A program made the translations under genes and the position numbers. A stretch of DNA of 64,000 bases, taken from Candidatus Moanibacter sp. Lineage in GTDB: Bacteria > Verrucomicrobiota > Verrucomicrobiia > Opitutales > UBA2987. The stretch spans positions 970,104-1,034,103 of the forward strand of contig CBDDCD010000001.1 in the NCBI GenBank assembly GCA_965226025.1. The letters run 5' to 3'. The notes below the pieces were generated by a model that worked only from the letters and a program-made list of their open reading frames with translations, searched no databases and was not told where the DNA came from. Of the stretch, positions 1 through 64,000 are shown one piece after another (the stretch's first letter is position 1; each line of letters begins with the position of its first letter).

Positions 1-1373
1 CCGAAAAGAAAAACTATCACCCCTCCCCTCTCCGCAACTTCCACCATCCCAGCATCCCGACGAACGCCACCACCACCAACAGCATCTCCCCCGGTTCCGG
101 GACCTCCCCATTTAAAATCGAATTCGGGAAGGTAGATCACGGTCTGCCCGTCATCCGAAAGCAACCACACCGAACCCGCCTCGATGCCGGAGACCGACAG
201 TCCAACCGGCAGGGTTGAAAGGATATTAATCGGATCAAACTTTCCGAGAAGCGGACCGAGGGCGCCGATTTGCAGGTTCTCTCCTCCATTGACCCCGAGC
301 AGGGGAGTCAGGTCGAGGTCCGCGGGTATATCGATGATGGGTAGGTCTAGCTGCGTTGAAAGCCGGATCCCGGCGATACCCAGGAGGTCGGGCGCAATCG
401 CCGAAGTGTCGACGACAAAACTCGGAAGCAGCGGCACCGCGCCTCCCTGCGCCCCGGTGTTCCTCACACCAGGAAAAAAGACGCTCACTTGCCCGTCCAC
501 CAGGGCGGCGATTTCGTACCAATCGTCGACCTGCGGGAAAAAGTCCTGATCGGCCGGAAACCAATCGTCGACATCGGGAAACCAGTCGTCAGTCGGCCCC
601 ACCCACTCGGCCAGCCCGTCCGCCCAATCCGCGGGTTGCGGGTACCAATCGTCGACCATGGGAACCCAATCGTTCGCAATTGGATGCAGGGCCAGGTCCT
701 TGACCGGACCGTCCCCGACATTGATCAGCGGGTCTCCCAGCGAGACCAAGGCTCCGTTCTCGAAGGTATCCGGGTTGACCTGCCAATCGTCGATATCGGG
801 AACTCCCACGATCCCTACGTTCCCCATATCCGTCCCGATTGCAATGAAGGGATCCTGGTACTCGAAGGTACCGTCGTCCACGTCCCGGATTCCCTCGACA
901 AAACTGGTGGCTGCTCCGACCCGGTCCATATCCCACGCAGGGGCGTGTGTGATGACTTCGCTGGGCAGCATAGCCGTTCCGTTCGTCCCCCAGATACCCC
1001 GCATCTCGACGATGTGTCCCGAATCGAGCAACACGAGTAGACTGTCCTGCTTCGTCACCGCCGAGACCATGACATCGACCGCCTGCCCGTTCACCCCCCA
1101 GATCCCGGTCCCGTCAATTGTGACCTCGATTCCGAAAGTTTCACCGGCGAGATGAATGCGGTCTTTTCCAACAGTGTCCGTATCGAACACATGTCTCGCC
1201 ACGATGCTCTGGTTGCCTTCCCCGTCACTCGTGAGAAACGCCACCTGGCGGGCTATTGGAGTCGACAGATTACCCGGCGCCACATCCTCAATCGTGATCA
1301 CCCCCAACACACTCGCCGGGATACCCAAAATCAAACACCCCAGCCCCAGGATCGATAGTTTCGTACTTCTCAT
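1..1373 (-). CDS. Secreted hypothetical protein with acidic Trp-rich heptad repeats (partial, runs off the left edge)
   Basis: Hand translation from ATG 1373 gives an uninterrupted frame to the window edge (over 450 aa). N-terminus MRSTKLSILGLGCLILGIPASVLG looks like a signal peptide. Absent from the ORF track, presumably because there is no stop in the window. Confidence 0.8.
   Translation of the reverse strand, partial: MRSTKLSILGLGCLILGIPASVLGVITIEDVAPGNLSTPIARQVAFLTSDGEGNQSIVARHVFDTDTVGKDRIHLAGETFGIEVTIDGTGIWGVNGQAVDVMVSAVTKQDSLLVLLDSGHIVEMRGIWGTNGTAMLPSEVITHAPAWDMDRVGAATSFVEGIRDVDDGTFEYQDPFIAIGTDMGNVGIVGVPDIDDWQVNPDTFENGALVSLGDPLINVGDGPVKDLALHPIANDWVPMVDDWYPQPADWADGLAEWVGPTDDWFPDVDDWFPADQDFFPQVDDWYEIAALVDGQVSVFFPGVRNTGAQGGAVPLLPSFVVDTSAIAPDLLGIAGIRLSTQLDLPIIDIPADLDLTPLLGVNGGENLQIGALGPLLGKFDPINILSTLPVGLSVSGIEAGSVWLLSDDGQTVIYLPEFDFKWGGPGTGGDAVGGGGVRRDAGMVEVAERGGVIVFLF
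516..683 (-). repeat. Eight tandem 21-nt (7-aa) coding repeats, consensus P-x-V-D-D-W-[FY]
   Basis: PIANDWV/PMVDDWY/PQPADWA/DGLAEWV/GPTDDWF/PDVDDWF/PADQDFF/PQVDDWY. Confidence 0.85.
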
Positions 1374-1635
1374 AAAGTCCTCCAGCCCCGACAGAATTAA
1401 CCCCGCAAAATCAATAATCTCGGAGACTCGCTGGATAGGGTCAAGGAAGAATCCCGTTTGCAATCGATCTCACCGGAATAAAACCCGAGTTTACATACGG
1501 GTTCTCTGCGAATCCCTCACTATTTCATCAAACCCGCGTAGCGCTTTCGAGTGGGCTGGCTTGACGGCGCTTTCATTCGGATTTCCGTCTCACTCCGCCG
1601 TGCCGTATCAAAGCGCTGTCAAGCCAGAGCACTCG

Positions 1636-1667
1636 AAAAAACTAGAAATCCGCCCCAGCGGATTTCT
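1636..1667 (-). terminator. Rho-independent terminator after tRNA-Arg
   Basis: 10-bp stem AGAAATCCGC/GCGGATTTCT with 4-nt loop, followed on the minus strand by a T6 tract. Confidence 0.85.
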
Positions 1668-1741
1668 CACGGGAGCTGGGATTCGAACCCAGGACCTACG
1701 GTTTAGAAGACCGTTGCTCTGTCCAGCTGAGCTACTCCCGC
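1668..1741 (-). tRNA. tRNA-Arg (anticodon TCT), CCA not encoded
   Basis: Minus strand GCGGGAG acceptor pairing with CTCCCGT, D arm TAGCTCAGCTGGACAGAGC, anticodon loop CTTCTAA, T arm GGTTCGAATCC. Confidence 0.97.
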
Positions 1742-2355
1742 CGAATTAGGGATCGTGCAATCTAATCCTTCGATGGGGGATGGGAAGTCAATTCTGTCAC
1801 TGTGGCAGTCGCTCGTAGCGGGGTGGGAATTACGAATGAGACGCGGTCCCTCCATCTTGGGTGCACTTCTTTGTCGCGAGCCTTGGCGCGAGCTTTGTCG
1901 ACCCGCCACTATGAACGTCAGTCAAGGGTAGTTGAAAGTCTCCCGTCTATCGAAAGACTCAAAAATCGGAAGATTTGGGGGTACGATCTGAGATGATTCA
2001 TGACTCCTACTCTGGTTAGATATCGACAAAGCAATGTCCGGGCCGCGGGTGGCCTTTTTAACAGGACGAAACTATTGTGTTTCAGGTGGCTTCGTGGAGT
2101 GCTTCGAGCTTCGATTACGCTTAAGATTGCGAATTTCGATTGCCCTTTGCTGATCTCCTTCTCCCCTCAATCGACCAGCCCAATCGCAAGCGTAATCGAC
2201 CTCCGATCTTTCGAGTGCACGATTGGGTGGACAACGTGAGGAAATACTGCAAGGGCGGCCGCTGTCGTGCACTCAATCGTGCACTGTGATCGCAGGGATA
2301 GAACCTGGAAGTTTCAGGAGAGTTTAAAGTATCGCCACACTGGTCGTGCCGGAGC

Positions 2356-3099
2356 CTACGCCACCCCCTCCCCAACCCCCATCTCCGTCTTCTTCGGCAG
2401 CACGATCGTCAGCACGAACTCTTCCAACACCCAGCTCTGGAACTTGTACTGCCCGAAATTCCGAAACTTGCCACCGCAGAACGAGCCTTCCTGGACCGGT
2501 TCGCTGATGGCATAGACCTCGAAAGGCGTCATCATCCCACAACGGACAACCTTTGAAAGCGCTTCCTTGGCGGTCCAGATAACTGTAGCCCGGTGCGTAT
2601 CAGTGAGCTCCCACTTATCCGCGAGCGCCAACTCATCGTCGAGGATCTGGCTCTTCATGACATCGACTTTGGAATCTCGAGCCATTTCCATATCAACGGC
2701 CATGGGGTGTTCCTCGGGAAACGAAAGAGCACATGCGTATGAATCCGAATGACTGATGCTCACCCCTGCGTGCTCGTGCGAGACATAGCGCACCACCGGT
2801 TGGGTGAAGACTCCCGTGGCGATTTCGATCTCCGCCAGGACTGGTTCGTTAAGCTGTTTTGACAACGCCCTCTTGCCCGCGTAGCGGCCGAGCAGATAGC
2901 TGCATCGCCGCTTGTCATACTTGAGAGTTTGAAAATAGCTCAGCTCCTCCCGGTGGAGAATACGGTCGCAATCTTTGTCCAGGTCCGAAAACTGCGACTC
3001 ATGGGCACAGGCTAGGAATCCTCGACGAACTCGATCTTCCCGGCGAAGAGTCAGCGGCCAGCAGCGGCTGGTGAGAAAATCTTCGGAGGAGAATTCCAT
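2356..3099 (-). CDS. 4'-phosphopantetheinyl transferase (Sfp-like)
   Basis: Motifs SYLLGRYAGK, VSISHS, AVDME, WTAKEALSK. Confidence 0.9.
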   Translation of the reverse strand: MEFSSEDFLTSRCWPLTLRREDRVRRGFLACAHESQFSDLDKDCDRILHREELSYFQTLKYDKRRCSYLLGRYAGKRALSKQLNEPVLAEIEIATGVFTQPVVRYVSHEHAGVSISHSDSYACALSFPEEHPMAVDMEMARDSKVDVMKSQILDDELALADKWELTDTHRATVIWTAKEALSKVVRCGMMTPFEVYAISEPVQEGSFCGGKFRNFGQYKFQSWVLEEFVLTIVLPKKTEMGVGEGVA

Positions 3100-3162
3100 G
3101 CAATCGAAATCCTTACGGATTCCGCTACGACAATCAATGACAGGTTAAGGATACAGGAAGAC

Positions 3163-3269
3163 GGCGATTACAAATCCGCCCCCACCTGAATTCGGAGTCT
3201 TTCGTGGAGCAGATTTGTAATCTGCTCAGCCGCGCATCAGTCAAACGGCAGATTGAAAATCTGCCCCAC
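3163..3269. repeat. Cluster of three REP-like palindromes
   Basis: GGCGATTACAAATCCGCCCCCAC, GTGGAGCAGATTTGTAATCTGCTC, GGCAGATTGAAAATCTGCCCCAC in alternating orientation, each with a CCAC/GTGG tail. Confidence 0.75.
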
Positions 3270-3381
3270 GGGCTTCCACCCTCCGTAGACCCGGCTTGCC
3301 GGGACGGAGGACGGGCCGCCCCTCAGTAGTCGAACTGCAAGTTCATTGACCTGATATGGAAACCACTACCTACTCAACCTG

Positions 3382-4362
3382 GTGACCCAACTCAGACTCG
3401 GAATCGTCGGATCCGGAGGAATGGCCCGCCGGCGGGCTCGGAACTTCAGTGAATTGCCCGACACCAAGGTTACCTCGATCGCGGCGAGAAACCCGGAGAC
3501 CGGAAAGGCCCTGGCCGACGAGATCGGTTGTGATCTCTGTTCTGACTGGCGGGGTCTCATAGACAGCACGGAATTCGATGCGGTAGTCGTCTGCACCCAC
3601 AATGCCCTCCATGGCGAAATCGTTACGACCGCGCTGGAAAACGGCATCCATGTATTTACGGAGTACCCGATTGCCCGGCATCGATTCGAAATCGGGCAGA
3701 TTCAGGAGTTAACGAAAGGTCCATGCGCTGTCCTAAGGGTCGCTCACTCCGAGAATGTGTCGCTCGAGCACCGAAAGCTTCGAACGGAAATAGAAAACAT
3801 GGGAGAACTGATCGCTTCGGTATTTCTGCGGTTGACTCCCGGACGCGGCGCGCGACCTGAAGTGCTGTTCAATCTCAATCAATCCGGACCCCCGGCCCTT
3901 TTCTTCGTCTATCAAGTCTATCCCCTGATCGACTTATTCGGACCCGCCGTCTGGGTAGAGTCCCATGCGAGCTACACAGACCTTCGGGAGGACGGAGGCT
4001 ACGACAGTTTCCTCAACACCCTGACGGTCGGATTCGAAAAGGCCGGAATCGCTCAATGGACCTGGGCCGGAGGAATCGCGATCGGCGCTGCCGAACAATT
4101 CGAGCGCATTGTCCTCTCCGGAGGAACATTGGCTTACGAAAACGGGGATTGGACAGTTTCAAGTAAGGATTCAGAGAAGAAGCTGGATCCGCCCGAGGGA
4201 GACAGTGAAAGCCTTGAAGAACAGTTTTTGCGTGAGGTCTCGGGTAAAGAAGAGTCGTGGAGGCGGGAAACTGAAACGGCGCTCCATGCTGCCGAGATCG
4301 GCATCGCAGCCGAGGAAGCGGCGGCTGGGGAGCGGAGGATAAATCTGCCACTGAGTGACTGA
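3382..4362 (+). CDS. Gfo/Idh/MocA family oxidoreductase
   Basis: N-terminal Rossmann GIVGSGGMA, DAVVVCT..H, HVFTEYP motif. Confidence 0.9.
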   Translation: MTQLRLGIVGSGGMARRRARNFSELPDTKVTSIAARNPETGKALADEIGCDLCSDWRGLIDSTEFDAVVVCTHNALHGEIVTTALENGIHVFTEYPIARHRFEIGQIQELTKGPCAVLRVAHSENVSLEHRKLRTEIENMGELIASVFLRLTPGRGARPEVLFNLNQSGPPALFFVYQVYPLIDLFGPAVWVESHASYTDLREDGGYDSFLNTLTVGFEKAGIAQWTWAGGIAIGAAEQFERIVLSGGTLAYENGDWTVSSKDSEKKLDPPEGDSESLEEQFLREVSGKEESWRRETETALHAAEIGIAAEEAAAGERRINLPLSD

Positions 4363-4439
4363 ACATCGGTCGGCTCATTAGGCTTGGCACTTTACTATCT
4401 AAAGCGCTACACTGTCTTAGAGGATCAATCTATTAATTC

Positions 4440-5357
4440 ATGAAAGACACAGAGACGCTTGCGGTTGCGGAGGCCGAGTCCTTGCTGAGCGAGGACGAAG
4501 TCGAGTTCTACCATGAGAACGGCTATCTTGCCGTTTCCCAGGTTTTGAGCCAGGAGGAAGTCGAGGAACTTCGGACGACCATCGATGAATTTGTCGAGAA
4601 GTCTCGCGAGATAACCGAAAACGATGCCGTCTTTGATCTCGAACCATCGCATTCCTTCCAAAATCCTCGTTTGCGACGTCTCAAGAGTCCGTCTCAACAG
4701 CATCCCGTCTTTGAAAAGATAAGGAGGCATGATCGCATTCTCGACATTGTCTCCCAGCTCATCGGTCCCGATATCTACACGAACGGCGATAAGATGAACA
4801 TGAAGCTACCCGATGTCGGCAGCCCGGTTGAGTGGCACCAGGATTGGGCATTCTATCCTCACACCAACGACGACATTCTCGCCGTCGGCATCACCCTCGA
4901 TGAATCGACCCGAAAGAACGGCTGTCTCATGGTCATTCCGGGCTCCCACAAGGGTCCCATTCTCGATCACCATCAAGACGGACACTTTGTCGGCGCCGTC
5001 ACGGAACACGACTTTGACCTGGGCAACGCCGTTCCAATCGAACTCGATCCTGGCGATATTTCCATTCATCACGTCCGTGCTCTGCACGGTTCCATGCCAA
5101 ACACTTCGGGTGTGGCTCGACGCCTTCTTCTGATTCAATACGGTGCCCTCGATGCCTGGCCGCTCCAGTCTCCGCCGAACTGGCGGACTGATCCGGATGC
5201 CTACAATGCCGGCGTTCTACGGGGGCAACCCAATTTCCAACCGAGATTGACGGATGTTCCCGTCCGGCTACCTCTTCCTCCCTCCAAGCGCGGAGGTTCG
5301 ATTTACGAGACTCAGCTCGAATTAAGGGCATCAACCTTCGGAAACGCGCGGCCTTAG
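4440..5357 (+). CDS. Phytanoyl-CoA dioxygenase (PhyH) family Fe(II)/2OG dioxygenase
   Basis: FYHENGYL start, WHQD, CLMVIPGSHK, LHGS..N..R motifs. Confidence 0.93.
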   Translation: MKDTETLAVAEAESLLSEDEVEFYHENGYLAVSQVLSQEEVEELRTTIDEFVEKSREITENDAVFDLEPSHSFQNPRLRRLKSPSQQHPVFEKIRRHDRILDIVSQLIGPDIYTNGDKMNMKLPDVGSPVEWHQDWAFYPHTNDDILAVGITLDESTRKNGCLMVIPGSHKGPILDHHQDGHFVGAVTEHDFDLGNAVPIELDPGDISIHHVRALHGSMPNTSGVARRLLLIQYGALDAWPLQSPPNWRTDPDAYNAGVLRGQPNFQPRLTDVPVRLPLPPSKRGGSIYETQLELRASTFGNARP

Positions 5358-5470
5358 TCAGGAAATCTGACAACGGCTAAGGTCCTTCGAGTCAGTTGAG
5401 GCCCCCGACCGATCCCGCCTAGCGGGATTGTGGGAACGAACGGGTTGGAGACTATCTCTATCCAAGAAGA

Positions 5471-5534
5471 CGAAATGCTCACGCATTCCGCTACGAGCAC
5501 CGATAGGGATGTAGCGGAATGCGTGAGCATTTCG
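5471..5534. repeat. Perfect 24-bp inverted repeat (REP-like); a 20-nt copy of one arm recurs at 27032-27051
   Basis: CGAAATGCTCACGCATTCCGCTAC - 16 nt - GTAGCGGAATGCGTGAGCATTTCG. Confidence 0.85.
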
Positions 5535-5609
5535 ACGAACTTGCCGTTGCTTTCTTAATCCGTTGTGCATGAGAAAGAGGATGACGAAGAGGAAGATTTT
5601 TGCGTTTCC

Positions 5610-6881
5610 ATGTACCTGACCTACCTTCGTTTCCTCATCCCTCTGGCTGTTACCGTTATCGCCTTCGATTTGGGCGGACCGCTGGTCAACAGCGGTATGG
5701 CTCGTCTCCCGGAATCGAAGGAAACTTTGGCTGCGTTCGGTTTGGCATGGACCCTGATGCTTTTCCTATTCAATCCGCTCCAACAGGTGAGTCAGCTGGG
5801 GCTCGTCCTGGCCGGTAGCGCGAAGGCAAAACGGAAGATCCAGAAATTTGTCCTCTTGGTCTGTCTTTCCCTCTCTGTCGCCTTGACTCTGTTTGTCTTC
5901 ACCCCGATTGGGATGTGGTTTCTGGAAGACCTCCATCGTGTTGATAGGGATCTCGGGCAGTCGGCTCGATCCGCCGTCATGGCTTTGATTCCCCTGCCGA
6001 TTATCATCGGTATGACGAGCTACCACTCCGGTCTCCTCATGCGCGCTCACAGCACAGCCCCGATCTGCTACGCCACCTTCGCCAATATTGGGGTAAGTCT
6101 TCTCTCCGTCTTCCTTCTCCTTCGATTCGAATCCATCCAGAGTCATCCCATTCGGCTGCCCATTTATGTCATTTACATGGGTTCGATGGCCGAACTTACG
6201 ATTATACTCTTCGGTTATCGGAGATTCGCCCGGCCGATTCTGGCCGAAGCCCGCGCTCCCTTCGTCTCTCACTACCGCTCAATGCGATTCTTTTTTCCCC
6301 TCGCCACTGTCATGGCGTTGCAGGGGATCAGCCGTCCAATAATAAACCTATTTGTCTCTCGCGGACCCGATGGTGTTACCGCTCTTGCGGTTGTCGCGGT
6401 AGCCTATTCTCTCGGCAGTGTCCCCTACGGCTGGCTCAATAACCTGAAGTCGCTTGTTCCCGCGTTCGCCGGATGGGAAGACAGCCGGCGCTCAATCCTA
6501 AGATTCTGCCTCGTCTGCGGAGTTGGTTCGTTTTTTCTTGCCTCCCTTCTTTTTCTCACTCCATTGAGGGACTACCTTCTACTTCGGATCATCGCTCTGG
6601 ACCCGGAAATTGCTTCCCTCTGCGCCCTCCCTCTCATTCTCTCTGCATTTCTTCCTCCTACCGTCCTATTTCGCGCCTACTATCATGGAATCGCGATGGC
6701 CGAGCAACGTACACAGCTCCTTGCTCCCAGCGGACCGACTCGCATTGCAGCCACCATCCTGATTTTGGTCGCGCTTCCCCAGACCGGACTCCACGGAGCC
6801 GCGATCGGCATCGCCGCCCTTCTGGGCGGATTCATTTTTGAGACCATCGTAGTCGTTTGGATGGTAGCAAGGAACACATGA
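5610..6881 (+). CDS. ANKH-like (MATE-fold) polytopic membrane transporter
   Basis: About 12 hydrophobic segments. [41 protein letters not shown] and PYGWL match segments of vertebrate ANKH as I recall them. Start moved to MYLTYLRF because the upstream HEKEDDEEED is a dispersed repeat. Confidence 0.75.
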   Translation: [423 protein letters not shown]

Positions 6882-6912
6882 CAAGATGGAAAGAAACGAC
6901 GCAAACTAAGAT

Positions 6913-8043
6913 ATGAAGAGTAGATCGAGAATCGGGGTTGTTGGGACCGGATTTATCTCGCGAGGGTTTGTAAATGCGTTCCGAGACGAGTCGGACGTAG
7001 AGATCACAAAAGTTTTGACACGTAGGAAGATTGCGGAATGCGGTGAGTTCCCCGAATCCGGTATTTTGACAGATTCGATTAGCGAGCTGGTTGCCAATGC
7101 CGACCTGGTTGTCGAGTGCAGTGGCGATGTGGTTCACGCCACCGAAGTGATAGACCTTGCGCTAAGAGAGCAACTTCCGGTGGTGACTATGAACTCCGAG
7201 TTTCAGGTAACCTGCGGGTCCTATTTCGCCGAGCGGGGACTCATTACCGAAGCGGAGGGCGACCAACCCGGTTGTCTCGCAGCTCTCGACGAAAATATCT
7301 CTCAGATGGGTTTCAAACCTTGTGTCTTCGGCAATATCAAGGGCTTCCTCAATCATTATCCGTCAATTCAGGAGATGCATTTCTGGTCGCAGAAGCAGGG
7401 GATCAGCATGCCTCAAGTGGTTTCATTTACGGACGGGACTAAGATCCAAATTGAGCAAGCCTTGGTGGCAAACGGATTGGGCGCGACATTGGCGAAGCCG
7501 GGAATGCTTGGAATCGAATCCGAGGATGTTAACACGGGCGCCCTGGTGCTGGCCCAGGCAGCCTCGCGTGTGGGACAACCGATCAGTGACTACATCCTCT
7601 CTCCGAAGTCGCCCCATGGTGTCTTCATAGTGGCCGAGCATGATGGGGAACAGCGTAGCGCTCTGCAGTATTTTAAGCTCGGGGCCGGACCCTACTACGT
7701 GTTGATCCAGAACTTCATCCTCTGCCATCTCGAAACCTTAAAGACCGTTCGGCGTGTTCTTAAGGGAGAAGCAGCCCTGCTCAATAATTCTTCATCTCCA
7801 ACCATCGGAGTCTATGCCGTCGCGAAAAAGACTCTGGCCAAGGGAGAGAGGATTGGGAAGGCCATCGGAAGTTTCGAAGTACGTGGAATCGCAGAACCGA
7901 TCGCGGAGAACGAAGAGTCCATACCCATTGGGCTCCTGGAGAACGCCATTGTCCTGGAACCGATTGAACAGGGCCAAAAAATCCGTTTCACAGATGTTGG
8001 AATTCCCGACAGCCTGGCCAAACGGATCGCATCGGAACAGTGA
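6913..8043 (+). CDS. NAD(P)-dependent oxidoreductase with C-terminal SAF domain (COG4091-like)
   Basis: GVVGTGFI, EGDQPG, SFTDGTKIQIEQALVANGLG, C-terminal AVAKKTLAKGERI..IPIGLLE SAF-like region. Confidence 0.8.
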   Translation: MKSRSRIGVVGTGFISRGFVNAFRDESDVEITKVLTRRKIAECGEFPESGILTDSISELVANADLVVECSGDVVHATEVIDLALREQLPVVTMNSEFQVTCGSYFAERGLITEAEGDQPGCLAALDENISQMGFKPCVFGNIKGFLNHYPSIQEMHFWSQKQGISMPQVVSFTDGTKIQIEQALVANGLGATLAKPGMLGIESEDVNTGALVLAQAASRVGQPISDYILSPKSPHGVFIVAEHDGEQRSALQYFKLGAGPYYVLIQNFILCHLETLKTVRRVLKGEAALLNNSSSPTIGVYAVAKKTLAKGERIGKAIGSFEVRGIAEPIAENEESIPIGLLENAIVLEPIEQGQKIRFTDVGIPDSLAKRIASEQ

Positions 8044-8921
8044 AAGGAATCATTCTCGCGGGAGGAAGGGGCACTCGACTCTACCCTCTTACCCAAGTCG
8101 TCAGCAAGCAACTGTTGCCGGTCTACGACAAGCCCGTGATCTACTACCCACTGACAACGCTGATGCTGACCGAAATCCGGGAATTTCTGATAATAAGCAC
8201 GCCCGAGGATCTCCCCGCGATTCGATCCCTGTTGGGTGATGGCAGCCCACTCGGAATCCAAATCACCTACGCTGAGCAACCCGTACCGGGTGGAATTGCT
8301 CAATCACTGTTGATCGGCGCCTCTTTTACCCGGAACGAAAGTGTAGCCCTGATCCTGGGTGATAATCTCTTCTTTGGGGATTCTCTTGTAGAACAGTTAA
8401 AGCGGGCGATGCAATTGGAGAGCGGCGCCGTGATCTTCACTCGGAAAGTAGCCGACCCCAAGGCCTACGGCCTCGCCGAATTAAGCTCCGGCGGAAAGGT
8501 GCTCTCCCTGATAGAAAAGCCTCAGAACCCGATTTCCGATCTCGCCGTTACCGGCCTTTACCTATTCGACGCGAGGGCCTGTTCGCTGGCGTCCCAACTC
8601 CTTCCCTCGTTGCGCGGCGAACTGGAAATCCTCGACCTTCTGGAAATCTACCGGCAGGAGGATTCCCTGACCGCCGAGATTCTTGGGAAGGATACGTCCT
8701 GGTTTGATGTCGGGACGGTCCAGAACCTCCACGAAGCAAGCCGCTATGTGGCAGAAAAACAGAATGCGAGCGGGCAGCTCCTTGGGAGCATAGAAGGGAC
8801 TGCTTGTCGATTGGGTCTGATCAGCGAATCTCAGCTCCAGCAGCTTGCCTTGCCCCTGGCGCAATCGCAATATGGGCAATTACTTCTAGAGACGATTGAA
8901 GATAAGGCAACCCTCCCCTGA
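8040..8921 (+). CDS. rfbA: Glucose-1-phosphate thymidylyltransferase
   Basis: KGIILAGGRGTRLYPLT..SKQLLPVYDKP, LILGDNLF, RGELEI, WFDVGT. Confidence 0.95.
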   Translation: MKGIILAGGRGTRLYPLTQVVSKQLLPVYDKPVIYYPLTTLMLTEIREFLIISTPEDLPAIRSLLGDGSPLGIQITYAEQPVPGGIAQSLLIGASFTRNESVALILGDNLFFGDSLVEQLKRAMQLESGAVIFTRKVADPKAYGLAELSSGGKVLSLIEKPQNPISDLAVTGLYLFDARACSLASQLLPSLRGELEILDLLEIYRQEDSLTAEILGKDTSWFDVGTVQNLHEASRYVAEKQNASGQLLGSIEGTACRLGLISESQLQQLALPLAQSQYGQLLLETIEDKATLP

Positions 8922-8949
8922 CTCCTGCTCCCAGTTCTTCCTTGGAAGG

Positions 8950-9083
8950 GGTACCCACCCCGCCCTTCCGTCTTCACACTGCGTTCTTCGCCGAGACGTG
9001 ACGGGCACCCCTCCGAGGAGGGGATCGTAGCAGTGAGCAGCTATTCAGGAACTTCCCCTCCTCGGAGGGGCTAGGGGCGGGTT
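8950..9083. repeat. Intergenic inverted repeat containing CCCCTCC-N-AGGGG palindromic units; related unit at 21852-21883
   Basis: CCCCTCCGAGGAGGGG / CCCCTCCTCGGAGGGG arms; TCCCCTCCTCGGAGGGGCTAGGGGCGGGTTGC resembles TCCCCTCCTTGCAGGGGTCGGGGGTGGGTTGC. Confidence 0.65.
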
Positions 9084-9233
9084 GCCCTATTTCCCGAGAC
9101 GGCTTGGTTGAAACTATGTGCAATTGTCCTCTTGAAATCTGATTATCATTAGTGTTTAGTTGGTTTCGTTCTATTGTTACCCAGAAATTGCGATTTGGCG
9201 GGGGAATTACAGGGGGAAGGAATACTTACCTGA

Positions 9234-9818
9234 ATGGGTTTCAAATTCACACGCCTGAACATCCCGGAAGTGGTACTTATCGATGCCCAGCCGATCGAGG
9301 ACCATCGGGGATTCCTCGTGGAAACCTTTAAGGCCTCGGACTTCGAACGCTGCGGAATTTCGACGGATTTCGTTCAGGAGAACCACTCCGTCTCCCGGTT
9401 GTCGGTTATCAGAGGTCTACACTATCAGCTCTGCCCCATGCAGCAGGGGAAGCTAGTCCGCGTGATTCGGGGCGAACTCTTCGATGTTGCGGTTGATATC
9501 CGAATCAACTCACCAACCTACGGACAGTGGACGGGTGTTCCTCTTTCATCGAAAAGACATCAAGCTATTTGGGTGCCCCCCGGCTTCGCCCATGGGACCT
9601 GCAGCCTCACCGATCGTACAGAGGTTGTTTACATGCTGACCCGGGAATACAACCCGCAGTCGGAACGCGGATTTGCCTGGAACGATCCCAACCTCGACAT
9701 CCACTGGCCCGTGAAAGATCCAATCCTTTCTGAGAAGGACCGATTTCTTCCGCAATTCGGGGAGGTCGAGAACAATCTCTACTGGCACGGGAGCGAGGTC
9801 GCTACTTTCATCGGCTAG
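9234..9818 (+). CDS. rfbC: dTDP-4-dehydrorhamnose 3,5-epimerase
   Basis: DHRGFL.E, FVQENHSVS...IRGLHYQ, QGKLVRV..G..FDVAVDIR, PPGFAHG. Confidence 0.96.
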   Translation: MGFKFTRLNIPEVVLIDAQPIEDHRGFLVETFKASDFERCGISTDFVQENHSVSRLSVIRGLHYQLCPMQQGKLVRVIRGELFDVAVDIRINSPTYGQWTGVPLSSKRHQAIWVPPGFAHGTCSLTDRTEVVYMLTREYNPQSERGFAWNDPNLDIHWPVKDPILSEKDRFLPQFGEVENNLYWHGSEVATFIG

Positions 9819-9918
9819 GAATCTATCAGACTTCGAATTTCGAACCATCGATGAGGTTCGGATGGAACGGTGAGGGGTGTAAATCAGGACCGGGTTCATG
9901 GCGACAGATTCCTAGCCG

Positions 9919-10914
9919 ATGAAGGTACTTATCAGCGGAGCGGCCGGCTACATTGGATCGGTATTGGTGCCGCACTTGCTCTGCCAAGGCCACCGGGTCG
10001 TGGCAGTTGACCGCTTTCTCTTTGGCCGGGACACCCTGCCCCCGGCGTCGGACGATTTGACCATTCTAGAGAGAGACATTCGGTCGATAGATTCAGATCT
10101 CTTTACGTCTCAGAGTCTGATCGACGCCGTTATTGATCTGGCGGCCTTGTCCAACGATCCGGCAGGGGAAATCGATCCGGAGGTGACCCATTCGATCAAC
10201 CACCGAGCGCGGGTTCGAGTTGCTTCGATTGCCAAGTGTTCTGGGACTCCCAGATACATTCTGCCATCCTCCTGCAGCGTATACGGGTTTCAGAAAGGCA
10301 CGGTCGACGAGACTTCTGAACTCCGCCCCCTCACGACCTACGCAAAAGCGAATCGACAAGCAGAGAAGGATGTCCTCGCCCTCGCTAATCAGGAATTCTG
10401 TCCCACCATCCTTCGATTAGCGACCGTCTATGGCCTCTCACCGAGGATGCGTTTCGATCTCGCAGTCAACGGAATGGTGCGAGGCTTTTTTGTCGACGGA
10501 AGAATCCCAATATTACGGGAGGGAAGACAGTGGCGACCGTTTGTCCACGTCCTTGATGTCGCTCGTGCCTTTGAAATCATGTTATCAGCGGATAGGAATA
10601 CGATCGCCACAGAGATTTTCAATGTCGGATCGAACGACCAGAACCATCAAATTTTTGAACTCGCCGAACGGGTCTCCTCGGCAATTGGGCTACCCTTTGA
10701 ATTCGAATAGTACGGATCGCCGGATAATCGCTCTTACAAAGTATGCTTTGACAAAATCGCTCGCCAGACCGCTTTCACAACTCAACGGCGGGTAGAAGAT
10801 GGCGCCCGCGAAATATGGAGCGCCCTGAACGATAGCAAGCTGGATCCAGACCTCGCAGAAGCGATCACGGTCGACTGGTACCGGAAATTACTTGCCGATG
10901 GGGTTGAGCTCTAG
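9919..10914 (+). pseudogene. NAD-dependent nucleotide-sugar epimerase/dehydratase with an internal amber stop at 10708-10710
   Basis: GAAGYIG and YAKAN SDR motifs. After FEFE-TAG the same frame continues YGSPDNRSYKVCFDKI... for 68 codons to TAG at 10912-10914. Confidence 0.8.
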
Positions 10915-11009
10915 CCCGCCTTTCTCACCATATTTTCGAGCAAGGTTTTGCTGCAGTGCGTTTCTTCCGTTCTGTTGCTGCATGGCGGCCACAAAAGCGG
11001 GCTATTCTA

Positions 11010-12826
11010 GAGGCTGTCCCAAATCCGAGAGGATTTGGGTGGAAGCCTGATACCGATATCAATCTTCGTCACGTTATGTAGACCACGACATGCCTTCCGT
11101 CCTCGGTAGCTTACCTTTTATCCGTTATGCACCTTTCCAGCACCCTTCCTCTCGCTTTGAGTCGATAGTTCTCCCAAGGAAGCGCCTCTGACTCGATTCT
11201 TGGATCCCTATGCCGCCTGCGTTGCCTCTTTCTCATGTTCTTGCGCAAGTCTCTGCGCGATTTTCCATAGATTGTGGGACAGAACCGACCAGGCCACGCT
11301 AAGGTTACGGTTGTCAAAGCCTTTGCTGCGTATCTTGCCCCCGTGCCATCGGTTCTTGAGCACTCCGATCCGGCCTTCGGTGCTCCCTCGTCGTCGCTGC
11401 AACCGGACAAAGCGCGGCTCCTCCATCCGCTCCTTGAGCTCTTGTGGATTGCGGGGCGTAAGGGCGTCAAAAATCCCCTCTGCCTGGAGCCGCTTGCTGG
11501 CCGCCTTCGAGGCATAGCCCCGATCCCCACTGATCGCTTCGATCTTCTCCTCTAAAGCGAAGCCCTTTTGCCTCTCCAGACTTTCCCAAAGCTGCTTCAA
11601 TTCGCTCGGGGCCTGCCCCCCATACAGTTTCCAGTCCAACAGATATCCCTCTGCGCTCTCGCATAAATAAAGGGTGTTGCCAAACTCCACCTCCCGATCT
11701 GCCTTGCCTCGCACGATGACGTCAATCTCAGGTTCGTAGGCGCTCAGGATCTTCTCCTCATTCTTCACCTGCCGCCCCCCTATGATCCGTTCGTGCGCCT
11801 GTTTCATGACCTGCGGTATCTGCTCTAACATACCATCCATTCGCTCGATGATTCGGCTCGCCTTCTTCTCGGTGTAATCGCTTTGCATCCACATAGCTTC
11901 CAATAAGTCACGGTGGCGAAGGGCATGGCCCTCAATCTTCTTGAGCAATAGCTTCATCCGCCGCAGGATCCCTTTACGCGCTTTGCCCGCCTCCCGGCGC
12001 CGACGCGCATGCGTCATCTCCAGGCACCGTTTGTTCATCTCCCGAGCCAATCCCTTTGCTCCCTGGGGCATGCGCTGTTTCATTCCCGCCTGCCCGATCA
12101 GACTGATCGCCTTGAGCAGCGTTGCTCCCACATCCTTGAGCAAGACCCAGTCCACGGGCCAGTGGATGTTCGCTTCCAGGCAAGTGGCGTCGATCAGGCA
12201 TTCCCTCGTATCGATCGGCTTCTCTAATCCTGCCTCACCACAATGTTCAGCATTGCCCACCACCTCGGTCATCCTTGCATGCAGCTGTCTCAGATACGCT
12301 TCGTCGAAGAATTTCGAATCCCGTTCCAGACTGCTCTTCGATATTTTCCGGATCCCGTCTACCTCACGCACCCGGCAAAAATTAGCCAGAAGCTCACTGC
12401 GTCCCAACTCCTGCGACAGACAACGAAAGGATATCCCTCCGAGTAAATGACGCACCACCTCCACCCGCAGCGCTTTTATCGCTCTTAGAGCGCGTCGCTC
12501 CCGATCCTTCCCTCCCGCTTCATCCCATCCTTCCAAGGCTTTTACGATCGCCTCCCTTTCCAGCGAGGAGTCGATCAAAACCCGGTCAATCCGCTCCATT
12601 GTTTCCAGAAACACGGTGTAGTCTTTGCATCGAATGACTGGAGTTAGGGCTGGACGCAGGAAGCTTTGTACGGCAATATTTTTCATGAGAAGGGCGTGCT
12701 TTGTATTTGACTAACGCAAGCATAAGCGCCCTTTTTCGCCGGATCGAGCTTTTTGCAGCTCTATCCGGCCTTTTTTTTGCCCATAACTCATTAAAAATCA
12801 ATTGTTTCCACCACTGGGACGGGCTC
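11010..12826 (-). mobile_element. IS5-family insertion sequence, copy 1 (1817 bp)
   Basis: Terminal IRs GAGGCTGTCCCA / GAGCCCGTCCCA (10 of 12); near-identical to 30565-32380 and 59917-61722. Confidence 0.93.
11208..12686 (-). CDS. IS5-family DDE transposase (492 aa)
   Basis: IDATCLEANIHWPVD, KILSAYEP...RGKA..EVEFG, SGDRGY, RRGSTEGRIG. Confidence 0.92.
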   Translation of the reverse strand: MKNIAVQSFLRPALTPVIRCKDYTVFLETMERIDRVLIDSSLEREAIVKALEGWDEAGGKDRERRALRAIKALRVEVVRHLLGGISFRCLSQELGRSELLANFCRVREVDGIRKISKSSLERDSKFFDEAYLRQLHARMTEVVGNAEHCGEAGLEKPIDTRECLIDATCLEANIHWPVDWVLLKDVGATLLKAISLIGQAGMKQRMPQGAKGLAREMNKRCLEMTHARRRREAGKARKGILRRMKLLLKKIEGHALRHRDLLEAMWMQSDYTEKKASRIIERMDGMLEQIPQVMKQAHERIIGGRQVKNEEKILSAYEPEIDVIVRGKADREVEFGNTLYLCESAEGYLLDWKLYGGQAPSELKQLWESLERQKGFALEEKIEAISGDRGYASKAASKRLQAEGIFDALTPRNPQELKERMEEPRFVRLQRRRGSTEGRIGVLKNRWHGGKIRSKGFDNRNLSVAWSVLSHNLWKIAQRLAQEHEKEATQAA

Positions 12827-12959
12827 TATGCTATCTCAGTGCTCAACTCTTACCGAATCTACGTCTTTGATTACTGAATCCAGACGCTTTTGCTTGGCAT
12901 GGGAGATCGTGACCGTATGCTGCGTTGCACTAACTTACTAATCAGCGGGGTTCGAAAGA

Positions 12960-15236
12960 ATGAATAACGGAAAATACAAGATCATTGGAACGCGACCAAT
13001 TCGGCACGACGGCCTCGACAAAGTCACCGGCCGGGCGCTCTACGGGGCGGACGTGCGACTGCCGAAAATGCTCTACGGTAAAGTGAAGCGGAGTCCCCAC
13101 GCTCACGCCCGGATTCTCTCCATAGATTGTAGCAAAGCACTGAAGATGCCGGGGGTCAGAGCGGTCGCAACGGCTGACGATCTCGTCGATACGGTGGATA
13201 AGATGTCCGACATCGGAGAGACGGTCGTTAATGTCCGGGAAGTGGTCTCGAACTCTTTGGCTTCGGATAAAGTGCTCTACAAGGGGCATTCGGTAGCCGC
13301 GGTAGCCGCGATCAGCCCCCACATCGCAGAAGACGCACTCGACCTGATCGAGGTGGAGTACGAACCGCTCCCGCCCGTTATCGATGTTTTGGAGGCGATG
13401 AAAGACGACGCCCCTCTCCTCAATGAGAATATGACGACGAAATCTCTCGGAGAGGATTCAAAGAAACCGAGCAATATCGCCTCACACAATCAGTATAAGC
13501 TTGGAGACCCGGAAAAAGGATTTGCTGAAGCAGATGTCATTGTTGAGCGTGAATTCCGTACCGCCACTGTCCACCAGGGTTATATCGAGCCGCACAATAC
13601 TACCGTCTACTGGAGGGAGGATGGAAATATCACGGTATGGGTAAGCACCCAGGGCCCCTTCCAGATTCGCGATCAACTGGCCGATGTGCTGCAAATGCCG
13701 GTCTCTAGAATCAAGGTAATTCCATGTGAAATCGGCGGAGGATTCGGCGCTAAATTCCCCATCTATATGGAGCCGGCGGCGGCAGTGATGTCCCAAAAGA
13801 CCGGGTGCCCTGTAAAAATGGTAATGACTCGGACGGAGGAATTTGAAGCCACCGGCCCTGCTCCCGGATCCTACATGAAAGTGAAGATGGGAGCCACAAA
13901 CGAAGGCAAGATCGTCGCAGCATATGCTTACTTGGCCTATGAGGCCGGCGCCTATCCCGGTTCCGCGGTTGGCGCAGGAGCGCTCTGCATTTTCTCCCCT
14001 TATAATATCGAAAATCTCATCATCGATGCCTACGACGTCGTCGTCAACAAACCCAAATCAACCGCTTATCGAGCGCCCGGTGCCCCCAATGCCGCCTTTG
14101 CCGCGGAATCCGTCCTCGATGAAATTGCGGAGAAATTGGATCTCGACCCGCTGGAGTTTCGTCTTGCCAACGGGGCCGAAGAGGGCACACGGCGTGCCGA
14201 TAGTCTGAACTTCAGCCGTATCGGTTTTAAGGAGACCGTACAGGCGGCTCTGGACTCCGATCACTATCGATCTGAATTGAAGGGATCCAATCGAGGACGC
14301 GGGATCGCCTCTGGCTACTGGTTGAACGGTGGCGGGCAGTCGGCCGCTACATTAAGTGTCAACCCGAATGGAACCGTTAACCTGGTGGAAGGTTCAGCCG
14401 ATATCGGCGGAACCCGCGCCTCGATGGCTATGATCGTCGCGGAGGAGCTTTGCCTGAAAGCAGAGGATGTGAATCCACAGGTCGTTGATACCGACTCAGT
14501 CGGATTCACCGACGGGACCGGCGGAAGCCGGGTCACCTATGCCACCGGGAAGGCTTGCTATCTGGCCGCCAAAGAGCTCAAAAATAAGATGATCGAGCGC
14601 GCCGCCCAACAGATGGAAGTGGACCAGGACTCAGTCATTTTCGAGGAGGGGCGATTCGTCTGCCCAGAAGATGGAGAAAAGAGCCTGACATTCAGTGAAA
14701 TTGCCTCTGAACAGGGAAAGACGGGAGGACCTCTCACAGCCGATGGCGCTGTCAATGCCGGAGGACCGACCAATGCTTTCGCTACCCACATCGTTGACGT
14801 GGAAGTCGATCCCGAAACAGGCAAAGTCGAAATTCTCCGCTATTCCGCCGTCCAAGACGTCGGAACTGCAATCCATCCCAGCTATGTGGAGAGTCAGATG
14901 CAAGGTGGTGTCGCTCAAGGGGTCGGCTGGGCGTTGAATGAGGAATTCTTCTTTAACGATGACGGTTCCCTCGCTAATACCAGCTTTCTCGACTACCGTA
15001 TGCCGACTTCATTCGACCTTCCCATGATCGAGACGATTCTTGTCGAGGTGCCCAATCCATTGAGCCCACACGGTATTCGAGGCGTGGGTGAAGTCCCGAT
15101 CGTCCCCCCACTCGCCGCTGTCGCCAATGCCGTCTACCACGCGGTAGGTAAACGCATGGATTCCCTGCCGATCAATCCCGGTCGCCTCTGCGCCGCTCTC
15201 AAAAAGAGCGAAGAACCAGTCCTGGCGGAGACGTAG
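12960..15236 (+). CDS. Xanthine dehydrogenase/CoxL-family molybdopterin-binding subunit
   Basis: KVTGRALYGAD, RSPHAHA, QGYIEPH, GGGFGAK, YRAPG, QMQGGVAQG, RGVGE. Confidence 0.93.
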   Translation: MNNGKYKIIGTRPIRHDGLDKVTGRALYGADVRLPKMLYGKVKRSPHAHARILSIDCSKALKMPGVRAVATADDLVDTVDKMSDIGETVVNVREVVSNSLASDKVLYKGHSVAAVAAISPHIAEDALDLIEVEYEPLPPVIDVLEAMKDDAPLLNENMTTKSLGEDSKKPSNIASHNQYKLGDPEKGFAEADVIVEREFRTATVHQGYIEPHNTTVYWREDGNITVWVSTQGPFQIRDQLADVLQMPVSRIKVIPCEIGGGFGAKFPIYMEPAAAVMSQKTGCPVKMVMTRTEEFEATGPAPGSYMKVKMGATNEGKIVAAYAYLAYEAGAYPGSAVGAGALCIFSPYNIENLIIDAYDVVVNKPKSTAYRAPGAPNAAFAAESVLDEIAEKLDLDPLEFRLANGAEEGTRRADSLNFSRIGFKETVQAALDSDHYRSELKGSNRGRGIASGYWLNGGGQSAATLSVNPNGTVNLVEGSADIGGTRASMAMIVAEELCLKAEDVNPQVVDTDSVGFTDGTGGSRVTYATGKACYLAAKELKNKMIERAAQQMEVDQDSVIFEEGRFVCPEDGEKSLTFSEIASEQGKTGGPLTADGAVNAGGPTNAFATHIVDVEVDPETGKVEILRYSAVQDVGTAIHPSYVESQMQGGVAQGVGWALNEEFFFNDDGSLANTSFLDYRMPTSFDLPMIETILVEVPNPLSPHGIRGVGEVPIVPPLAAVANAVYHAVGKRMDSLPINPGRLCAALKKSEEPVLAET

Positions 15237-15410
15237 TTTCAGCTCGGCCGAAAGTGTAATCCTTCGACCCTCTAACTACGGGGCACCGTTCTCCGTCGCC
15301 GGATTCGAAAGAATCCCAGCTTCTCCCATTTTCCTAGCCACACACCAGTCGAAAAAGGTCGATAGCCGGCCCAGCTTCAGCGGTTAGTCGAGCTTCTGTG
15401 CGGGACTTGC

Positions 15411-16003
15411 TCAAGATTCTTTGTGATTTTGTCTGTGTTCATCCTCATCGACTCGGAGTTGCACCAGACCACGGAGCATGAGCGATTTGGTATAGCCGAT
15501 GATGGCGAGTTCACACTCCTTGCGATTAAGACGAAACTGTTTTCGGAGCTTGCTCCCGATTGATCCGAGGTCTCTCTCACCGTCAATTTGCTGCCAAAAG
15601 AAACTCCCCATTTCGTCGAGATTCAGTCTCACATTTCGACGGTATCCGAATTTATCGTCAAGGAAACGCATCAGAGGAGAATTGGGTTCAACGCGCAATC
15701 TTAGTTGCAGCATCGATCGGTTGTCTCTCTTTGCCTCAACACCGGGAGTGATCGAAGGTACGGCGGCGAATGGATCTCTCGTTTGCCTCAACACCGGGAG
15801 TGATCGAAGGTACGGCGGCGAATGGATCTCTCGGTTTGTCTCTCTTTGCCTCAACACCGGATCGAAGGTACGGCGGCGAATGGATCTCTCGGTTTGTCTC
15901 TCTTTGCCTCAACACCGGGAGTGATCGAAGGTACGGCGGCGAATGGATCTCTCGGTTTGATTCCTGTTCGCCCATTGCGGGGGGTCCCAGTGCTGTTACT
16001 CAT
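15411..16003 (-). pseudogene. PqqD-like (RiPP recognition element fold) protein disrupted by an out-of-frame tandem amplification
   Basis: C-terminus LDEMGSFFWQQIDGERDLGSI...AIIGYTKSLMLRGLV resembles PqqD. ATG 16003 overlaps the upstream TAA. Removing the 173 extra repeat bases leaves a 420-bp ORF (139 aa). Confidence 0.65.
15719..15959. repeat. Four tandem copies of a 63-bp unit, two with deletions (11 and 5 bp)
   Basis: Unit TTTGTCTCTCTTTGCCTCAACACCGGGAGTGATCGAAGGTACGGCGGCGAATGGATCTCTCGG, encoding PRDPFAAVPSITPGVEAKRDK on the minus strand. Confidence 0.92.
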
Positions 16004-16934
16004 TGAGCCTGATTATCATCGAACTGAAGCGATCGTTCCAGTCACCCCCGCCTCTCAACGGGACGTATTTGAGATTCTCTACGTCCGTTGTGAAGCTGAT
16101 CGATCGGCCTCGGAATCCGTTGTGTTCGAAGAGTTCGATTGTATAATTCCCTTCGATTCCAATTGACGAAACGGCATCATTCAGATCGGGAATTTCCGAC
16201 ATATTGTGCAATCGATACTCTCCCCGAAAGTGCCACCTGCGCCCTCGAAATTCAGTATGCTGAAAGAGGCAGACTCCGGTTCTCTCATCTTCGCTGGCTT
16301 CTTCTATCTGTTTGGATACATCTCCACGATGCGGGCGGGTCGGAAGGACCTTCAAAGAGGAAGCTTCATTTTTCCAGTTGCGATAGGATGAACTCCGATC
16401 CCGGTAATCCTGAGCCACACTTCCGATTCGAATACCACCACTCTGGCCCCCGCTCGCGCTGGCCCCTCGGTACGGCCCGTGATTCTGAGCGCTATCAGAT
16501 TGTGCGGGCCCGGATTGTGCCTCGGCTCCTTCGTCGGACTGAGGCGCAAATACTACACCGAGAAAGGCCGCGAATGGATCGACCTCCTCTGTTTCCCGAT
16601 ACCTCGTCGGGATTCCCATTTCGATATGGGACAGGTCAAAGACATTGTTAATAATCCGAACCGATCGTCCCCGATAGTTTTCGTGCTCGTACAGAATAAT
16701 CTCGGCGTCGCCCTCGATAAGAACGGATGCGATCCGGTCCTGGAAGCTCGCCAATCGATCATGAAAGCGAATACGTGCAAGATCACGCAAGTGAACTTCC
16801 GGCTCAATCTCGAGGTAATTTCCTCGAAAACCGGGTTCCGAGAAGAGAACGACGCGGCCCGGCGGTCTTTGCTCGGCCCAGGAGCTAGTTATCGCCACGA
16901 TAAAGAGAGACATTGAAACAAAGTGTGTTTTCAT
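15996..16934 (-). CDS. Secreted beta/gamma-crystallin domain protein
   Basis: Signal peptide MKTHFVSMSLFIVAITSSWA. Greek-key motifs LFSEPGFRG, LYEHENYRG, LFQHTEFRG, LFEHNGFRG paired with D..AS/SS motifs, with a low-complexity G/S/Q linker between domains. Confidence 0.88.
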   Translation of the reverse strand: MKTHFVSMSLFIVAITSSWAEQRPPGRVVLFSEPGFRGNYLEIEPEVHLRDLARIRFHDRLASFQDRIASVLIEGDAEIILYEHENYRGRSVRIINNVFDLSHIEMGIPTRYRETEEVDPFAAFLGVVFAPQSDEGAEAQSGPAQSDSAQNHGPYRGASASGGQSGGIRIGSVAQDYRDRSSSYRNWKNEASSLKVLPTRPHRGDVSKQIEEASEDERTGVCLFQHTEFRGRRWHFRGEYRLHNMSEIPDLNDAVSSIGIEGNYTIELFEHNGFRGRSISFTTDVENLKYVPLRGGGDWNDRFSSMIIRLNE

Positions 16935-16981
16935 CGTTTTTGATTTGGACGCAGATCGACAATAGTTATTCAATCTGATTC

Positions 16982-18088
16982 ATGAAGACAAAAGCTGCAG
17001 TCGCCTACGAAGTTGGAAAATCTGCCGTAGTGGAGGAACTCGAGCTTCGGCCGCCTCGGGAAAATGAGGTCCTCATCAAAATCCGAGCCAGCGGAGTTTG
17101 CCACAGCGACCTCTCTCTGATCAACGGTACAATCGTTCATCCCCTGCCCGAAGTCCTCGGACACGAAGGAGCGGGAACCGTCGTGGAGGTTGGAAAAGGA
17201 GTCACGGAATACAAGCCCGGCGATCCGGTCATGCTCTCTTTCGTCCTCTGCTGTGGAAAATGCGAACAGTGCCAATCCGGTCATCACACTTTGTGTGAAA
17301 TCCACTTTGAAACCCATCGCGGCCGATTGCTCGACGACACTTGCCGCTTCCACAAGAACGGGCTCGAGATCAACCAGTTTTCACGCCTCGGAACGATGTC
17401 TGAGTACACGGTCGTTCCGATAGATACGGTGGTGCCGATGCCGGATGGAAGCTCCCTTCGCACCGCTGCCTTGATCGGTTGCGGTGTATCCACCGGAATC
17501 GGGGCAGTAACCCGGGCGGCTAATGTGCAAGCGGGGGAGAGCGTCTGCATTATTGGGACTGGTGGAGTGGGACTGAATGCGGTCCAAGGGGCCCGTCTCG
17601 TGGGAGCGGAGCCCATAATTGCGGTCGATCGACTGGAAAACAAGCTCCAAGCGGCGATGGAGTTTGGCGCCACTCACACGATCAATTCGACCGAGGTGGA
17701 TCCAGTGGAAGCGGTAAAGGAACTGACTTCCGGAAAAGGAGTCCACTATGCCATCGAAGTCATCGGCTACACCCCCACTATGGAGATGGCTTTCAACATG
17801 CTTCGACATGGCGGCAACGCCGTCATTGTCGGTATCGCGGGTCAGGATCAGAAGGTACAGATCCCTGCCTGGATGCTTCCCTACGGAGAAAGAAAGATCT
17901 CAGGGACATTCATGGGATCTTGTAACCCGCGGGAAGACATGCCGCACTTTCTCAGGCTTTACGAAGAAAAGCGGCTCAAGCTGGACGAGCTGGTTACCCG
18001 TTCCTACGATCTCGAGGAAGTCAACGAGGCTTTCGCCGATCTCGAGGCCGGAAAAAATATCCGAGGCATCATCGATTTTTGGGATTGA
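16982..18088 (+). CDS. Zn-dependent alcohol dehydrogenase (MDR family)
   Basis: GVCHSD, LGHEGAG, CGKCEQC structural Zn site, GCGVSTG, GTGGVG. Confidence 0.94.
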   Translation: MKTKAAVAYEVGKSAVVEELELRPPRENEVLIKIRASGVCHSDLSLINGTIVHPLPEVLGHEGAGTVVEVGKGVTEYKPGDPVMLSFVLCCGKCEQCQSGHHTLCEIHFETHRGRLLDDTCRFHKNGLEINQFSRLGTMSEYTVVPIDTVVPMPDGSSLRTAALIGCGVSTGIGAVTRAANVQAGESVCIIGTGGVGLNAVQGARLVGAEPIIAVDRLENKLQAAMEFGATHTINSTEVDPVEAVKELTSGKGVHYAIEVIGYTPTMEMAFNMLRHGGNAVIVGIAGQDQKVQIPAWMLPYGERKISGTFMGSCNPREDMPHFLRLYEEKRLKLDELVTRSYDLEEVNEAFADLEAGKNIRGIIDFWD

Positions 18089-18184
18089 GGAAGTCAATGT
18101 CTGAAAGACTCCCAGCCCGAAAGGGATTTCCCGGACTGCTACAATCGGGAACTCTCTGAAAATCGAGGGTATGCTGGTGCCCTC

Positions 18185-18511
18185 TCAGCGCGAGATCTGA
18201 ACCCGGCGGACTCCCTTGCCCGACAGTTCGTCGGCGATCAATATCAGGGCCGCCAGGAGCTTGAGCGTACAGACCACGGAAATGACAATGCTCACCTTGA
18301 ATGCGGCAGGGTGAACGGGTTCAGCTTCACTGAGAATCAGCATCATTAGGACGACACTGAATCCGGCAATCGCATGGACACCCTCAAACACCCACATCGG
18401 AAACCTTCTCAATACCCAACCTTGATAGCCGAAGACTTTGACCCAGAACATATGGGTATAAGCGAATCCCGCGACCGAAATCAGTACATACAGAATCAGA
18501 TTTTCTCTCAC
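18185..18511 (-). CDS. Small hypothetical membrane protein (about 3 TM)
   Basis: 108-aa ORF with three hydrophobic stretches; no family recognised. Confidence 0.55.
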   Translation of the reverse strand: MRENLILYVLISVAGFAYTHMFWVKVFGYQGWVLRRFPMWVFEGVHAIAGFSVVLMMLILSEAEPVHPAAFKVSIVISVVCTLKLLAALILIADELSGKGVRRVQISR

Positions 18512-18762
18512 TTCCCGTCCCCCCCCCTTAAACGACTGAAGTTCAGACTCCGAGTTAAGAAGACCGCAATCTTCAACAACCTCGGAACATGACTGTTTTT
18601 GTTTTAGTAGCTTCTAAAGATCATCCTGTCATAAAATAGAGCAAGGTTCAAGCTCAACCGAGATAGGCCTTCAGGATTCAAGCGTCCATCTAATTGGGCG
18701 GGTTCTCCAACACACCATGCATCCTCAACGAATTCAGAAAATCAAACCCGACAGATTCCTAG

Positions 18763-20751
18763 CTATCTTTGTATAGCCATCAGTCGATGGAATATCTTCT
18801 CTATCGTGGGCGTAAGGCGCGTGCGATTGTAGGCATCCCCGCACTGTCGAATCGCTTCAGCCGCGGTGGGATAGGGGTGGATCACATTAGCCAGTTTCCC
18901 CAGCCCAGTACCACTCTGAATGGCCACGGTGATCTCGCTTATCATGTCGCCCGCGTGGGTGCCCACTACCGTCGCCCCGAATATCTCATCGGTCCCTTTC
19001 TTGACATGGATCTTGACAAAGCCCTCGGTCTCGCCGTCGACGATGGACCGGTCGACGTCTGAAAAGTTGCGCTGAAAAGTGGCAAATTCAATTTCGCGCT
19101 CCCGAAGATCCTTTTCGTAGAGACCGACGTGGGCGACTTCCGGATCGGTAAAGGTGGTCCAGGGAACGAGGAAATTTGAAAATCGATCGCGTCCAAAGAA
19201 GAGAGCGTTTCGGATGACGAGACGTGCCATAAAATCGGCCATATGGGTGAATTGATATCGGCTTGCCACATCTCCAACTGCATAAACGTTGGAGTTCGAA
19301 GTCTGCATCCGGTCATTAACTTTCACTCCCATCCGCTCATCGTAATCGACTCCCGCTGCTTCGAGACCGATCCCGTTTACATTCGGTTTCCTTCCTGCCG
19401 CTACCAGCAAGGCATCGAATTCGAGATCGTGTTCGCCTTTATCATTCTCGAATACCACTGTGATCGGTGGCTTCCTACCTTCACATCGGACGGCATTTAT
19501 TCGAGCCTTGAACTCGAAAACGACTCCGTCCCGCGTCAATGAATCCGCCACAATACCCGCCGCCTCGGGGTCTTCCTTTGGCAAAATGTTCATGTCGCGG
19601 GCGAAGACGGTTACCTTGGATCCGAACCTCCGAAAGGCTTGGGCCATCTCAAGTCCGATAGGACCGGCCCCAATCACCCCCAAACGTGCAGGTAATTCCG
19701 TCAGATTGAATAAGGTAGCGTTGGTCAAGTAGGGCGCCTCCGCCATTCCCTCGATTGCAGGGATCGCGGCCGAACCCCCAGTCGCAATCACGGCCTTGGC
19801 GAATTCGAGCCTCTTTCCATTTACCTCTACCGTGTTCCTACCAGTGAATCGCCCTTTGCCCACGAACAGGTCGGTCCCTAAGTCCCGGGAGAAGCGAGTA
19901 GCGGAATCGTGTGGAGCGATACCTGCCCTGAGCTTTCGCATGCGCTCCATAACAGCCCCGAAGTCCACCGAGACCTCGCCGTCAATCTTGATCCCAAGTT
20001 CGTGTGAATGGAGAAATGAGGCGGCCGTCTTGGCACACTTCAGCAGCGCTTTTGATGGAACGCAGCCAACATTGAGGCAATCACCACCCATCAGGTGCGA
20101 TTCGATCAGCGCTACTTTTGCACCTAACCCCGCGGCCCCGGCGGCTGAAACCAACCCTCCCGTCCCGGCACCGATAACGACGAGATTGTATCGCGACTTT
20201 GGCTCTGGATCCACCCACTCCCTCGGATGAACGCTATCGAGAAGTCTGGAATTGTGCTCATCCAACGGCTCCACGCCGATCGAATCGAGCTCATCCTGCC
20301 CAAACGACGCCAGTTCCGGGTCGCGATCGGGAATCTCAGGTTGAAGTGACAGTGCCTCCTTTCCGAGAGAGATTGGAGAGGAGAGGAAATCCGCCCAACT
20401 CACAGCGCTTCCGTCGGGTCTTTCGCCAACTCGGCCGTGATCCTCATCCTCGGCGAACCGGTAGAATAGATTCTCGTTCTTAAAGGCGTGCTCTTGAAGG
20501 ACGTGATGAAAAAATCCAGCGTTCAGCATCATGTTGCCGATATGGATCGCGTCTTCTTCGCCAATCGCGACTCCCTCTTCAATCAGCTTCCCCACCGCCT
20601 CCTTACCGACGAAGCACTTCTCGTAAGTCCTGGAGGGAAAACCGTACTTCCTATCGCGAATATCGAAAGAGGCCCGCATTCGAGCGGCAAGTTCCTCGAT
20701 GTCCTCCTCGTCAAATGTTGCTTCGTTTTCGATCTTCTCTCGATCCGACAT
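18763..20751 (-). CDS. N-terminal DEP domain fused to a class-I pyridine nucleotide-disulfide oxidoreductase (MerA/LpdA-like)
   Basis: IRDRKY...TYEKCFVGKEAV...HHV..EHAFKNENLFYRF (DEP-like), then GAGTGG, GGDCLNVGCVPSKAL, AVGD and HPYPT. GGAGG RBS before ATG 20751. Confidence 0.85.
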   Translation of the reverse strand: MSDREKIENEATFDEEDIEELAARMRASFDIRDRKYGFPSRTYEKCFVGKEAVGKLIEEGVAIGEEDAIHIGNMMLNAGFFHHVLQEHAFKNENLFYRFAEDEDHGRVGERPDGSAVSWADFLSSPISLGKEALSLQPEIPDRDPELASFGQDELDSIGVEPLDEHNSRLLDSVHPREWVDPEPKSRYNLVVIGAGTGGLVSAAGAAGLGAKVALIESHLMGGDCLNVGCVPSKALLKCAKTAASFLHSHELGIKIDGEVSVDFGAVMERMRKLRAGIAPHDSATRFSRDLGTDLFVGKGRFTGRNTVEVNGKRLEFAKAVIATGGSAAIPAIEGMAEAPYLTNATLFNLTELPARLGVIGAGPIGLEMAQAFRRFGSKVTVFARDMNILPKEDPEAAGIVADSLTRDGVVFEFKARINAVRCEGRKPPITVVFENDKGEHDLEFDALLVAAGRKPNVNGIGLEAAGVDYDERMGVKVNDRMQTSNSNVYAVGDVASRYQFTHMADFMARLVIRNALFFGRDRFSNFLVPWTTFTDPEVAHVGLYEKDLREREIEFATFQRNFSDVDRSIVDGETEGFVKIHVKKGTDEIFGATVVGTHAGDMISEITVAIQSGTGLGKLANVIHPYPTAAEAIRQCGDAYNRTRLTPTIEKIFHRLMAIQR

Positions 20752-20939
20752 GAATCCTCCTATTACCTTCGGCCTGTGACCCCTCGACGACCAGGACGAC
20801 ACGAAAAGGCCGGTATTTCTTGCTCCCTTCGACTATTTCCCAAGTTTGTTCCCATACTTCGTCGCCGCGATTTCGAGATGCTTACAGATTCGGCGAAGAT
20901 TCCAATCTAAACCTAACTACAACATGCCGCAGGAATCGG

Positions 20940-21834
20940 GTAGTCATGGCCTACTCCGACGAGGCGATTCGACGGGCATCTCGCTGTGAAGCGATTCCTC
21001 GGCATTACCGTACTCAGCGACTTCATCCTGAGCGAAGGGATCGAGCCTACATCTGTGACTTGCTCGAAAACTATCCTTCGATCGATGGATTCCGACCCGA
21101 CTGGCCCGAGTATCCCTGCTACAAACTCTGTGAGGTATTCCAGGACTTCAACCCGCAGGTCGAGAGATGGAACGATTCGCGAACGCAGGCCGGGGAACCA
21201 CGGCGGTTCCAGCGCTCCTGCGGAATAATCCTTATATCCTGGAATGGCTACACCTGAAGTCCGCGCTTTCGGTCAGCTTGCTACGGAATTGGAAGGAGAC
21301 TCTGACGAGCCAAGGAGGATCGAAAAAAGAGCTCCTGGCCAACGCCTTCATGCCGCCATTTTCCACCCTGACAGGGTTTGATTTCTCGGGGGCATCCGAG
21401 TTCTGTGACGCTGTCTCCCCGAAACTCTACACGATGCATTGGGCGGTCATTCTAAACTTCTGGGGCACCGAGATTCTCAGGGGAAATCCCGGCCTCGATG
21501 AGAAATTGCTGGTTAGAGCCATCGCACATCTTCTGGACCTTGGAGATGAGATCTCGGCAACCGCCTTGACGATTACTCCTACCCCCTTCCGGACGCTCCC
21601 CACCCTATTCCAGATGAACCGCAGGCCCGGAAAATTCGTGAAGTCATGGCCCAGGTCAACGGCCGATGCATGGTGACTCCTATTGTTCACGCCTACGGGC
21701 CCTTCGAGGATTTCTGCCGCCGCTTCGCCGTTGTCGCGGAAAGCGAGGCCGACGGCGTCTGGATCAACCGCTACGGTTATCTCAGCAATGAGAAACTCGA
21801 TGCGGTGGGCAGGATCTGGGGAGATAAGGAGTAA
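20940..21834 (+). pseudogene. Frameshifted remnant of a hypothetical protein
   Basis: Protein-like segments in three successive frames (..DGFRPDWPEYP..; ..NAFMPPFSTLTGFDF...KLYTMHW..; ..VHAYGP...DGVWINRYGYLS..). 5' boundary uncertain. Confidence 0.55.
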
Positions 21835-22000
21835 TTGGCTGCTACCGAATCTCCCCTCCTTGCAGGGGTCGGGGGTGGGTTGCTCGAATCCACGAACCAC
21901 GACCTCTCCTTTTCCTCAAGTCCTCTCTCTATAAGATCCCGAGCAAACGCTGAATCTGACCGCCCCAAACGCCGCGCGTCCTTCCTTAGTCTCTCCCTCA

Positions 22001-23818
22001 GTGGTCGCCTCATGCGGATTGTCATGGGCCTTGCTTCCTGCTGTTCTTTTCTTCAATCTGGCAAGCGCTGGTTACTTTTGGGAAACAGGGGGTATTCCAA
22101 ATAGTAAGGATTCAATGTTCGGGGCGAAGAAAGAGATCTACCTGTCCAATCTTTCGCTATCGCAGCCTGTCGAATCACTGACCCGCGACTTCGTCGAAGG
22201 CCGCTGGCAATTGATCGACTACGAAACGATGGAGGGATTGAAGGGGACCATGGTCAACGCCATGCCTGGCCAGGACTGCGGTCGACTGCAGCTCCTACTC
22301 AAGGTCGAAGGACCCCACAAAGTCTTTCTCGGAATCAACTATTCAAATTCCCGAGATTCCCGTAGGACCTCTCCGTGCCGGCTGGAAGTCAGGTTGAGCG
22401 GCGACTACGGTTATCGGCGAGTGGGAGCGGACTCAGGGACGGAACAAGAGAACAAGAGCTCAATAGATTCCGACATCGCGAATGATGTCCAGAGGTCGAT
22501 CCAGGAGTTTTACTGGAAGACGACGAACCTCAAGGGGAAGCTCCTGGAATTGCGCCAACCCAGGGACCCTTACAACAGTTCTTCCACAGGTCCCGTTGCA
22601 AATCTATCATACGTTAAGCTTATTCCCCTGAGCCCGGTAGAGCAGGAGACCTGGGAACAGGAAACGGCCAATGAGGATTCTCGCAAGCTGGGGTTTACTC
22701 TTGGAGCAAGCCAATTCTCTGATAACGCCGGCGGCAGCGACACCTTTCATCCCACCGACGAGGAGTGGTTCCGGGATGAGCTTGTTCCCATTCTCGACAC
22801 AGATTTCGGCCTGTTGATATTCGATGCTCTCTGCGGAGCTAGACGCAACTATCCCTCCAAAATCGGCCACTTGGGAAGGGAACCAGAGCCTTGGCAAGAC
22901 GATTGGCTGGATCCGCTCAAGACTTTCACGCGACTATGCCACCAGCGTGACTTGAAAATCTTTGCGGGGATGCGGATGACCAGTGCTCCCTTTCCAATGA
23001 GCCATACCAAGCACGATTGGGCAGCAGACTTTAGGGAGGATCTCCGATTCGCGAAGCGGGACCGGAATGGCTACCCCACGACAGGCCTCAGCATCGCCTT
23101 TCACGAAGTTCGTGAGTACTGGCTCAGTCTTCTCAGGGAGGCCCTTGAATATGAAGTCGACGGAATTCAGCTCCATCTGAACCGCTCCACGCCCTTCGTC
23201 ATGTACGAGGATCCGGTCGTGAATACTTTTCGCAGGCAGTTTGGCGAAGACCCCAGGGACCTTCCGGATCGTGATCCTCGATTCATCGCCCATTGCGCCG
23301 AGATTGTTACCCAGTTCGTCAGGGAAGCACGGGCCCTCGTCCATGAGAAGGAGCACCGCGAACTTGGAGTCACAGTCCATGGGAAACCCCACCGCCGAGA
23401 TTCCGATCAGTTGAACTTCAACCCCATTCGATACAATTGTGATGTTGAGGATTGGCTGCGGGAGGGATTGATTGACTACTTGATGCCCTCCCCCGCGATC
23501 GACCTCGGAACGCTGAAAAAGTGGAGACAGATCGGCGGAGAAAAGGTACATCTGTGGCCGAATCTTTCCTCCCCTGGCAGGTCACCCGAATCCTGCGTTG
23601 ATCTGGCGAAACAATACTACTTTGCCGGAGCGGATGGTTTCTCCGTCTGGGATGGGGAACGAAGATCGACTCGGACCAGCGAATTTGCCGCCCTCCAATG
23701 TCTCGGCCGTAAGAAACTGCTGGGGCGCATCGGTCAGGAAGGCCCAAGCTGGTACCGTCGAGTCCCACTGAGATATCTCATGGGATACTCCGTGGCAGAC
23801 TCTTTTCATGAATATTAG
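22001..23818 (+). CDS. Hypothetical protein with a putative family-10-like glycosyl hydrolase TIM-barrel region
   Basis: Possible signal peptide; C-terminal half has LSIAFHEVREYWL..LREALEYEVDGIQL, DVEDWLREGLIDYL and GADGFSVWD. Confidence 0.5.
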   Translation: MVASCGLSWALLPAVLFFNLASAGYFWETGGIPNSKDSMFGAKKEIYLSNLSLSQPVESLTRDFVEGRWQLIDYETMEGLKGTMVNAMPGQDCGRLQLLLKVEGPHKVFLGINYSNSRDSRRTSPCRLEVRLSGDYGYRRVGADSGTEQENKSSIDSDIANDVQRSIQEFYWKTTNLKGKLLELRQPRDPYNSSSTGPVANLSYVKLIPLSPVEQETWEQETANEDSRKLGFTLGASQFSDNAGGSDTFHPTDEEWFRDELVPILDTDFGLLIFDALCGARRNYPSKIGHLGREPEPWQDDWLDPLKTFTRLCHQRDLKIFAGMRMTSAPFPMSHTKHDWAADFREDLRFAKRDRNGYPTTGLSIAFHEVREYWLSLLREALEYEVDGIQLHLNRSTPFVMYEDPVVNTFRRQFGEDPRDLPDRDPRFIAHCAEIVTQFVREARALVHEKEHRELGVTVHGKPHRRDSDQLNFNPIRYNCDVEDWLREGLIDYLMPSPAIDLGTLKKWRQIGGEKVHLWPNLSSPGRSPESCVDLAKQYYFAGADGFSVWDGERRSTRTSEFAALQCLGRKKLLGRIGQEGPSWYRRVPLRYLMGYSVADSFHEY

Positions 23819-23905
23819 CCCGCTTTTCGTGGCCGGCAGGCGGCAACACGACGGGAGGAACGTTCAGCCGCAGTGCGATGCTCGAATTTTTGTGAGAAAA
23901 GCGGG

Positions 23906-23970
23906 TTAGGATTCTGTCGGACGAACCTCGTCACTTGCGAAGCAATCGAACGTCAAAGTCCGACTCCTAG
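23906..23970. repeat. Short palindromic dispersed repeat (same family as the IS110 target at 50775), unoccupied copy
   Basis: TTAGGATTCTGTCGGACGAACCTCGTCACTTGCGAAGCAATCGAACGTCAAAGTCCGACTCCTAG; its reverse complement aligns with 50775-50835 and the CTAG end overlaps the stop of the adjacent gene. Confidence 0.85.
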
Positions 23971-25175
23971 GGTCGCACCGGACTTCCGTCCGGAAGGCGA
24001 GTCTGAGTCCACTCCTCGACGGCGTCTCGGCAAGGATATTTGGCGGCGAGCTCTTCATCGATATCGATTCCGATACCTGGACTATCGTTAGGATACATAT
24101 ATCCCTTTCGGACTTCCGGAAGGCCAGGAAACATCTCGTAGACTAGATTATCGAAACGGCACCACTCCTGCACTCCAAAGTTGGGCGCCCAAAGGTCGAG
24201 GTGAAGCTGCGCGGCATGACCGACAGGTGAGACGTCTCCCGGACCGTGCCAAGCAGTACGAATGCCGTACATGTTGGCGAAGGCGGCGACGTTTCTGGCC
24301 GGAGTTATACCACCCATCTGGCTGACGTGCATGCGAATAAAGTCAATCAGACGCCCCTCGATAAGAGGCTGCCATTCGAGCGGGTGGTTGAAGAGTTCGC
24401 CCATAGCGATAGGAGTCGCGCATTGCTCCCTTAGGCGGTGAAACCATTGGATGTCTTCAGGAGCCAGTGGATCTTCAAGAAAGAAGAGTCTAAAGCGCTC
24501 GACCTCCTTGGCGAATCCGACCGCTTCTATCGGCCTGAGGCGCTCGTGAATATCGTGAAGAAGCTCGACTTCATCTCCCACGTCCTCACGGATTCGCTCG
24601 AATAGCTTCAGGTGGGTACGCATGTAATCCCCTGGATCAAAGTAGCTTCCCTCGGGTGCGCCTTCGGGCCTCAATTTGACATCGGCCGCAGCACCACCAT
24701 AGCCGCCCTGCTGCACACGGATATGTCGGTAGCCCTCTTCCATGAACTCCTTCACGCTTTCCACGACCTCCGCGGCCGTTCCTCCCCCGGCATGCGCGTA
24801 GCAAGCCGCAGCCTCCCTGCACTTTCCTCCCAAGAGCTGGTAGAGCGGCATTCCTGCCCGCTTCCCTTTAATGTCCCAGAGCGCCTGATCGACGCCGGAC
24901 AAAGCATTATTGAGGACCGGACCGTTCCGCCAGTAGGCGTTGACCATTCCCATTTGCCAGATCTCTTCAATTCGGTCCGTGTCACGACCGATAAGCAAAG
25001 GCTTCAGATGTTTTTCAACCGCCGCCACCACAGCGTGGAACCGCTGGGTAAAAGTGGCGCATCCCAACCCATAAAGACCCGGTTCAGAAGTTGTGACTTT
25101 TACAACGACAAGCCTTGAACCGGCCGGCTGTGTCGTGATCGCCTCAACGTTCTTGATAGTCGTGGTAGCGGCCAT
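23967..25175 (-). CDS. Enolase-superfamily acid-sugar dehydratase (RspA/ManD-like)
   Basis: GLGCATFTQR, NAYWRNGP, LWDIKGK, HDIHERL, FLEDP, GELF, RTAWHGPGD. Start placed at MAATTTI. Confidence 0.9.
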   Translation of the reverse strand: MAATTTIKNVEAITTQPAGSRLVVVKVTTSEPGLYGLGCATFTQRFHAVVAAVEKHLKPLLIGRDTDRIEEIWQMGMVNAYWRNGPVLNNALSGVDQALWDIKGKRAGMPLYQLLGGKCREAAACYAHAGGGTAAEVVESVKEFMEEGYRHIRVQQGGYGGAAADVKLRPEGAPEGSYFDPGDYMRTHLKLFERIREDVGDEVELLHDIHERLRPIEAVGFAKEVERFRLFFLEDPLAPEDIQWFHRLREQCATPIAMGELFNHPLEWQPLIEGRLIDFIRMHVSQMGGITPARNVAAFANMYGIRTAWHGPGDVSPVGHAAQLHLDLWAPNFGVQEWCRFDNLVYEMFPGLPEVRKGYMYPNDSPGIGIDIDEELAAKYPCRDAVEEWTQTRLPDGSPVRP

Positions 25176-25246
25176 GTCTATGATTGTTAAATTACCGTCC
25201 GGCGGAAAAAGCGAGCTCCCTCGAACTTCGGACTCTGTCACTCTTA

Positions 25247-25523
25247 GTGCTGGTGTTCGTAATTACGATGGCGTTTGCCTAGGCGATTCTGGTCTTGAGC
25301 AAGGCGGCTTTGAGTGGGCTAGGTACGAACCCTGCCACTCAAAGCTAACGCGGCTCAAGGCCAAAATCGCCAGGCCGCAAGGCGGTGGGGCGGCATTGGG
25401 GGTATTGCGGCGTTGCCCAAACGCGCAATGGATCCCCCCGACCCGTCCGCGTTTGGGCGCCTTCCACTACCCCCAATCCCGGCGTGCCGGGACAAACGTC
25501 ACCGTAATTACGAACACCAGCAC
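25247..25523. mobile_element. 277-bp MITE-like non-autonomous element
   Basis: 31-bp terminal inverted repeats (29 of 31; GTGCTGGTGTTCGTAATTACG perfect for 21 bp), flanked by TTA on both sides, with internal hairpins. Confidence 0.82.
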
Positions 25524-25613
25524 TTAGAAGGAATGGATACAATCCCGGGATCACCTATCACTGGAGACGGTTCGACTTTATAGAGAATCCGTGGTAGAGG
25601 ACAACAGAATACA

Positions 25614-26951
25614 ATGAACGTCACAGCCAAAAAGGAACTGGGGGATTCGCCATCGAATGATCCGGAGCCAACCCAGGCGGGTAGTTATTTCGTCGCGAAT
25701 TATCCCCCATTTTCATTCTGGAACAGGGCCGAGAACGCCAAGGTTGAATCGCTCCTGGAAACTACCGGGAAAGTTGAGAATCCGATGGGGCTCTATATCC
25801 ACATACCCTTCTGCCGAAAACGCTGCCACTTCTGCTATTTCCGCGTTTACACAGATAAGAATTCCTCCGAAATCGCCTCTTATCTCAACGCCGCGGTTGA
25901 AGAGCTCCGGCTCTACACCGAAAAGCCGTTTCTGGCAGAGAGAAGACCGAAATTTGTCTACTTCGGGGGTGGGACTCCTTCCTACCTCTCCGCGCGTCAG
26001 CTTGCGGCCTTCTCCGATCGGATCAAAGAGCACCTACCGTGGGACGAAGCCGAGGAGGTCGCCTTCGAGTGCGAACCGGGAACCCTCAACGATAGTAAGC
26101 TCGCAGCAATTCGCGACATCGGGGTCACCCGCTTGAGTCTCGGAATCGAAAACTTCGATGACGAAATCCTCGATCTCAACGGCAGGGCTCACCGTTCCAA
26201 AGAGGTGTTCCGTTCCTACGAGCAAGCGATGTCGAAGGGATTCCCGCAGATAAATATCGATCTGATCGCCGGCATGATCGGGGAAACGGAATCGAAATGG
26301 CAACTGACTGTCGAAAGGACTCTCGAGCTGGAGCCGGATAGCGTAACTGTCTACCAGATGGAGATCCCCTTCAATACCACCATCAATAAAACCATGCGGA
26401 AGGAGGGCAAAATCGTCGCCCCGGTCGCTGACTGGGCACAGAAACGCCGCTGGGTGGACTTCGCTTTCCAACGGATGGAGGAGAAAGGCTACACTGTTAC
26501 CAGTGGCTACACTGCGGTCCGCGATCCGGATCGAGCGAAATTTATCTATCGGGACAGCCTTTGGAGAGGCGCCGATATGCTGGCCATCGGGGTTGCTTCA
26601 TTCGGCCATTTTTCCGGCCACCACTATCAGAATCTTAAGCACTTCGGCGACTATATCGGAAGGATAGACAAAGGATCTCTCCCGATCGATCGATCCTTGG
26701 AAACGAGTCGGGAAGAGCAGCTCATTCGAGAGCTCATACTGCAAATGAAACTTGGTCTCGTCTCGCGTCCCTATTTCCGGGAGAAATTCGACGTCGATGT
26801 AATTGAGCGTTTTCGCGAGCAATTTTCCGACCTTGAGAAGCGCGAGATGGTGCGGATCGATGAGGATCGAATATCCTTGAATCGCAAAACTCTTCTGCGC
26901 GTTGACTCGCTCCTACCGGGTTTCTTTCTCCCTCAACATCGTGAATCCTAA
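25614..26951 (+). CDS. HemN-like radical SAM protein
   Basis: LYIHIPFCRKRCHFC (CxxxCxxC), YFGGGTP, ECEPG, RLSLG, NIDLIAG. Confidence 0.92.
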   Translation: MNVTAKKELGDSPSNDPEPTQAGSYFVANYPPFSFWNRAENAKVESLLETTGKVENPMGLYIHIPFCRKRCHFCYFRVYTDKNSSEIASYLNAAVEELRLYTEKPFLAERRPKFVYFGGGTPSYLSARQLAAFSDRIKEHLPWDEAEEVAFECEPGTLNDSKLAAIRDIGVTRLSLGIENFDDEILDLNGRAHRSKEVFRSYEQAMSKGFPQINIDLIAGMIGETESKWQLTVERTLELEPDSVTVYQMEIPFNTTINKTMRKEGKIVAPVADWAQKRRWVDFAFQRMEEKGYTVTSGYTAVRDPDRAKFIYRDSLWRGADMLAIGVASFGHFSGHHYQNLKHFGDYIGRIDKGSLPIDRSLETSREEQLIRELILQMKLGLVSRPYFREKFDVDVIERFREQFSDLEKREMVRIDEDRISLNRKTLLRVDSLLPGFFLPQHRES

Positions 26952-27100
26952 AGCAGGTAGCGAGAGATTCTACGGCCCAAACGGGAAACCAGGCTGCATT
27001 CTGTCAGCTCCCACCTGCCGCCTGTTCGTCCAAATGCTCACGCATTCCGCTGCCTGCATCGGCTCGCTGCGGACCTCTGACCTAAATCGCCATTAACTCC

Positions 27101-28390
27101 ATGCCCGCATCAGAGTCCTACGACGCAATCGTAGTCGGAGGAGGACCGGCAGGCTCGACCGCCGCCGCGACGTTGGCCGCCGGCGGCAGGAAGGTCCTCT
27201 TGATCGAGAAAGAGAAATTCCCCCGCTACCATGTCGGTGAATCCCTTATGCCTTTCTGCTATTTCACTTTGCAAAGACTCGGTCTTCTGGAAGAGCTCAA
27301 GCGATCGTCCTACCCTCGGAAATACAGTGTCCAGTTTGTCCGAAAGAATGGTGAGATCTCCCAACCCTTCTACTTCTTCCAGCATATGGATCACGACGCC
27401 TCGACCACCTGGCAAGTTACGCGATCGGACTTTGACCTCATGCTTCTCAACAACGCTCGGGAAAAAGGTGCAGAGGTTCTTGAAGAGACCAAAGTCACAA
27501 ACTTGATCAGCGAAGGAAACACGGTCAAAGGAGTTGAGGCCCGCTCGAAATCGGGTGAGAGCATTCGATTCGAAGCGCCCTATACAATCGACGCATCGGG
27601 AAGAGATGCATTGAGCCTGGCTCGCAATCGTTGGCGAGTTCGGGATCCGCATCTCAACAAGATCGCAATCTGGACTTACTACCGAGGGGCAAAGCGAGAC
27701 CCTGGACTCGATGCCGGCGCTACAACCATAGCCTACATAGACGACAAAGGCTGGTTCTGGTTCATCCCGATGGTCGACGATGTCGCCAGTGTCGGTTTGG
27801 TCGCGGAGAATGATTATCTCTACCGCGACTCTCGAGATCCGGGGAGGATATTTCAACGAGAGATACCCAATAACATCTGGATTGATGAGCATCTACGTGA
27901 AGGTCGTCAATTCGGCGACTACTTTGTGACGGGCGAGTATTCTTACCGCTCGCGCTACTGCGGGACAGGCGGGCTCATTCTAGCCGGAGACGCATTCGCT
28001 TTCCTTGATCCGGTTTTTTCGTCAGGTGTTTTTTTAGCTTTGTGGAGCGGCGAAAAGGCCGCTCTTGCGGTTCACGCCGCCCTTTCCGGGCAAGAAGAAA
28101 ACGATTCCTTCTTTTCTGATTACGGACGAGATCTATGTCGCGGTATCGAAGCGATGAGAAAGCTCGTCTACGCTTTTTATGATCCCGAATTCAGCTTTGC
28201 CACACTCATTAAGGATTCCCCCGTGCTTCAAGGCCGTCTTACCGACTGCCTCATCGGCGACCTCTTCGACAAAGACTACTCGGAACTCTTTCAGGCAGTC
28301 TCACGCTATTCCAAGACACCCGACGAACTGGCGCACGGACTTGGCCTTCTACAGTGTGACCCCATCCCGCAGCGATGTACGCATCCCTAA
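27101..28390 (+). CDS. Flavin-dependent halogenase-like monooxygenase
   Basis: GGGPAGS, FPRYHVGESL, WFWFIP (WxWxIP), GDAFAFLDPVFSSG. Confidence 0.85.
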   Translation: MPASESYDAIVVGGGPAGSTAAATLAAGGRKVLLIEKEKFPRYHVGESLMPFCYFTLQRLGLLEELKRSSYPRKYSVQFVRKNGEISQPFYFFQHMDHDASTTWQVTRSDFDLMLLNNAREKGAEVLEETKVTNLISEGNTVKGVEARSKSGESIRFEAPYTIDASGRDALSLARNRWRVRDPHLNKIAIWTYYRGAKRDPGLDAGATTIAYIDDKGWFWFIPMVDDVASVGLVAENDYLYRDSRDPGRIFQREIPNNIWIDEHLREGRQFGDYFVTGEYSYRSRYCGTGGLILAGDAFAFLDPVFSSGVFLALWSGEKAALAVHAALSGQEENDSFFSDYGRDLCRGIEAMRKLVYAFYDPEFSFATLIKDSPVLQGRLTDCLIGDLFDKDYSELFQAVSRYSKTPDELAHGLGLLQCDPIPQRCTHP

Positions 28391-29631
28391 GTGAGCGCAA
28401 GCTGGCATCTTTGCGGGTTCTGATCGCGCAGCTGGTTCCCGCCAACCGGTTCTACGCAGACCGACTCGGGCGCTCGGGTATCGACGAGGGTATCGGGTCT
28501 CTCGAGGAATTCACGAGGAGAATGCCGTTCACAACCAAACATGATCTGGTCAAAGACCAGCGCGACAATCCACCCTACGGCTCAAATTTGACCTATGGCC
28601 TCAGCGAATACTCCCGCTTCAGCCGGACCAGTTCGACCAGTGGAAACCCAATTACGTGGCTGGACACTGCCCCTGGATGGGAGTGGATGTTGCAAAATTG
28701 GATGCGCGTCTTTGAAGCCGCCGGAGTCACGGCCGGGGACGTCGTCTACTTCGCCTTTTCCTTCGGACCATTCCTCGGTTTCTGGACCGCTTTCGAAGCC
28801 GCCACTCGAATCGGATCTCTCTGCATACCGGGAGGCGGGCTTAGCAGCGCCCAAAGATTACATGCCCTTGTTGAGCACAAGGTCAGTTCTCTCTGCTGCA
28901 CGCCGACCTATGCTCTCCATCTCGGAGAAGTCGCTCAGGTAGAGCAGATCGACCTTCGCGAGTCATCTGTGAAAGTCATTATCGTAGCGGGCGAACCCGG
29001 TGGTTCCATTCCGTCCGTTAGAGAGAAGGTGCGATCTCTCTGGTTCGGCGCCCGACTCTTCGATCACTACGGAATGACCGAAGTCGGTCCGGTCGCCTAC
29101 GAAGATCCCGAACAAAGCGGTCGTCTCAAGGTCATTGAAGAAAGCTACTTTGCAGAAGTCATCGATCCGGAATCCGGCCAGCCTGTTCCACAGGGCGAAA
29201 TCGGCGAGCTGGTTTTGACCACTCTGGGTAGGACCGGCTCTCCTCTCCTGCGCTACAGGACCGGCGACCTCGTCAGACCGATTGGCGCGACTGATGGAGA
29301 AACCCCCACAATATTCCAGGGAGGCATACTGAGTCGGGCGGACGACGTTATCCATGTTAGAGGCGTCAATCTCTATCCCAGCGCGGTCGATGAGGTTGTT
29401 CGGTCCTTTCCCGGCATCCTTGAGTACCAAGTCGAAATCGGCGAAAGGGACGCTCTGGTCGAAATCTCAATCCGCGCCGAATTCAAGGAGGAGAACCGAT
29501 CCACCGAAGCCAGGGGCGAACTGGAGAAGGCCCTCCGCAACGCCTTCAATCTGCGTATTCCGGTGAAGGCCGTAACGACCGGAATCCTTCCGAGGCCCGA
29601 ATTGAAGGCTCGGAGGTGGGTAAGGAAGTAG
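28375..29631 (+). CDS. Phenylacetate-CoA ligase (PaaK)-like adenylating enzyme
   Basis: PFTTKHDL, TSSTSGNP, AGEPG, DHYGMTE, GELVLT, RYRTGD, RADD...RGVNLYP. Confidence 0.9.
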   Translation: MYASLSERKLASLRVLIAQLVPANRFYADRLGRSGIDEGIGSLEEFTRRMPFTTKHDLVKDQRDNPPYGSNLTYGLSEYSRFSRTSSTSGNPITWLDTAPGWEWMLQNWMRVFEAAGVTAGDVVYFAFSFGPFLGFWTAFEAATRIGSLCIPGGGLSSAQRLHALVEHKVSSLCCTPTYALHLGEVAQVEQIDLRESSVKVIIVAGEPGGSIPSVREKVRSLWFGARLFDHYGMTEVGPVAYEDPEQSGRLKVIEESYFAEVIDPESGQPVPQGEIGELVLTTLGRTGSPLLRYRTGDLVRPIGATDGETPTIFQGGILSRADDVIHVRGVNLYPSAVDEVVRSFPGILEYQVEIGERDALVEISIRAEFKEENRSTEARGELEKALRNAFNLRIPVKAVTTGILPRPELKARRWVRK

Positions 29632-29721
29632 ATCGTCGTAAGGAACATTTATGCGCATGAAAAAATCGGAACTTGCCGGATCGCACCTTTTGTGCAGCTC
29701 GAAGAGCACGGCCGGGAGGCC

Positions 29722-30561
29722 ATGAGACTAGGAGGACCCATATTTTCCACATACTCGGACGCAGAGAGTTGGGCCCGAGCCGTCCGCGATTCAGGCTATA
29801 GGGCGGCAAATTGTCCGTTGGACCTGACGGAAAACCGCTCCGTTGGTGACTGCAGGAAAGTGGTCGAGGCCGCACACAAGGCCGACATCGTCATCGCGGA
29901 AGTTCCGGCATGGAGCAACCCGATCAGCCCGGACGAGGGGATTCGAAGGGAAGCGATCGAACTGTGTCAAAGACGGCTGGAATTGGCCGAGAGACTGGGA
30001 GCGAGATGCTGTGTGAACCTCGCTGGATCAATCGGAAAGAAGAGATCCGAACCGCACCCGGAGAACTTGAATTCGGAGACTTTCGACCGAATCGTGGAGA
30101 CGATCCGGGAGATCATCGATGCAGTCCGTCCGAAAAAGACGAGCTACGCGTTGGAAATGATGCCGTGGGCCCACCCCGCTTCGCCCAACAGCTACCTGCG
30201 GCTCCTCAAGAAAGTGGATCGAGAGGGTTTCGCAGTCCATCTCGATCCCGTCAATATTGTCTCTACAATACCGAGATACTATTACAACGCCGCCCTCATC
30301 GAAGAGTGTTTCGCCCTCCTTGGTCCCTATGTGCGCTCATGCCATGCCAAGGACATCGTCCTGCGCAAGAAGCTCACGGTCCACCTAGACGAAGTAAGGC
30401 CGGGGCTGGGAAAGCTCGACTACAGCATCTTTTTACGTTCGATCGAACAAATCGATCCAAATACTCCTTTGATGCTCCAGCATCTCAAAACTGAGTCAGA
30501 TTACAGAAAAGCAGGGGACTATATCCGAAAGGTGGCGAAACGGGAAGGGATTCCAGTCTAG
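29722..30561 (+). CDS. Sugar phosphate isomerase/epimerase (xylose-isomerase-like TIM barrel)
   Basis: ALEMMPW, HLDPVN, CHAKD, PGLGKLDY. Start placed at MRLGGP after GGAGG. Confidence 0.85.
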   Translation: MRLGGPIFSTYSDAESWARAVRDSGYRAANCPLDLTENRSVGDCRKVVEAAHKADIVIAEVPAWSNPISPDEGIRREAIELCQRRLELAERLGARCCVNLAGSIGKKRSEPHPENLNSETFDRIVETIREIIDAVRPKKTSYALEMMPWAHPASPNSYLRLLKKVDREGFAVHLDPVNIVSTIPRYYYNAALIEECFALLGPYVRSCHAKDIVLRKKLTVHLDEVRPGLGKLDYSIFLRSIEQIDPNTPLMLQHLKTESDYRKAGDYIRKVAKREGIPV

Positions 30562-30564
30562 CTA

Positions 30565-32380
30565 GAGGCTGTCCCAAATCCGAGAGGATTTGGGTGGAAG
30601 CCTGATACCGATATCAATCTTCGTCACGTTATGTAGACCACGACATGCCTTCCGTCCTCGGTAGCTTACCTTTTATCCGTTATGCACCTTTCCAGCACCC
30701 TTCCTCTCGCTTTGAGTCGATAGTTCTCCCAAGGAAGCGCCTCTGACTCGATTCTTGGATCCCTATGCCGCCTGCGTTGCCTCTTTCTCATGTTCTTGCG
30801 CAAGTCTCTGCGCGATTTTCCATAGATTGTGGGACAGAACCGACCAGGCCACGCTAAGGTTACGGTTGTCAAAGCCTTTGCTGCGTATCTTGCCCCCGTG
30901 CCATCGGTTCTTGAGCACTCCGATCCGGCCTTCGGTGCTCCCTCGTCGTCGCTGCAACCGGACAAAGCGCGGCTCCTCCATCCGCTCCTTGAGCTCTTGT
31001 GGATTGCGGGGCGTAAGGGCGTCAAAAATCCCCTCTGCCTGGAGCCGCTTGCTGGCCGCCTTCGAGGCATAGCCCCGATCCCCACTGATCGCTTCGATCT
31101 TCTCCTCTAAAGCGAAGCCCTTTTGCCTCTCCAGACTTTCCCAAAGCTGCTTCAATTCGCTCGGGGCCTGCCCCCCATACAGTTTCCAGTCCAACAGATA
31201 TCCCTCTGCGCTCTCGCATAAATAAAGGGTGTTGCCAAACTCCACCTCCCGATCTGCCTTGCCTCGCACGATGACGTCAATCTCAGGTTCGTAGGCGCTC
31301 AGGATCTTCTCCTCATTCTTCACCTGCCGCCCCCCTATGATCCGTTCGTGCGCCTGTTTCATGACCTGCGGTATCTGCTCTAACATACCATCCATTCGCT
31401 CGATGATTCGGCTCGCCTTCTTCTCGGTGTAATCGCTTTGCATCCACATAGCTTCCAATAAGTCACGGTGGCGAAGGGCATGGCCCTCAATCTTCTTGAG
31501 CAATAGCTTCATCCGCCGCAGGATCCCTTTACGCGCTTTGCCCGCCTCCCGGCGCCGACGCGCATGCGTCATCTCCAGGCACCGTTTGTTCATCTCCCGA
31601 GCCAATCCCTTTGCTCCCTGGGGCATGCGCTGTTTCATTCCCGCCTGCCGGATCAGACTGATCGCCTTGAGCAGCGTTGCTCCCACATCCTTGAGCAAGA
31701 CCCAGTCCACGGGCCAGTGGATGTTCGCTTCCAGGCAAGTGGCGTCGATCAGGCATTCCCTCGTATCGATCGGCTTCTCTAATCCTGCCTCACCACAATG
31801 TTCAGCATTGCCCACCACCTCGGTCATCCTTGCATGCAGCTGTCTCAGATACGCTTCGTCGAAGAATTTCGAATCCCGTTCCAGACTGCTCTTCGATATT
31901 TTCCGGATCCCGTCTACCTCACGCACCCGGCAAAAATTAGTCAGAAGCTCACTGCGTCCCAACTCCTGCGACAGACAACGAAAGGATATCCCTCCGAGTA
32001 AATGACGCACCACCTCCACCCGCAGCGCTTTTATCGCTCTTAGAGCGCGTCGCTCCCGATCCTTCCCTCCCGCTTCATCCCATCCTTCCAAGGCTTTTAC
32101 GATCGCCTCCCTTTCCAGCGAGGAGTCGATCAAAACCCGGTCAATCCGCTCCATTGTTTCCAGAAACACGGTGTAGTCTTTGCATCGAATGACTGGAGTT
32201 AGGGCTGGACGCAGGAAGCTTTGTACGGCAATATTTTTCATGAGAAGGGCGTGCTTTGTATTTGACTAACGCAAGCATAAGCGCCCTTTTTCGCCGGATC
32301 GAGCTTTTTGCAGCTCTATCCGGCCTTTTTTTGCCCATAACTCATTAAAAATCAATTGTTTCCACCACTGGGACGGGCTC
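30565..32380 (-). mobile_element. IS5-family insertion sequence, copy 2 (1816 bp)
   Basis: Same IRs; 6-bp direct repeat TAGCTA at 30559-30564 and 32381-32386; inserted at the stop codon of the upstream gene. Confidence 0.95.
30763..32241 (-). CDS. IS5-family DDE transposase (492 aa)
   Basis: Differs from copy 3 by one A-to-T residue (ELLTNFC). Confidence 0.92.
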   Translation of the reverse strand: MKNIAVQSFLRPALTPVIRCKDYTVFLETMERIDRVLIDSSLEREAIVKALEGWDEAGGKDRERRALRAIKALRVEVVRHLLGGISFRCLSQELGRSELLTNFCRVREVDGIRKISKSSLERDSKFFDEAYLRQLHARMTEVVGNAEHCGEAGLEKPIDTRECLIDATCLEANIHWPVDWVLLKDVGATLLKAISLIRQAGMKQRMPQGAKGLAREMNKRCLEMTHARRRREAGKARKGILRRMKLLLKKIEGHALRHRDLLEAMWMQSDYTEKKASRIIERMDGMLEQIPQVMKQAHERIIGGRQVKNEEKILSAYEPEIDVIVRGKADREVEFGNTLYLCESAEGYLLDWKLYGGQAPSELKQLWESLERQKGFALEEKIEAISGDRGYASKAASKRLQAEGIFDALTPRNPQELKERMEEPRFVRLQRRRGSTEGRIGVLKNRWHGGKIRSKGFDNRNLSVAWSVLSHNLWKIAQRLAQEHEKEATQAA

Positions 32381-32577
32381 TAGCTAGGGCATCTCTGCCG
32401 TAGGTAGTACTTCTAATAAGGCTTCGAGTAATAAGGGTACTAAACCCTAATTCGAAACTTCAATGAAGAAGCGGGTTTCCGGGCAACGATCTCTGTCGTT
32501 TAATAGGCCGAACTCGCAAATTTCGTCCTCATTCTCGTGCTCCTGCAGCTCAACGCTTCCACCTATCGCGCTTCGAC

Positions 32578-32619
32578 TGGCGACATCTGTACTGACGGCC
32601 GTCAGTACAGATGTCGCCA
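32578..32619. repeat. Perfect 42-bp loopless palindrome
   Basis: TGGCGACATCTGTACTGACGG|CCGTCAGTACAGATGTCGCCA. Confidence 0.9.
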
Positions 32620-32824
32620 TTTAGGTTCTGTTCCTTTCCGGAAGAACAAGGGAGAGACCACGTTCATGACAGCCACTACGTTAGTTTCAAACTCGATTGA
32701 TCCGTCTCCGCGCTAGCGCTGGGCCGTGACGTGTCCGGCAAGCACGCTCCGCCGGAGGCCGCGCTAAGCTGAAACTCGAGGGACAATCCTTGACTTTTCA
32801 CCCCAGCCGAAAATCCTGATCGCC

Positions 32825-33841
32825 ATGTGTCGATATACTTCCCCGCACTCAATCTTAATCGCAATTATTACGTTGGGATTTCCTCAATTCCTGATGGGAG
32901 ATGCCCAATCCGAAGTGAAATCGGTCACACTTCCGGATATCGAGCCCGTGTTACTGGAACCAATCGCCCGAATCGAGAACGAAGCAATCAACGAGTCATC
33001 GGGGATCATCAAGAGCCAAACTCACGATGGCATCTTCTGGACGCACAATGATTCCGGTGACGAGGCCCGAATCTTCCCGTTGCGGATCGACGGAACCTCC
33101 CACGATCTGAAACGACCGGAACGCGAGATGACCGGGATCCATATTCTCGCGGCTGGAAACGTGGATTGGGAAGACATCGCCTTGGACAAATACGGAAACC
33201 TGATCTTGATAGACTGCGGCAATAATTCCAACGCCCGGAGGGATCTTATGGTCTACCTTATCCCCGAACCGGTCCCCTATATCGGGCCCAGTCAGTCCCA
33301 TTTCTATAAGAGAATTCCAATCCGCTACCTCGATCAGAATGCATATCCTCCGGAAAATCTAAATTTCGACTGCGAAGCGGTTTTTTTCGCACGGCGCTAC
33401 ACTTATTTATTGACGAAACATCGATCCGATCTGCACACCAAGCTATACCGTATGGACACTTCGATTCCGTCGGAGATGAACCCGCTCACTTTCATCGATC
33501 GCTTCGACATACAAGGCCAGGTGACCGGCGCCGATGCCTCCCTTGATGGAGAGAGGTTGGCAGTTCTGACCTACAGGAAGGTCGAGGTCCCGGTCGAGTC
33601 CAAAGACGAAGTCGAGGGCGAGAGCCAAGTCACGGTGCAAGAAAAATGGCTAGGCGGGATTTGGGTATTCGATCAATCGGATGGGTCCGATCATTTTTTC
33701 GACGGCGAGATTTACTACCTTCCCGCCTGGACCCGAGGCGGTGAAGCGATCTGCTGGGAAAACGACGAGAGTCTCATCATTACGAACGAACAGCGTGACA
33801 TCTTCCGCGTTCGCTTCGATCAATTGGTGAAAGTGCGCTAG
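32825..33841 (+). CDS. Conserved secreted hypothetical protein, probable beta-propeller
   Basis: Signal-like N-terminus; NESSG, WTHNDSG, DWEDIA, DCGNN and FDCEA repeat-like motifs. Confidence 0.65.
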   Translation: MCRYTSPHSILIAIITLGFPQFLMGDAQSEVKSVTLPDIEPVLLEPIARIENEAINESSGIIKSQTHDGIFWTHNDSGDEARIFPLRIDGTSHDLKRPEREMTGIHILAAGNVDWEDIALDKYGNLILIDCGNNSNARRDLMVYLIPEPVPYIGPSQSHFYKRIPIRYLDQNAYPPENLNFDCEAVFFARRYTYLLTKHRSDLHTKLYRMDTSIPSEMNPLTFIDRFDIQGQVTGADASLDGERLAVLTYRKVEVPVESKDEVEGESQVTVQEKWLGGIWVFDQSDGSDHFFDGEIYYLPAWTRGGEAICWENDESLIITNEQRDIFRVRFDQLVKVR

Positions 33842-33866
33842 AAATGAAACTCAGTGGAACGGAATT

Positions 33867-34715
33867 CTAGGGTTCGTCCGTCGGGTCCCAGGTGCAGCTG
33901 TAGTTTTCGTTTAGACGATCGAGATGCTCCACATCTTCGACCCTGATCTCGAAGTCGAAGACATTAGCGTTTTCGATTATGCGTTCCGAATTGGCGGACT
34001 TCGGGATGGTGACGAATCCCTTCTGTAAACCCCACTTTATCAGAATCTGTGCCGCTGATCTTCCGTATTCGTTAGCCGTCGCGAGAAGACCGGGATCTGA
34101 GAGCCTCGCTCCTTTGGTCAGAGGACTGTAGCATTCGACGCAGATTCCACTTTCCCGGCAGAGTTCGATCACTTCGGATCGATAGAGGTAAATGAATGGA
34201 TGCATTTCAAACTGGTTCACCGCCGGAACCACCTTGCACTGCTCCAAAACCTCTTCCAAGTGGCGGACCATGTAGTTGCTCACCCCGATCGCCCGGCAGC
34301 GCCCCTCCTCATAAAGCGTCTCGAGCGCCCTCCACGACTCCCTTCGCAGACCGCTCACAGGCCAGTGAATAAGGTATAGATCGATATAATCGAGTCCCAT
34401 CAGGCTGATGCTCTTCTCGAAGGCCCGGATGGCAGAATCGTATCCGTGATCACTGTTCCAAAGTTTGGTCGTCACGTAGAGTTCGGAGCGCGCGATTCCG
34501 GATCCTCGGATTGCCTCTCCAACCTCCGCTTCGTTCCCGTAAAACGCCGCCGTATCGAGGTGGCGATAGCCATGGTGAAGCGCTCCCTTCATCACCTCAA
34601 TCGACCTGGAGTTCGCCCTCAGGAGGTAGACCCCCAGTCCCAATTGGGGAATCGATGTTCCGTTATTCAGGGGAATTCGTGTTTCCAGGTTCAACTCCAT
34701 AATAGGATCTTTCAT
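33867..34715 (-). CDS. Aldo/keto reductase (DkgA-like)
   Basis: GLGVY, GYRHLDTAAFY, TTKLW, LYLIHWP, IGVSNY, IPKS. Confidence 0.95.
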   Translation of the reverse strand: MKDPIMELNLETRIPLNNGTSIPQLGLGVYLLRANSRSIEVMKGALHHGYRHLDTAAFYGNEAEVGEAIRGSGIARSELYVTTKLWNSDHGYDSAIRAFEKSISLMGLDYIDLYLIHWPVSGLRRESWRALETLYEEGRCRAIGVSNYMVRHLEEVLEQCKVVPAVNQFEMHPFIYLYRSEVIELCRESGICVECYSPLTKGARLSDPGLLATANEYGRSAAQILIKWGLQKGFVTIPKSANSERIIENANVFDFEIRVEDVEHLDRLNENYSCTWDPTDEP

Positions 34716-35095
34716 ATTCTCGCCTTGCGATCAAGTTCTCGAGCACTGGATTCACTGGTTCCAGTCTGATTTCGGCCCTCTAGAGCGAACCCATCCTGTC
34801 ACATCCGTTATGACGGCCGTCATGTCGGATATGATGACTCCTGTCTTAGACTTCAGTGCTGATGCGGGTACGATTTTCGCCGTTTACATCACAGAAGAAT
34901 TGAGGCCCACGAATGGCATAGCTGTCCCACGGATGCCTGTCGGGTATTCACTCTTCTCTTCATCCGCGGGATCGCTGCGCCATCCGCGGGCCATTCTACT
35001 TTTGATAGAGTTTTAACTTCGATTGATCCGAATACCTGTCAGCGCTATTGCAACTCGACCCAGCAGTCCTAACTTCGCTGAGGAAAGGAAACTCC

Positions 35096-36445
35096 ATGCC
35101 AGAAAGAAAGCCCCACATCCTCCTGCTCATCGACGATGAGCACCGCCCTGACGTCATGCCGGTTGAAGGGAACTCGACGATTCGGACTCCCACTCTCGAT
35201 CGGTTCGTCGACCAAGGCGTCTATTTTCGCAATGCCTATACCCCTTCGCCGATTTGTGTGCCGGCTCGTCAGAGCCTTCTCTCTGGCCTGTATCCCAGGA
35301 ACTGGGGATGCACCGACTTCAGTCAGGAAATGCCAAGCGAAGTGCTGACTATTCCCGGCCACCTCTCACGATTTGGCTACAACACGGTTGGAGCCGGCAA
35401 GATGCACTTTGTCGGCCCTGACCAGATGCATGGCTGGCACGAACGCATCGGCCGGGACATCAGGGGAAAGAACGGCTACGAACCGGCAGATGATCCCGCC
35501 CATCAGGCCGAGACTTTTCCCGAGGTAGGCACCGGCAAGTGGTCCAGTGCCAAAGAAATCGCAAACGCCCGCGCCGGACGTGGATACTGGATGCAACACG
35601 ACAAGTATTCCGTTGATGGAGCTCTGATGTTCCTCGATGAATACTTCGTCAACGAACCCTACGACCGACCGGGCAGTCGCCCTTTGCTCCTCGCCGTCAG
35701 CTTGTGGTGCCCCCACTATCCCTATCAGTGCCCCGCGGAACAGTTCCACTATTACATGCGTCGAGTGGAACCCTACGTCGAGGAACTACCTGAAAACTTC
35801 GATTGCCACGAGTTCTTCAAAGTCAAGGTCGGGGAGGATGTCACCTATCGCGAGGCGCATCGAGCAACCGCCGCCTACTACGGCATGATCGCGTGGGCCG
35901 ACATACAGTACGCACGCGTTATCTCCAAACTGGAATCCCTCAATCTACTCGACGATTTCGTCGTCATATTTCTCAGCGATCATGGCGAGATGCTGGGCCA
36001 AAAGGGTCTCTGGGAAAAACAACAGTATTTCGAGGCCTCGATCCGGGTCCCCTTCTTTATATCGTGGCCAGAACGATTCTCCGGAGGCAACAAGATCGTC
36101 CAGCAGAACGTCTCGCTCGTCGATCTCTTCCCAACCGTATGCGATATCGCCAACCTGCCGATTCCAGACGGCTTGGATGGCCGTTCCCTGGTCCCACTGA
36201 TGGAAGGCCGTAGCGACGGCTGGAGCAATGAAGTCTACAGCGAACTCCACCACCAATTCAATGGTCCCTCATACATGATCAAGCATGACTACCTCAAGTA
36301 CTTCCGTTTTGAGGGGAAGGGCTGGCCGAATCAACTCTTCGATCTCGCCACCGATCCCGTTGAAACCCGCAACCTGATCGATGACCCCACCTACGCCGAT
36401 CACCTCGAGCGACTCCGATCCAAACTCGAAAGTTCTTTCCCCTGA
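35096..36445 (+). CDS. Sulfatase (Cys-type, choline-sulfatase-like)
   Basis: PHILLLIDDEH, CVPAR (CxPxR), GKMH, SDHGE, SLVDLFPT. Confidence 0.93.
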   Translation: MPERKPHILLLIDDEHRPDVMPVEGNSTIRTPTLDRFVDQGVYFRNAYTPSPICVPARQSLLSGLYPRNWGCTDFSQEMPSEVLTIPGHLSRFGYNTVGAGKMHFVGPDQMHGWHERIGRDIRGKNGYEPADDPAHQAETFPEVGTGKWSSAKEIANARAGRGYWMQHDKYSVDGALMFLDEYFVNEPYDRPGSRPLLLAVSLWCPHYPYQCPAEQFHYYMRRVEPYVEELPENFDCHEFFKVKVGEDVTYREAHRATAAYYGMIAWADIQYARVISKLESLNLLDDFVVIFLSDHGEMLGQKGLWEKQQYFEASIRVPFFISWPERFSGGNKIVQQNVSLVDLFPTVCDIANLPIPDGLDGRSLVPLMEGRSDGWSNEVYSELHHQFNGPSYMIKHDYLKYFRFEGKGWPNQLFDLATDPVETRNLIDDPTYADHLERLRSKLESSFP

Positions 36446-36483
36446 ACGCATAGAAATTCGCGGTCTTCCGCAAATTTCAGTGA

Positions 36484-37737
36484 TCAATCGCGAATTTCTC
36501 GAAGTTCCTTTCTCAGGTCAGTGATACCATCTCGAATCGCAAACAACTCGGTACGGCATTCGCCGAAAAACTCCGAGCGTTTCTTCCACTCCGGGGATTC
36601 GATAAGTTCGCCCAGAGCGGCCAGCGCTTCGTTGGACCAATTCAGGCATCGGCGCAGCAGGGCAAGTGTGAAACCCGTATTGCGAAGATCTTCCAGATCT
36701 CGGCCGTGGAGAGCGCCGGCCAACTTGCCGCTGATATTCATTGTATTGTGAATGAATCGGTCAAGGGCGCTATCCAGTTCATCGCTGCTTCGATCCGCTG
36801 CCGGTTCGTCGTCGAACTCCTTTAATATTCGAAGCACTAGGTCGCTCGCCCGCAGCTGGAGCGGGTGACGCCTTCGAATCGATTCCTCATTCTCGTCGTC
36901 ACCATACCAACCATCGTCCTCCTCATCCTCGACGCCTTCGCTCCCCTTCTTCCAACTCTCTCCATCTTCTGATTCTCTATCAGCCGCGTCACTCTCCTTG
37001 TCGCGTTCGAGCAGGTGATCCCAACCCATGACGTAGGCCACCTCATCACCGCCTATTGCCTCATGGCCGAATTTCTCCAACGCCTCCTCGTGTGCTTCGC
37101 CGAGCCGGTCGGATTGCTTGAGCGACTCTTCCCATGCTTCCTCGCTGTCATCGAATCCACCATCGTCATCATCTTCGCTTGGTTCGGGGCGTTGAATGAT
37201 GTCGGCCAACCAGGAACGCATCGTTTCCATGTTTTCCCTCTTCTGAGACTCTTCCTCCGCCTCGTCCAAGTCCCAGGTTCCTTCCGAAGCCGAAATTTTA
37301 AAGTCGGCGCTCTCGATAACGACGCGGCCGTTGAAATCGGAAAACCACTCAAGATAAATCGAATTACGCCACTCCGTCGGCACATCTTTGATGCGGCGCT
37401 CCCTATAGGCTGCTTGCCACTCCTCTTCCGGTACTGTGAAGACCTTTACCTTCCGTGAGGCGGTGATGTCTCCTGCGCTGCCTCGTTGTTTTTCCTGTAG
37501 GTGGGAAGCCAACGATTGGTCTTCCGGCCTGGGATTGGAGAAAGTGATGGTACGGCCGGCGACATCGCGCCATGCATTCCCTCGAAGATCCAGCTCAACC
37601 GGTTCATCGCGCCCCACCAGCCACAATTTCCCGCGCACCACCCCACGCTTCGTGTTGTCGATCTCCCCGCGGACCACCGCCTTGTCGATTCTCAGAGCCA
37701 TTCTCAAATGAGATTCTTTCCTACGCCGGTATGTCAA
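36484..37737 (-). CDS. Acidic hypothetical protein
   Basis: 417-aa ORF; N-terminal RGEIDN..G..RGKLWL..G domain, D/E-rich middle, helical C-terminus. Confidence 0.75.
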   Translation of the reverse strand: MTYRRRKESHLRMALRIDKAVVRGEIDNTKRGVVRGKLWLVGRDEPVELDLRGNAWRDVAGRTITFSNPRPEDQSLASHLQEKQRGSAGDITASRKVKVFTVPEEEWQAAYRERRIKDVPTEWRNSIYLEWFSDFNGRVVIESADFKISASEGTWDLDEAEEESQKRENMETMRSWLADIIQRPEPSEDDDDGGFDDSEEAWEESLKQSDRLGEAHEEALEKFGHEAIGGDEVAYVMGWDHLLERDKESDAADRESEDGESWKKGSEGVEDEEDDGWYGDDENEESIRRRHPLQLRASDLVLRILKEFDDEPAADRSSDELDSALDRFIHNTMNISGKLAGALHGRDLEDLRNTGFTLALLRRCLNWSNEALAALGELIESPEWKKRSEFFGECRTELFAIRDGITDLRKELREIRD

Positions 37738-37893
37738 ATCGTATTTGAAATGAGGTCGGCCGCCGGACGCAAATCTGCTTTCGCCGGTACAATCGAGTCG
37801 GAATGAACCTTCTCCTTCCTGCCGGTATGGGCGAAAAACTAAGAACGATCGTTCACTACGCCCTCAGTGACCGCATCTGAATCGCCTTGCGGA

Positions 37894-38766
37894 TTAGGGA
37901 ACCTCTTCAATCCAGGGATCCAGTCCCAGCAGTTTTCTCCCAAGTTCCGTCAAATCCGCCGGTTGTTGGTGTTCATGTTCCCAATCCCTTGAATCGCCTG
38001 GCCAGTGAGGAGTGGGCCGCCGTTCCTGCCACGCCTCGACACGTTCGCTCCGCTCCTTCTCATCGTCTTCCTTTGCGGCAGACATCGTGATATATTGGGC
38101 CAATCTCGGCTTATCTGATGTATTGTATCCGTTACCATGTGCAAGGAGGCTATGCCAGATAAGCAGATCCCCGGCCTTGCCCGGGATGGATTTGACCTCC
38201 AACCCGGTCAAATCGGGGTGCCTCGGATTCCTGTCTTCAGGTTGGGATTTGACCCATTCTTGGAACTCTCGGTGAAATCGGGGAACGCATTGGAACCCAC
38301 CCTGATTCGCATCGGTGTCGGTCAAATAAAGGACTCCCTGGACACCGCACTGGATCGGCAACTGCGAGGTGTCGATGTCCCAGTGAATCATGCCCCGGTT
38401 ACACCAATCGGGTTTGTCTTCACGGGCGGGCGGCTTCATGTTGGCACGATCCAAAGAGACCCAGAGTTTCTCTGTCCCCAGAATTTCAGAGAAGGCTCCG
38501 TATACCTTTGGGTGTTGTCGGTTGTCCCAGAGCGCCTGATGCTGGTAAAACTCAACCATACCCGCGGCGCTGATAGGTGAACAACGATTTTCCCTGGTAG
38601 AGGGCTTGTATCTATACCAATCCTCTGGATTACACGGATCCATCTCGAGAAACTCCCAGATCGCATTCACGAGAGCTTCGAGATTCTCCTTTGGGACAGC
38701 GTTGTGGATCACTACATACCCGAATCTGTCCCAGAATTTGACTGATTCTTCGCTCAATATAGCCAT
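37894..38766 (-). CDS. Phytanoyl-CoA dioxygenase (PhyH) family protein
   Basis: FWDRFGYVVI, IHWD, QGVLYL, GGFQCVP, AGDLLIWHSLLAHG. Confidence 0.9.
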   Translation of the reverse strand: MAILSEESVKFWDRFGYVVIHNAVPKENLEALVNAIWEFLEMDPCNPEDWYRYKPSTRENRCSPISAAGMVEFYQHQALWDNRQHPKVYGAFSEILGTEKLWVSLDRANMKPPAREDKPDWCNRGMIHWDIDTSQLPIQCGVQGVLYLTDTDANQGGFQCVPRFHREFQEWVKSQPEDRNPRHPDLTGLEVKSIPGKAGDLLIWHSLLAHGNGYNTSDKPRLAQYITMSAAKEDDEKERSERVEAWQERRPTPHWPGDSRDWEHEHQQPADLTELGRKLLGLDPWIEEVP

Positions 38767-38829
38767 ACCCGATGTAATAACCGAGAGTTGTGAGACGCAC
38801 TTGGCAGAGGACTTTCCAAAGTCGGTCTA

Positions 38830-39074
38830 TCCACCAAGTTAGTCCCGCACAAGCGCTAATACGAATCCGGTTTGACCCGAAAAGCGAGCGAGACGCGGTG
38901 AGATCAATCGAACGCCTTTTCGCGAGTGGACCCAAGAAGGGCACTTACGGTCGCTTGCGCGATGTCACCGTCAGCCCGGACGGGCATCTCTACGTTACCA
39001 CCAGCAACACCGACCGGCGGGCAGAACTACGGCCCAGGGACGATAAAGTTTTGCGACTGAAGTTTGCGAAATAG
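38830..39074 (+). pseudogene. C-terminal remnant of a glucose/sorbosone (PQQ-type) dehydrogenase-like beta-propeller
   Basis: GRLRDVTVSPDGHLYVTTSNTD...DDKVLRL; the rest of the gene is missing. 5' boundary approximate. Confidence 0.65.
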
Positions 39075-39110
39075 AGTGGAACGCTACACTAGATGAGTGG
39101 CGACAGCAGG

Positions 39111-42100
39111 TCACATCTCTCTAGTTGAAATCTCAGTTTTCGCCTCCAAGGCAGGTTCGACATCTGGCGGGGCGCCGCCGGCGTTGATCTGCCAACGCCA
39201 ATAGGCATTCAGACCGCGCTTAATGTCTTCCACGATCATTGTGTTCACGGGAACCAGGAGCAAGGTAATGAAGGTAGCGAAGAGGACTCCCCAAGCCAAA
39301 GAAATCGCCATTGGCACCATGGATCTGGAACCTCGGCTCTGTTCGAACATGAGAGGAAGAAGCCCTGCAAAGGTGGTCAATGAGGTGAGGAGAATGGGCC
39401 GGAAACGACGCACACCCGCGATTCGAACGGCCGTTGCGATGGGATCTCCCGCTTCTAGGCGTGTGTTGATGAAGTGAACCAGGATCAGGCTGTCGTTGAC
39501 GACAACTCCGCAGAGGGCGAGAAAGCCCAATCGCGACAGCACATTGAAGGTCACGTCGTAATCCCAAAGCATCCCAAGAACCCAATCCATAATAGCGTGA
39601 CCCACAATCGCGCCGACCAGACCGAAGGGAATGATCGCCATCACAATCAAGGGTTTGACGTAGCTCCGAAAGGGAATCGCAAGGAGAACGTATAACCCGA
39701 TCAGTACAAGGGTCGTGTAGAATGCCATGTTTCTAGCATCTTCCTCGGCTTGGCGCGCGTTACCGGACCTCACGTATCCCATCCCCACATACTGGCTGGT
39801 TAGGTCCGGCAGGAATTCGGCCTCGAGTTCCTCGACGATAGCATCGACATCCAATTCATCGGACTCGGCATTTGACGTCACGGTCAGCTGCCGTTTTCGA
39901 TCAATTCGGCGGATCGACGGCAGACTCTTTCCGGGGTCTATTTCGGCTACTGTGTGAAAGGGCACCTCCCTACCGTCGGGAGCGCGAATCATCATGGAAT
40001 CCAATGTAGCCATCGATTTGCGTTGATCTTTCGGATACCTTACCATGACGCGAATATCATCACGCCCTCGCTGAATACGCTGCGCTTCGGCGCCAAAGAA
40101 GGCCTGACGAACCTGCCGGGCAAGATCGCGGGCAGCAATACCAAGATACTCGGCCTGCGGCTTTAGCGACAATTCGAACTCCGACTTCGCGCTTTCAAAT
40201 GAATCCGAGATTTCATTCAGGCCATCATACTCATCCAGTTTTGCCTGCAGCCGGCTGGAAGCGTCCTTCAGGTCACCAAAATCCGGGCTGGTTAGACGAA
40301 TGGAAACGCCTCTGCCCCCTCCGCGCCAAAATCCGATCGAGAGCCGTTCGGCATCTGGTATCGGGCCAATAGCCCTCCTCAATTCCCCTGACGCAATCCT
40401 ACTGCCGAAATCTACGCCATGTTCCTCCTCGGGCGTCAATTCGACGACAAGCTCACCAAGTTCCGGAACACCCACCGCCCGCCGACCCCAGCTGCGGCCC
40501 ATGGGCTGTCCTCCCGAGGTGGCGAAGATATTGCGGACAACCTCCTTCCCGTGCTTCTTGTTCACGCGTTCCCTATAATCAAGGGCAATTTCCTCCATCC
40601 GTCTGATATGCGCGTCCGTTACTTCGAATGGCGTCCCTGAAGGCATTCTTAATCGGATAGTCACTTGATCCCTGGGAATCCTGGGATAGCGGCTGGACTC
40701 GATCCGGTTCGTCTGGACAAGACTCCAGGCGATCGCCAGAACTCCGATGAAAATAGAAAGGGTCAAGTAGCGGTGCTTCAGGCTCTTCTCCAGGAGCGGC
40801 CGATAAAACCGGTGGATAAATATCTCCAGACCGTCTGCGACAGAACGCTGCAAGCGCGACAGAGCATTCAACCGCCCCTGGTGGGCAGGGTCCCGACCCA
40901 AGTTCTTACAGTGCTTCAGATGGGCGGGAAGGATAAGCTTGGATTCCACAAGCGAGAATAGCAGCACAGCAATAACCACGAACGAAATCTGCTTGAGGTT
41001 ATTACCCATCCATCCAGTCATGGCCTGCAGTGGATAGAAGGCTACTACGGTGGTGATGACTCCAAAGATCACCGGGACCGCGACTTCCTGAGTTCCGCAA
41101 ATAGAGGCGTCAAGTGGAGCATCTCCCCTCTGCATGTGGTGAAACACATTCTCTCCCGTAACGATGGCATCATCAACCACGATGCCGAGCACCAGAATGA
41201 AGGCAAAGAGAGTGCTGAGATTCAAAGATACCCCCCAGAGGTAGAAGACAATAAACGATCCCGAAAACGCCACCGGGATTCCCAGACTTACCCAAAATGC
41301 CAGAACCGGCCGCAAGAACATCGACAGAATGATGAGGACGAGCAGGAAGCCAAAGATGGCACTCCCGGCCAGCGTCGAGAGTCGCTGTTTCACGCGCTCC
41401 GAGTCATCCGACCAGTAGCTGAGTTCGATTCCTGGCGGCATCCCTACCTGGGCTTTCTCTAAGTAATCTTTCACCTCATCGGCCAGGACGATCAGGTTCT
41501 GATCACCCGCTCGAAAGACATCCAGGACAACAGATCTCTTGCCATTGAAATTGGAGATGAGCGGCGTCTCCTCAAATCCATCCATGACCTTGGCCACCTC
41601 ACCCAATGTCAAGCGGGTGCCGTCCTCCTCTGACAGGACGACGATCTTGGAAAAGTCATCGAAATCATAGGCCTGATTTGAAGTTCGTAAAAGAATGTCT
41701 CCACCTTCTGTCCGGATGCTTCCCGCGGATAGATTGATGGAGGATTCTCGCACCGACCGCACAATCTGATCGAAAGTGAGTCCGTGCCGCTTTAAAATCG
41801 TTTCCGAAACCTCGATTCCGATTTCATAGGCCCGGGAGACCTTCAAATCCACCATGGTGATGCTGGGCAAGCCGAGGAGATCGTCGCGAACATTTTCGGC
41901 CAACCGCTTGAGATCGAATTCGTTCAAACTCCCAGATATGACCACCGCCATCAAACGTTCGTTGTAGCTCTGCATGTTGACTCGAGGGCGTTCTGCCTCA
42001 ATCGGAAACGTGTTGATGGAATCGACGCGATCCTTCACCTGATCGAGCACTTCGCCCATTTCGAATCCATCCTCGATTTCCAACGTCACCGACCCGGAAC

Positions 42101-42374
42101 CTTCGTTGGCTAGGCTGGTCATCTCCTTTATCCCAGCGACGTCGAAGACGGCTTCTTCGATACGCATGACAATTGACTCCTCGACTTCCGCCGGCGTCGA
42201 ACCACGGTATGCCACCCAGATATCAATGTTGCGGTGCGGATAATCGGGCCATTCCCGCAGCACTACTTTGTTGAACGCAATGTAGCCACCCACAATCAGG
42301 ATGGCGAACATCAGGATGTTGGCCGCCACTCCATTTCTGGCGAACCATGCGATGACGCTATTCATCGCCAACAA
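39111..42374 (-). CDS. RND efflux permease (AcrB/AcrD/AcrF family)
   Basis: 1087 aa; GIVVDDAIVTGEN, GVVVNDSL, RFRPILLTSLTTFAGL. Confidence 0.96.
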   Translation of the reverse strand: MLAMNSVIAWFARNGVAANILMFAILIVGGYIAFNKVVLREWPDYPHRNIDIWVAYRGSTPAEVEESIVMRIEEAVFDVAGIKEMTSLANEGSGSVTLEIEDGFEMGEVLDQVKDRVDSINTFPIEAERPRVNMQSYNERLMAVVISGSLNEFDLKRLAENVRDDLLGLPSITMVDLKVSRAYEIGIEVSETILKRHGLTFDQIVRSVRESSINLSAGSIRTEGGDILLRTSNQAYDFDDFSKIVVLSEEDGTRLTLGEVAKVMDGFEETPLISNFNGKRSVVLDVFRAGDQNLIVLADEVKDYLEKAQVGMPPGIELSYWSDDSERVKQRLSTLAGSAIFGFLLVLIILSMFLRPVLAFWVSLGIPVAFSGSFIVFYLWGVSLNLSTLFAFILVLGIVVDDAIVTGENVFHHMQRGDAPLDASICGTQEVAVPVIFGVITTVVAFYPLQAMTGWMGNNLKQISFVVIAVLLFSLVESKLILPAHLKHCKNLGRDPAHQGRLNALSRLQRSVADGLEIFIHRFYRPLLEKSLKHRYLTLSIFIGVLAIAWSLVQTNRIESSRYPRIPRDQVTIRLRMPSGTPFEVTDAHIRRMEEIALDYRERVNKKHGKEVVRNIFATSGGQPMGRSWGRRAVGVPELGELVVELTPEEEHGVDFGSRIASGELRRAIGPIPDAERLSIGFWRGGGRGVSIRLTSPDFGDLKDASSRLQAKLDEYDGLNEISDSFESAKSEFELSLKPQAEYLGIAARDLARQVRQAFFGAEAQRIQRGRDDIRVMVRYPKDQRKSMATLDSMMIRAPDGREVPFHTVAEIDPGKSLPSIRRIDRKRQLTVTSNAESDELDVDAIVEELEAEFLPDLTSQYVGMGYVRSGNARQAEEDARNMAFYTTLVLIGLYVLLAIPFRSYVKPLIVMAIIPFGLVGAIVGHAIMDWVLGMLWDYDVTFNVLSRLGFLALCGVVVNDSLILVHFINTRLEAGDPIATAVRIAGVRRFRPILLTSLTTFAGLLPLMFEQSRGSRSMVPMAISLAWGVLFATFITLLLVPVNTMIVEDIKRGLNAYWRWQINAGGAPPDVEPALEAKTEISTREM

Positions 42375-43557
42375 CGCTCGTCAATTGGTCACCCTTCTCG
42401 GGAACCACGGCAACGATTATACCGTCGACGGGAAAGCTCAGGGGCGTGAGGCAGAGGCGGTCGCCGTCGCCCAGACCACTGCGAATCGCGAGATTCTCCT
42501 CATCCCCCCACTCAACCTCGATCGACCGAAGACGCAGCTTATCGTCCCCATCGACGGTCAAGACATACTCGTTCTTGCGGTAATACTTCCGGGCAATGAC
42601 ATAGACATCATTCAGAACCACACCCTTGATGGTCGCCTCCACGAAAGAGCCCACTTTCAAAGGGGGCCGCCCGTCAGCTTGCTTGCCGTAAGGATTGTCA
42701 ACCTGAGCGATGACAAAGAGCTGACGGGAGCGACGGTCCAGAGCGCCTTCGGCGCGCACTATACGACCCGACCAGACATAGGACTCCGAACCGAGCGTTG
42801 AAACCAAGGCGACCTCGGGTCCGACGGAAGATTGAGGGAACTCGCCGTGATACAACTCCGGAACATTGACGTAGGCTAACTGTCGCCCGCTTAGCGGCAG
42901 CCGAATTTCGGCATAGTCCACCGCATATATCCGAGCCAGAATACTTCCGGTGGCGACGTATTGGCCTACGTCGACGTTCTTGGAGAGGATACGACCGACG
43001 AAAGGCGCTGAAATTCGGGTGCGCTCAAGGTTGAGTTTCGCGTTAGCCAGGCGCGCTTCGGCCCAGGTCACATTCGACCTGGCCTGTTTTAATTGGGGCC
43101 TACGAAGAACGAGATCGGATGCTTCAGTGTCCGGCTGCAATCGTCCCCAATCCAACCGTGCCTGTTCGGCGCTCGCCTCCTCCTGAGCCAACTCAAATTC
43201 CGCTTGGGCGAGAATGGCATTTGCCTCCGCTACGACGGTCTCGTAATCTCTGGGATCGATCTCCAGCAGCACATCCCCGGCCTGGAAGAAACCGCCGGCT
43301 CGGAAAGGATCGGAGATAGTCAACACCTTGCCGCGCACCTCGGAGACCAAGGTGCTCTCGGTCCGAGCCTGAACTGTACCTTGAGTCTTTAGCCAAACCT
43401 GGTAGGGAACCCTCGAAATAGGGACCACTTTTACTTTTTGAATGGACTCTCGTTTGGGTGACTTTTCCGGCTCCGGCTCAGTCCAGAAAAGCAGGAAACA
43501 GATCCCGTATGTTATCCCCAAAACAGCGAGCGGGGGCAATATGCGCAGAACTCTCAT
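42358..43557 (-). CDS. RND membrane fusion protein (periplasmic adaptor)
   Basis: N-terminal TM anchor, EVRGKV, GDVLLEID, coiled coil, RISAPFVGRI. Confidence 0.95.
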   Translation of the reverse strand: MRVLRILPPLAVLGITYGICFLLFWTEPEPEKSPKRESIQKVKVVPISRVPYQVWLKTQGTVQARTESTLVSEVRGKVLTISDPFRAGGFFQAGDVLLEIDPRDYETVVAEANAILAQAEFELAQEEASAEQARLDWGRLQPDTEASDLVLRRPQLKQARSNVTWAEARLANAKLNLERTRISAPFVGRILSKNVDVGQYVATGSILARIYAVDYAEIRLPLSGRQLAYVNVPELYHGEFPQSSVGPEVALVSTLGSESYVWSGRIVRAEGALDRRSRQLFVIAQVDNPYGKQADGRPPLKVGSFVEATIKGVVLNDVYVIARKYYRKNEYVLTVDGDDKLRLRSIEVEWGDEENLAIRSGLGDGDRLCLTPLSFPVDGIIVAVVPEKGDQLTSVVGDE

Positions 43558-43855
43558 TGAGAATATTCAGGTTTTGCAGTCCTAGGGAAGTCGAGAGTTT
43601 CAGATGCAAAAGTGTAGTGGCCAAGCAAACGAAACTGAGACGTTAGGGGTAGGATCAATTAAACTATCGACCTCTGGAGTTTCCGAACGAATGTTCATAC
43701 CATCCTGCTCTCCGTTTTGGCAATCGTTTTCCGCGGTGTTCGGTGAAGGCGGCCGAAGTATCCGTTTAGCGTCCTGCTTGCTATTGGCTCCTCCGGCCCA
43801 AGACCAGGGGAGCCCATGGCAGGTGCGGCGGTCAATACTGCAGGAAGTCACCCTA

Positions 43856-44938
43856 TCACACGTGGAATATGTAAAGACCCCGATCCTGCAACGGTAGGTC
43901 AATCCAAGTGCCGCCGTTTCGATGGCTTTCGGCCACTCCGAAACAGGCCTCGGTCACATGGTGTGCAATATCGACATGTCCCAGAGTCGGTTGGCCTGTC
44001 TCGTAGGCAGACACCAGGTCCTCGAGACACATGACCACTGGGCTTAGCGGTTTCTGGTTTGGAAACCCGACCTCATCCCATCCCTGCCGGCGTCCCACCA
44101 TGGCGCCCGGTTTGCGCAGGAGGGTCCCGGCGCCGTTATTGATTGAACGAATCGTTCCCGCCGTCCCGATCACTTCGAATTCCCAACCTCCGGCCGAAAT
44201 TGAGCACGCCTCAACTTCATTTGAAAAGCGCAGTTGATAGACGGCATTGGGATCTCGGGCCAGGTGATCGTTCTCGATCCGGAGGTCCCTGGGCAGCAGA
44301 TCACCCCTCACCGCCTCAATGCTCGGATCGCCCAGGAGGAAGGACACTGTATCGATCGAATGGATATGCCCGTGCATCAAGGTCGAAGGAGCAAAGTGCA
44401 CGACTGCAAGGGGCTCGCCGATCTCACCAGTGGCAATGGCGTCCCGCACCGCGTGATAGGCCGAATCGAAACGCCGAAGGACCCCAGTGTTGAATACCGT
44501 ACCATTCTTTTTCACAGCCTCGAGGATTACATCAGCTTGGGCTAGTGAACTCGCCATCGCCTTCTCGACGTAGAGCATAGGCACGCCGAGATTCGCCAGC
44601 GAGACGGTGAGTTCGGCATGCGAATCTCCACGAAAACCGGCATCAGGAGCCTCATTGGCTGGTTTTTGCAGACCGGATGCGGTCGTGCAAACCGCCACCA
44701 GGTCCAGCTCTTCCTTTTCCACCATCATTCGGTAGTCCTCGTAGACCGCGTCCACACCCCAGCGGTCCCGAAAGGCATCACGTTTCTCGGCCTGGAGATC
44801 GGCCCCAGCTGCCAGCGTCAACCGATCGGATGCCCGACAGCAGGCGGCAATCGAGTACGGCTCTCTGCTGTGCCCCTCATCGTCGATGGTGCTCCCCATC
44901 CTCCCGAGTCCAATGATTCCTACACGGTATGTCTTCAT
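43856..44938 (-). CDS. Gfo/Idh/MocA family oxidoreductase
   Basis: GIIGLGRMG, DLVAVCT, YVEKAMA. Confidence 0.88.
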   Translation of the reverse strand: MKTYRVGIIGLGRMGSTIDDEGHSREPYSIAACCRASDRLTLAAGADLQAEKRDAFRDRWGVDAVYEDYRMMVEKEELDLVAVCTTASGLQKPANEAPDAGFRGDSHAELTVSLANLGVPMLYVEKAMASSLAQADVILEAVKKNGTVFNTGVLRRFDSAYHAVRDAIATGEIGEPLAVVHFAPSTLMHGHIHSIDTVSFLLGDPSIEAVRGDLLPRDLRIENDHLARDPNAVYQLRFSNEVEACSISAGGWEFEVIGTAGTIRSINNGAGTLLRKPGAMVGRRQGWDEVGFPNQKPLSPVVMCLEDLVSAYETGQPTLGHVDIAHHVTEACFGVAESHRNGGTWIDLPLQDRGLYIFHV

Positions 44939-45290
44939 TCCGTTGTTATGAATGGGGGGGGCTGGTCAGTAAACAGAAATCCGGAGGAAGGGTTCAGAGC
45001 CCGGGTTCCCGTTTCAGGTGTTTGTCGCTCAAATCGCCCTCTTCCTCTTCGTCATCCTCTTTCTCCTCGTTCTCGTGGTGAAACTTAAGCATCCGCTGTC
45101 GCACCCGCCCAGAGGGACTATGATGTGCCAAGGATAAAAGGTAACGTGCTTCTCTCTGTGTGTGATTCGTGCCTCGAAATGGAATCTTCGATTAACCCAC
45201 GGAAGACTGCGTTTCAAGGATCACCAAAGGCCCTGGAGTTCGCATGAGTTTTGAAGTTCCAGACTAGATCCCGTGAATGCATATCGCCAG

Positions 45291-45974
45291 TCACTCGAAT
45301 TGCTTTCGTAGGCTCTCGAAGTCCTCCCTTAGTTGATCGAGGGACGCTCGCTGAGCCGCCACTTCTTCCTTAAGGCAGGCCAATTGCGCCGCAAGGCCGA
45401 GTGTGTTTTCCTCCGGTAAAGCGAGATCCTCTGATTCTAGTTCCCCTGTTGCCGTTTCCGCTCCTCCTTCGTCGGCGGGACCCGATAGAAGGTGAGTATA
45501 GCGCCGTTCCTTTTGGCCAGGCCGCCTGGCGAGAAGCGCCACCAACGGTTCGGGGGTGATGTCGGCGAGTCCTGAGATCGCGGCCTCGGTTTCCTCAATG
45601 TCCTGAAATGCGTAGCTCCTTTCGCAGCGAGTACGAATCTCGCCAAGCGTCTGCGGCCCACGCAGGAGGAGGACCATGAGGATCGCGAGTTCCCTCGGTT
45701 CGACAGGAAAATGTCTGGTGAATGCATGCCTGAATTTCGCTACCCTCGAGCCCGCAACGTCGACTCGAACAGCGAGATGTCTCTCCCTCAACCCTTCAAT
45801 GGTCTTAAACACCGTATCCTCTTCAAGGGACATTACAGGGTCGCGGTTGCTCTTCTGGTTACAAGCGGACACCAAGCTGTTGAGGGTGAGCGGATAGTAG
45901 TCGGGGGTGGTCATCTCTTTTTCGAGCAGACACCCCAGTACACGCGCTTCGCACAACGAAAGTTTCCAGTCCAT
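45291..45974 (-). CDS. YceH/DUF480 family protein
   Basis: EARVLGCLLEKEMTTPDYYPLTLNSL...CNQKSNRDPVM, LLLRGPQTLGEIR. Confidence 0.93.
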   Translation of the reverse strand: MDWKLSLCEARVLGCLLEKEMTTPDYYPLTLNSLVSACNQKSNRDPVMSLEEDTVFKTIEGLRERHLAVRVDVAGSRVAKFRHAFTRHFPVEPRELAILMVLLLRGPQTLGEIRTRCERSYAFQDIEETEAAISGLADITPEPLVALLARRPGQKERRYTHLLSGPADEGGAETATGELESEDLALPEENTLGLAAQLACLKEEVAAQRASLDQLREDFESLRKQFE

Positions 45975-46111
45975 TTGCTATCAAGCATAACCGTGGCGCC
46001 CCACCTAAGAAAGCCAATTCCGTGTTTACGGTTTTCGACTCACTTTCTCCCTCCCCTACTCTTGACTCCGACCAGCATGCAGAGAAGCTCTGAGGCATAT
46101 CAGTACGAGAT

Positions 46112-47278
46112 TTGAAGATCGCGGACATAGACACATTTATTGTAGGAAATCCCTGGAAGAACTGGGTCTTCGTCAAACTACACACTGACGAAGGATTGTA
46201 CGGCATCGGGGAAGCCACTGCGCACCGGAAGGCGAAGTCAATTGAAGCAGCCGTCCTGGAGTACCGGCGCTACTATCTGGGCCGAGATCCATTTGACCTT
46301 GAAGAGATCAACTACGACTTGACCAAAAATGGTGCACCTGGTCCAGTGCGGGCCGCGGTCGACATCGCATGCTGGGACATCATGGGCAAGGCCCTTGGGC
46401 AACCGGTTTACAATCTGTTAGGTGGAAAATTCCGGCAGAGCGTGAGGGCCTACGCCAAAGGGTGGTACCAGGTCGACCGGGATCCCGATGCATTCGCCGA
46501 GCGCGCTCTGGCGGTTGTGAGAAAAGGGTATGGGGCGATGAAGTTCGACCCGTTCGGGACCGCCTTCGAAAGAATCTCGCATGAAGAACTAGAGCGGTCA
46601 ATTCGCATAGTGGAGGCCGTCAGAAAGGCGGTGGGACCGGATATCGAAGTCTTTATTGAATGCCACGGGCGGTTCAATTCCTCGTTAGGGGTCAAGATCG
46701 GCCACCGTCTCGAAGCTTCCGATCCGGGTTGGCTTAAGGAACCGGTTCGTTCATCACAAACCGAAGACCTCGCCGCGATCGCATCCAGTATCTCGATTCC
46801 GGTGGCCGCAGGCGAGAGTTTGGAAGGGGTCGATGCCTTTCTAGGACTAATGTCGCGGCGAGCAGTGCGAGTGATTCAGCCTGATCCCATAACCTGCGGG
46901 GGCATATCCGAGCTCAAGAAGATCTGTGCCATAGCGCAAGCCCACCATGTCGATGTGGCGCCACACAATGCGCAGGGACCGGTCTGCACCGCTGCATGCC
47001 TCCATATAGATGCTTCCACCCCGAACGTATTGATCCAAGAGGTCTTCGAGGACTTCGCTACTCCTTTCGCGCAGAAGATAACCGACAACCCGATGCAGTG
47101 TGAGTCGGGCGAGATCGTGATTCCAGATCGTCACGGCCTTGGGCTTGATCTCGACGAAACAGAAATGGCCAAATATCCCTACGATGAATCCCACTTTCTG
47201 GACATGTATGGGAAAGAAGGCTGGAAAAAGCGGAATCTCTCCCCGAAGGTGAAGACCCATCATGAGACAGAAGAATAA
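46112..47278 (+). CDS. Enolase-superfamily dehydratase (galactonate-dehydratase-like)
   Basis: WKNWVFVKL.TDEG..GIGEA, WDIMGK, KFDPF, ECHGRF, KEP, AGE, APHN. Confidence 0.9.
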   Translation: MKIADIDTFIVGNPWKNWVFVKLHTDEGLYGIGEATAHRKAKSIEAAVLEYRRYYLGRDPFDLEEINYDLTKNGAPGPVRAAVDIACWDIMGKALGQPVYNLLGGKFRQSVRAYAKGWYQVDRDPDAFAERALAVVRKGYGAMKFDPFGTAFERISHEELERSIRIVEAVRKAVGPDIEVFIECHGRFNSSLGVKIGHRLEASDPGWLKEPVRSSQTEDLAAIASSISIPVAAGESLEGVDAFLGLMSRRAVRVIQPDPITCGGISELKKICAIAQAHHVDVAPHNAQGPVCTAACLHIDASTPNVLIQEVFEDFATPFAQKITDNPMQCESGEIVIPDRHGLGLDLDETEMAKYPYDESHFLDMYGKEGWKKRNLSPKVKTHHETEE

Positions 47279-47280
47279 CC

Positions 47281-48195
47281 ATGGCCGGCCAACACTTTCG
47301 CGGAATATTCACTATACCAACGACTCCGTTTGATCCGAACGGGGAGATCGACGAACCGAGTTTTCGCCGCTGTATTGACTTCTGCCTGGAATGTGGTGCA
47401 CACGGCCTGGTCTACCCGGTCAACGCGAGCTCTTTCTCAACCCTTTCGGACGATGAGCGCAAATCCATGTCCGAGGTCCTGGTCCAGCAAACCGGCGGGA
47501 GGATTCCAGTTATCATCGGAGTCCAGCACCTCTCCGGACAGGCGGCCGCGAAGATGGCGGATCATGCGAGGCAGATCGGTGCAGACGGCGTCATTGCGAT
47601 GCCGCCCTACGCCTGGAAGAAGCAACCCTCGACGGAGGCAATCTACGACTACTACCGCATGATTTCTGAAGCGGCGCAGCTTCCCGTTATTGTGCAAAAC
47701 AACCCGCCCCCGATCGGTATCGTAATGTCTCCGGAATTCCTCATGCGACTTTGCGACGAGATCGAGCACGTCGCGTATATCAAGGAGGAAGTGCCGCCGT
47801 CCACCGTGAACACGTCTCGAGTCCTCAAACTGAATACAGGGTCCTGCAAAGGAGTGATGGGTGGAGCAGGCGGAAGATATCTAATTGAGGAATATCGACG
47901 AGGGGCCTGCGGAAATATGCCGGGTTGTCATGTTACCGATGTCGTCGTATCCTTCTGGCAGGCCCTTGGAGATGGCCTGGAGGAAGATGCCATGCGCATC
48001 TACCAGGCCTTGGCGCCTCTCTACTTTTTCGAAACCCAGCTCCCCGGTTCCTACAATGAGGTCCTCTACCGTCGCGGAGTGATCGACTGTCCCGCCCAAC
48101 GCAATGGGAAAGTGCCAATCGACGACGTCTCATCGGATTATCTTGATGAGATCCTTGGAGATCTAGATACTTATATGAGTTGGGAGGGTGATTGA
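47281..48195 (+). CDS. DHDPS/NAL-family aldolase
   Basis: TPFD..GEID, MPPY, YIKEE Schiff-base lysine; immediately follows the dehydratase. Confidence 0.88.
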   Translation: MAGQHFRGIFTIPTTPFDPNGEIDEPSFRRCIDFCLECGAHGLVYPVNASSFSTLSDDERKSMSEVLVQQTGGRIPVIIGVQHLSGQAAAKMADHARQIGADGVIAMPPYAWKKQPSTEAIYDYYRMISEAAQLPVIVQNNPPPIGIVMSPEFLMRLCDEIEHVAYIKEEVPPSTVNTSRVLKLNTGSCKGVMGGAGGRYLIEEYRRGACGNMPGCHVTDVVVSFWQALGDGLEEDAMRIYQALAPLYFFETQLPGSYNEVLYRRGVIDCPAQRNGKVPIDDVSSDYLDEILGDLDTYMSWEGD

Positions 48196-48825
48196 AAGCA
48201 ACAGATGTGGGACAAGTTTTGGGAGCGAGATTCGAGACAAGGGTACCAGGGTAATCGGAGCTACATTCTCAATTCGATAGACGGTATCCTCGCTGTGAAC
48301 CAGTTCGGTGGGACTTCGACATAAGCTCAGTGGAGTCGGTCACTGCATCCAGATTCGCAATTCAGCTGAGCTAACCTCGTACCGAACCTTGTTCCGAATC
48401 TTGTCCATTTGGATGCGGCCTCGCCTATCTAGCCCGGACATCTTACACACCTTGTCGCGAGACCAAGAGCGTCCGATTGGGTAGAGATGGTTGCAGTGCT
48501 GGTGGTCTGTTCACTGTGACTTGAGGTCGTCGGTTCCAATTGCTACCAGTGGATCGCTGTCCACCGTTCCGATGCTGTAAAATGTTGAAGTACATACGAC
48601 TACGGCGGGACAACAGACCGATCACCAAAGAATCGTGGAGTTCGCTCGCGAACGATCTGCCTATTCGGTTTTCCCGGCCCGTTCATCCCGCTCAAGCGAG
48701 GTCCACCATCTCTCAGTCCTGCGCTATATCTCTGATGGATAACATCCATGACCGAAGCCTTGAAATCCGAATCCAGTTCACCGTATTCTGCCCAGAATCG
48801 TGAAACACCCACTCATGACCCCTCG

Positions 48826-57403: not shown

Positions 57404-58317
57404 TTTTTGAATTCTCCTGTTTCTTTCTGTTTTTTTGCGTATTCCTGCCTCTCTTCCTGAGTCGGGACCGGCCTGTCTTCCGGCCCGACATACTTGATCA
57501 TGGAGAGATCCAGCATCTGGGTCATGGGTTCATTCCGTGAAGCCGCCCATGCTCGTCCCTTCTTCTGTGTGTAGACCGCGTGCGCAGCACAACTGTAACC
57601 ACGTACCACGCTTCCGATACACCAGGCGGCGTTGGGTGAAAAACCGGTATCGCAGAGCGCGGTGTTCCCGGCTCCGACACAGTTCACGGGCACGTAGGAG
57701 CGGCCCTCCTTCTTTCGGCGTGCGTGAAAGTGCTTCTCCAACGCTCTCTGCAGTTCGAGATAGACCCCGTCGATCTCCAATTCTTCCTGTTTCAGATGGG
57801 TGGGTTCCGCCCTCGGGTCGCCGTCGCGGTGCTGCGGCTGCCCCATTCCCATGACCGGAACACCGTTATCCATGTACTCGTCAACCAGCGTCTTGGCCAT
57901 TTCGTCGATCGTTTTTCCCTCCTTGCGCGCTCGCTCCAGATACTTGTTCATCATGTACCCGTGCGCCGCCCCTGGTCCATGAGCGCTTCCGAAGGTCATA
58001 ACGGCCGCCGCCACCGCGGCCGGCAAGTTCGGCCGGCCCGCCGTCACGGCAATGGCGGAAGCCGCTGATGGAGACATTGAGTGCTCCATAAATTCGCCCA
58101 TTTCATATTTCAGCATCTTCTCCTCGGGCTCAGTAGGGATGCGCCCCTGAAAGAGCACGAACATAGCATCACTGAAGGAATACCCTTCCTCCGCCAATTC
58201 ACTCAGGTTGTAGCCTCGGAGAACCGTCTTCTCTTCCGTCTTGTAGGAGATCGCCGTCTTCCGTCTTAACAGGGGCTCTCTTTCCCTTCTGATTTCTTCC
58301 TCTCTCCCGTCTTTCAT
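57391..58317 (-). CDS. Citrate synthase/citryl-CoA lyase-like protein
   Basis: KTAISY...VLRGYNL.EL, EHSMSPSA, FGSAHGPG, GMGQPQH..GDPR, RGYSCAAH. Confidence 0.8.
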   Translation of the reverse strand: MKDGREEEIRREREPLLRRKTAISYKTEEKTVLRGYNLSELAEEGYSFSDAMFVLFQGRIPTEPEEKMLKYEMGEFMEHSMSPSAASAIAVTAGRPNLPAAVAAAVMTFGSAHGPGAAHGYMMNKYLERARKEGKTIDEMAKTLVDEYMDNGVPVMGMGQPQHRDGDPRAEPTHLKQEELEIDGVYLELQRALEKHFHARRKKEGRSYVPVNCVGAGNTALCDTGFSPNAAWCIGSVVRGYSCAAHAVYTQKKGRAWAASRNEPMTQMLDLSMIKYVGPEDRPVPTQEERQEYAKKQKETGEFKKWVI

Positions 58318-58368
58318 TACCTCAGCCTTCTCTTTCTCTTACTCCTTCCATTGCCCTTTCGCCGATCA

Positions 58369-59262
58369 TCACACACGCCGGTCCGCGATCGCTTCAAAAG
58401 TTTTCTGTATCAACTCCTCGGCCTTCGGTCGAATCCGGCAGATCTCGGCAAATAACAGATCCAGGACAAAGTCCCGGGGCACGTTGGAAAAAATCTCGCA
58501 GGAAAAGGGATCCCGATCAGATACGCCGATCAGTGTGTCGTCCGCCACCTCCCCCAAAGGCGATTTGATAAATCCGGTCAGCGCCACTACGGTTGCTTTC
58601 TCCCTCTTCGCGATTTTGGCGGCATAAACCAAATCCTTCGTCGCCCCCGAAAAACTCATGCCGAAAAACACATCACCCGTTTTCAAGGTTGCGGCGCGAA
58701 TCGCCATGGGATATCCCTCATTGTAGGCCGCCGAATAAATCCCTACACGGCTCAGGCGATAGTTGAAACCGTGGGCCAGCGCGGCCGATCCGGCGATTCC
58801 TCCCACCAACACGAACCGAGCACGAGCCAGGCACCGGGCGACTTTCTGCAGAGCCTTGCGATCAAGCAAATTGACCGTGTCGCGCAGATTGGACCGCATT
58901 TTCTCCGCATGGTCCGTCACTGAATCGGTATGTCCAGCCCTGCCCGCCCGGTCCGCCGCACCCAGCTCCTGCGCCAGCAGGACCTTGAAATCCTGGAATC
59001 CTGCACACCCCATCTTCCGACAGAATCGGATGATCGTTCCGTAACCCAACGCGCTGACCTGGGTCACCTCTGTTATCGAGAGGTAGGCAGCTTCGGGATT
59101 CTCCAGAAAATACTCACCAACCTTTCGCTCAGCTGCGGTTAAGGAATTTCTCAGTATGCTCAAGCGAAGGGAATAGGAACAATCATGCAGAGAGAACTCC
59201 GGATCTTCCGAATCAGTCGTCTTACCTCTAGCGGATCCCAAGGACTGCGTTTCAGATGTCAT
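58369..59262 (-). CDS. RpiR/MurR-family transcriptional regulator (HTH + SIS)
   Basis: LTAAERKVGEYFLENP, TIIRFCRKMGCAGFQDFK, SFSGATK. Confidence 0.93.
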   Translation of the reverse strand: MTSETQSLGSARGKTTDSEDPEFSLHDCSYSLRLSILRNSLTAAERKVGEYFLENPEAAYLSITEVTQVSALGYGTIIRFCRKMGCAGFQDFKVLLAQELGAADRAGRAGHTDSVTDHAEKMRSNLRDTVNLLDRKALQKVARCLARARFVLVGGIAGSAALAHGFNYRLSRVGIYSAAYNEGYPMAIRAATLKTGDVFFGMSFSGATKDLVYAAKIAKREKATVVALTGFIKSPLGEVADDTLIGVSDRDPFSCEIFSNVPRDFVLDLLFAEICRIRPKAEELIQKTFEAIADRRV

Positions 59263-59546
59263 TCTTTACAAAAAAGGAGGGAAATCGCTGCGCTCTCAAC
59301 GCCTTCAATATATAGTATATCCATTTTTTAAGATAAGACCTATATTTTATCCACAACGGATCGCTGTCAACGGGTTTCTGACAATACTGAGAAAAGCGGC
59401 CAGGAATCTATCTGCCCAAGTCTCCTCAATTCGCAAATCTCGCGCAAGCGCGGTCCTACAGTGGCGGGTTGCCAAATGAATATCCCGACCCAAACTCTGG
59501 TATTTCGTAGCTTCAGGAAACGGCACCCTACTCAACCAGTCTTTCA

Positions 59547-59916
59547 ATGCCTTCACCGTTGCAGGAGTATTTGTTTGATCTTCAAGGCTTCATTGCTCTG
59601 AAAAGCGCCGTATTCGCACGTGCTATCGTTACCACAACGATCAGTTTCGGTGTGGTCAGGTCAATATCCTGGTCGCTCTTACCGATACCGGGCCCGGCGA
59701 CGGAGCCACTATGGTCATCCCGGGTAGCCATAAATCAAATTTCATCCACCCGAAACTGGAGAGCGGACAGCAACTGTCAGGTTCTGCAGATGGAGTGGAA
59801 GGAGCGACTGAGGTCTACATGCAAGTAGGAGACGCTCTTCTCTTCGTCGACTGTCTTGCTCACGGTTCAGCTAAACGTCTCAACGAAGGGGAGAGGCGAA
59901 TCCTCATTCATAGGTA
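59547..59916 (+). pseudogene. PhyH-family dioxygenase remnant, 5' part (internal deletion, interrupted by IS5 copy 3)
   Basis: EYLFDLQGFIAL..AV joined out of frame to YRYHN..CGQVNILVALTD.GPGDGATMVIPGSHKSNF...HGS. Confidence 0.8.
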
Positions 59917-61722
59917 GAGGCTGTCCCAAATCCGAGAGGATTTGGGTGGAAGCCTGATACCGATATCAATCTTCGTCACGTTATGTAGACCACGACATGC
60001 CTTCCGTCCTCGGTAGCTTACCTTTTATCCGTTATGCACCTTTCCAGCACCCTTCCTCTCGCTTTGAGTCGATAGTTCTCCCAAGGAAGCGCCTCTGACT
60101 CGATTCTTGGATCCCTATGCCGCCTGCGTTGCCTCTTTCTCATGTTCTTGCGCAAGTCTCTGCGCGATTTTCCATAGATTGTGGGACAGAACCGACCAGG
60201 CCACGCTAAGGTTACGGTTGTCAAAGCCTTTGCTGCGTATCTTGCCCCCGTGCCATCGGTTCTTGAGCACTCCGATCCGGCCTTCGGTGCTCCCTCGTCG
60301 TCGCTGCAACCGGACAAAGCGCGGCTCCTCCATCCGCTCCTTGAGCTCTTGTGGATTGCGGGGCGTAAGGGCGTCAAAAATCCCCTCTGCCTGGAGCCGC
60401 TTGCTGGCCGCCTTCGAGGCATAGCCCCGATCCCCACTGATCGCTTCGATCTTCTCCTCTAAAGCGAAGCCCTTTTGCCTCTCCAGACTTTCCCAAAGCT
60501 GCTTCAATTCGCTCGGGGCCTGCCCCCCATACAGTTTCCAGTCCAACAGATATCCCTCTGCGCTCTCGCATAAATAAAGGGTGTTGCCAAACTCCACCTC
60601 CCGATCTGCCTTGCCTCGCACGATGACGTCAATCTCAGGTTCGTAGGCGCTCAGGATCTTCTCCTCATTCTTCACCTGCCGCCCCCCTATGATCCGTTCG
60701 TGCGCCTGTTTCATGACCTGCGGTATCTGCTCTAACATACCATCCATTCGCTCGATGATTCGGCTCGCCTTCTTCTCGGTGTAATCGCTTTGCATCCACA
60801 TAGCTTCCAATAAGTCACGGTGGCGAAGGGCATGGCCCTCAATCTTCTTGAGCAATAGCTTCATCCGCCGCAGGATCCCTTTACGCGCTTTGCCCGCCTC
60901 CCGGCGCCGACGCGCATGCGTCATCTCCAGGCACCGTTTGTTCATCTCCCGAGCCAATCCCTTTGCTCCCTGGGGCATGCGCTGTTTCATTCCCGCCTGC
61001 CGGATCAGACTGATCGCCTTGAGCAGCGTTGCTCCCACATCCTTGAGCAAGACCCAGTCCACGGGCCAGTGGATGTTCGCTTCCAGGCAAGTGGCGTCGA
61101 TCAGGCATTCCCTCGTATCGATCGGCTTCTCTAATCCTGCCTCACCACAATGTTCAGCATTGCCCACCACCTCGGTCATCCTTGCATGCAGCTGTCTCAG
61201 ATACGCTTCGTCGAAGAATTTCGAATCCCGTTCCAGACTGCTCTTCGATATTTTCCGGATCCCGTCTACCTCACGCACCCGGCAAAAATTAGCCAGAAGC
61301 TCACTGCGTCCCAACTCCTGCGACAGACAACGAAAGGATATCCCTCCGAGTAAATGACGCACCACCTCCACCCGCAGCGCTTTTATCGCTCTTAGAGCGC
61401 GTCGCTCCCGATCCTTCCCTCCCGCTTCATCCCATCCTTCCAAGGCTTTTACGATCGCCTCCCTTTCCAGCGAGGAGTCGATCAAAACCCGGTCAATCCG
61501 CTCCATTGTTTCCAGAAACACGGTGTAGTCTTTGCATCGAATGACTGGAGTTAGGGCTGGACGCAGGAAGCTTTGTACGGCAATATTTTTCATGAGAAGG
61601 GCGTGCTTTGTATTTGACTAACGCAAGCATAAGCGCCCTTTTTCGCCGGATCGAGCTTTTTGCAGCTCTATCCGGCCTTTTTTTTGCCCATAACTCATTG
61701 TTTCCACCACTGGGACGGGCTC
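59917..61722 (-). mobile_element. IS5-family insertion sequence, copy 3 (1806 bp)
   Basis: Same IRs; 6-bp direct repeat TAGGTA at 59911-59916 and 61723-61728; 11-bp deletion upstream of the transposase relative to copies 1 and 2. Confidence 0.95.
60115..61593 (-). CDS. IS5-family DDE transposase (492 aa)
   Basis: One residue different from each of the other two copies. Confidence 0.92.
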   Translation of the reverse strand: MKNIAVQSFLRPALTPVIRCKDYTVFLETMERIDRVLIDSSLEREAIVKALEGWDEAGGKDRERRALRAIKALRVEVVRHLLGGISFRCLSQELGRSELLANFCRVREVDGIRKISKSSLERDSKFFDEAYLRQLHARMTEVVGNAEHCGEAGLEKPIDTRECLIDATCLEANIHWPVDWVLLKDVGATLLKAISLIRQAGMKQRMPQGAKGLAREMNKRCLEMTHARRRREAGKARKGILRRMKLLLKKIEGHALRHRDLLEAMWMQSDYTEKKASRIIERMDGMLEQIPQVMKQAHERIIGGRQVKNEEKILSAYEPEIDVIVRGKADREVEFGNTLYLCESAEGYLLDWKLYGGQAPSELKQLWESLERQKGFALEEKIEAISGDRGYASKAASKRLQAEGIFDALTPRNPQELKERMEEPRFVRLQRRRGSTEGRIGVLKNRWHGGKIRSKGFDNRNLSVAWSVLSHNLWKIAQRLAQEHEKEATQAA

Positions 61723-61850
61723 TAGGTATGGACCACAGTGGGGTAACCCCTTCTCCGGCTACCAGCCCATCCGAGGAACTCCTCGCTCGCCTGAGCGAAA
61801 GCCGTAAGCAGATTGTTCAACCCATCCCCCCGATTAGTTCCCCGAGTTGA
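61723..61850 (+). pseudogene. PhyH-family dioxygenase remnant, 3' part
   Basis: Removing the IS and one TSD copy gives HRYGPQWGN..GYQP, followed by a one-base frameshift to SEELLARL..RKQIVQP. Confidence 0.7.
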
Positions 61851-61900
61851 ACGGATTCATCATCGTTATTGGTCATTAACCGAATCAACAGAGTAGGTCC

Positions 61901-62495
61901 ATGAATCACCCTCAATCCATAATCGACTCGCATCAACACGTGAACTGGCACCGGAGGGACGCGAAGGGCCTGATCAGTGCCAGGGACCGGTATCCCGATC
62001 GCTTCCTTCTCGGCTATAGCCCCAATCCAGCATGGCCGACCGCACCGGAACTTTTGGCTAATGCTCATCATATGCACGGAGTTGACATATGCGGCGAATG
62101 GAAATTCAGGATGCTGATCGATGACCCGCGCTGTATCGAGGTATTCAGGGTTGCCGGAGAAAACCGGATGCCGGTCGTTCTTCACCTTGATGTACCTTAC
62201 CTTCGGAATGAGACCGGAGGCCGAAAGTATCAAACCGAATGGTACGGCGGCACCATCGATAATCTCGCGAGAGCGCTTTGCGCCTGTCCCAAGACGACAT
62301 TCATCGGTCATGCGCCCGGGTTCTGGAGGGAGATCAGTGCGGATGCTGATGAAGATCCGAAACAGGCTCCTATTCGGCCGCGATCGCTACGGCCAGGATC
62401 TTTACGAGTTTCTTACATCCCTCTCCCTCGACGAAGAGACCATTGAGGCGGTCTACCACAGCAATGCCGAACGGATTGTTTCCGTAACCGGTTAG
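61901..62495 (+). pseudogene. Amidohydrolase-2 family remnant with internal deletions and a frameshift
   Basis: IIDSHQH, GEWKFR, PVVLHLD and FIGHAPGFW; the C-terminal RLLFGRD...YHSNAER is in another frame. Confidence 0.75.
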
Positions 62496-62764
62496 ATTTC
62501 CAAGTAAGTGGGCCACCGGCCGCTCCCGCTCAGCGGGATTGCCAGATTAATCGAGTCCGAAACTAAGACGGAATCTGTCTTGAGCAGCGTCTTCCTCACC
62601 CTCTTCTGGTCAGGATCTACTTCCCCCGAGGCGATGCGTGAATCTTACGTCAAGTATGCCCGAATGACCGAGGAAATGATCAGTCGTCTAGCCGCGTCCA
62701 GTCCCCCGCCCTGATTTTCGCAAATGATCGGCTTTGAGGTCCGCGACTCGTTGCTCATTGTAGC

Positions 62765-63085
62765 CTATTGGCTATTCGCGGCAACTGACTTTCGAATCGC
62801 CACGCCTTGCTCAGTGAAAACCCGCACCCTCTTGGAATACTTGAGTTCCGTTAAGGATGTCACAGTCTGTGATATCCTGGTGATTTCATCTCTCGTGAGA
62901 TCAAACATGAAATCATCCGGAAACCGCGAGATATTCCTCGTCACGGCTTGATTTAGGACTCTCGTTTCAAGACCGTAGAGATCAGCCAGATCCCGATCCA
63001 ACATCACTCGATGCCCTCCGACGAGGTAGATTGAATGGTCGATCCGTTCTCCCGGGATGGGAACCGAAGAATCGGATGACTCGAC
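62765..63085 (-). pseudogene. ORF6N-domain DNA-binding protein fragment
   Basis: IYLVGGHRVMLDRDLADLYG.ETRVLNQAV.RN..RFPDDFMF.LT..E...FTEQGVA, then divergence; no in-frame start found upstream. Confidence 0.75.
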
Positions 63086-63201
63086 CCACTACATCATCGC
63101 CGCGATTGACGCCTCCTTTCCCCAAGGCGGCTATGAAACCGAACCCGCTTGGACTGAAGTAGCCCCCGGTATCGAAGGCGTGATTAAAGGGGCAATCCGT
63201 A

Positions 63202-63250
63202 AGATCCTTACAGTTAGCCCGCCTTCCTAGCGGGCTAACTGTAAGGATCT
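63202..63250. terminator. 21-bp perfect-stem hairpin overlapping the permease stop codon
   Basis: AGATCCTTACAGTTAGCCCGC - CTTCCTA - GCGGGCTAACTGTAAGGATCT; no clear T tract. Confidence 0.55.
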
Positions 63251-64000
63251 GCGGCGTCGCGCAACCCGTCCCCCAGAAAATTGAAGGAGAGCACGGTCAT
63301 GACAATCATGATCACCGGCATCAACAGCCAAGGGTAATTGGCGACGACCTGGAGGTTGAGGCAGTCCTGCAGCATGACCCCCCAGCTCACAACCGGAGGA
63401 CGCAGCCCGAGGCCGAGAAAACTGAGCGCGGTTTCGCCGAGGATCATTCCGGGAACACTGAGGGTGAGAGTGACGATTATGTGACTGGTGAAACCGGGCA
63501 GGAGGTGGCGAAAGATGATTCGACCGTGGTTCGCCCCGATTAAGCGAGCGGCGAGAGCGTAGTCCTCTTCCCTCAAGGCGAGAATCTTGCCCCGAACAAC
63601 ACGTGCCAGCCCAGTCCAATTAAGAAGACTGAGCACGATCGTGATAGCGAAATAAACGCGAAGTGGAGGCCAGTCCCCCGGCACCACGGCCCCGATTGCG
63701 AGCCAGAGGGGAAGTTGAGGAAAGGAGTTTATGATCTCGATTACACGTTGGATCACGGTGTCGATGCGGCCGCTGCAATAGCCGGAAACTCCGCCAATTG
63801 TTACTCCGAGAATAAAAGTGATCACGATCGCGACGAGGCCGATTGAAAGGCTGATGCGCGAGCCGTAGATGATGCGGCTGAGGATGTCCCGTCCGTAGCG
63901 GTCGGCCCCCAGAAGGAGGAAGACCGGCTCTACATTTTCCTCCGCAGACGGAGCGCGATATCGATCCTTTGCCACGCCGACCAAATGCCGCTCCATGGGG
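63235..64000 (-). CDS. Peptide/nickel ABC transporter permease DppC/OppC-like (partial, 5' end outside window)
   Basis: LGADRYGRDILSRIIYGSRISL, REEDYALAARLIGA (EAA), ILGETALSFLGLG, FNFLGDGLRDAADP. Confidence 0.94.
   Translation of the reverse strand, partial: PMERHLVGVAKDRYRAPSAEENVEPVFLLLGADRYGRDILSRIIYGSRISLSIGLVAIVITFILGVTIGGVSGYCSGRIDTVIQRVIEIINSFPQLPLWLAIGAVVPGDWPPLRVYFAITIVLSLLNWTGLARVVRGKILALREEDYALAARLIGANHGRIIFRHLLPGFTSHIIVTLTLSVPGMILGETALSFLGLGLRPPVVSWGVMLQDCLNLQVVANYPWLLMPVIMIVMTVLSFNFLGDGLRDAADPYS

Follow-up and report, generated by a model that had tools for sequence, protein, structure and literature searches.

ANKH, the progressive ankylosis protein (SLC62A1), governs citrate and pyrophosphate outside the cell. 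Its mutations underlie craniometaphyseal dysplasia and chondrocalcinosis as well as an ankylosis syndrome. P5 and E490 are sites of chondrocalcinosis mutations, and W292R is a further mutation of human ANKH. The protein belongs to the PF07260 family, which we take to be equivalent to SLC62 and to TCDB 2.A.66.9, the Ank family within the MOP superfamily. The precomputed PF07260 label is already present on every homologue found in this work, one JGI copy carries the name "progressive an...", and NCBI records of metagenome-assembled genomes (MAGs) call the bacterial members "hypothetical protein". Expression of ANKH leads to the release of citrate, which is the dominant product, and of succinate, malate and nucleoside triphosphates (PMC7371198). 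The L244S substitution in human ANKH abolishes the release of both citrate and PPi (PMC7371198), and C331R and G389R cause craniometaphyseal dysplasia (PMC13356900). A 2026 review still describes the dysfunction caused by L244S as unresolved, and term searches of the review return no mention of a three-dimensional structure or of bacterial relatives of ANKH. A full-text literature search, which has incomplete coverage, likewise found no published ANKH structure, no proposal of a bacterial origin of ANKH and no bacterial member that has been characterised or discussed. The statement in the earlier note on this DNA that no characterised bacterial member is known therefore agrees with the literature, but bacterial members are already labelled as PF07260 in databases. 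The bacterial PF07260 group is known, database-annotated and uncharacterised, and the protein described here is an additional member of it.

The window analysed here is a stretch of 64,000 nucleotides from Candidatus Moanibacter sp., and the gene of interest lies at 5610..6881 on the + strand, starts with ATG at 5610 and encodes 423 amino acids. An alternative GTG start at 5565 would give 438 amino acids; the open frame 5565-6881 (+) is unbroken, and the ORFs in the other frames across this interval are short shadows. L001, a metagenome contig of independent origin with DNA 99.8% identical to that of the window, codes for exactly the same protein (P0001). The earlier note had read this ORF as a bacterial homologue of ANKH and had suggested weighing ANKH models against MATE and Wzx models. 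The Pfam ANKH model (PF07260) matches the window protein with 165.5 bits (cut-off 22, E 2.6e-48), far above its threshold. In contrast, Pfam MatE (PF01554) reaches 16.4 bits and stays under its cut-off of 24.9, and the sole NCBIfam match, from a collection without an ANKH-specific model, is matE TIGR00797, whose 26.5 bits fall short of the 147.4 required. The Wzx, MurJ, Rft1 and Polysacc_synt models give zero matches even at E <= 10. The outcome that the earlier note named as refuting its reading, generic MATE/MurJ/Wzx families scoring better and a specific ANKH match being absent, is the reverse of what is seen. The product of the window ORF is a genuine ANKH-family protein.

Mammalian ANKH P0041, a database protein of 492 residues, was used as the reference for a direct comparison. 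BLASTP aligns the window protein with P0041 at 33% identity and 53% positives (232 bits, E 1e-75). The alignment is collinear, with residues 2-415 of the window protein corresponding to residues 10-444 of ANKH, and so includes the C-terminal half of the protein beyond the Pfam match. All three pairs of peptides that the earlier note had set side by side lie within this alignment, and the similarity extends well beyond them and is far in excess of chance. A second, weak BLASTP segment places the C-terminal half of the protein on the N-terminal half, showing the internal duplication typical of the MOP fold.

The similarity includes residues expected to lie within the membrane. When 26 bacterial sequences are compared with 17 holozoan ones, 39 columns carry the same residue with at least 85% conservation in both groups. 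The shared polar set, given here in bacterial/ANKH numbering, consists of N27/N35 in TM1, Q238/Q251, R242/R255, N246/N259 and R251/R264 in TM7, Y273/Y290 and W275/W292 in TM8, R355/R384 in TM10, T368/T397, S374/S403 and R378/R407 in TM11, and E411/E440 in TM12. The 39 columns also take in loss-of-function sites of human ANKH: L244, W292, C331 and G389 correspond to bacterial L231, W275, C303 and G360, each with a conservation of 92-100% across the bacterial clade.

AlphaFold2, run on a 22-sequence alignment, produces a confident all-helical model (pLDDT 88.4, pTM 0.85), and analysis of helices and hydropathy fits a 6+6 arrangement of about 12 transmembrane segments. Foldseek comparison of the model with the PDB yields 61 matches at E <= 1e-3, and the best-ranked 50 of these 61 are all proteins of the MATE/MurJ/Wzx type (MOP), with TM-scores up to 0.74 at 12-16% identity. 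Human MATE1, the MATEs of Camelina and Arabidopsis, Aq_128 and PfMATE lead the ranking, MurJ is close behind, and WzxE takes the 37th place. The window protein is predicted from this model to be a two-lobed (6+6) membrane protein with a MOP/MATE-type fold. Sequence searches of the PDB, either with the single protein or with a 22-sequence profile, give no match at E <= 10, so that only the fold comparison is informative; no ANKH chain was detected in the PDB copy by sequence, profile or fold search. The window protein is basic, containing 32 lysines and arginines and 18 aspartates and glutamates, and the arginine cluster of helices 7, 10 and 11 may line the transport path.

An exhaustive phmmer search against 1.84 billion cluster representatives finds 1219 relatives at E <= 1e-3, with only 57 clusters at E <= 1e-30. 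Among the 1219 matches, a representative of fish ANKH stands in 16th place (229 bits, 36% identity), and many of the next matches are ANKH proteins of sponges, choanoflagellates, cnidarians, brachiopods, echinoderms and hemichordates. Remoter PF07260 proteins with 25-28% identity come from Planctomycetota, Phycisphaerae and Dehalococcoidales. A pattern-seeded scan of 185,579 species-representative genomes recovers 117 relatives, and the 80 loci inspected among them are all in MAGs, the carriers being Opitutales, Caldilineaceae/Anaerolineae, Latescibacterota, Gemmatimonadota and Handelsmanbacteria. The ANKH-like gene is rare and phylogenetically patchy in bacteria. Among genomes, the best match is L002, a MAG of an uncultured member of Opitutales, in which the protein (P0002) is 71-73% identical and the flanking genes are up to 85-87% identical; an origin of the window in Opitutales (Verrucomicrobiota) is therefore the most likely one.

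Many of the carrier MAGs are named as in sponge or coral symbiont projects (SB0665_bin, IRC1_bin, Plut_, long-read "chromosome: 1"; loci L026-L073 and others), and Latescibacterota, Gemmatimonadota and Caldilineaceae are classic sponge associates. Other carriers come from lake, groundwater and open ocean, and the link with animal habitats is an apparent one, read from MAG names. A Gemmatimonadetes MAG, RS821, has near-identical ANKH-like loci on two contigs (L080 and L081), which represent either a duplication or a bin of two strains.

Neighbour-joining trees, a distance method only, were built from Kimura distances with 100 bootstraps. The window clade, which spans Opitutales, Latescibacterota, Gemmatimonadota and Chloroflexota, and holozoan ANKH form a joint clade with bootstrap values of 99% in a 56-taxon tree and 97% in an 82-taxon tree. 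Holozoan ANKH, minus one unplaced transcriptome sequence, is recovered at 92% (56 taxa) and 91% (82 taxa). The bacterial PF07260 proteins of Planctomycetota and Dehalococcoidales branch outside the group formed by the window clade and holozoan ANKH, and P0243 groups within the eukaryote clade in the 82-taxon tree. Monophyly of the bacterial clade receives 54% in the 56-taxon tree and 9-13% in the 82-taxon tree. The robust result of these distance trees is that the window clade is the prokaryotic group closest to choanoflagellate and animal ANKH; it may be either sister or ancestral to ANKH. It is conceivable, although we consider it doubtful, that the clade is the sister or progenitor of ANKH, that the gene was transferred horizontally into the holozoan stem and that the bacterial members already export citrate-like carboxylates or nucleotides.

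In the window, the ANKH-like gene is preceded on the same strand by a gene for a GFO/IDH/MocA NAD-dependent oxidoreductase (3382..4362, +), which is syntenic with L002, and by a gene for a PhyH-family Fe(II)/2-oxoglutarate dioxygenase (4440..5357, +; Pfam PhyH E 4e-39). PhyH enzymes consume 2-oxoglutarate and release succinate. The PhyH orthologue in L002 is 72% identical and leaves a spacer of only about 52-64 nt to the ANKH-like gene, whereas the corresponding spacer in the window is about 250 nt long. This longer spacer contains a perfect palindrome with 23-bp arms (5472..5533; -51 kcal/mol, z = -8.9), which has no Rfam match and is missing from the short L002 spacer. Related palindrome half-sites are found at 3106-3128 and 27031-27053, both of them intergenic, and the palindrome looks like a member of a REP/MITE-like repeat family. 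Scans for promoters and terminators give matches no more numerous than in shuffled sequence.

Downstream, a DRL-type (DXR-like/homoserine-dehydrogenase-like) oxidoreductase gene (6913..8043, +) begins 31 nt past the ANKH stop codon. It is followed by a gene for an RmlA-like sugar-1-phosphate thymidylyltransferase (8040..8921, +; NTP_transferase E 7e-61), which overlaps the DRL stop by 4 nt and scores 343 bits with TIGR01207, slightly below the cut-off of 360.65. RmlC (dTDP-4-dehydrorhamnose 3,5-epimerase; 9234..9818, +; E 2.4e-65) and an SDR/NAD-dependent epimerase (9919..10914, +) complete the block. The epimerase gene has a premature stop at 10708-10710: relative to L001, a G-to-A change at 10709 reduces the product to 263 amino acids in the window, and the gene is intact in L001 with 331 amino acids. 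Either the gene has become a pseudogene in this strain, or the change is a sequencing error. The gene order in L002 is PPTase (-), GFO, PhyH and ANKH, directly followed by a molybdenum hydroxylase, which in the window lies at 12960. Because the DRL-RmlA-RmlC-SDR block is missing from L002, where the molybdenum hydroxylase adjoins ANKH, the block is an indel, a local insertion. In Opitutales, the ANKH-like gene would form a unit with the GFO-type oxidoreductase and the succinate-releasing PhyH dioxygenase, and in this strain the DRL-RmlA-RmlC-SDR block would have been added right downstream of that unit. With the nucleotide-sugar block only 31 nt away, the substrate in this strain could also be a different one, peculiar to the strain.

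Other parts of the window show the activity of mobile elements. An IS element of about 1.8 kb is present in three copies (11010-12825, ~30563-32380 and ~59915-61730) with 98% mean column identity including the flanks; it encodes a 492-residue DDE_Tnp_1 transposase on the - strand and has terminal inverted repeats TAGAGGCTGTCCCA... The copy at 11010-12825 is a recent insertion, as it is missing from L001 and has an 8-bp target duplication. Truncation of the epimerase gene by this copy is ruled out, because alignment with L001 places the element in an intergenic position and the stop arises from the point change at 10709. An IS110-family transposase, unrelated to the DDE copies, is encoded at 51599-53086 (-), and together with the three IS copies it makes the region rich in mobile elements. 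The Rfam scan of the window returns a tRNA only: a tRNA gene at 1668-1741 (-; 71.5 bits) overlaps an ORF at 1156-1749 (+), which has no Pfam match and is probably spurious. The gene at 18763-20802 (-) encodes an unusual fusion of an N-terminal DEP domain (Dishevelled/Egl-10/Pleckstrin), a domain found mostly in eukaryotes, with a pyridine-nucleotide-disulphide oxidoreductase. The gene at 15996-16973 (-), also present in L001, encodes beta/gamma-crystallin and peptidase-inhibitor I36 repeats. Scattered natural-product-like genes of the window encode an Sfp-type PPTase (2356-3099, -) and, at 25614-29631 (+), a radical-SAM enzyme, an AMP-binding enzyme and a flavoenzyme resembling tryptophan halogenases; the window ORFs scanned include no PKS or NRPS gene.

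The neighbourhood of the ANKH-like gene was compared across loci by calling and clustering ORFs and by scanning 67 upstream and 67 downstream neighbours (134 in total) with Pfam, family tallies being taken from the 25 most frequent families per side. No universally conserved neighbour of the ANKH-like gene was found across the loci. TPP-dependent enzymes are the most frequent neighbours, with 22 occurrences at the 67 loci (5 upstream and 17 downstream), followed by class-V aminotransferases (11), amidohydrolases (10) and ACC-deaminase/CuyA-like PLP enzymes (8). DHDPS and HpcH aldolases account for 5 neighbours at these loci, and GDSL hydrolases and SDRs also occur. The commonest neighbourhood cluster is a TPP enzyme as well, present at 24 of 72 loci. 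However, a TPP enzyme as an orthologous partner gene is ruled out, since two subfamilies are involved, on opposite sides in two phyla: in Latescibacterota, PRK06154 lies downstream of the ANKH-like gene, and in Caldilineaceae, PRK08266 lies upstream of it. The two subfamilies indicate a recurring chemical theme and not an orthologous pair or a conserved operon. Judged by family chemistry, the neighbours are mostly enzymes that make or use 2-oxo acids and other carboxylic acids. This theme is suggestive and not statistical, because many of the loci are related by descent, and the independent associations are few, amounting to about four arrangements.

On the basis of homology, phylogeny, conserved residues, fold and genomic context, we favour, with some reservation, the view that the window protein is a candidate ANKH-type transporter of small organic anions. 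As ANKH is thought to do, the protein would work as a secondary carrier that transports such anions through the cytoplasmic membrane, most probably in the outward direction. Its substrates would most likely be di- or tricarboxylates or 2-oxo acids; nucleotides or a compound bearing pyrophosphate are possible too. The anions would travel along the conserved polar set, which would perhaps also provide the ion-coupling site. This proposal combines the release data for ANKH with the retention of the basic and polar residues and with the carboxylic-acid enzymes encoded nearby. The alternative explanations are, in decreasing order of likelihood, an importer, a MATE-like exporter and a flippase for lipid-linked glycans.

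The same neighbourhoods can be read in the opposite direction of transport. An importer would take up a carboxylate or an amino-acid-derived substrate for degradation by the adjacent enzymes, which look mostly catabolic (amidohydrolase, TPP enzyme, aminotransferase, PLP lyase and oxidoreductases), and 62 of the 67 upstream neighbours share the strand of the ANKH-like gene. To our knowledge, however, all characterised members of the MOP superfamily act outward. Moreover, several of these loci are already equipped for uptake by systems dedicated to it (family-5 solute-binding proteins, ABC ATPases and an SSF symporter), and ANKH itself drives outward release (PMC7371198). Uptake is therefore an unlikely function of the window protein.

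The structural matches raise another explanation, that the protein resembles MATE transporters in function and uses ion coupling to export a cationic drug, or a secondary metabolite made by the nearby PPTase, halogenase-like, AMP-binding and radical-SAM genes. Its top structural matches are MATE transporters, the MatE models give weak sub-threshold matches, and the PPTase gene is syntenic in L002. However, the ANKH model scores 140 bits over its own cut-off when the MatE models stay under theirs, arginines, not acidic residues, make up most of the conserved charges within the membrane, and no PKS or NRPS gene was found adjacent, all of which makes an exporter of this kind improbable.

A Wzx/MurJ-type flippase for a lipid-linked glycan made from the dTDP-sugar of the downstream RmlA, RmlC and SDR enzymes, to which the MOP fold (TM-scores of 0.70-0.74 to MurJ and 0.57 to WzxE) and the gap of just 31 nt to the DRL-RmlA block in this strain might point, is very improbable, because this reading depends only on the strain-specific Rml block, whose SDR/epimerase has a premature stop and which is missing from the nearest relative L002, the Polysacc_synt, MurJ and Rft1 models find no match, nucleotidyltransferases, dTDP-sugar isomerases, glycosyltransferases and polymerases are absent from the 25 most frequent families on each flank of the ANKH-like genes (134 neighbours), and no glycosyltransferase, polymerase or chain-length regulator was found in 34 other window ORFs (mostly the larger ones). 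The adjoining nucleotide-sugar cluster to which the earlier note drew attention is real, as the RmlA-like, RmlC and SDR genes attest, but as a functional argument it is weak, since the block is missing from L002 and no such family is among the 25 most frequent ones on either side at the 67 loci. Of the two functions that the note considered, a nucleotide or polyanion exporter and a MOP-type flippase, the polyanion exporter survives on homology, and the flippase gains no support.

A candidate ANKH-type anion transporter in bacteria is of interest in several respects. A compact, tail-less orthologue that is 33% identical to ANKH and keeps the disease positions is the sort of protein with which structure determination, reconstitution and substrate mapping usually become feasible, so the window protein is a candidate for a tractable model of ANKH. 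The trees raise the idea that ANKH, which is apparently holozoan, derives from a small bacterial lineage. If the horizontal transfer outlined above were true, an animal regulator of mineralisation would have its evolutionary source in the clade, which would also be the first tractable model of its structure and mechanism. For bacterial physiology, the gene represents a type of transporter that NCBI MAG records leave unnamed and that recurs beside enzyme families of 2-oxo-acid and amino-acid metabolism. There is no surprise at the database level; the protein is a moderate lead for the structure, mechanism and evolutionary origin of ANKH.

Among the known systems, the MurJ and Wzx flippases have the MOP fold in common with the window protein, MurJ at the higher TM-scores and WzxE at the lower one. 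However, MurJ has 14 helices, compared with about 12 in the window protein. MATE transporters (NorM, PfMATE, plant DTX and human MATE1) are the best structural matches, with TM-scores of 0.62-0.74 over about 450 aligned columns; they belong to the same MOP superfamily and have the repeat of N-terminal and C-terminal halves in common with the window protein, to which they are 14-16% identical. The cation sites of MATE transporters are typically acidic. In contrast, those charged residues of the window protein that are conserved within the membrane are mostly arginines, and their basic character suggests anionic rather than cationic substrates. ANKH and the window protein have the predicted 6+6 helix layout in common. 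Compared with ANKH, the window protein does not have the first eight or so residues, which include P5, the loop insertion of about 11 residues around 306-320 and the acidic cytoplasmic tail 445-492, which includes E490. The P5 segment and the E490 tail of the vertebrate protein are lineage-specific extras and not core features of the ANKH family. Conversely, the arginines R32, R145 and R148 are conserved in the bacterial group only, and the bacterial relatives, unlike ANKH, sit in operon-like contexts.

Follow-up and report, generated by a model that had tools for sequence, protein, structure and literature searches.

A decayed, probably IS1182-type miniature element between two convergent genes and an IS110-family element predicted to target the ends of its family by a bridge RNA

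The 65-bp element at positions 23906–23970 of the window, by which we mean the whole 64,000-nucleotide stretch of DNA that was analyzed, is probably an old, damaged copy of a non-autonomous IS1182-type MITE whose terminal repeats would be recognized, by way of a bridge RNA, by an IS110 element resident in the same genome. An element of this kind is ordinary, well-understood selfish DNA. The case combines two known kinds of element and leaves the current understanding of both unchanged; the main value of the system is an unusually large natural set of candidate target sites.

The element and its two arms are as follows.

23906–23970, minus strand: decayed 65-bp copy of a 69-bp MITE family, family A (nhmmer with the family model, E 1.3e-17, model positions 1–68)
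23906–23922, plus strand: arm TTAGGATTCTGTCGGAC, with the CT core and the right half intact and with TAGGATT in place of TAGGAG-N in the left half
23958–23970, minus strand: arm with a 4-bp deletion (CTAGGAG-TCGGAC), in which the IS110 CT core is gone and the CTAG holds the stop codon of the neighboring gene

Read on the plus strand, the element is TTAGGATTCTGTCGGAC...GTCCGACTCCTAG and contains, at 23907–23920, the TAGGATT-CT-GTCGG that the earlier note had pointed out; the minus-strand sequence is CTAGGAG-TCGGAC TTTGACGT TCGATTGCTTCGCAAGT GACGAGGTTC GTCCGACAGAATCCTAA. Relative to the family A consensus it has three substitutions and a 4-bp deletion, and its plus-strand start is TTAG, not CTAG. 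The copy is 65 bp instead of the 69 bp of the family because the arm at the CTAG end lacks these 4 bp (CTAGGAG-TCGGAC); an identical arm deletion recurs in 11–13 arms genome-wide, and slippage between the GTC repeats of GTCTGTC would be a simple cause. Both inverted ends of the copy are damaged, and its fold energy is −11.6 kcal/mol, compared with −22.7 kcal/mol (z −7.6) for an intact family A copy. Within the window the 17-nt core TCGATTGCTTCGCAAGT is found only in this element (minus strand) and at 50800–50816, and CTGTCGGAC occurs four times against 0.62 expected, a count that none of 100 shuffles reached.

The genome surveyed comprises 8.27 Mb in three contigs, and the family A profile was built from 109 clean 69-bp copies. 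The profile search identified 413 distinct loci of this 69-bp palindrome, 298 of them full length, spread over all three contigs; 232 copies are exactly 69 bp long and 12, including that at 23906–23970, are 65 bp. The consensus is CTAGGAGTCTGTCGGAC-35 nt-GTCCGACAGACTCCTAG, the ends of which form a 17-bp perfect inverted repeat, and subfamilies are distinguished by paired arm changes (T..A, G..C, and C..G). Divergence from the consensus is considerable (a median of 9 mismatches in 69 positions) and truncation is frequent. A 101-bp family (a profile search gives about 440 loci) and a 131-bp class have the arms of family A at their ends as well, and common ends combined with unrelated interiors are the look of non-autonomous transposon families. 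With more than 1,200 arm-like sites in the genome in addition to the 413 loci, the repeat is dispersed, as the earlier note had proposed. The exact arm motif has 474 matches in this genome, whereas none of the 400 other genomes sampled from the phylum has more than 39; it was found in 33 of the 401 sampled genomes, and reversed-pattern controls gave counts close to zero. Family A was not found in the two same-genus genomes searched, and one member of the bacterial family (G004) has copies that are about 78% similar.

The window also contains two copies of the 101-bp family.

9815–9914, minus strand: intact copy of the 101-bp family with GGAAT-type arms (nhmmer, E 1e-20)
54892–54985, minus strand: decayed copy of the 101-bp family (nhmmer with the 101-bp model within the window, a weak match at E 0.042, model positions 3–96)

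The partial arm that had been reported near 54894–54905 is there, as TCTGTCGGACTT, and can now be described as one end of the decayed 101-bp copy. Close to it, at 54855–54888 and right after the TAG stop of ORF 54005..54853, lies a 34-bp palindrome, CCTAGCCTGGAAATCTCACAAGATTTCCAGGCTA. Its CCTGGAAATCTC... motif stands beside at least 13 family A copies, so the palindrome probably belongs to a further family of very small repeats bounded by CTAG. About 170 sites (e.g., C1:438454–438640) carry a fourth repeat of about 180 bp with ends AAGAAAATGAAACTGAGATTTG / CAAATCTCAGTTTCATTTTCTT, which very often directly adjoins family A copies (about 130) and 101-bp copies, with mosaics in the order 69-bp element, CTAG, 180-bp element, 101-bp element.

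The flanks of every full family A copy were joined at a single CTAG and then searched against the genome for empty sites. The site at C1:538826–538894 is filled by family A, and on C2 a paralogue of 97.5% identity shows CTAG only once; the site at C3:2170307–2170375 is likewise filled and its 90%-identical paralogue has TTAG. In both pairs (n = 2) the filled site is 65 bp longer and has the tetranucleotide on either side, and these paralogous filled and empty sites confirm that the repeat is mobile, as had been suspected from the window. Because the element ends in G...C, a 4-bp duplication of CTAG is indistinguishable from a TA duplication within a CTAG target. An IS1182-type DDE transposase acting in trans would have inserted the family at CTAG or TTAG. 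Since the target is duplicated, the TAG stop codon at such a site is rebuilt, and copies can survive flush with the stop codons of genes. A frame of at least 100 codons is closed by 103 of 510 element ends, versus 7% for random TAGs, and CTAG is under-represented genome-wide (observed/expected 0.56). For annotation, this means that the short spacers after many genes in this genome are mobile-element debris and should not be taken as terminators or regulatory sites.

The element at 23906–23970 lies between two convergent genes and next to a second miniature element.

22001–23818, plus strand: GHL10-like gene, upstream and convergent (Pfam GHL10, 9.7e-07)
23815–23909, plus strand: family D miniature element, 95 bp, with ends CCCGCTTTT/AAAAGCGGG (nhmmer)
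23967–25241, minus strand: mandelate racemase/enolase-type gene, 424 aa (Pfam MR_MLE_C, 3.5e-46; MR_MLE_N, 3.1e-21)

The TAG stop of the racemase-like ORF lies inside the terminal CTAG of the family A copy at 23967–23970. The statement that the copies at 23906 and 50775 both begin at a CTAG on the TAG stop of a gene is correct for the overlap of CTAG and stop codon at the two loci; it fails for the plus-strand start of the copy at 23906, which is TTAG. Orthologues of the racemase-like gene in two same-genus genomes, G001 and G002 (82–83% identity), also stop at a CTAG, and in neither genome is the orthologue followed by a family A element, the DNA past the CTAG being unrelated. As the same-genus orthologues end at a bare CTAG, the stop-codon CTAG is older than the insertion of the element. 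On the other side, the TAG stop of the GHL10-like gene lies inside the TTAG that opens the family D element, which has TTAG on either flank and has the TTAG at 23906–23909 in common with the family A copy. The two convergent stop codons are 148 bp apart, and the spacer consists of the family D and family A elements and nothing else. That the flanks are TTAG/TTAG for family D and TTAG/CTAG for family A suggests that the family D element was the later arrival. With the 23815–23909 copy as the nhmmer query, we identified 66 family D copies genome-wide, nearly all of them TAG...CTAG-bounded, and the matches within the window are 23815–23909 and 10911–11004.

Over 23300–24700, contigs from four public sequencing runs have flanks identical to the window, and one of them, X5, runs from the upstream gene through the family D element into the family A copy, most of which it covers. 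None of the contigs of these four runs has a joint that skips the family D or the family A copy; they mostly end inside the repeats and are uninformative on polymorphism. A loose end with IS110 right-end letters at 23912 derives from a paralogous copy (three differences). The region 23300–24700 is letter-identical in the Logan contigs of the four runs (X5, X6, X7, and X10), which have four different organism labels and none of which is filed as a metagenome; of its words, 23% are present in a hydrothermal-vent metagenome. The bacterium could live in association with a host, or it could be a shared culture or contaminant.

We did not find an intact IS1182 transposase in this genome: the best match to NF033551 is a 55-bit C-terminal relic at C2:1487026 (cut-off 270), which adjoins a 101-bp element. 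The family may be immobile now; the lack of an intact transposase bears on its present activity and not on its origin. In a genome of the same order and another genus (G013:C447), inverted CTAGCAGCCTGTCGGACTT ends at a distance of 1630 bp enclose an IS1182 transposase ORF, which scores 235 bits against NF033551, or 319 bits together with its in-frame neighbors. These CTAGCAGCCTGTCGGACTT ends match the CTAGCAGTCTGTCGGAC subfamily of family A at 15 of 16 positions, the ends of other IS1182 elements in the order are of the GGAGGCTGTC type, and arm pairs about 1.62–1.66 kb apart are present in several other genomes of the phylum. The likeness between the ends of family A and those of IS1182 stops after about 19 nt, and the interiors are unlike. 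An autonomous IS with ends CAGCCTGTCGGACTT flanked by CTAG, which the earlier note had proposed looking for, thus exists as an IS1182-family element of another genome in the order, with no intact copy found in this genome. Judged by the similarity of the ends, the mobilizing enzyme would be an IS1182-type transposase.

Inverted arm pairs 0.4–3.5 kb apart in this genome, searched for an autonomous partner, have no recurrent length. The abundant 1821-bp ISNCY/IS5-like IS was considered as the partner and rejected, as its ends are unlike the arms and its target duplication is 6 bp. This IS (492-aa transposase; ends GAGGCTGTCCC / GAGCCCGTCCC; 6-bp TANNTA duplication) is present in about 220–240 nearly identical copies genome-wide, those in the window being at 11008–12828, 30563–32382, and 59915–61699. 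The IS load further includes about 55 IS1634-type and about 22 IS200-type copies, and the genome measures 8.27 Mb versus 2.6–2.7 Mb in two same-genus genomes. We speculate that the heavy load of IS and MITE copies is compatible with a recent change of lifestyle.

CTAG and YTAR targets are typical of IS5 and IS630 too, and the repeat could accordingly be a MITE of another CTAG-targeting family, either of the IS5 group or of IS630/Tc1-mariner with a TA duplication, instead of IS1182. The ends (GAGGCTGTCCC) of the about 220–240 ISNCY/IS5-like copies resemble the arms at GAG-N-CTGTC. Past CTGTC, however, they are unlike the arms, and the abundant IS duplicates 6 bp (TANNTA); no element of these groups with such ends was found among the arm pairs 0.4–3.5 kb apart, and the element with the end match at 15 of 16 positions has an ORF that scores as IS1182, which makes such an origin unlikely. 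The palindromic, intergenic, and high-copy nature of the repeat and its paired arm changes (the T..A, G..C, and C..G subfamilies) would also suit a REP or REPIN spread by a RAYT, like the REPs of E. coli and Pseudomonas targeted by IS621, ISPpu9, and ISPa11; a 340-aa protein that matches Y1_Tnp weakly has about 30 paralogues in the genome, and IS110 relatives classically target REPs (PMC11208160; PMC12288879). Nevertheless, the 26 Y1-like genes are at a median distance of 4.4 kb from the nearest arm compared with 3.8 kb for random positions, a single arm forms a hairpin of at most 4–5 bp, and the arms equal the terminal repeats of IS1182 elements, whose transposase is of the DDE type. Moreover, filled sites have two CTAG/TTAG where empty sites have one, a duplication that fits DDE transposition, whereas REPs, to our knowledge, make no target duplication. 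Taken together, these observations render spread by a RAYT very improbable.

Selection by the host is the remaining reading to be weighed, according to which the repeat is mainly a 3' mRNA stabilizer, a terminator, or a protein-binding site located behind genes, IS110 making only incidental use of it. The intact copy is indeed a strong hairpin (−22.7 kcal/mol, z −7.6), one third of the copies abut stop codons, and the arm changes are paired. Yet no T-run follows the hairpin, the copies are divergent and often truncated (median of 9 mismatches in 69), the repeat was not found in two same-genus genomes and one member of the bacterial family has only copies of about 78% similarity, and paralogous filled and empty sites exist; the position at stop codons is explained by the CTAG target together with selection against insertions within genes. 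Hence, we regard a mainly host-selected function as very unlikely, and a secondary effect of the element on transcripts is possible.

The second family A copy of the window, which like the first we read as an IS1182-type MITE, is occupied by an IS110-family element.

50775–50835, plus strand: larger part of a family A copy, from CTAG to GTCCGAC and the AG core copy, occupied by IS110
50836–53111, minus strand: IS110-family element, 2276 bp (junctions read directly; PF01548 match; NF033542 match at 4.6e-28, below the curated cut-off)
52915–52949, minus strand: predicted target-binding loop of the bridge RNA, with left guide CUUAGGAGGCA, right guide UUCCGACAGAA, and a small hairpin between them
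53112–53121, plus strand: last 10 bp of the occupied arm, consisting of the AG core copy and GCTCCTAG

The CTAG at 50775–50778 contains the TAG stop of an ABC-F type ORF (48748..50778), and the reconstructed target of this IS110 copy is CTAGGAGC-CT-GTCGGAC. The copy owes its length of 2276 bp to a nested IS200-type element; the 16 clean IS110 copies are 1712 bp, with at most 24 differences from the first copy. The nested element, at 51072–51639 in the 3' part of the IS110, has a Y1 transposase ORF (51130..51582) and is flanked by CCCCG.AGCTTGCT.CGGGG hairpins, and a second IS110 copy (C1:724243) bears a similar IS200-type insertion.

All 23 IS110 copies have the same junctions, CTAGGAG(T/G/C)-CT being joined to TATAGTAGCTCC at the left and CCTCAGTTTT to CT-GTCGGAC at the right. 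The IS110 copies are, as expected from the earlier note, at one position of the repeat arm and not at unrelated sequences. Eighteen of them lie in recognizable family A elements, in either arm, and the left end of the IS always points outward. The 5' non-coding region of the IS110 has a good fold (z −6.2), in which a stem closes an internal loop that contains both guides. A scan of 50700–53200 with Rfam at E up to 1 returned no family, so the bridge RNA was identified by eye and by folding. In IS621 the left guide has the sequence of the left target's top strand, and the right guide is the complement of the right target and its core (PMC11208160). Here, left guide CUUAGGAGGCA equals the top strand TAGGAG of the target, UAGGAGGCA matches TAGGAG-N-CT, and right guide UUCCGACAGAA is complementary to T-CT-GTCGGA, core included. 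On the strength of this match, the IS110 would recognize the terminal repeat of the MITE through its bridge RNA, the right guide pairing with T-CT-GTCGGA, and would undergo RNA-guided recombination at the CT core, the left end pointing outward each time. As the MITE terminal repeat is the target, the MITE family would offer hundreds of harmless landing sites. A protein search of public genome contigs, from which the window's own genome was possibly left out, gave no relatives of this IS110, and the only match in 120 genomes of the order has 35% identity.

The target preference can be read from 1,232 arm-like sites with an intact core, 22 of them scorable occupied sites and 1,210 unoccupied. 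The exact sequence TAGGAG-N-CT-GTCGGA is present in 21 of the 22 occupied sites versus 275 of the 1,210 unoccupied ones (odds ratio 71, p 1e-12). The sixth left-target position is G in all 22 occupied sites, and none of the 714 arms with A, T, or C at this position is occupied (p 4e-9). The base before the core is T in 19, G in 2, and C in 1 of the occupied sites where the guide has G, and this base is not discriminated by the IS110. The genome, therefore, provides a natural specificity profile of a bridge-RNA recombinase, in which 23 of more than 1,200 near-identical candidate sites were used, almost all of the used sites are exact guide matches, and the one tolerated mismatch adjoins the core. 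It also presents a case of layered parasitism: DDE-type MITEs sit on stop-codon CTAGs, and an RNA-guided IS lives in the ends of these MITEs.

For the copy at 23906–23970 as an IS110 target, we find that one arm is mismatched at the sixth left-target position and the other has no core. TAGGATT arms are unoccupied in 40 of 40 cases genome-wide, which taken alone gives p about 0.05. With a left-guide mismatch beside the core in one arm and the core missing from the other, the copy is probably unusable by the IS110; its predicted refractoriness rests on natural occupancy and on published IS621 mismatch data. The earlier description of the copy as a near-cognate of the occupied target overstates its value as a landing site, given the mismatch at the G position and the coreless second arm.

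A direct search of the bacterial family member G004, which belongs to a sister genus, gave an orthologue of the IS110 (79% identity) in at least 10 copies. Its left guide is UAGGAAUCA and its insertion site is AGGAAT-CT-GTCGGAC, an arm of the 101-bp type. Comparison of the G004 copy (L052 1150–1520, G004:C25) with 52790–53104 of the window (minus strand) revealed that two left-guide bases differ, GGAAU versus GGAGG, and that a compensatory pair change in G004 keeps the loop hairpin. All 408 TAGGAAT arms in the genome studied here are unoccupied. From the sequences compared, this looks like natural retargeting of an IS110 between two MITE families. Tentatively, we propose that sister lineages carry the same IS110 retargeted by two left-guide substitutions, to 101-bp arms with GGAAU in G004 and to 69-bp arms with GGAGG here, and that some of the unoccupied arms are perhaps former IS110 sites.

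Some arms have small insertions exactly at the IS110 crossover that bear IS110-end letters, in the forms GGAGG-CT-TATA-GTCGG (7 arms), N-CT-T-CT-G (4 arms), T-CT-TT-CT-G, and GGAG-TTTT-CT-G; the left end of the IS110, to be compared with the CT-TATA-GTCGG arms, begins CT-TATAGT. Examples are C1:1746119, C2:274623, C3:1431363–1431437 (both arms), C3:1120809, and, in G004, L056 and L060. There are 25 such arms, and 1000 controls with random IS ends gave a mean of 7.5 and a maximum of 23, a difference (p < 0.001) that is only suggestive because this control includes 4-nt substitution variants and T-rich strings. The insertions may be scars of imperfect IS110 loss, in which case natural loss of IS110 would not always be scarless. 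The TATA form is also found in G004 on GCAGC arms, which are not the target of its current IS110, so it possibly reflects an old end variant. In addition, one IS110 copy on G004:C84 (L054 about 1140–1170) is preceded by CTCAGTTTA-CT, which looks like the right end of another IS110 copy joined to the left end, as in a tandem or circle junction.

A literature search for IS1182, MITE, and CTAG in combination returned nothing relevant. IS1182-type MITEs with 4-bp repeats are already known from Paracoccus yeei, in the form of MITEPye1 and its parent ISPye18 (PMC11578231). The element family described here resembles MITEPye1/ISPye18 in being short, non-coding, intergenic, and hairpin-forming, with IS1182-like terminal inverted repeats and 4-bp flanking repeats (PMC11578231). 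It differs in that MITEPye1 is found one to three times per chromosome, whereas there are 413 loci here, of a 69-bp element, and about 440 of a sister family; in that this genome has no intact parent, the matching IS being in another genus; and in that the ends of family A serve as an IS110 target.

Insertion of IS110/IS1111 elements in REPs (IS621, ISPpu9, and ISPa11) or in Tn21-type inverted repeats (IS4321/IS5075) is likewise established. The IS110 of this genome is like IS621 of E. coli in its DEDD-type recombinase, its 5' non-coding RNA target loop with the same guide rule, and its CT core (PMC11208160; PMC11208158), and like IS621 it is inserted at one fixed position of a dispersed palindromic repeat. 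The target of IS621 is a RAYT-type REP and that of the present element the terminal inverted repeat of a DDE-type MITE; the right guide is about 9 nt here versus 4 in IS621; and, unlike in IS621, most of the occupied sites have a mismatch at the base before the core (guide G, target T). ISPpu9 of Pseudomonas putida and ISPa11 of P. aeruginosa are also multi-copy IS110/IS1111 elements with every copy in a genomic repeat family (PMC12288879; PMC11187229), in their case REPs, so that the class of repeat and the host phylum differ here. Finally, IS4321/IS5075 are members of the IS110/IS1111 superfamily that are sited in the terminal inverted repeat of another transposon, theirs being of Tn21 type, whereas the target here is a 69-bp MITE with hundreds of chromosomal copies and the element is of IS110 type, with the RNA upstream of the gene, rather than of IS1111 type as are IS4321/IS5075.
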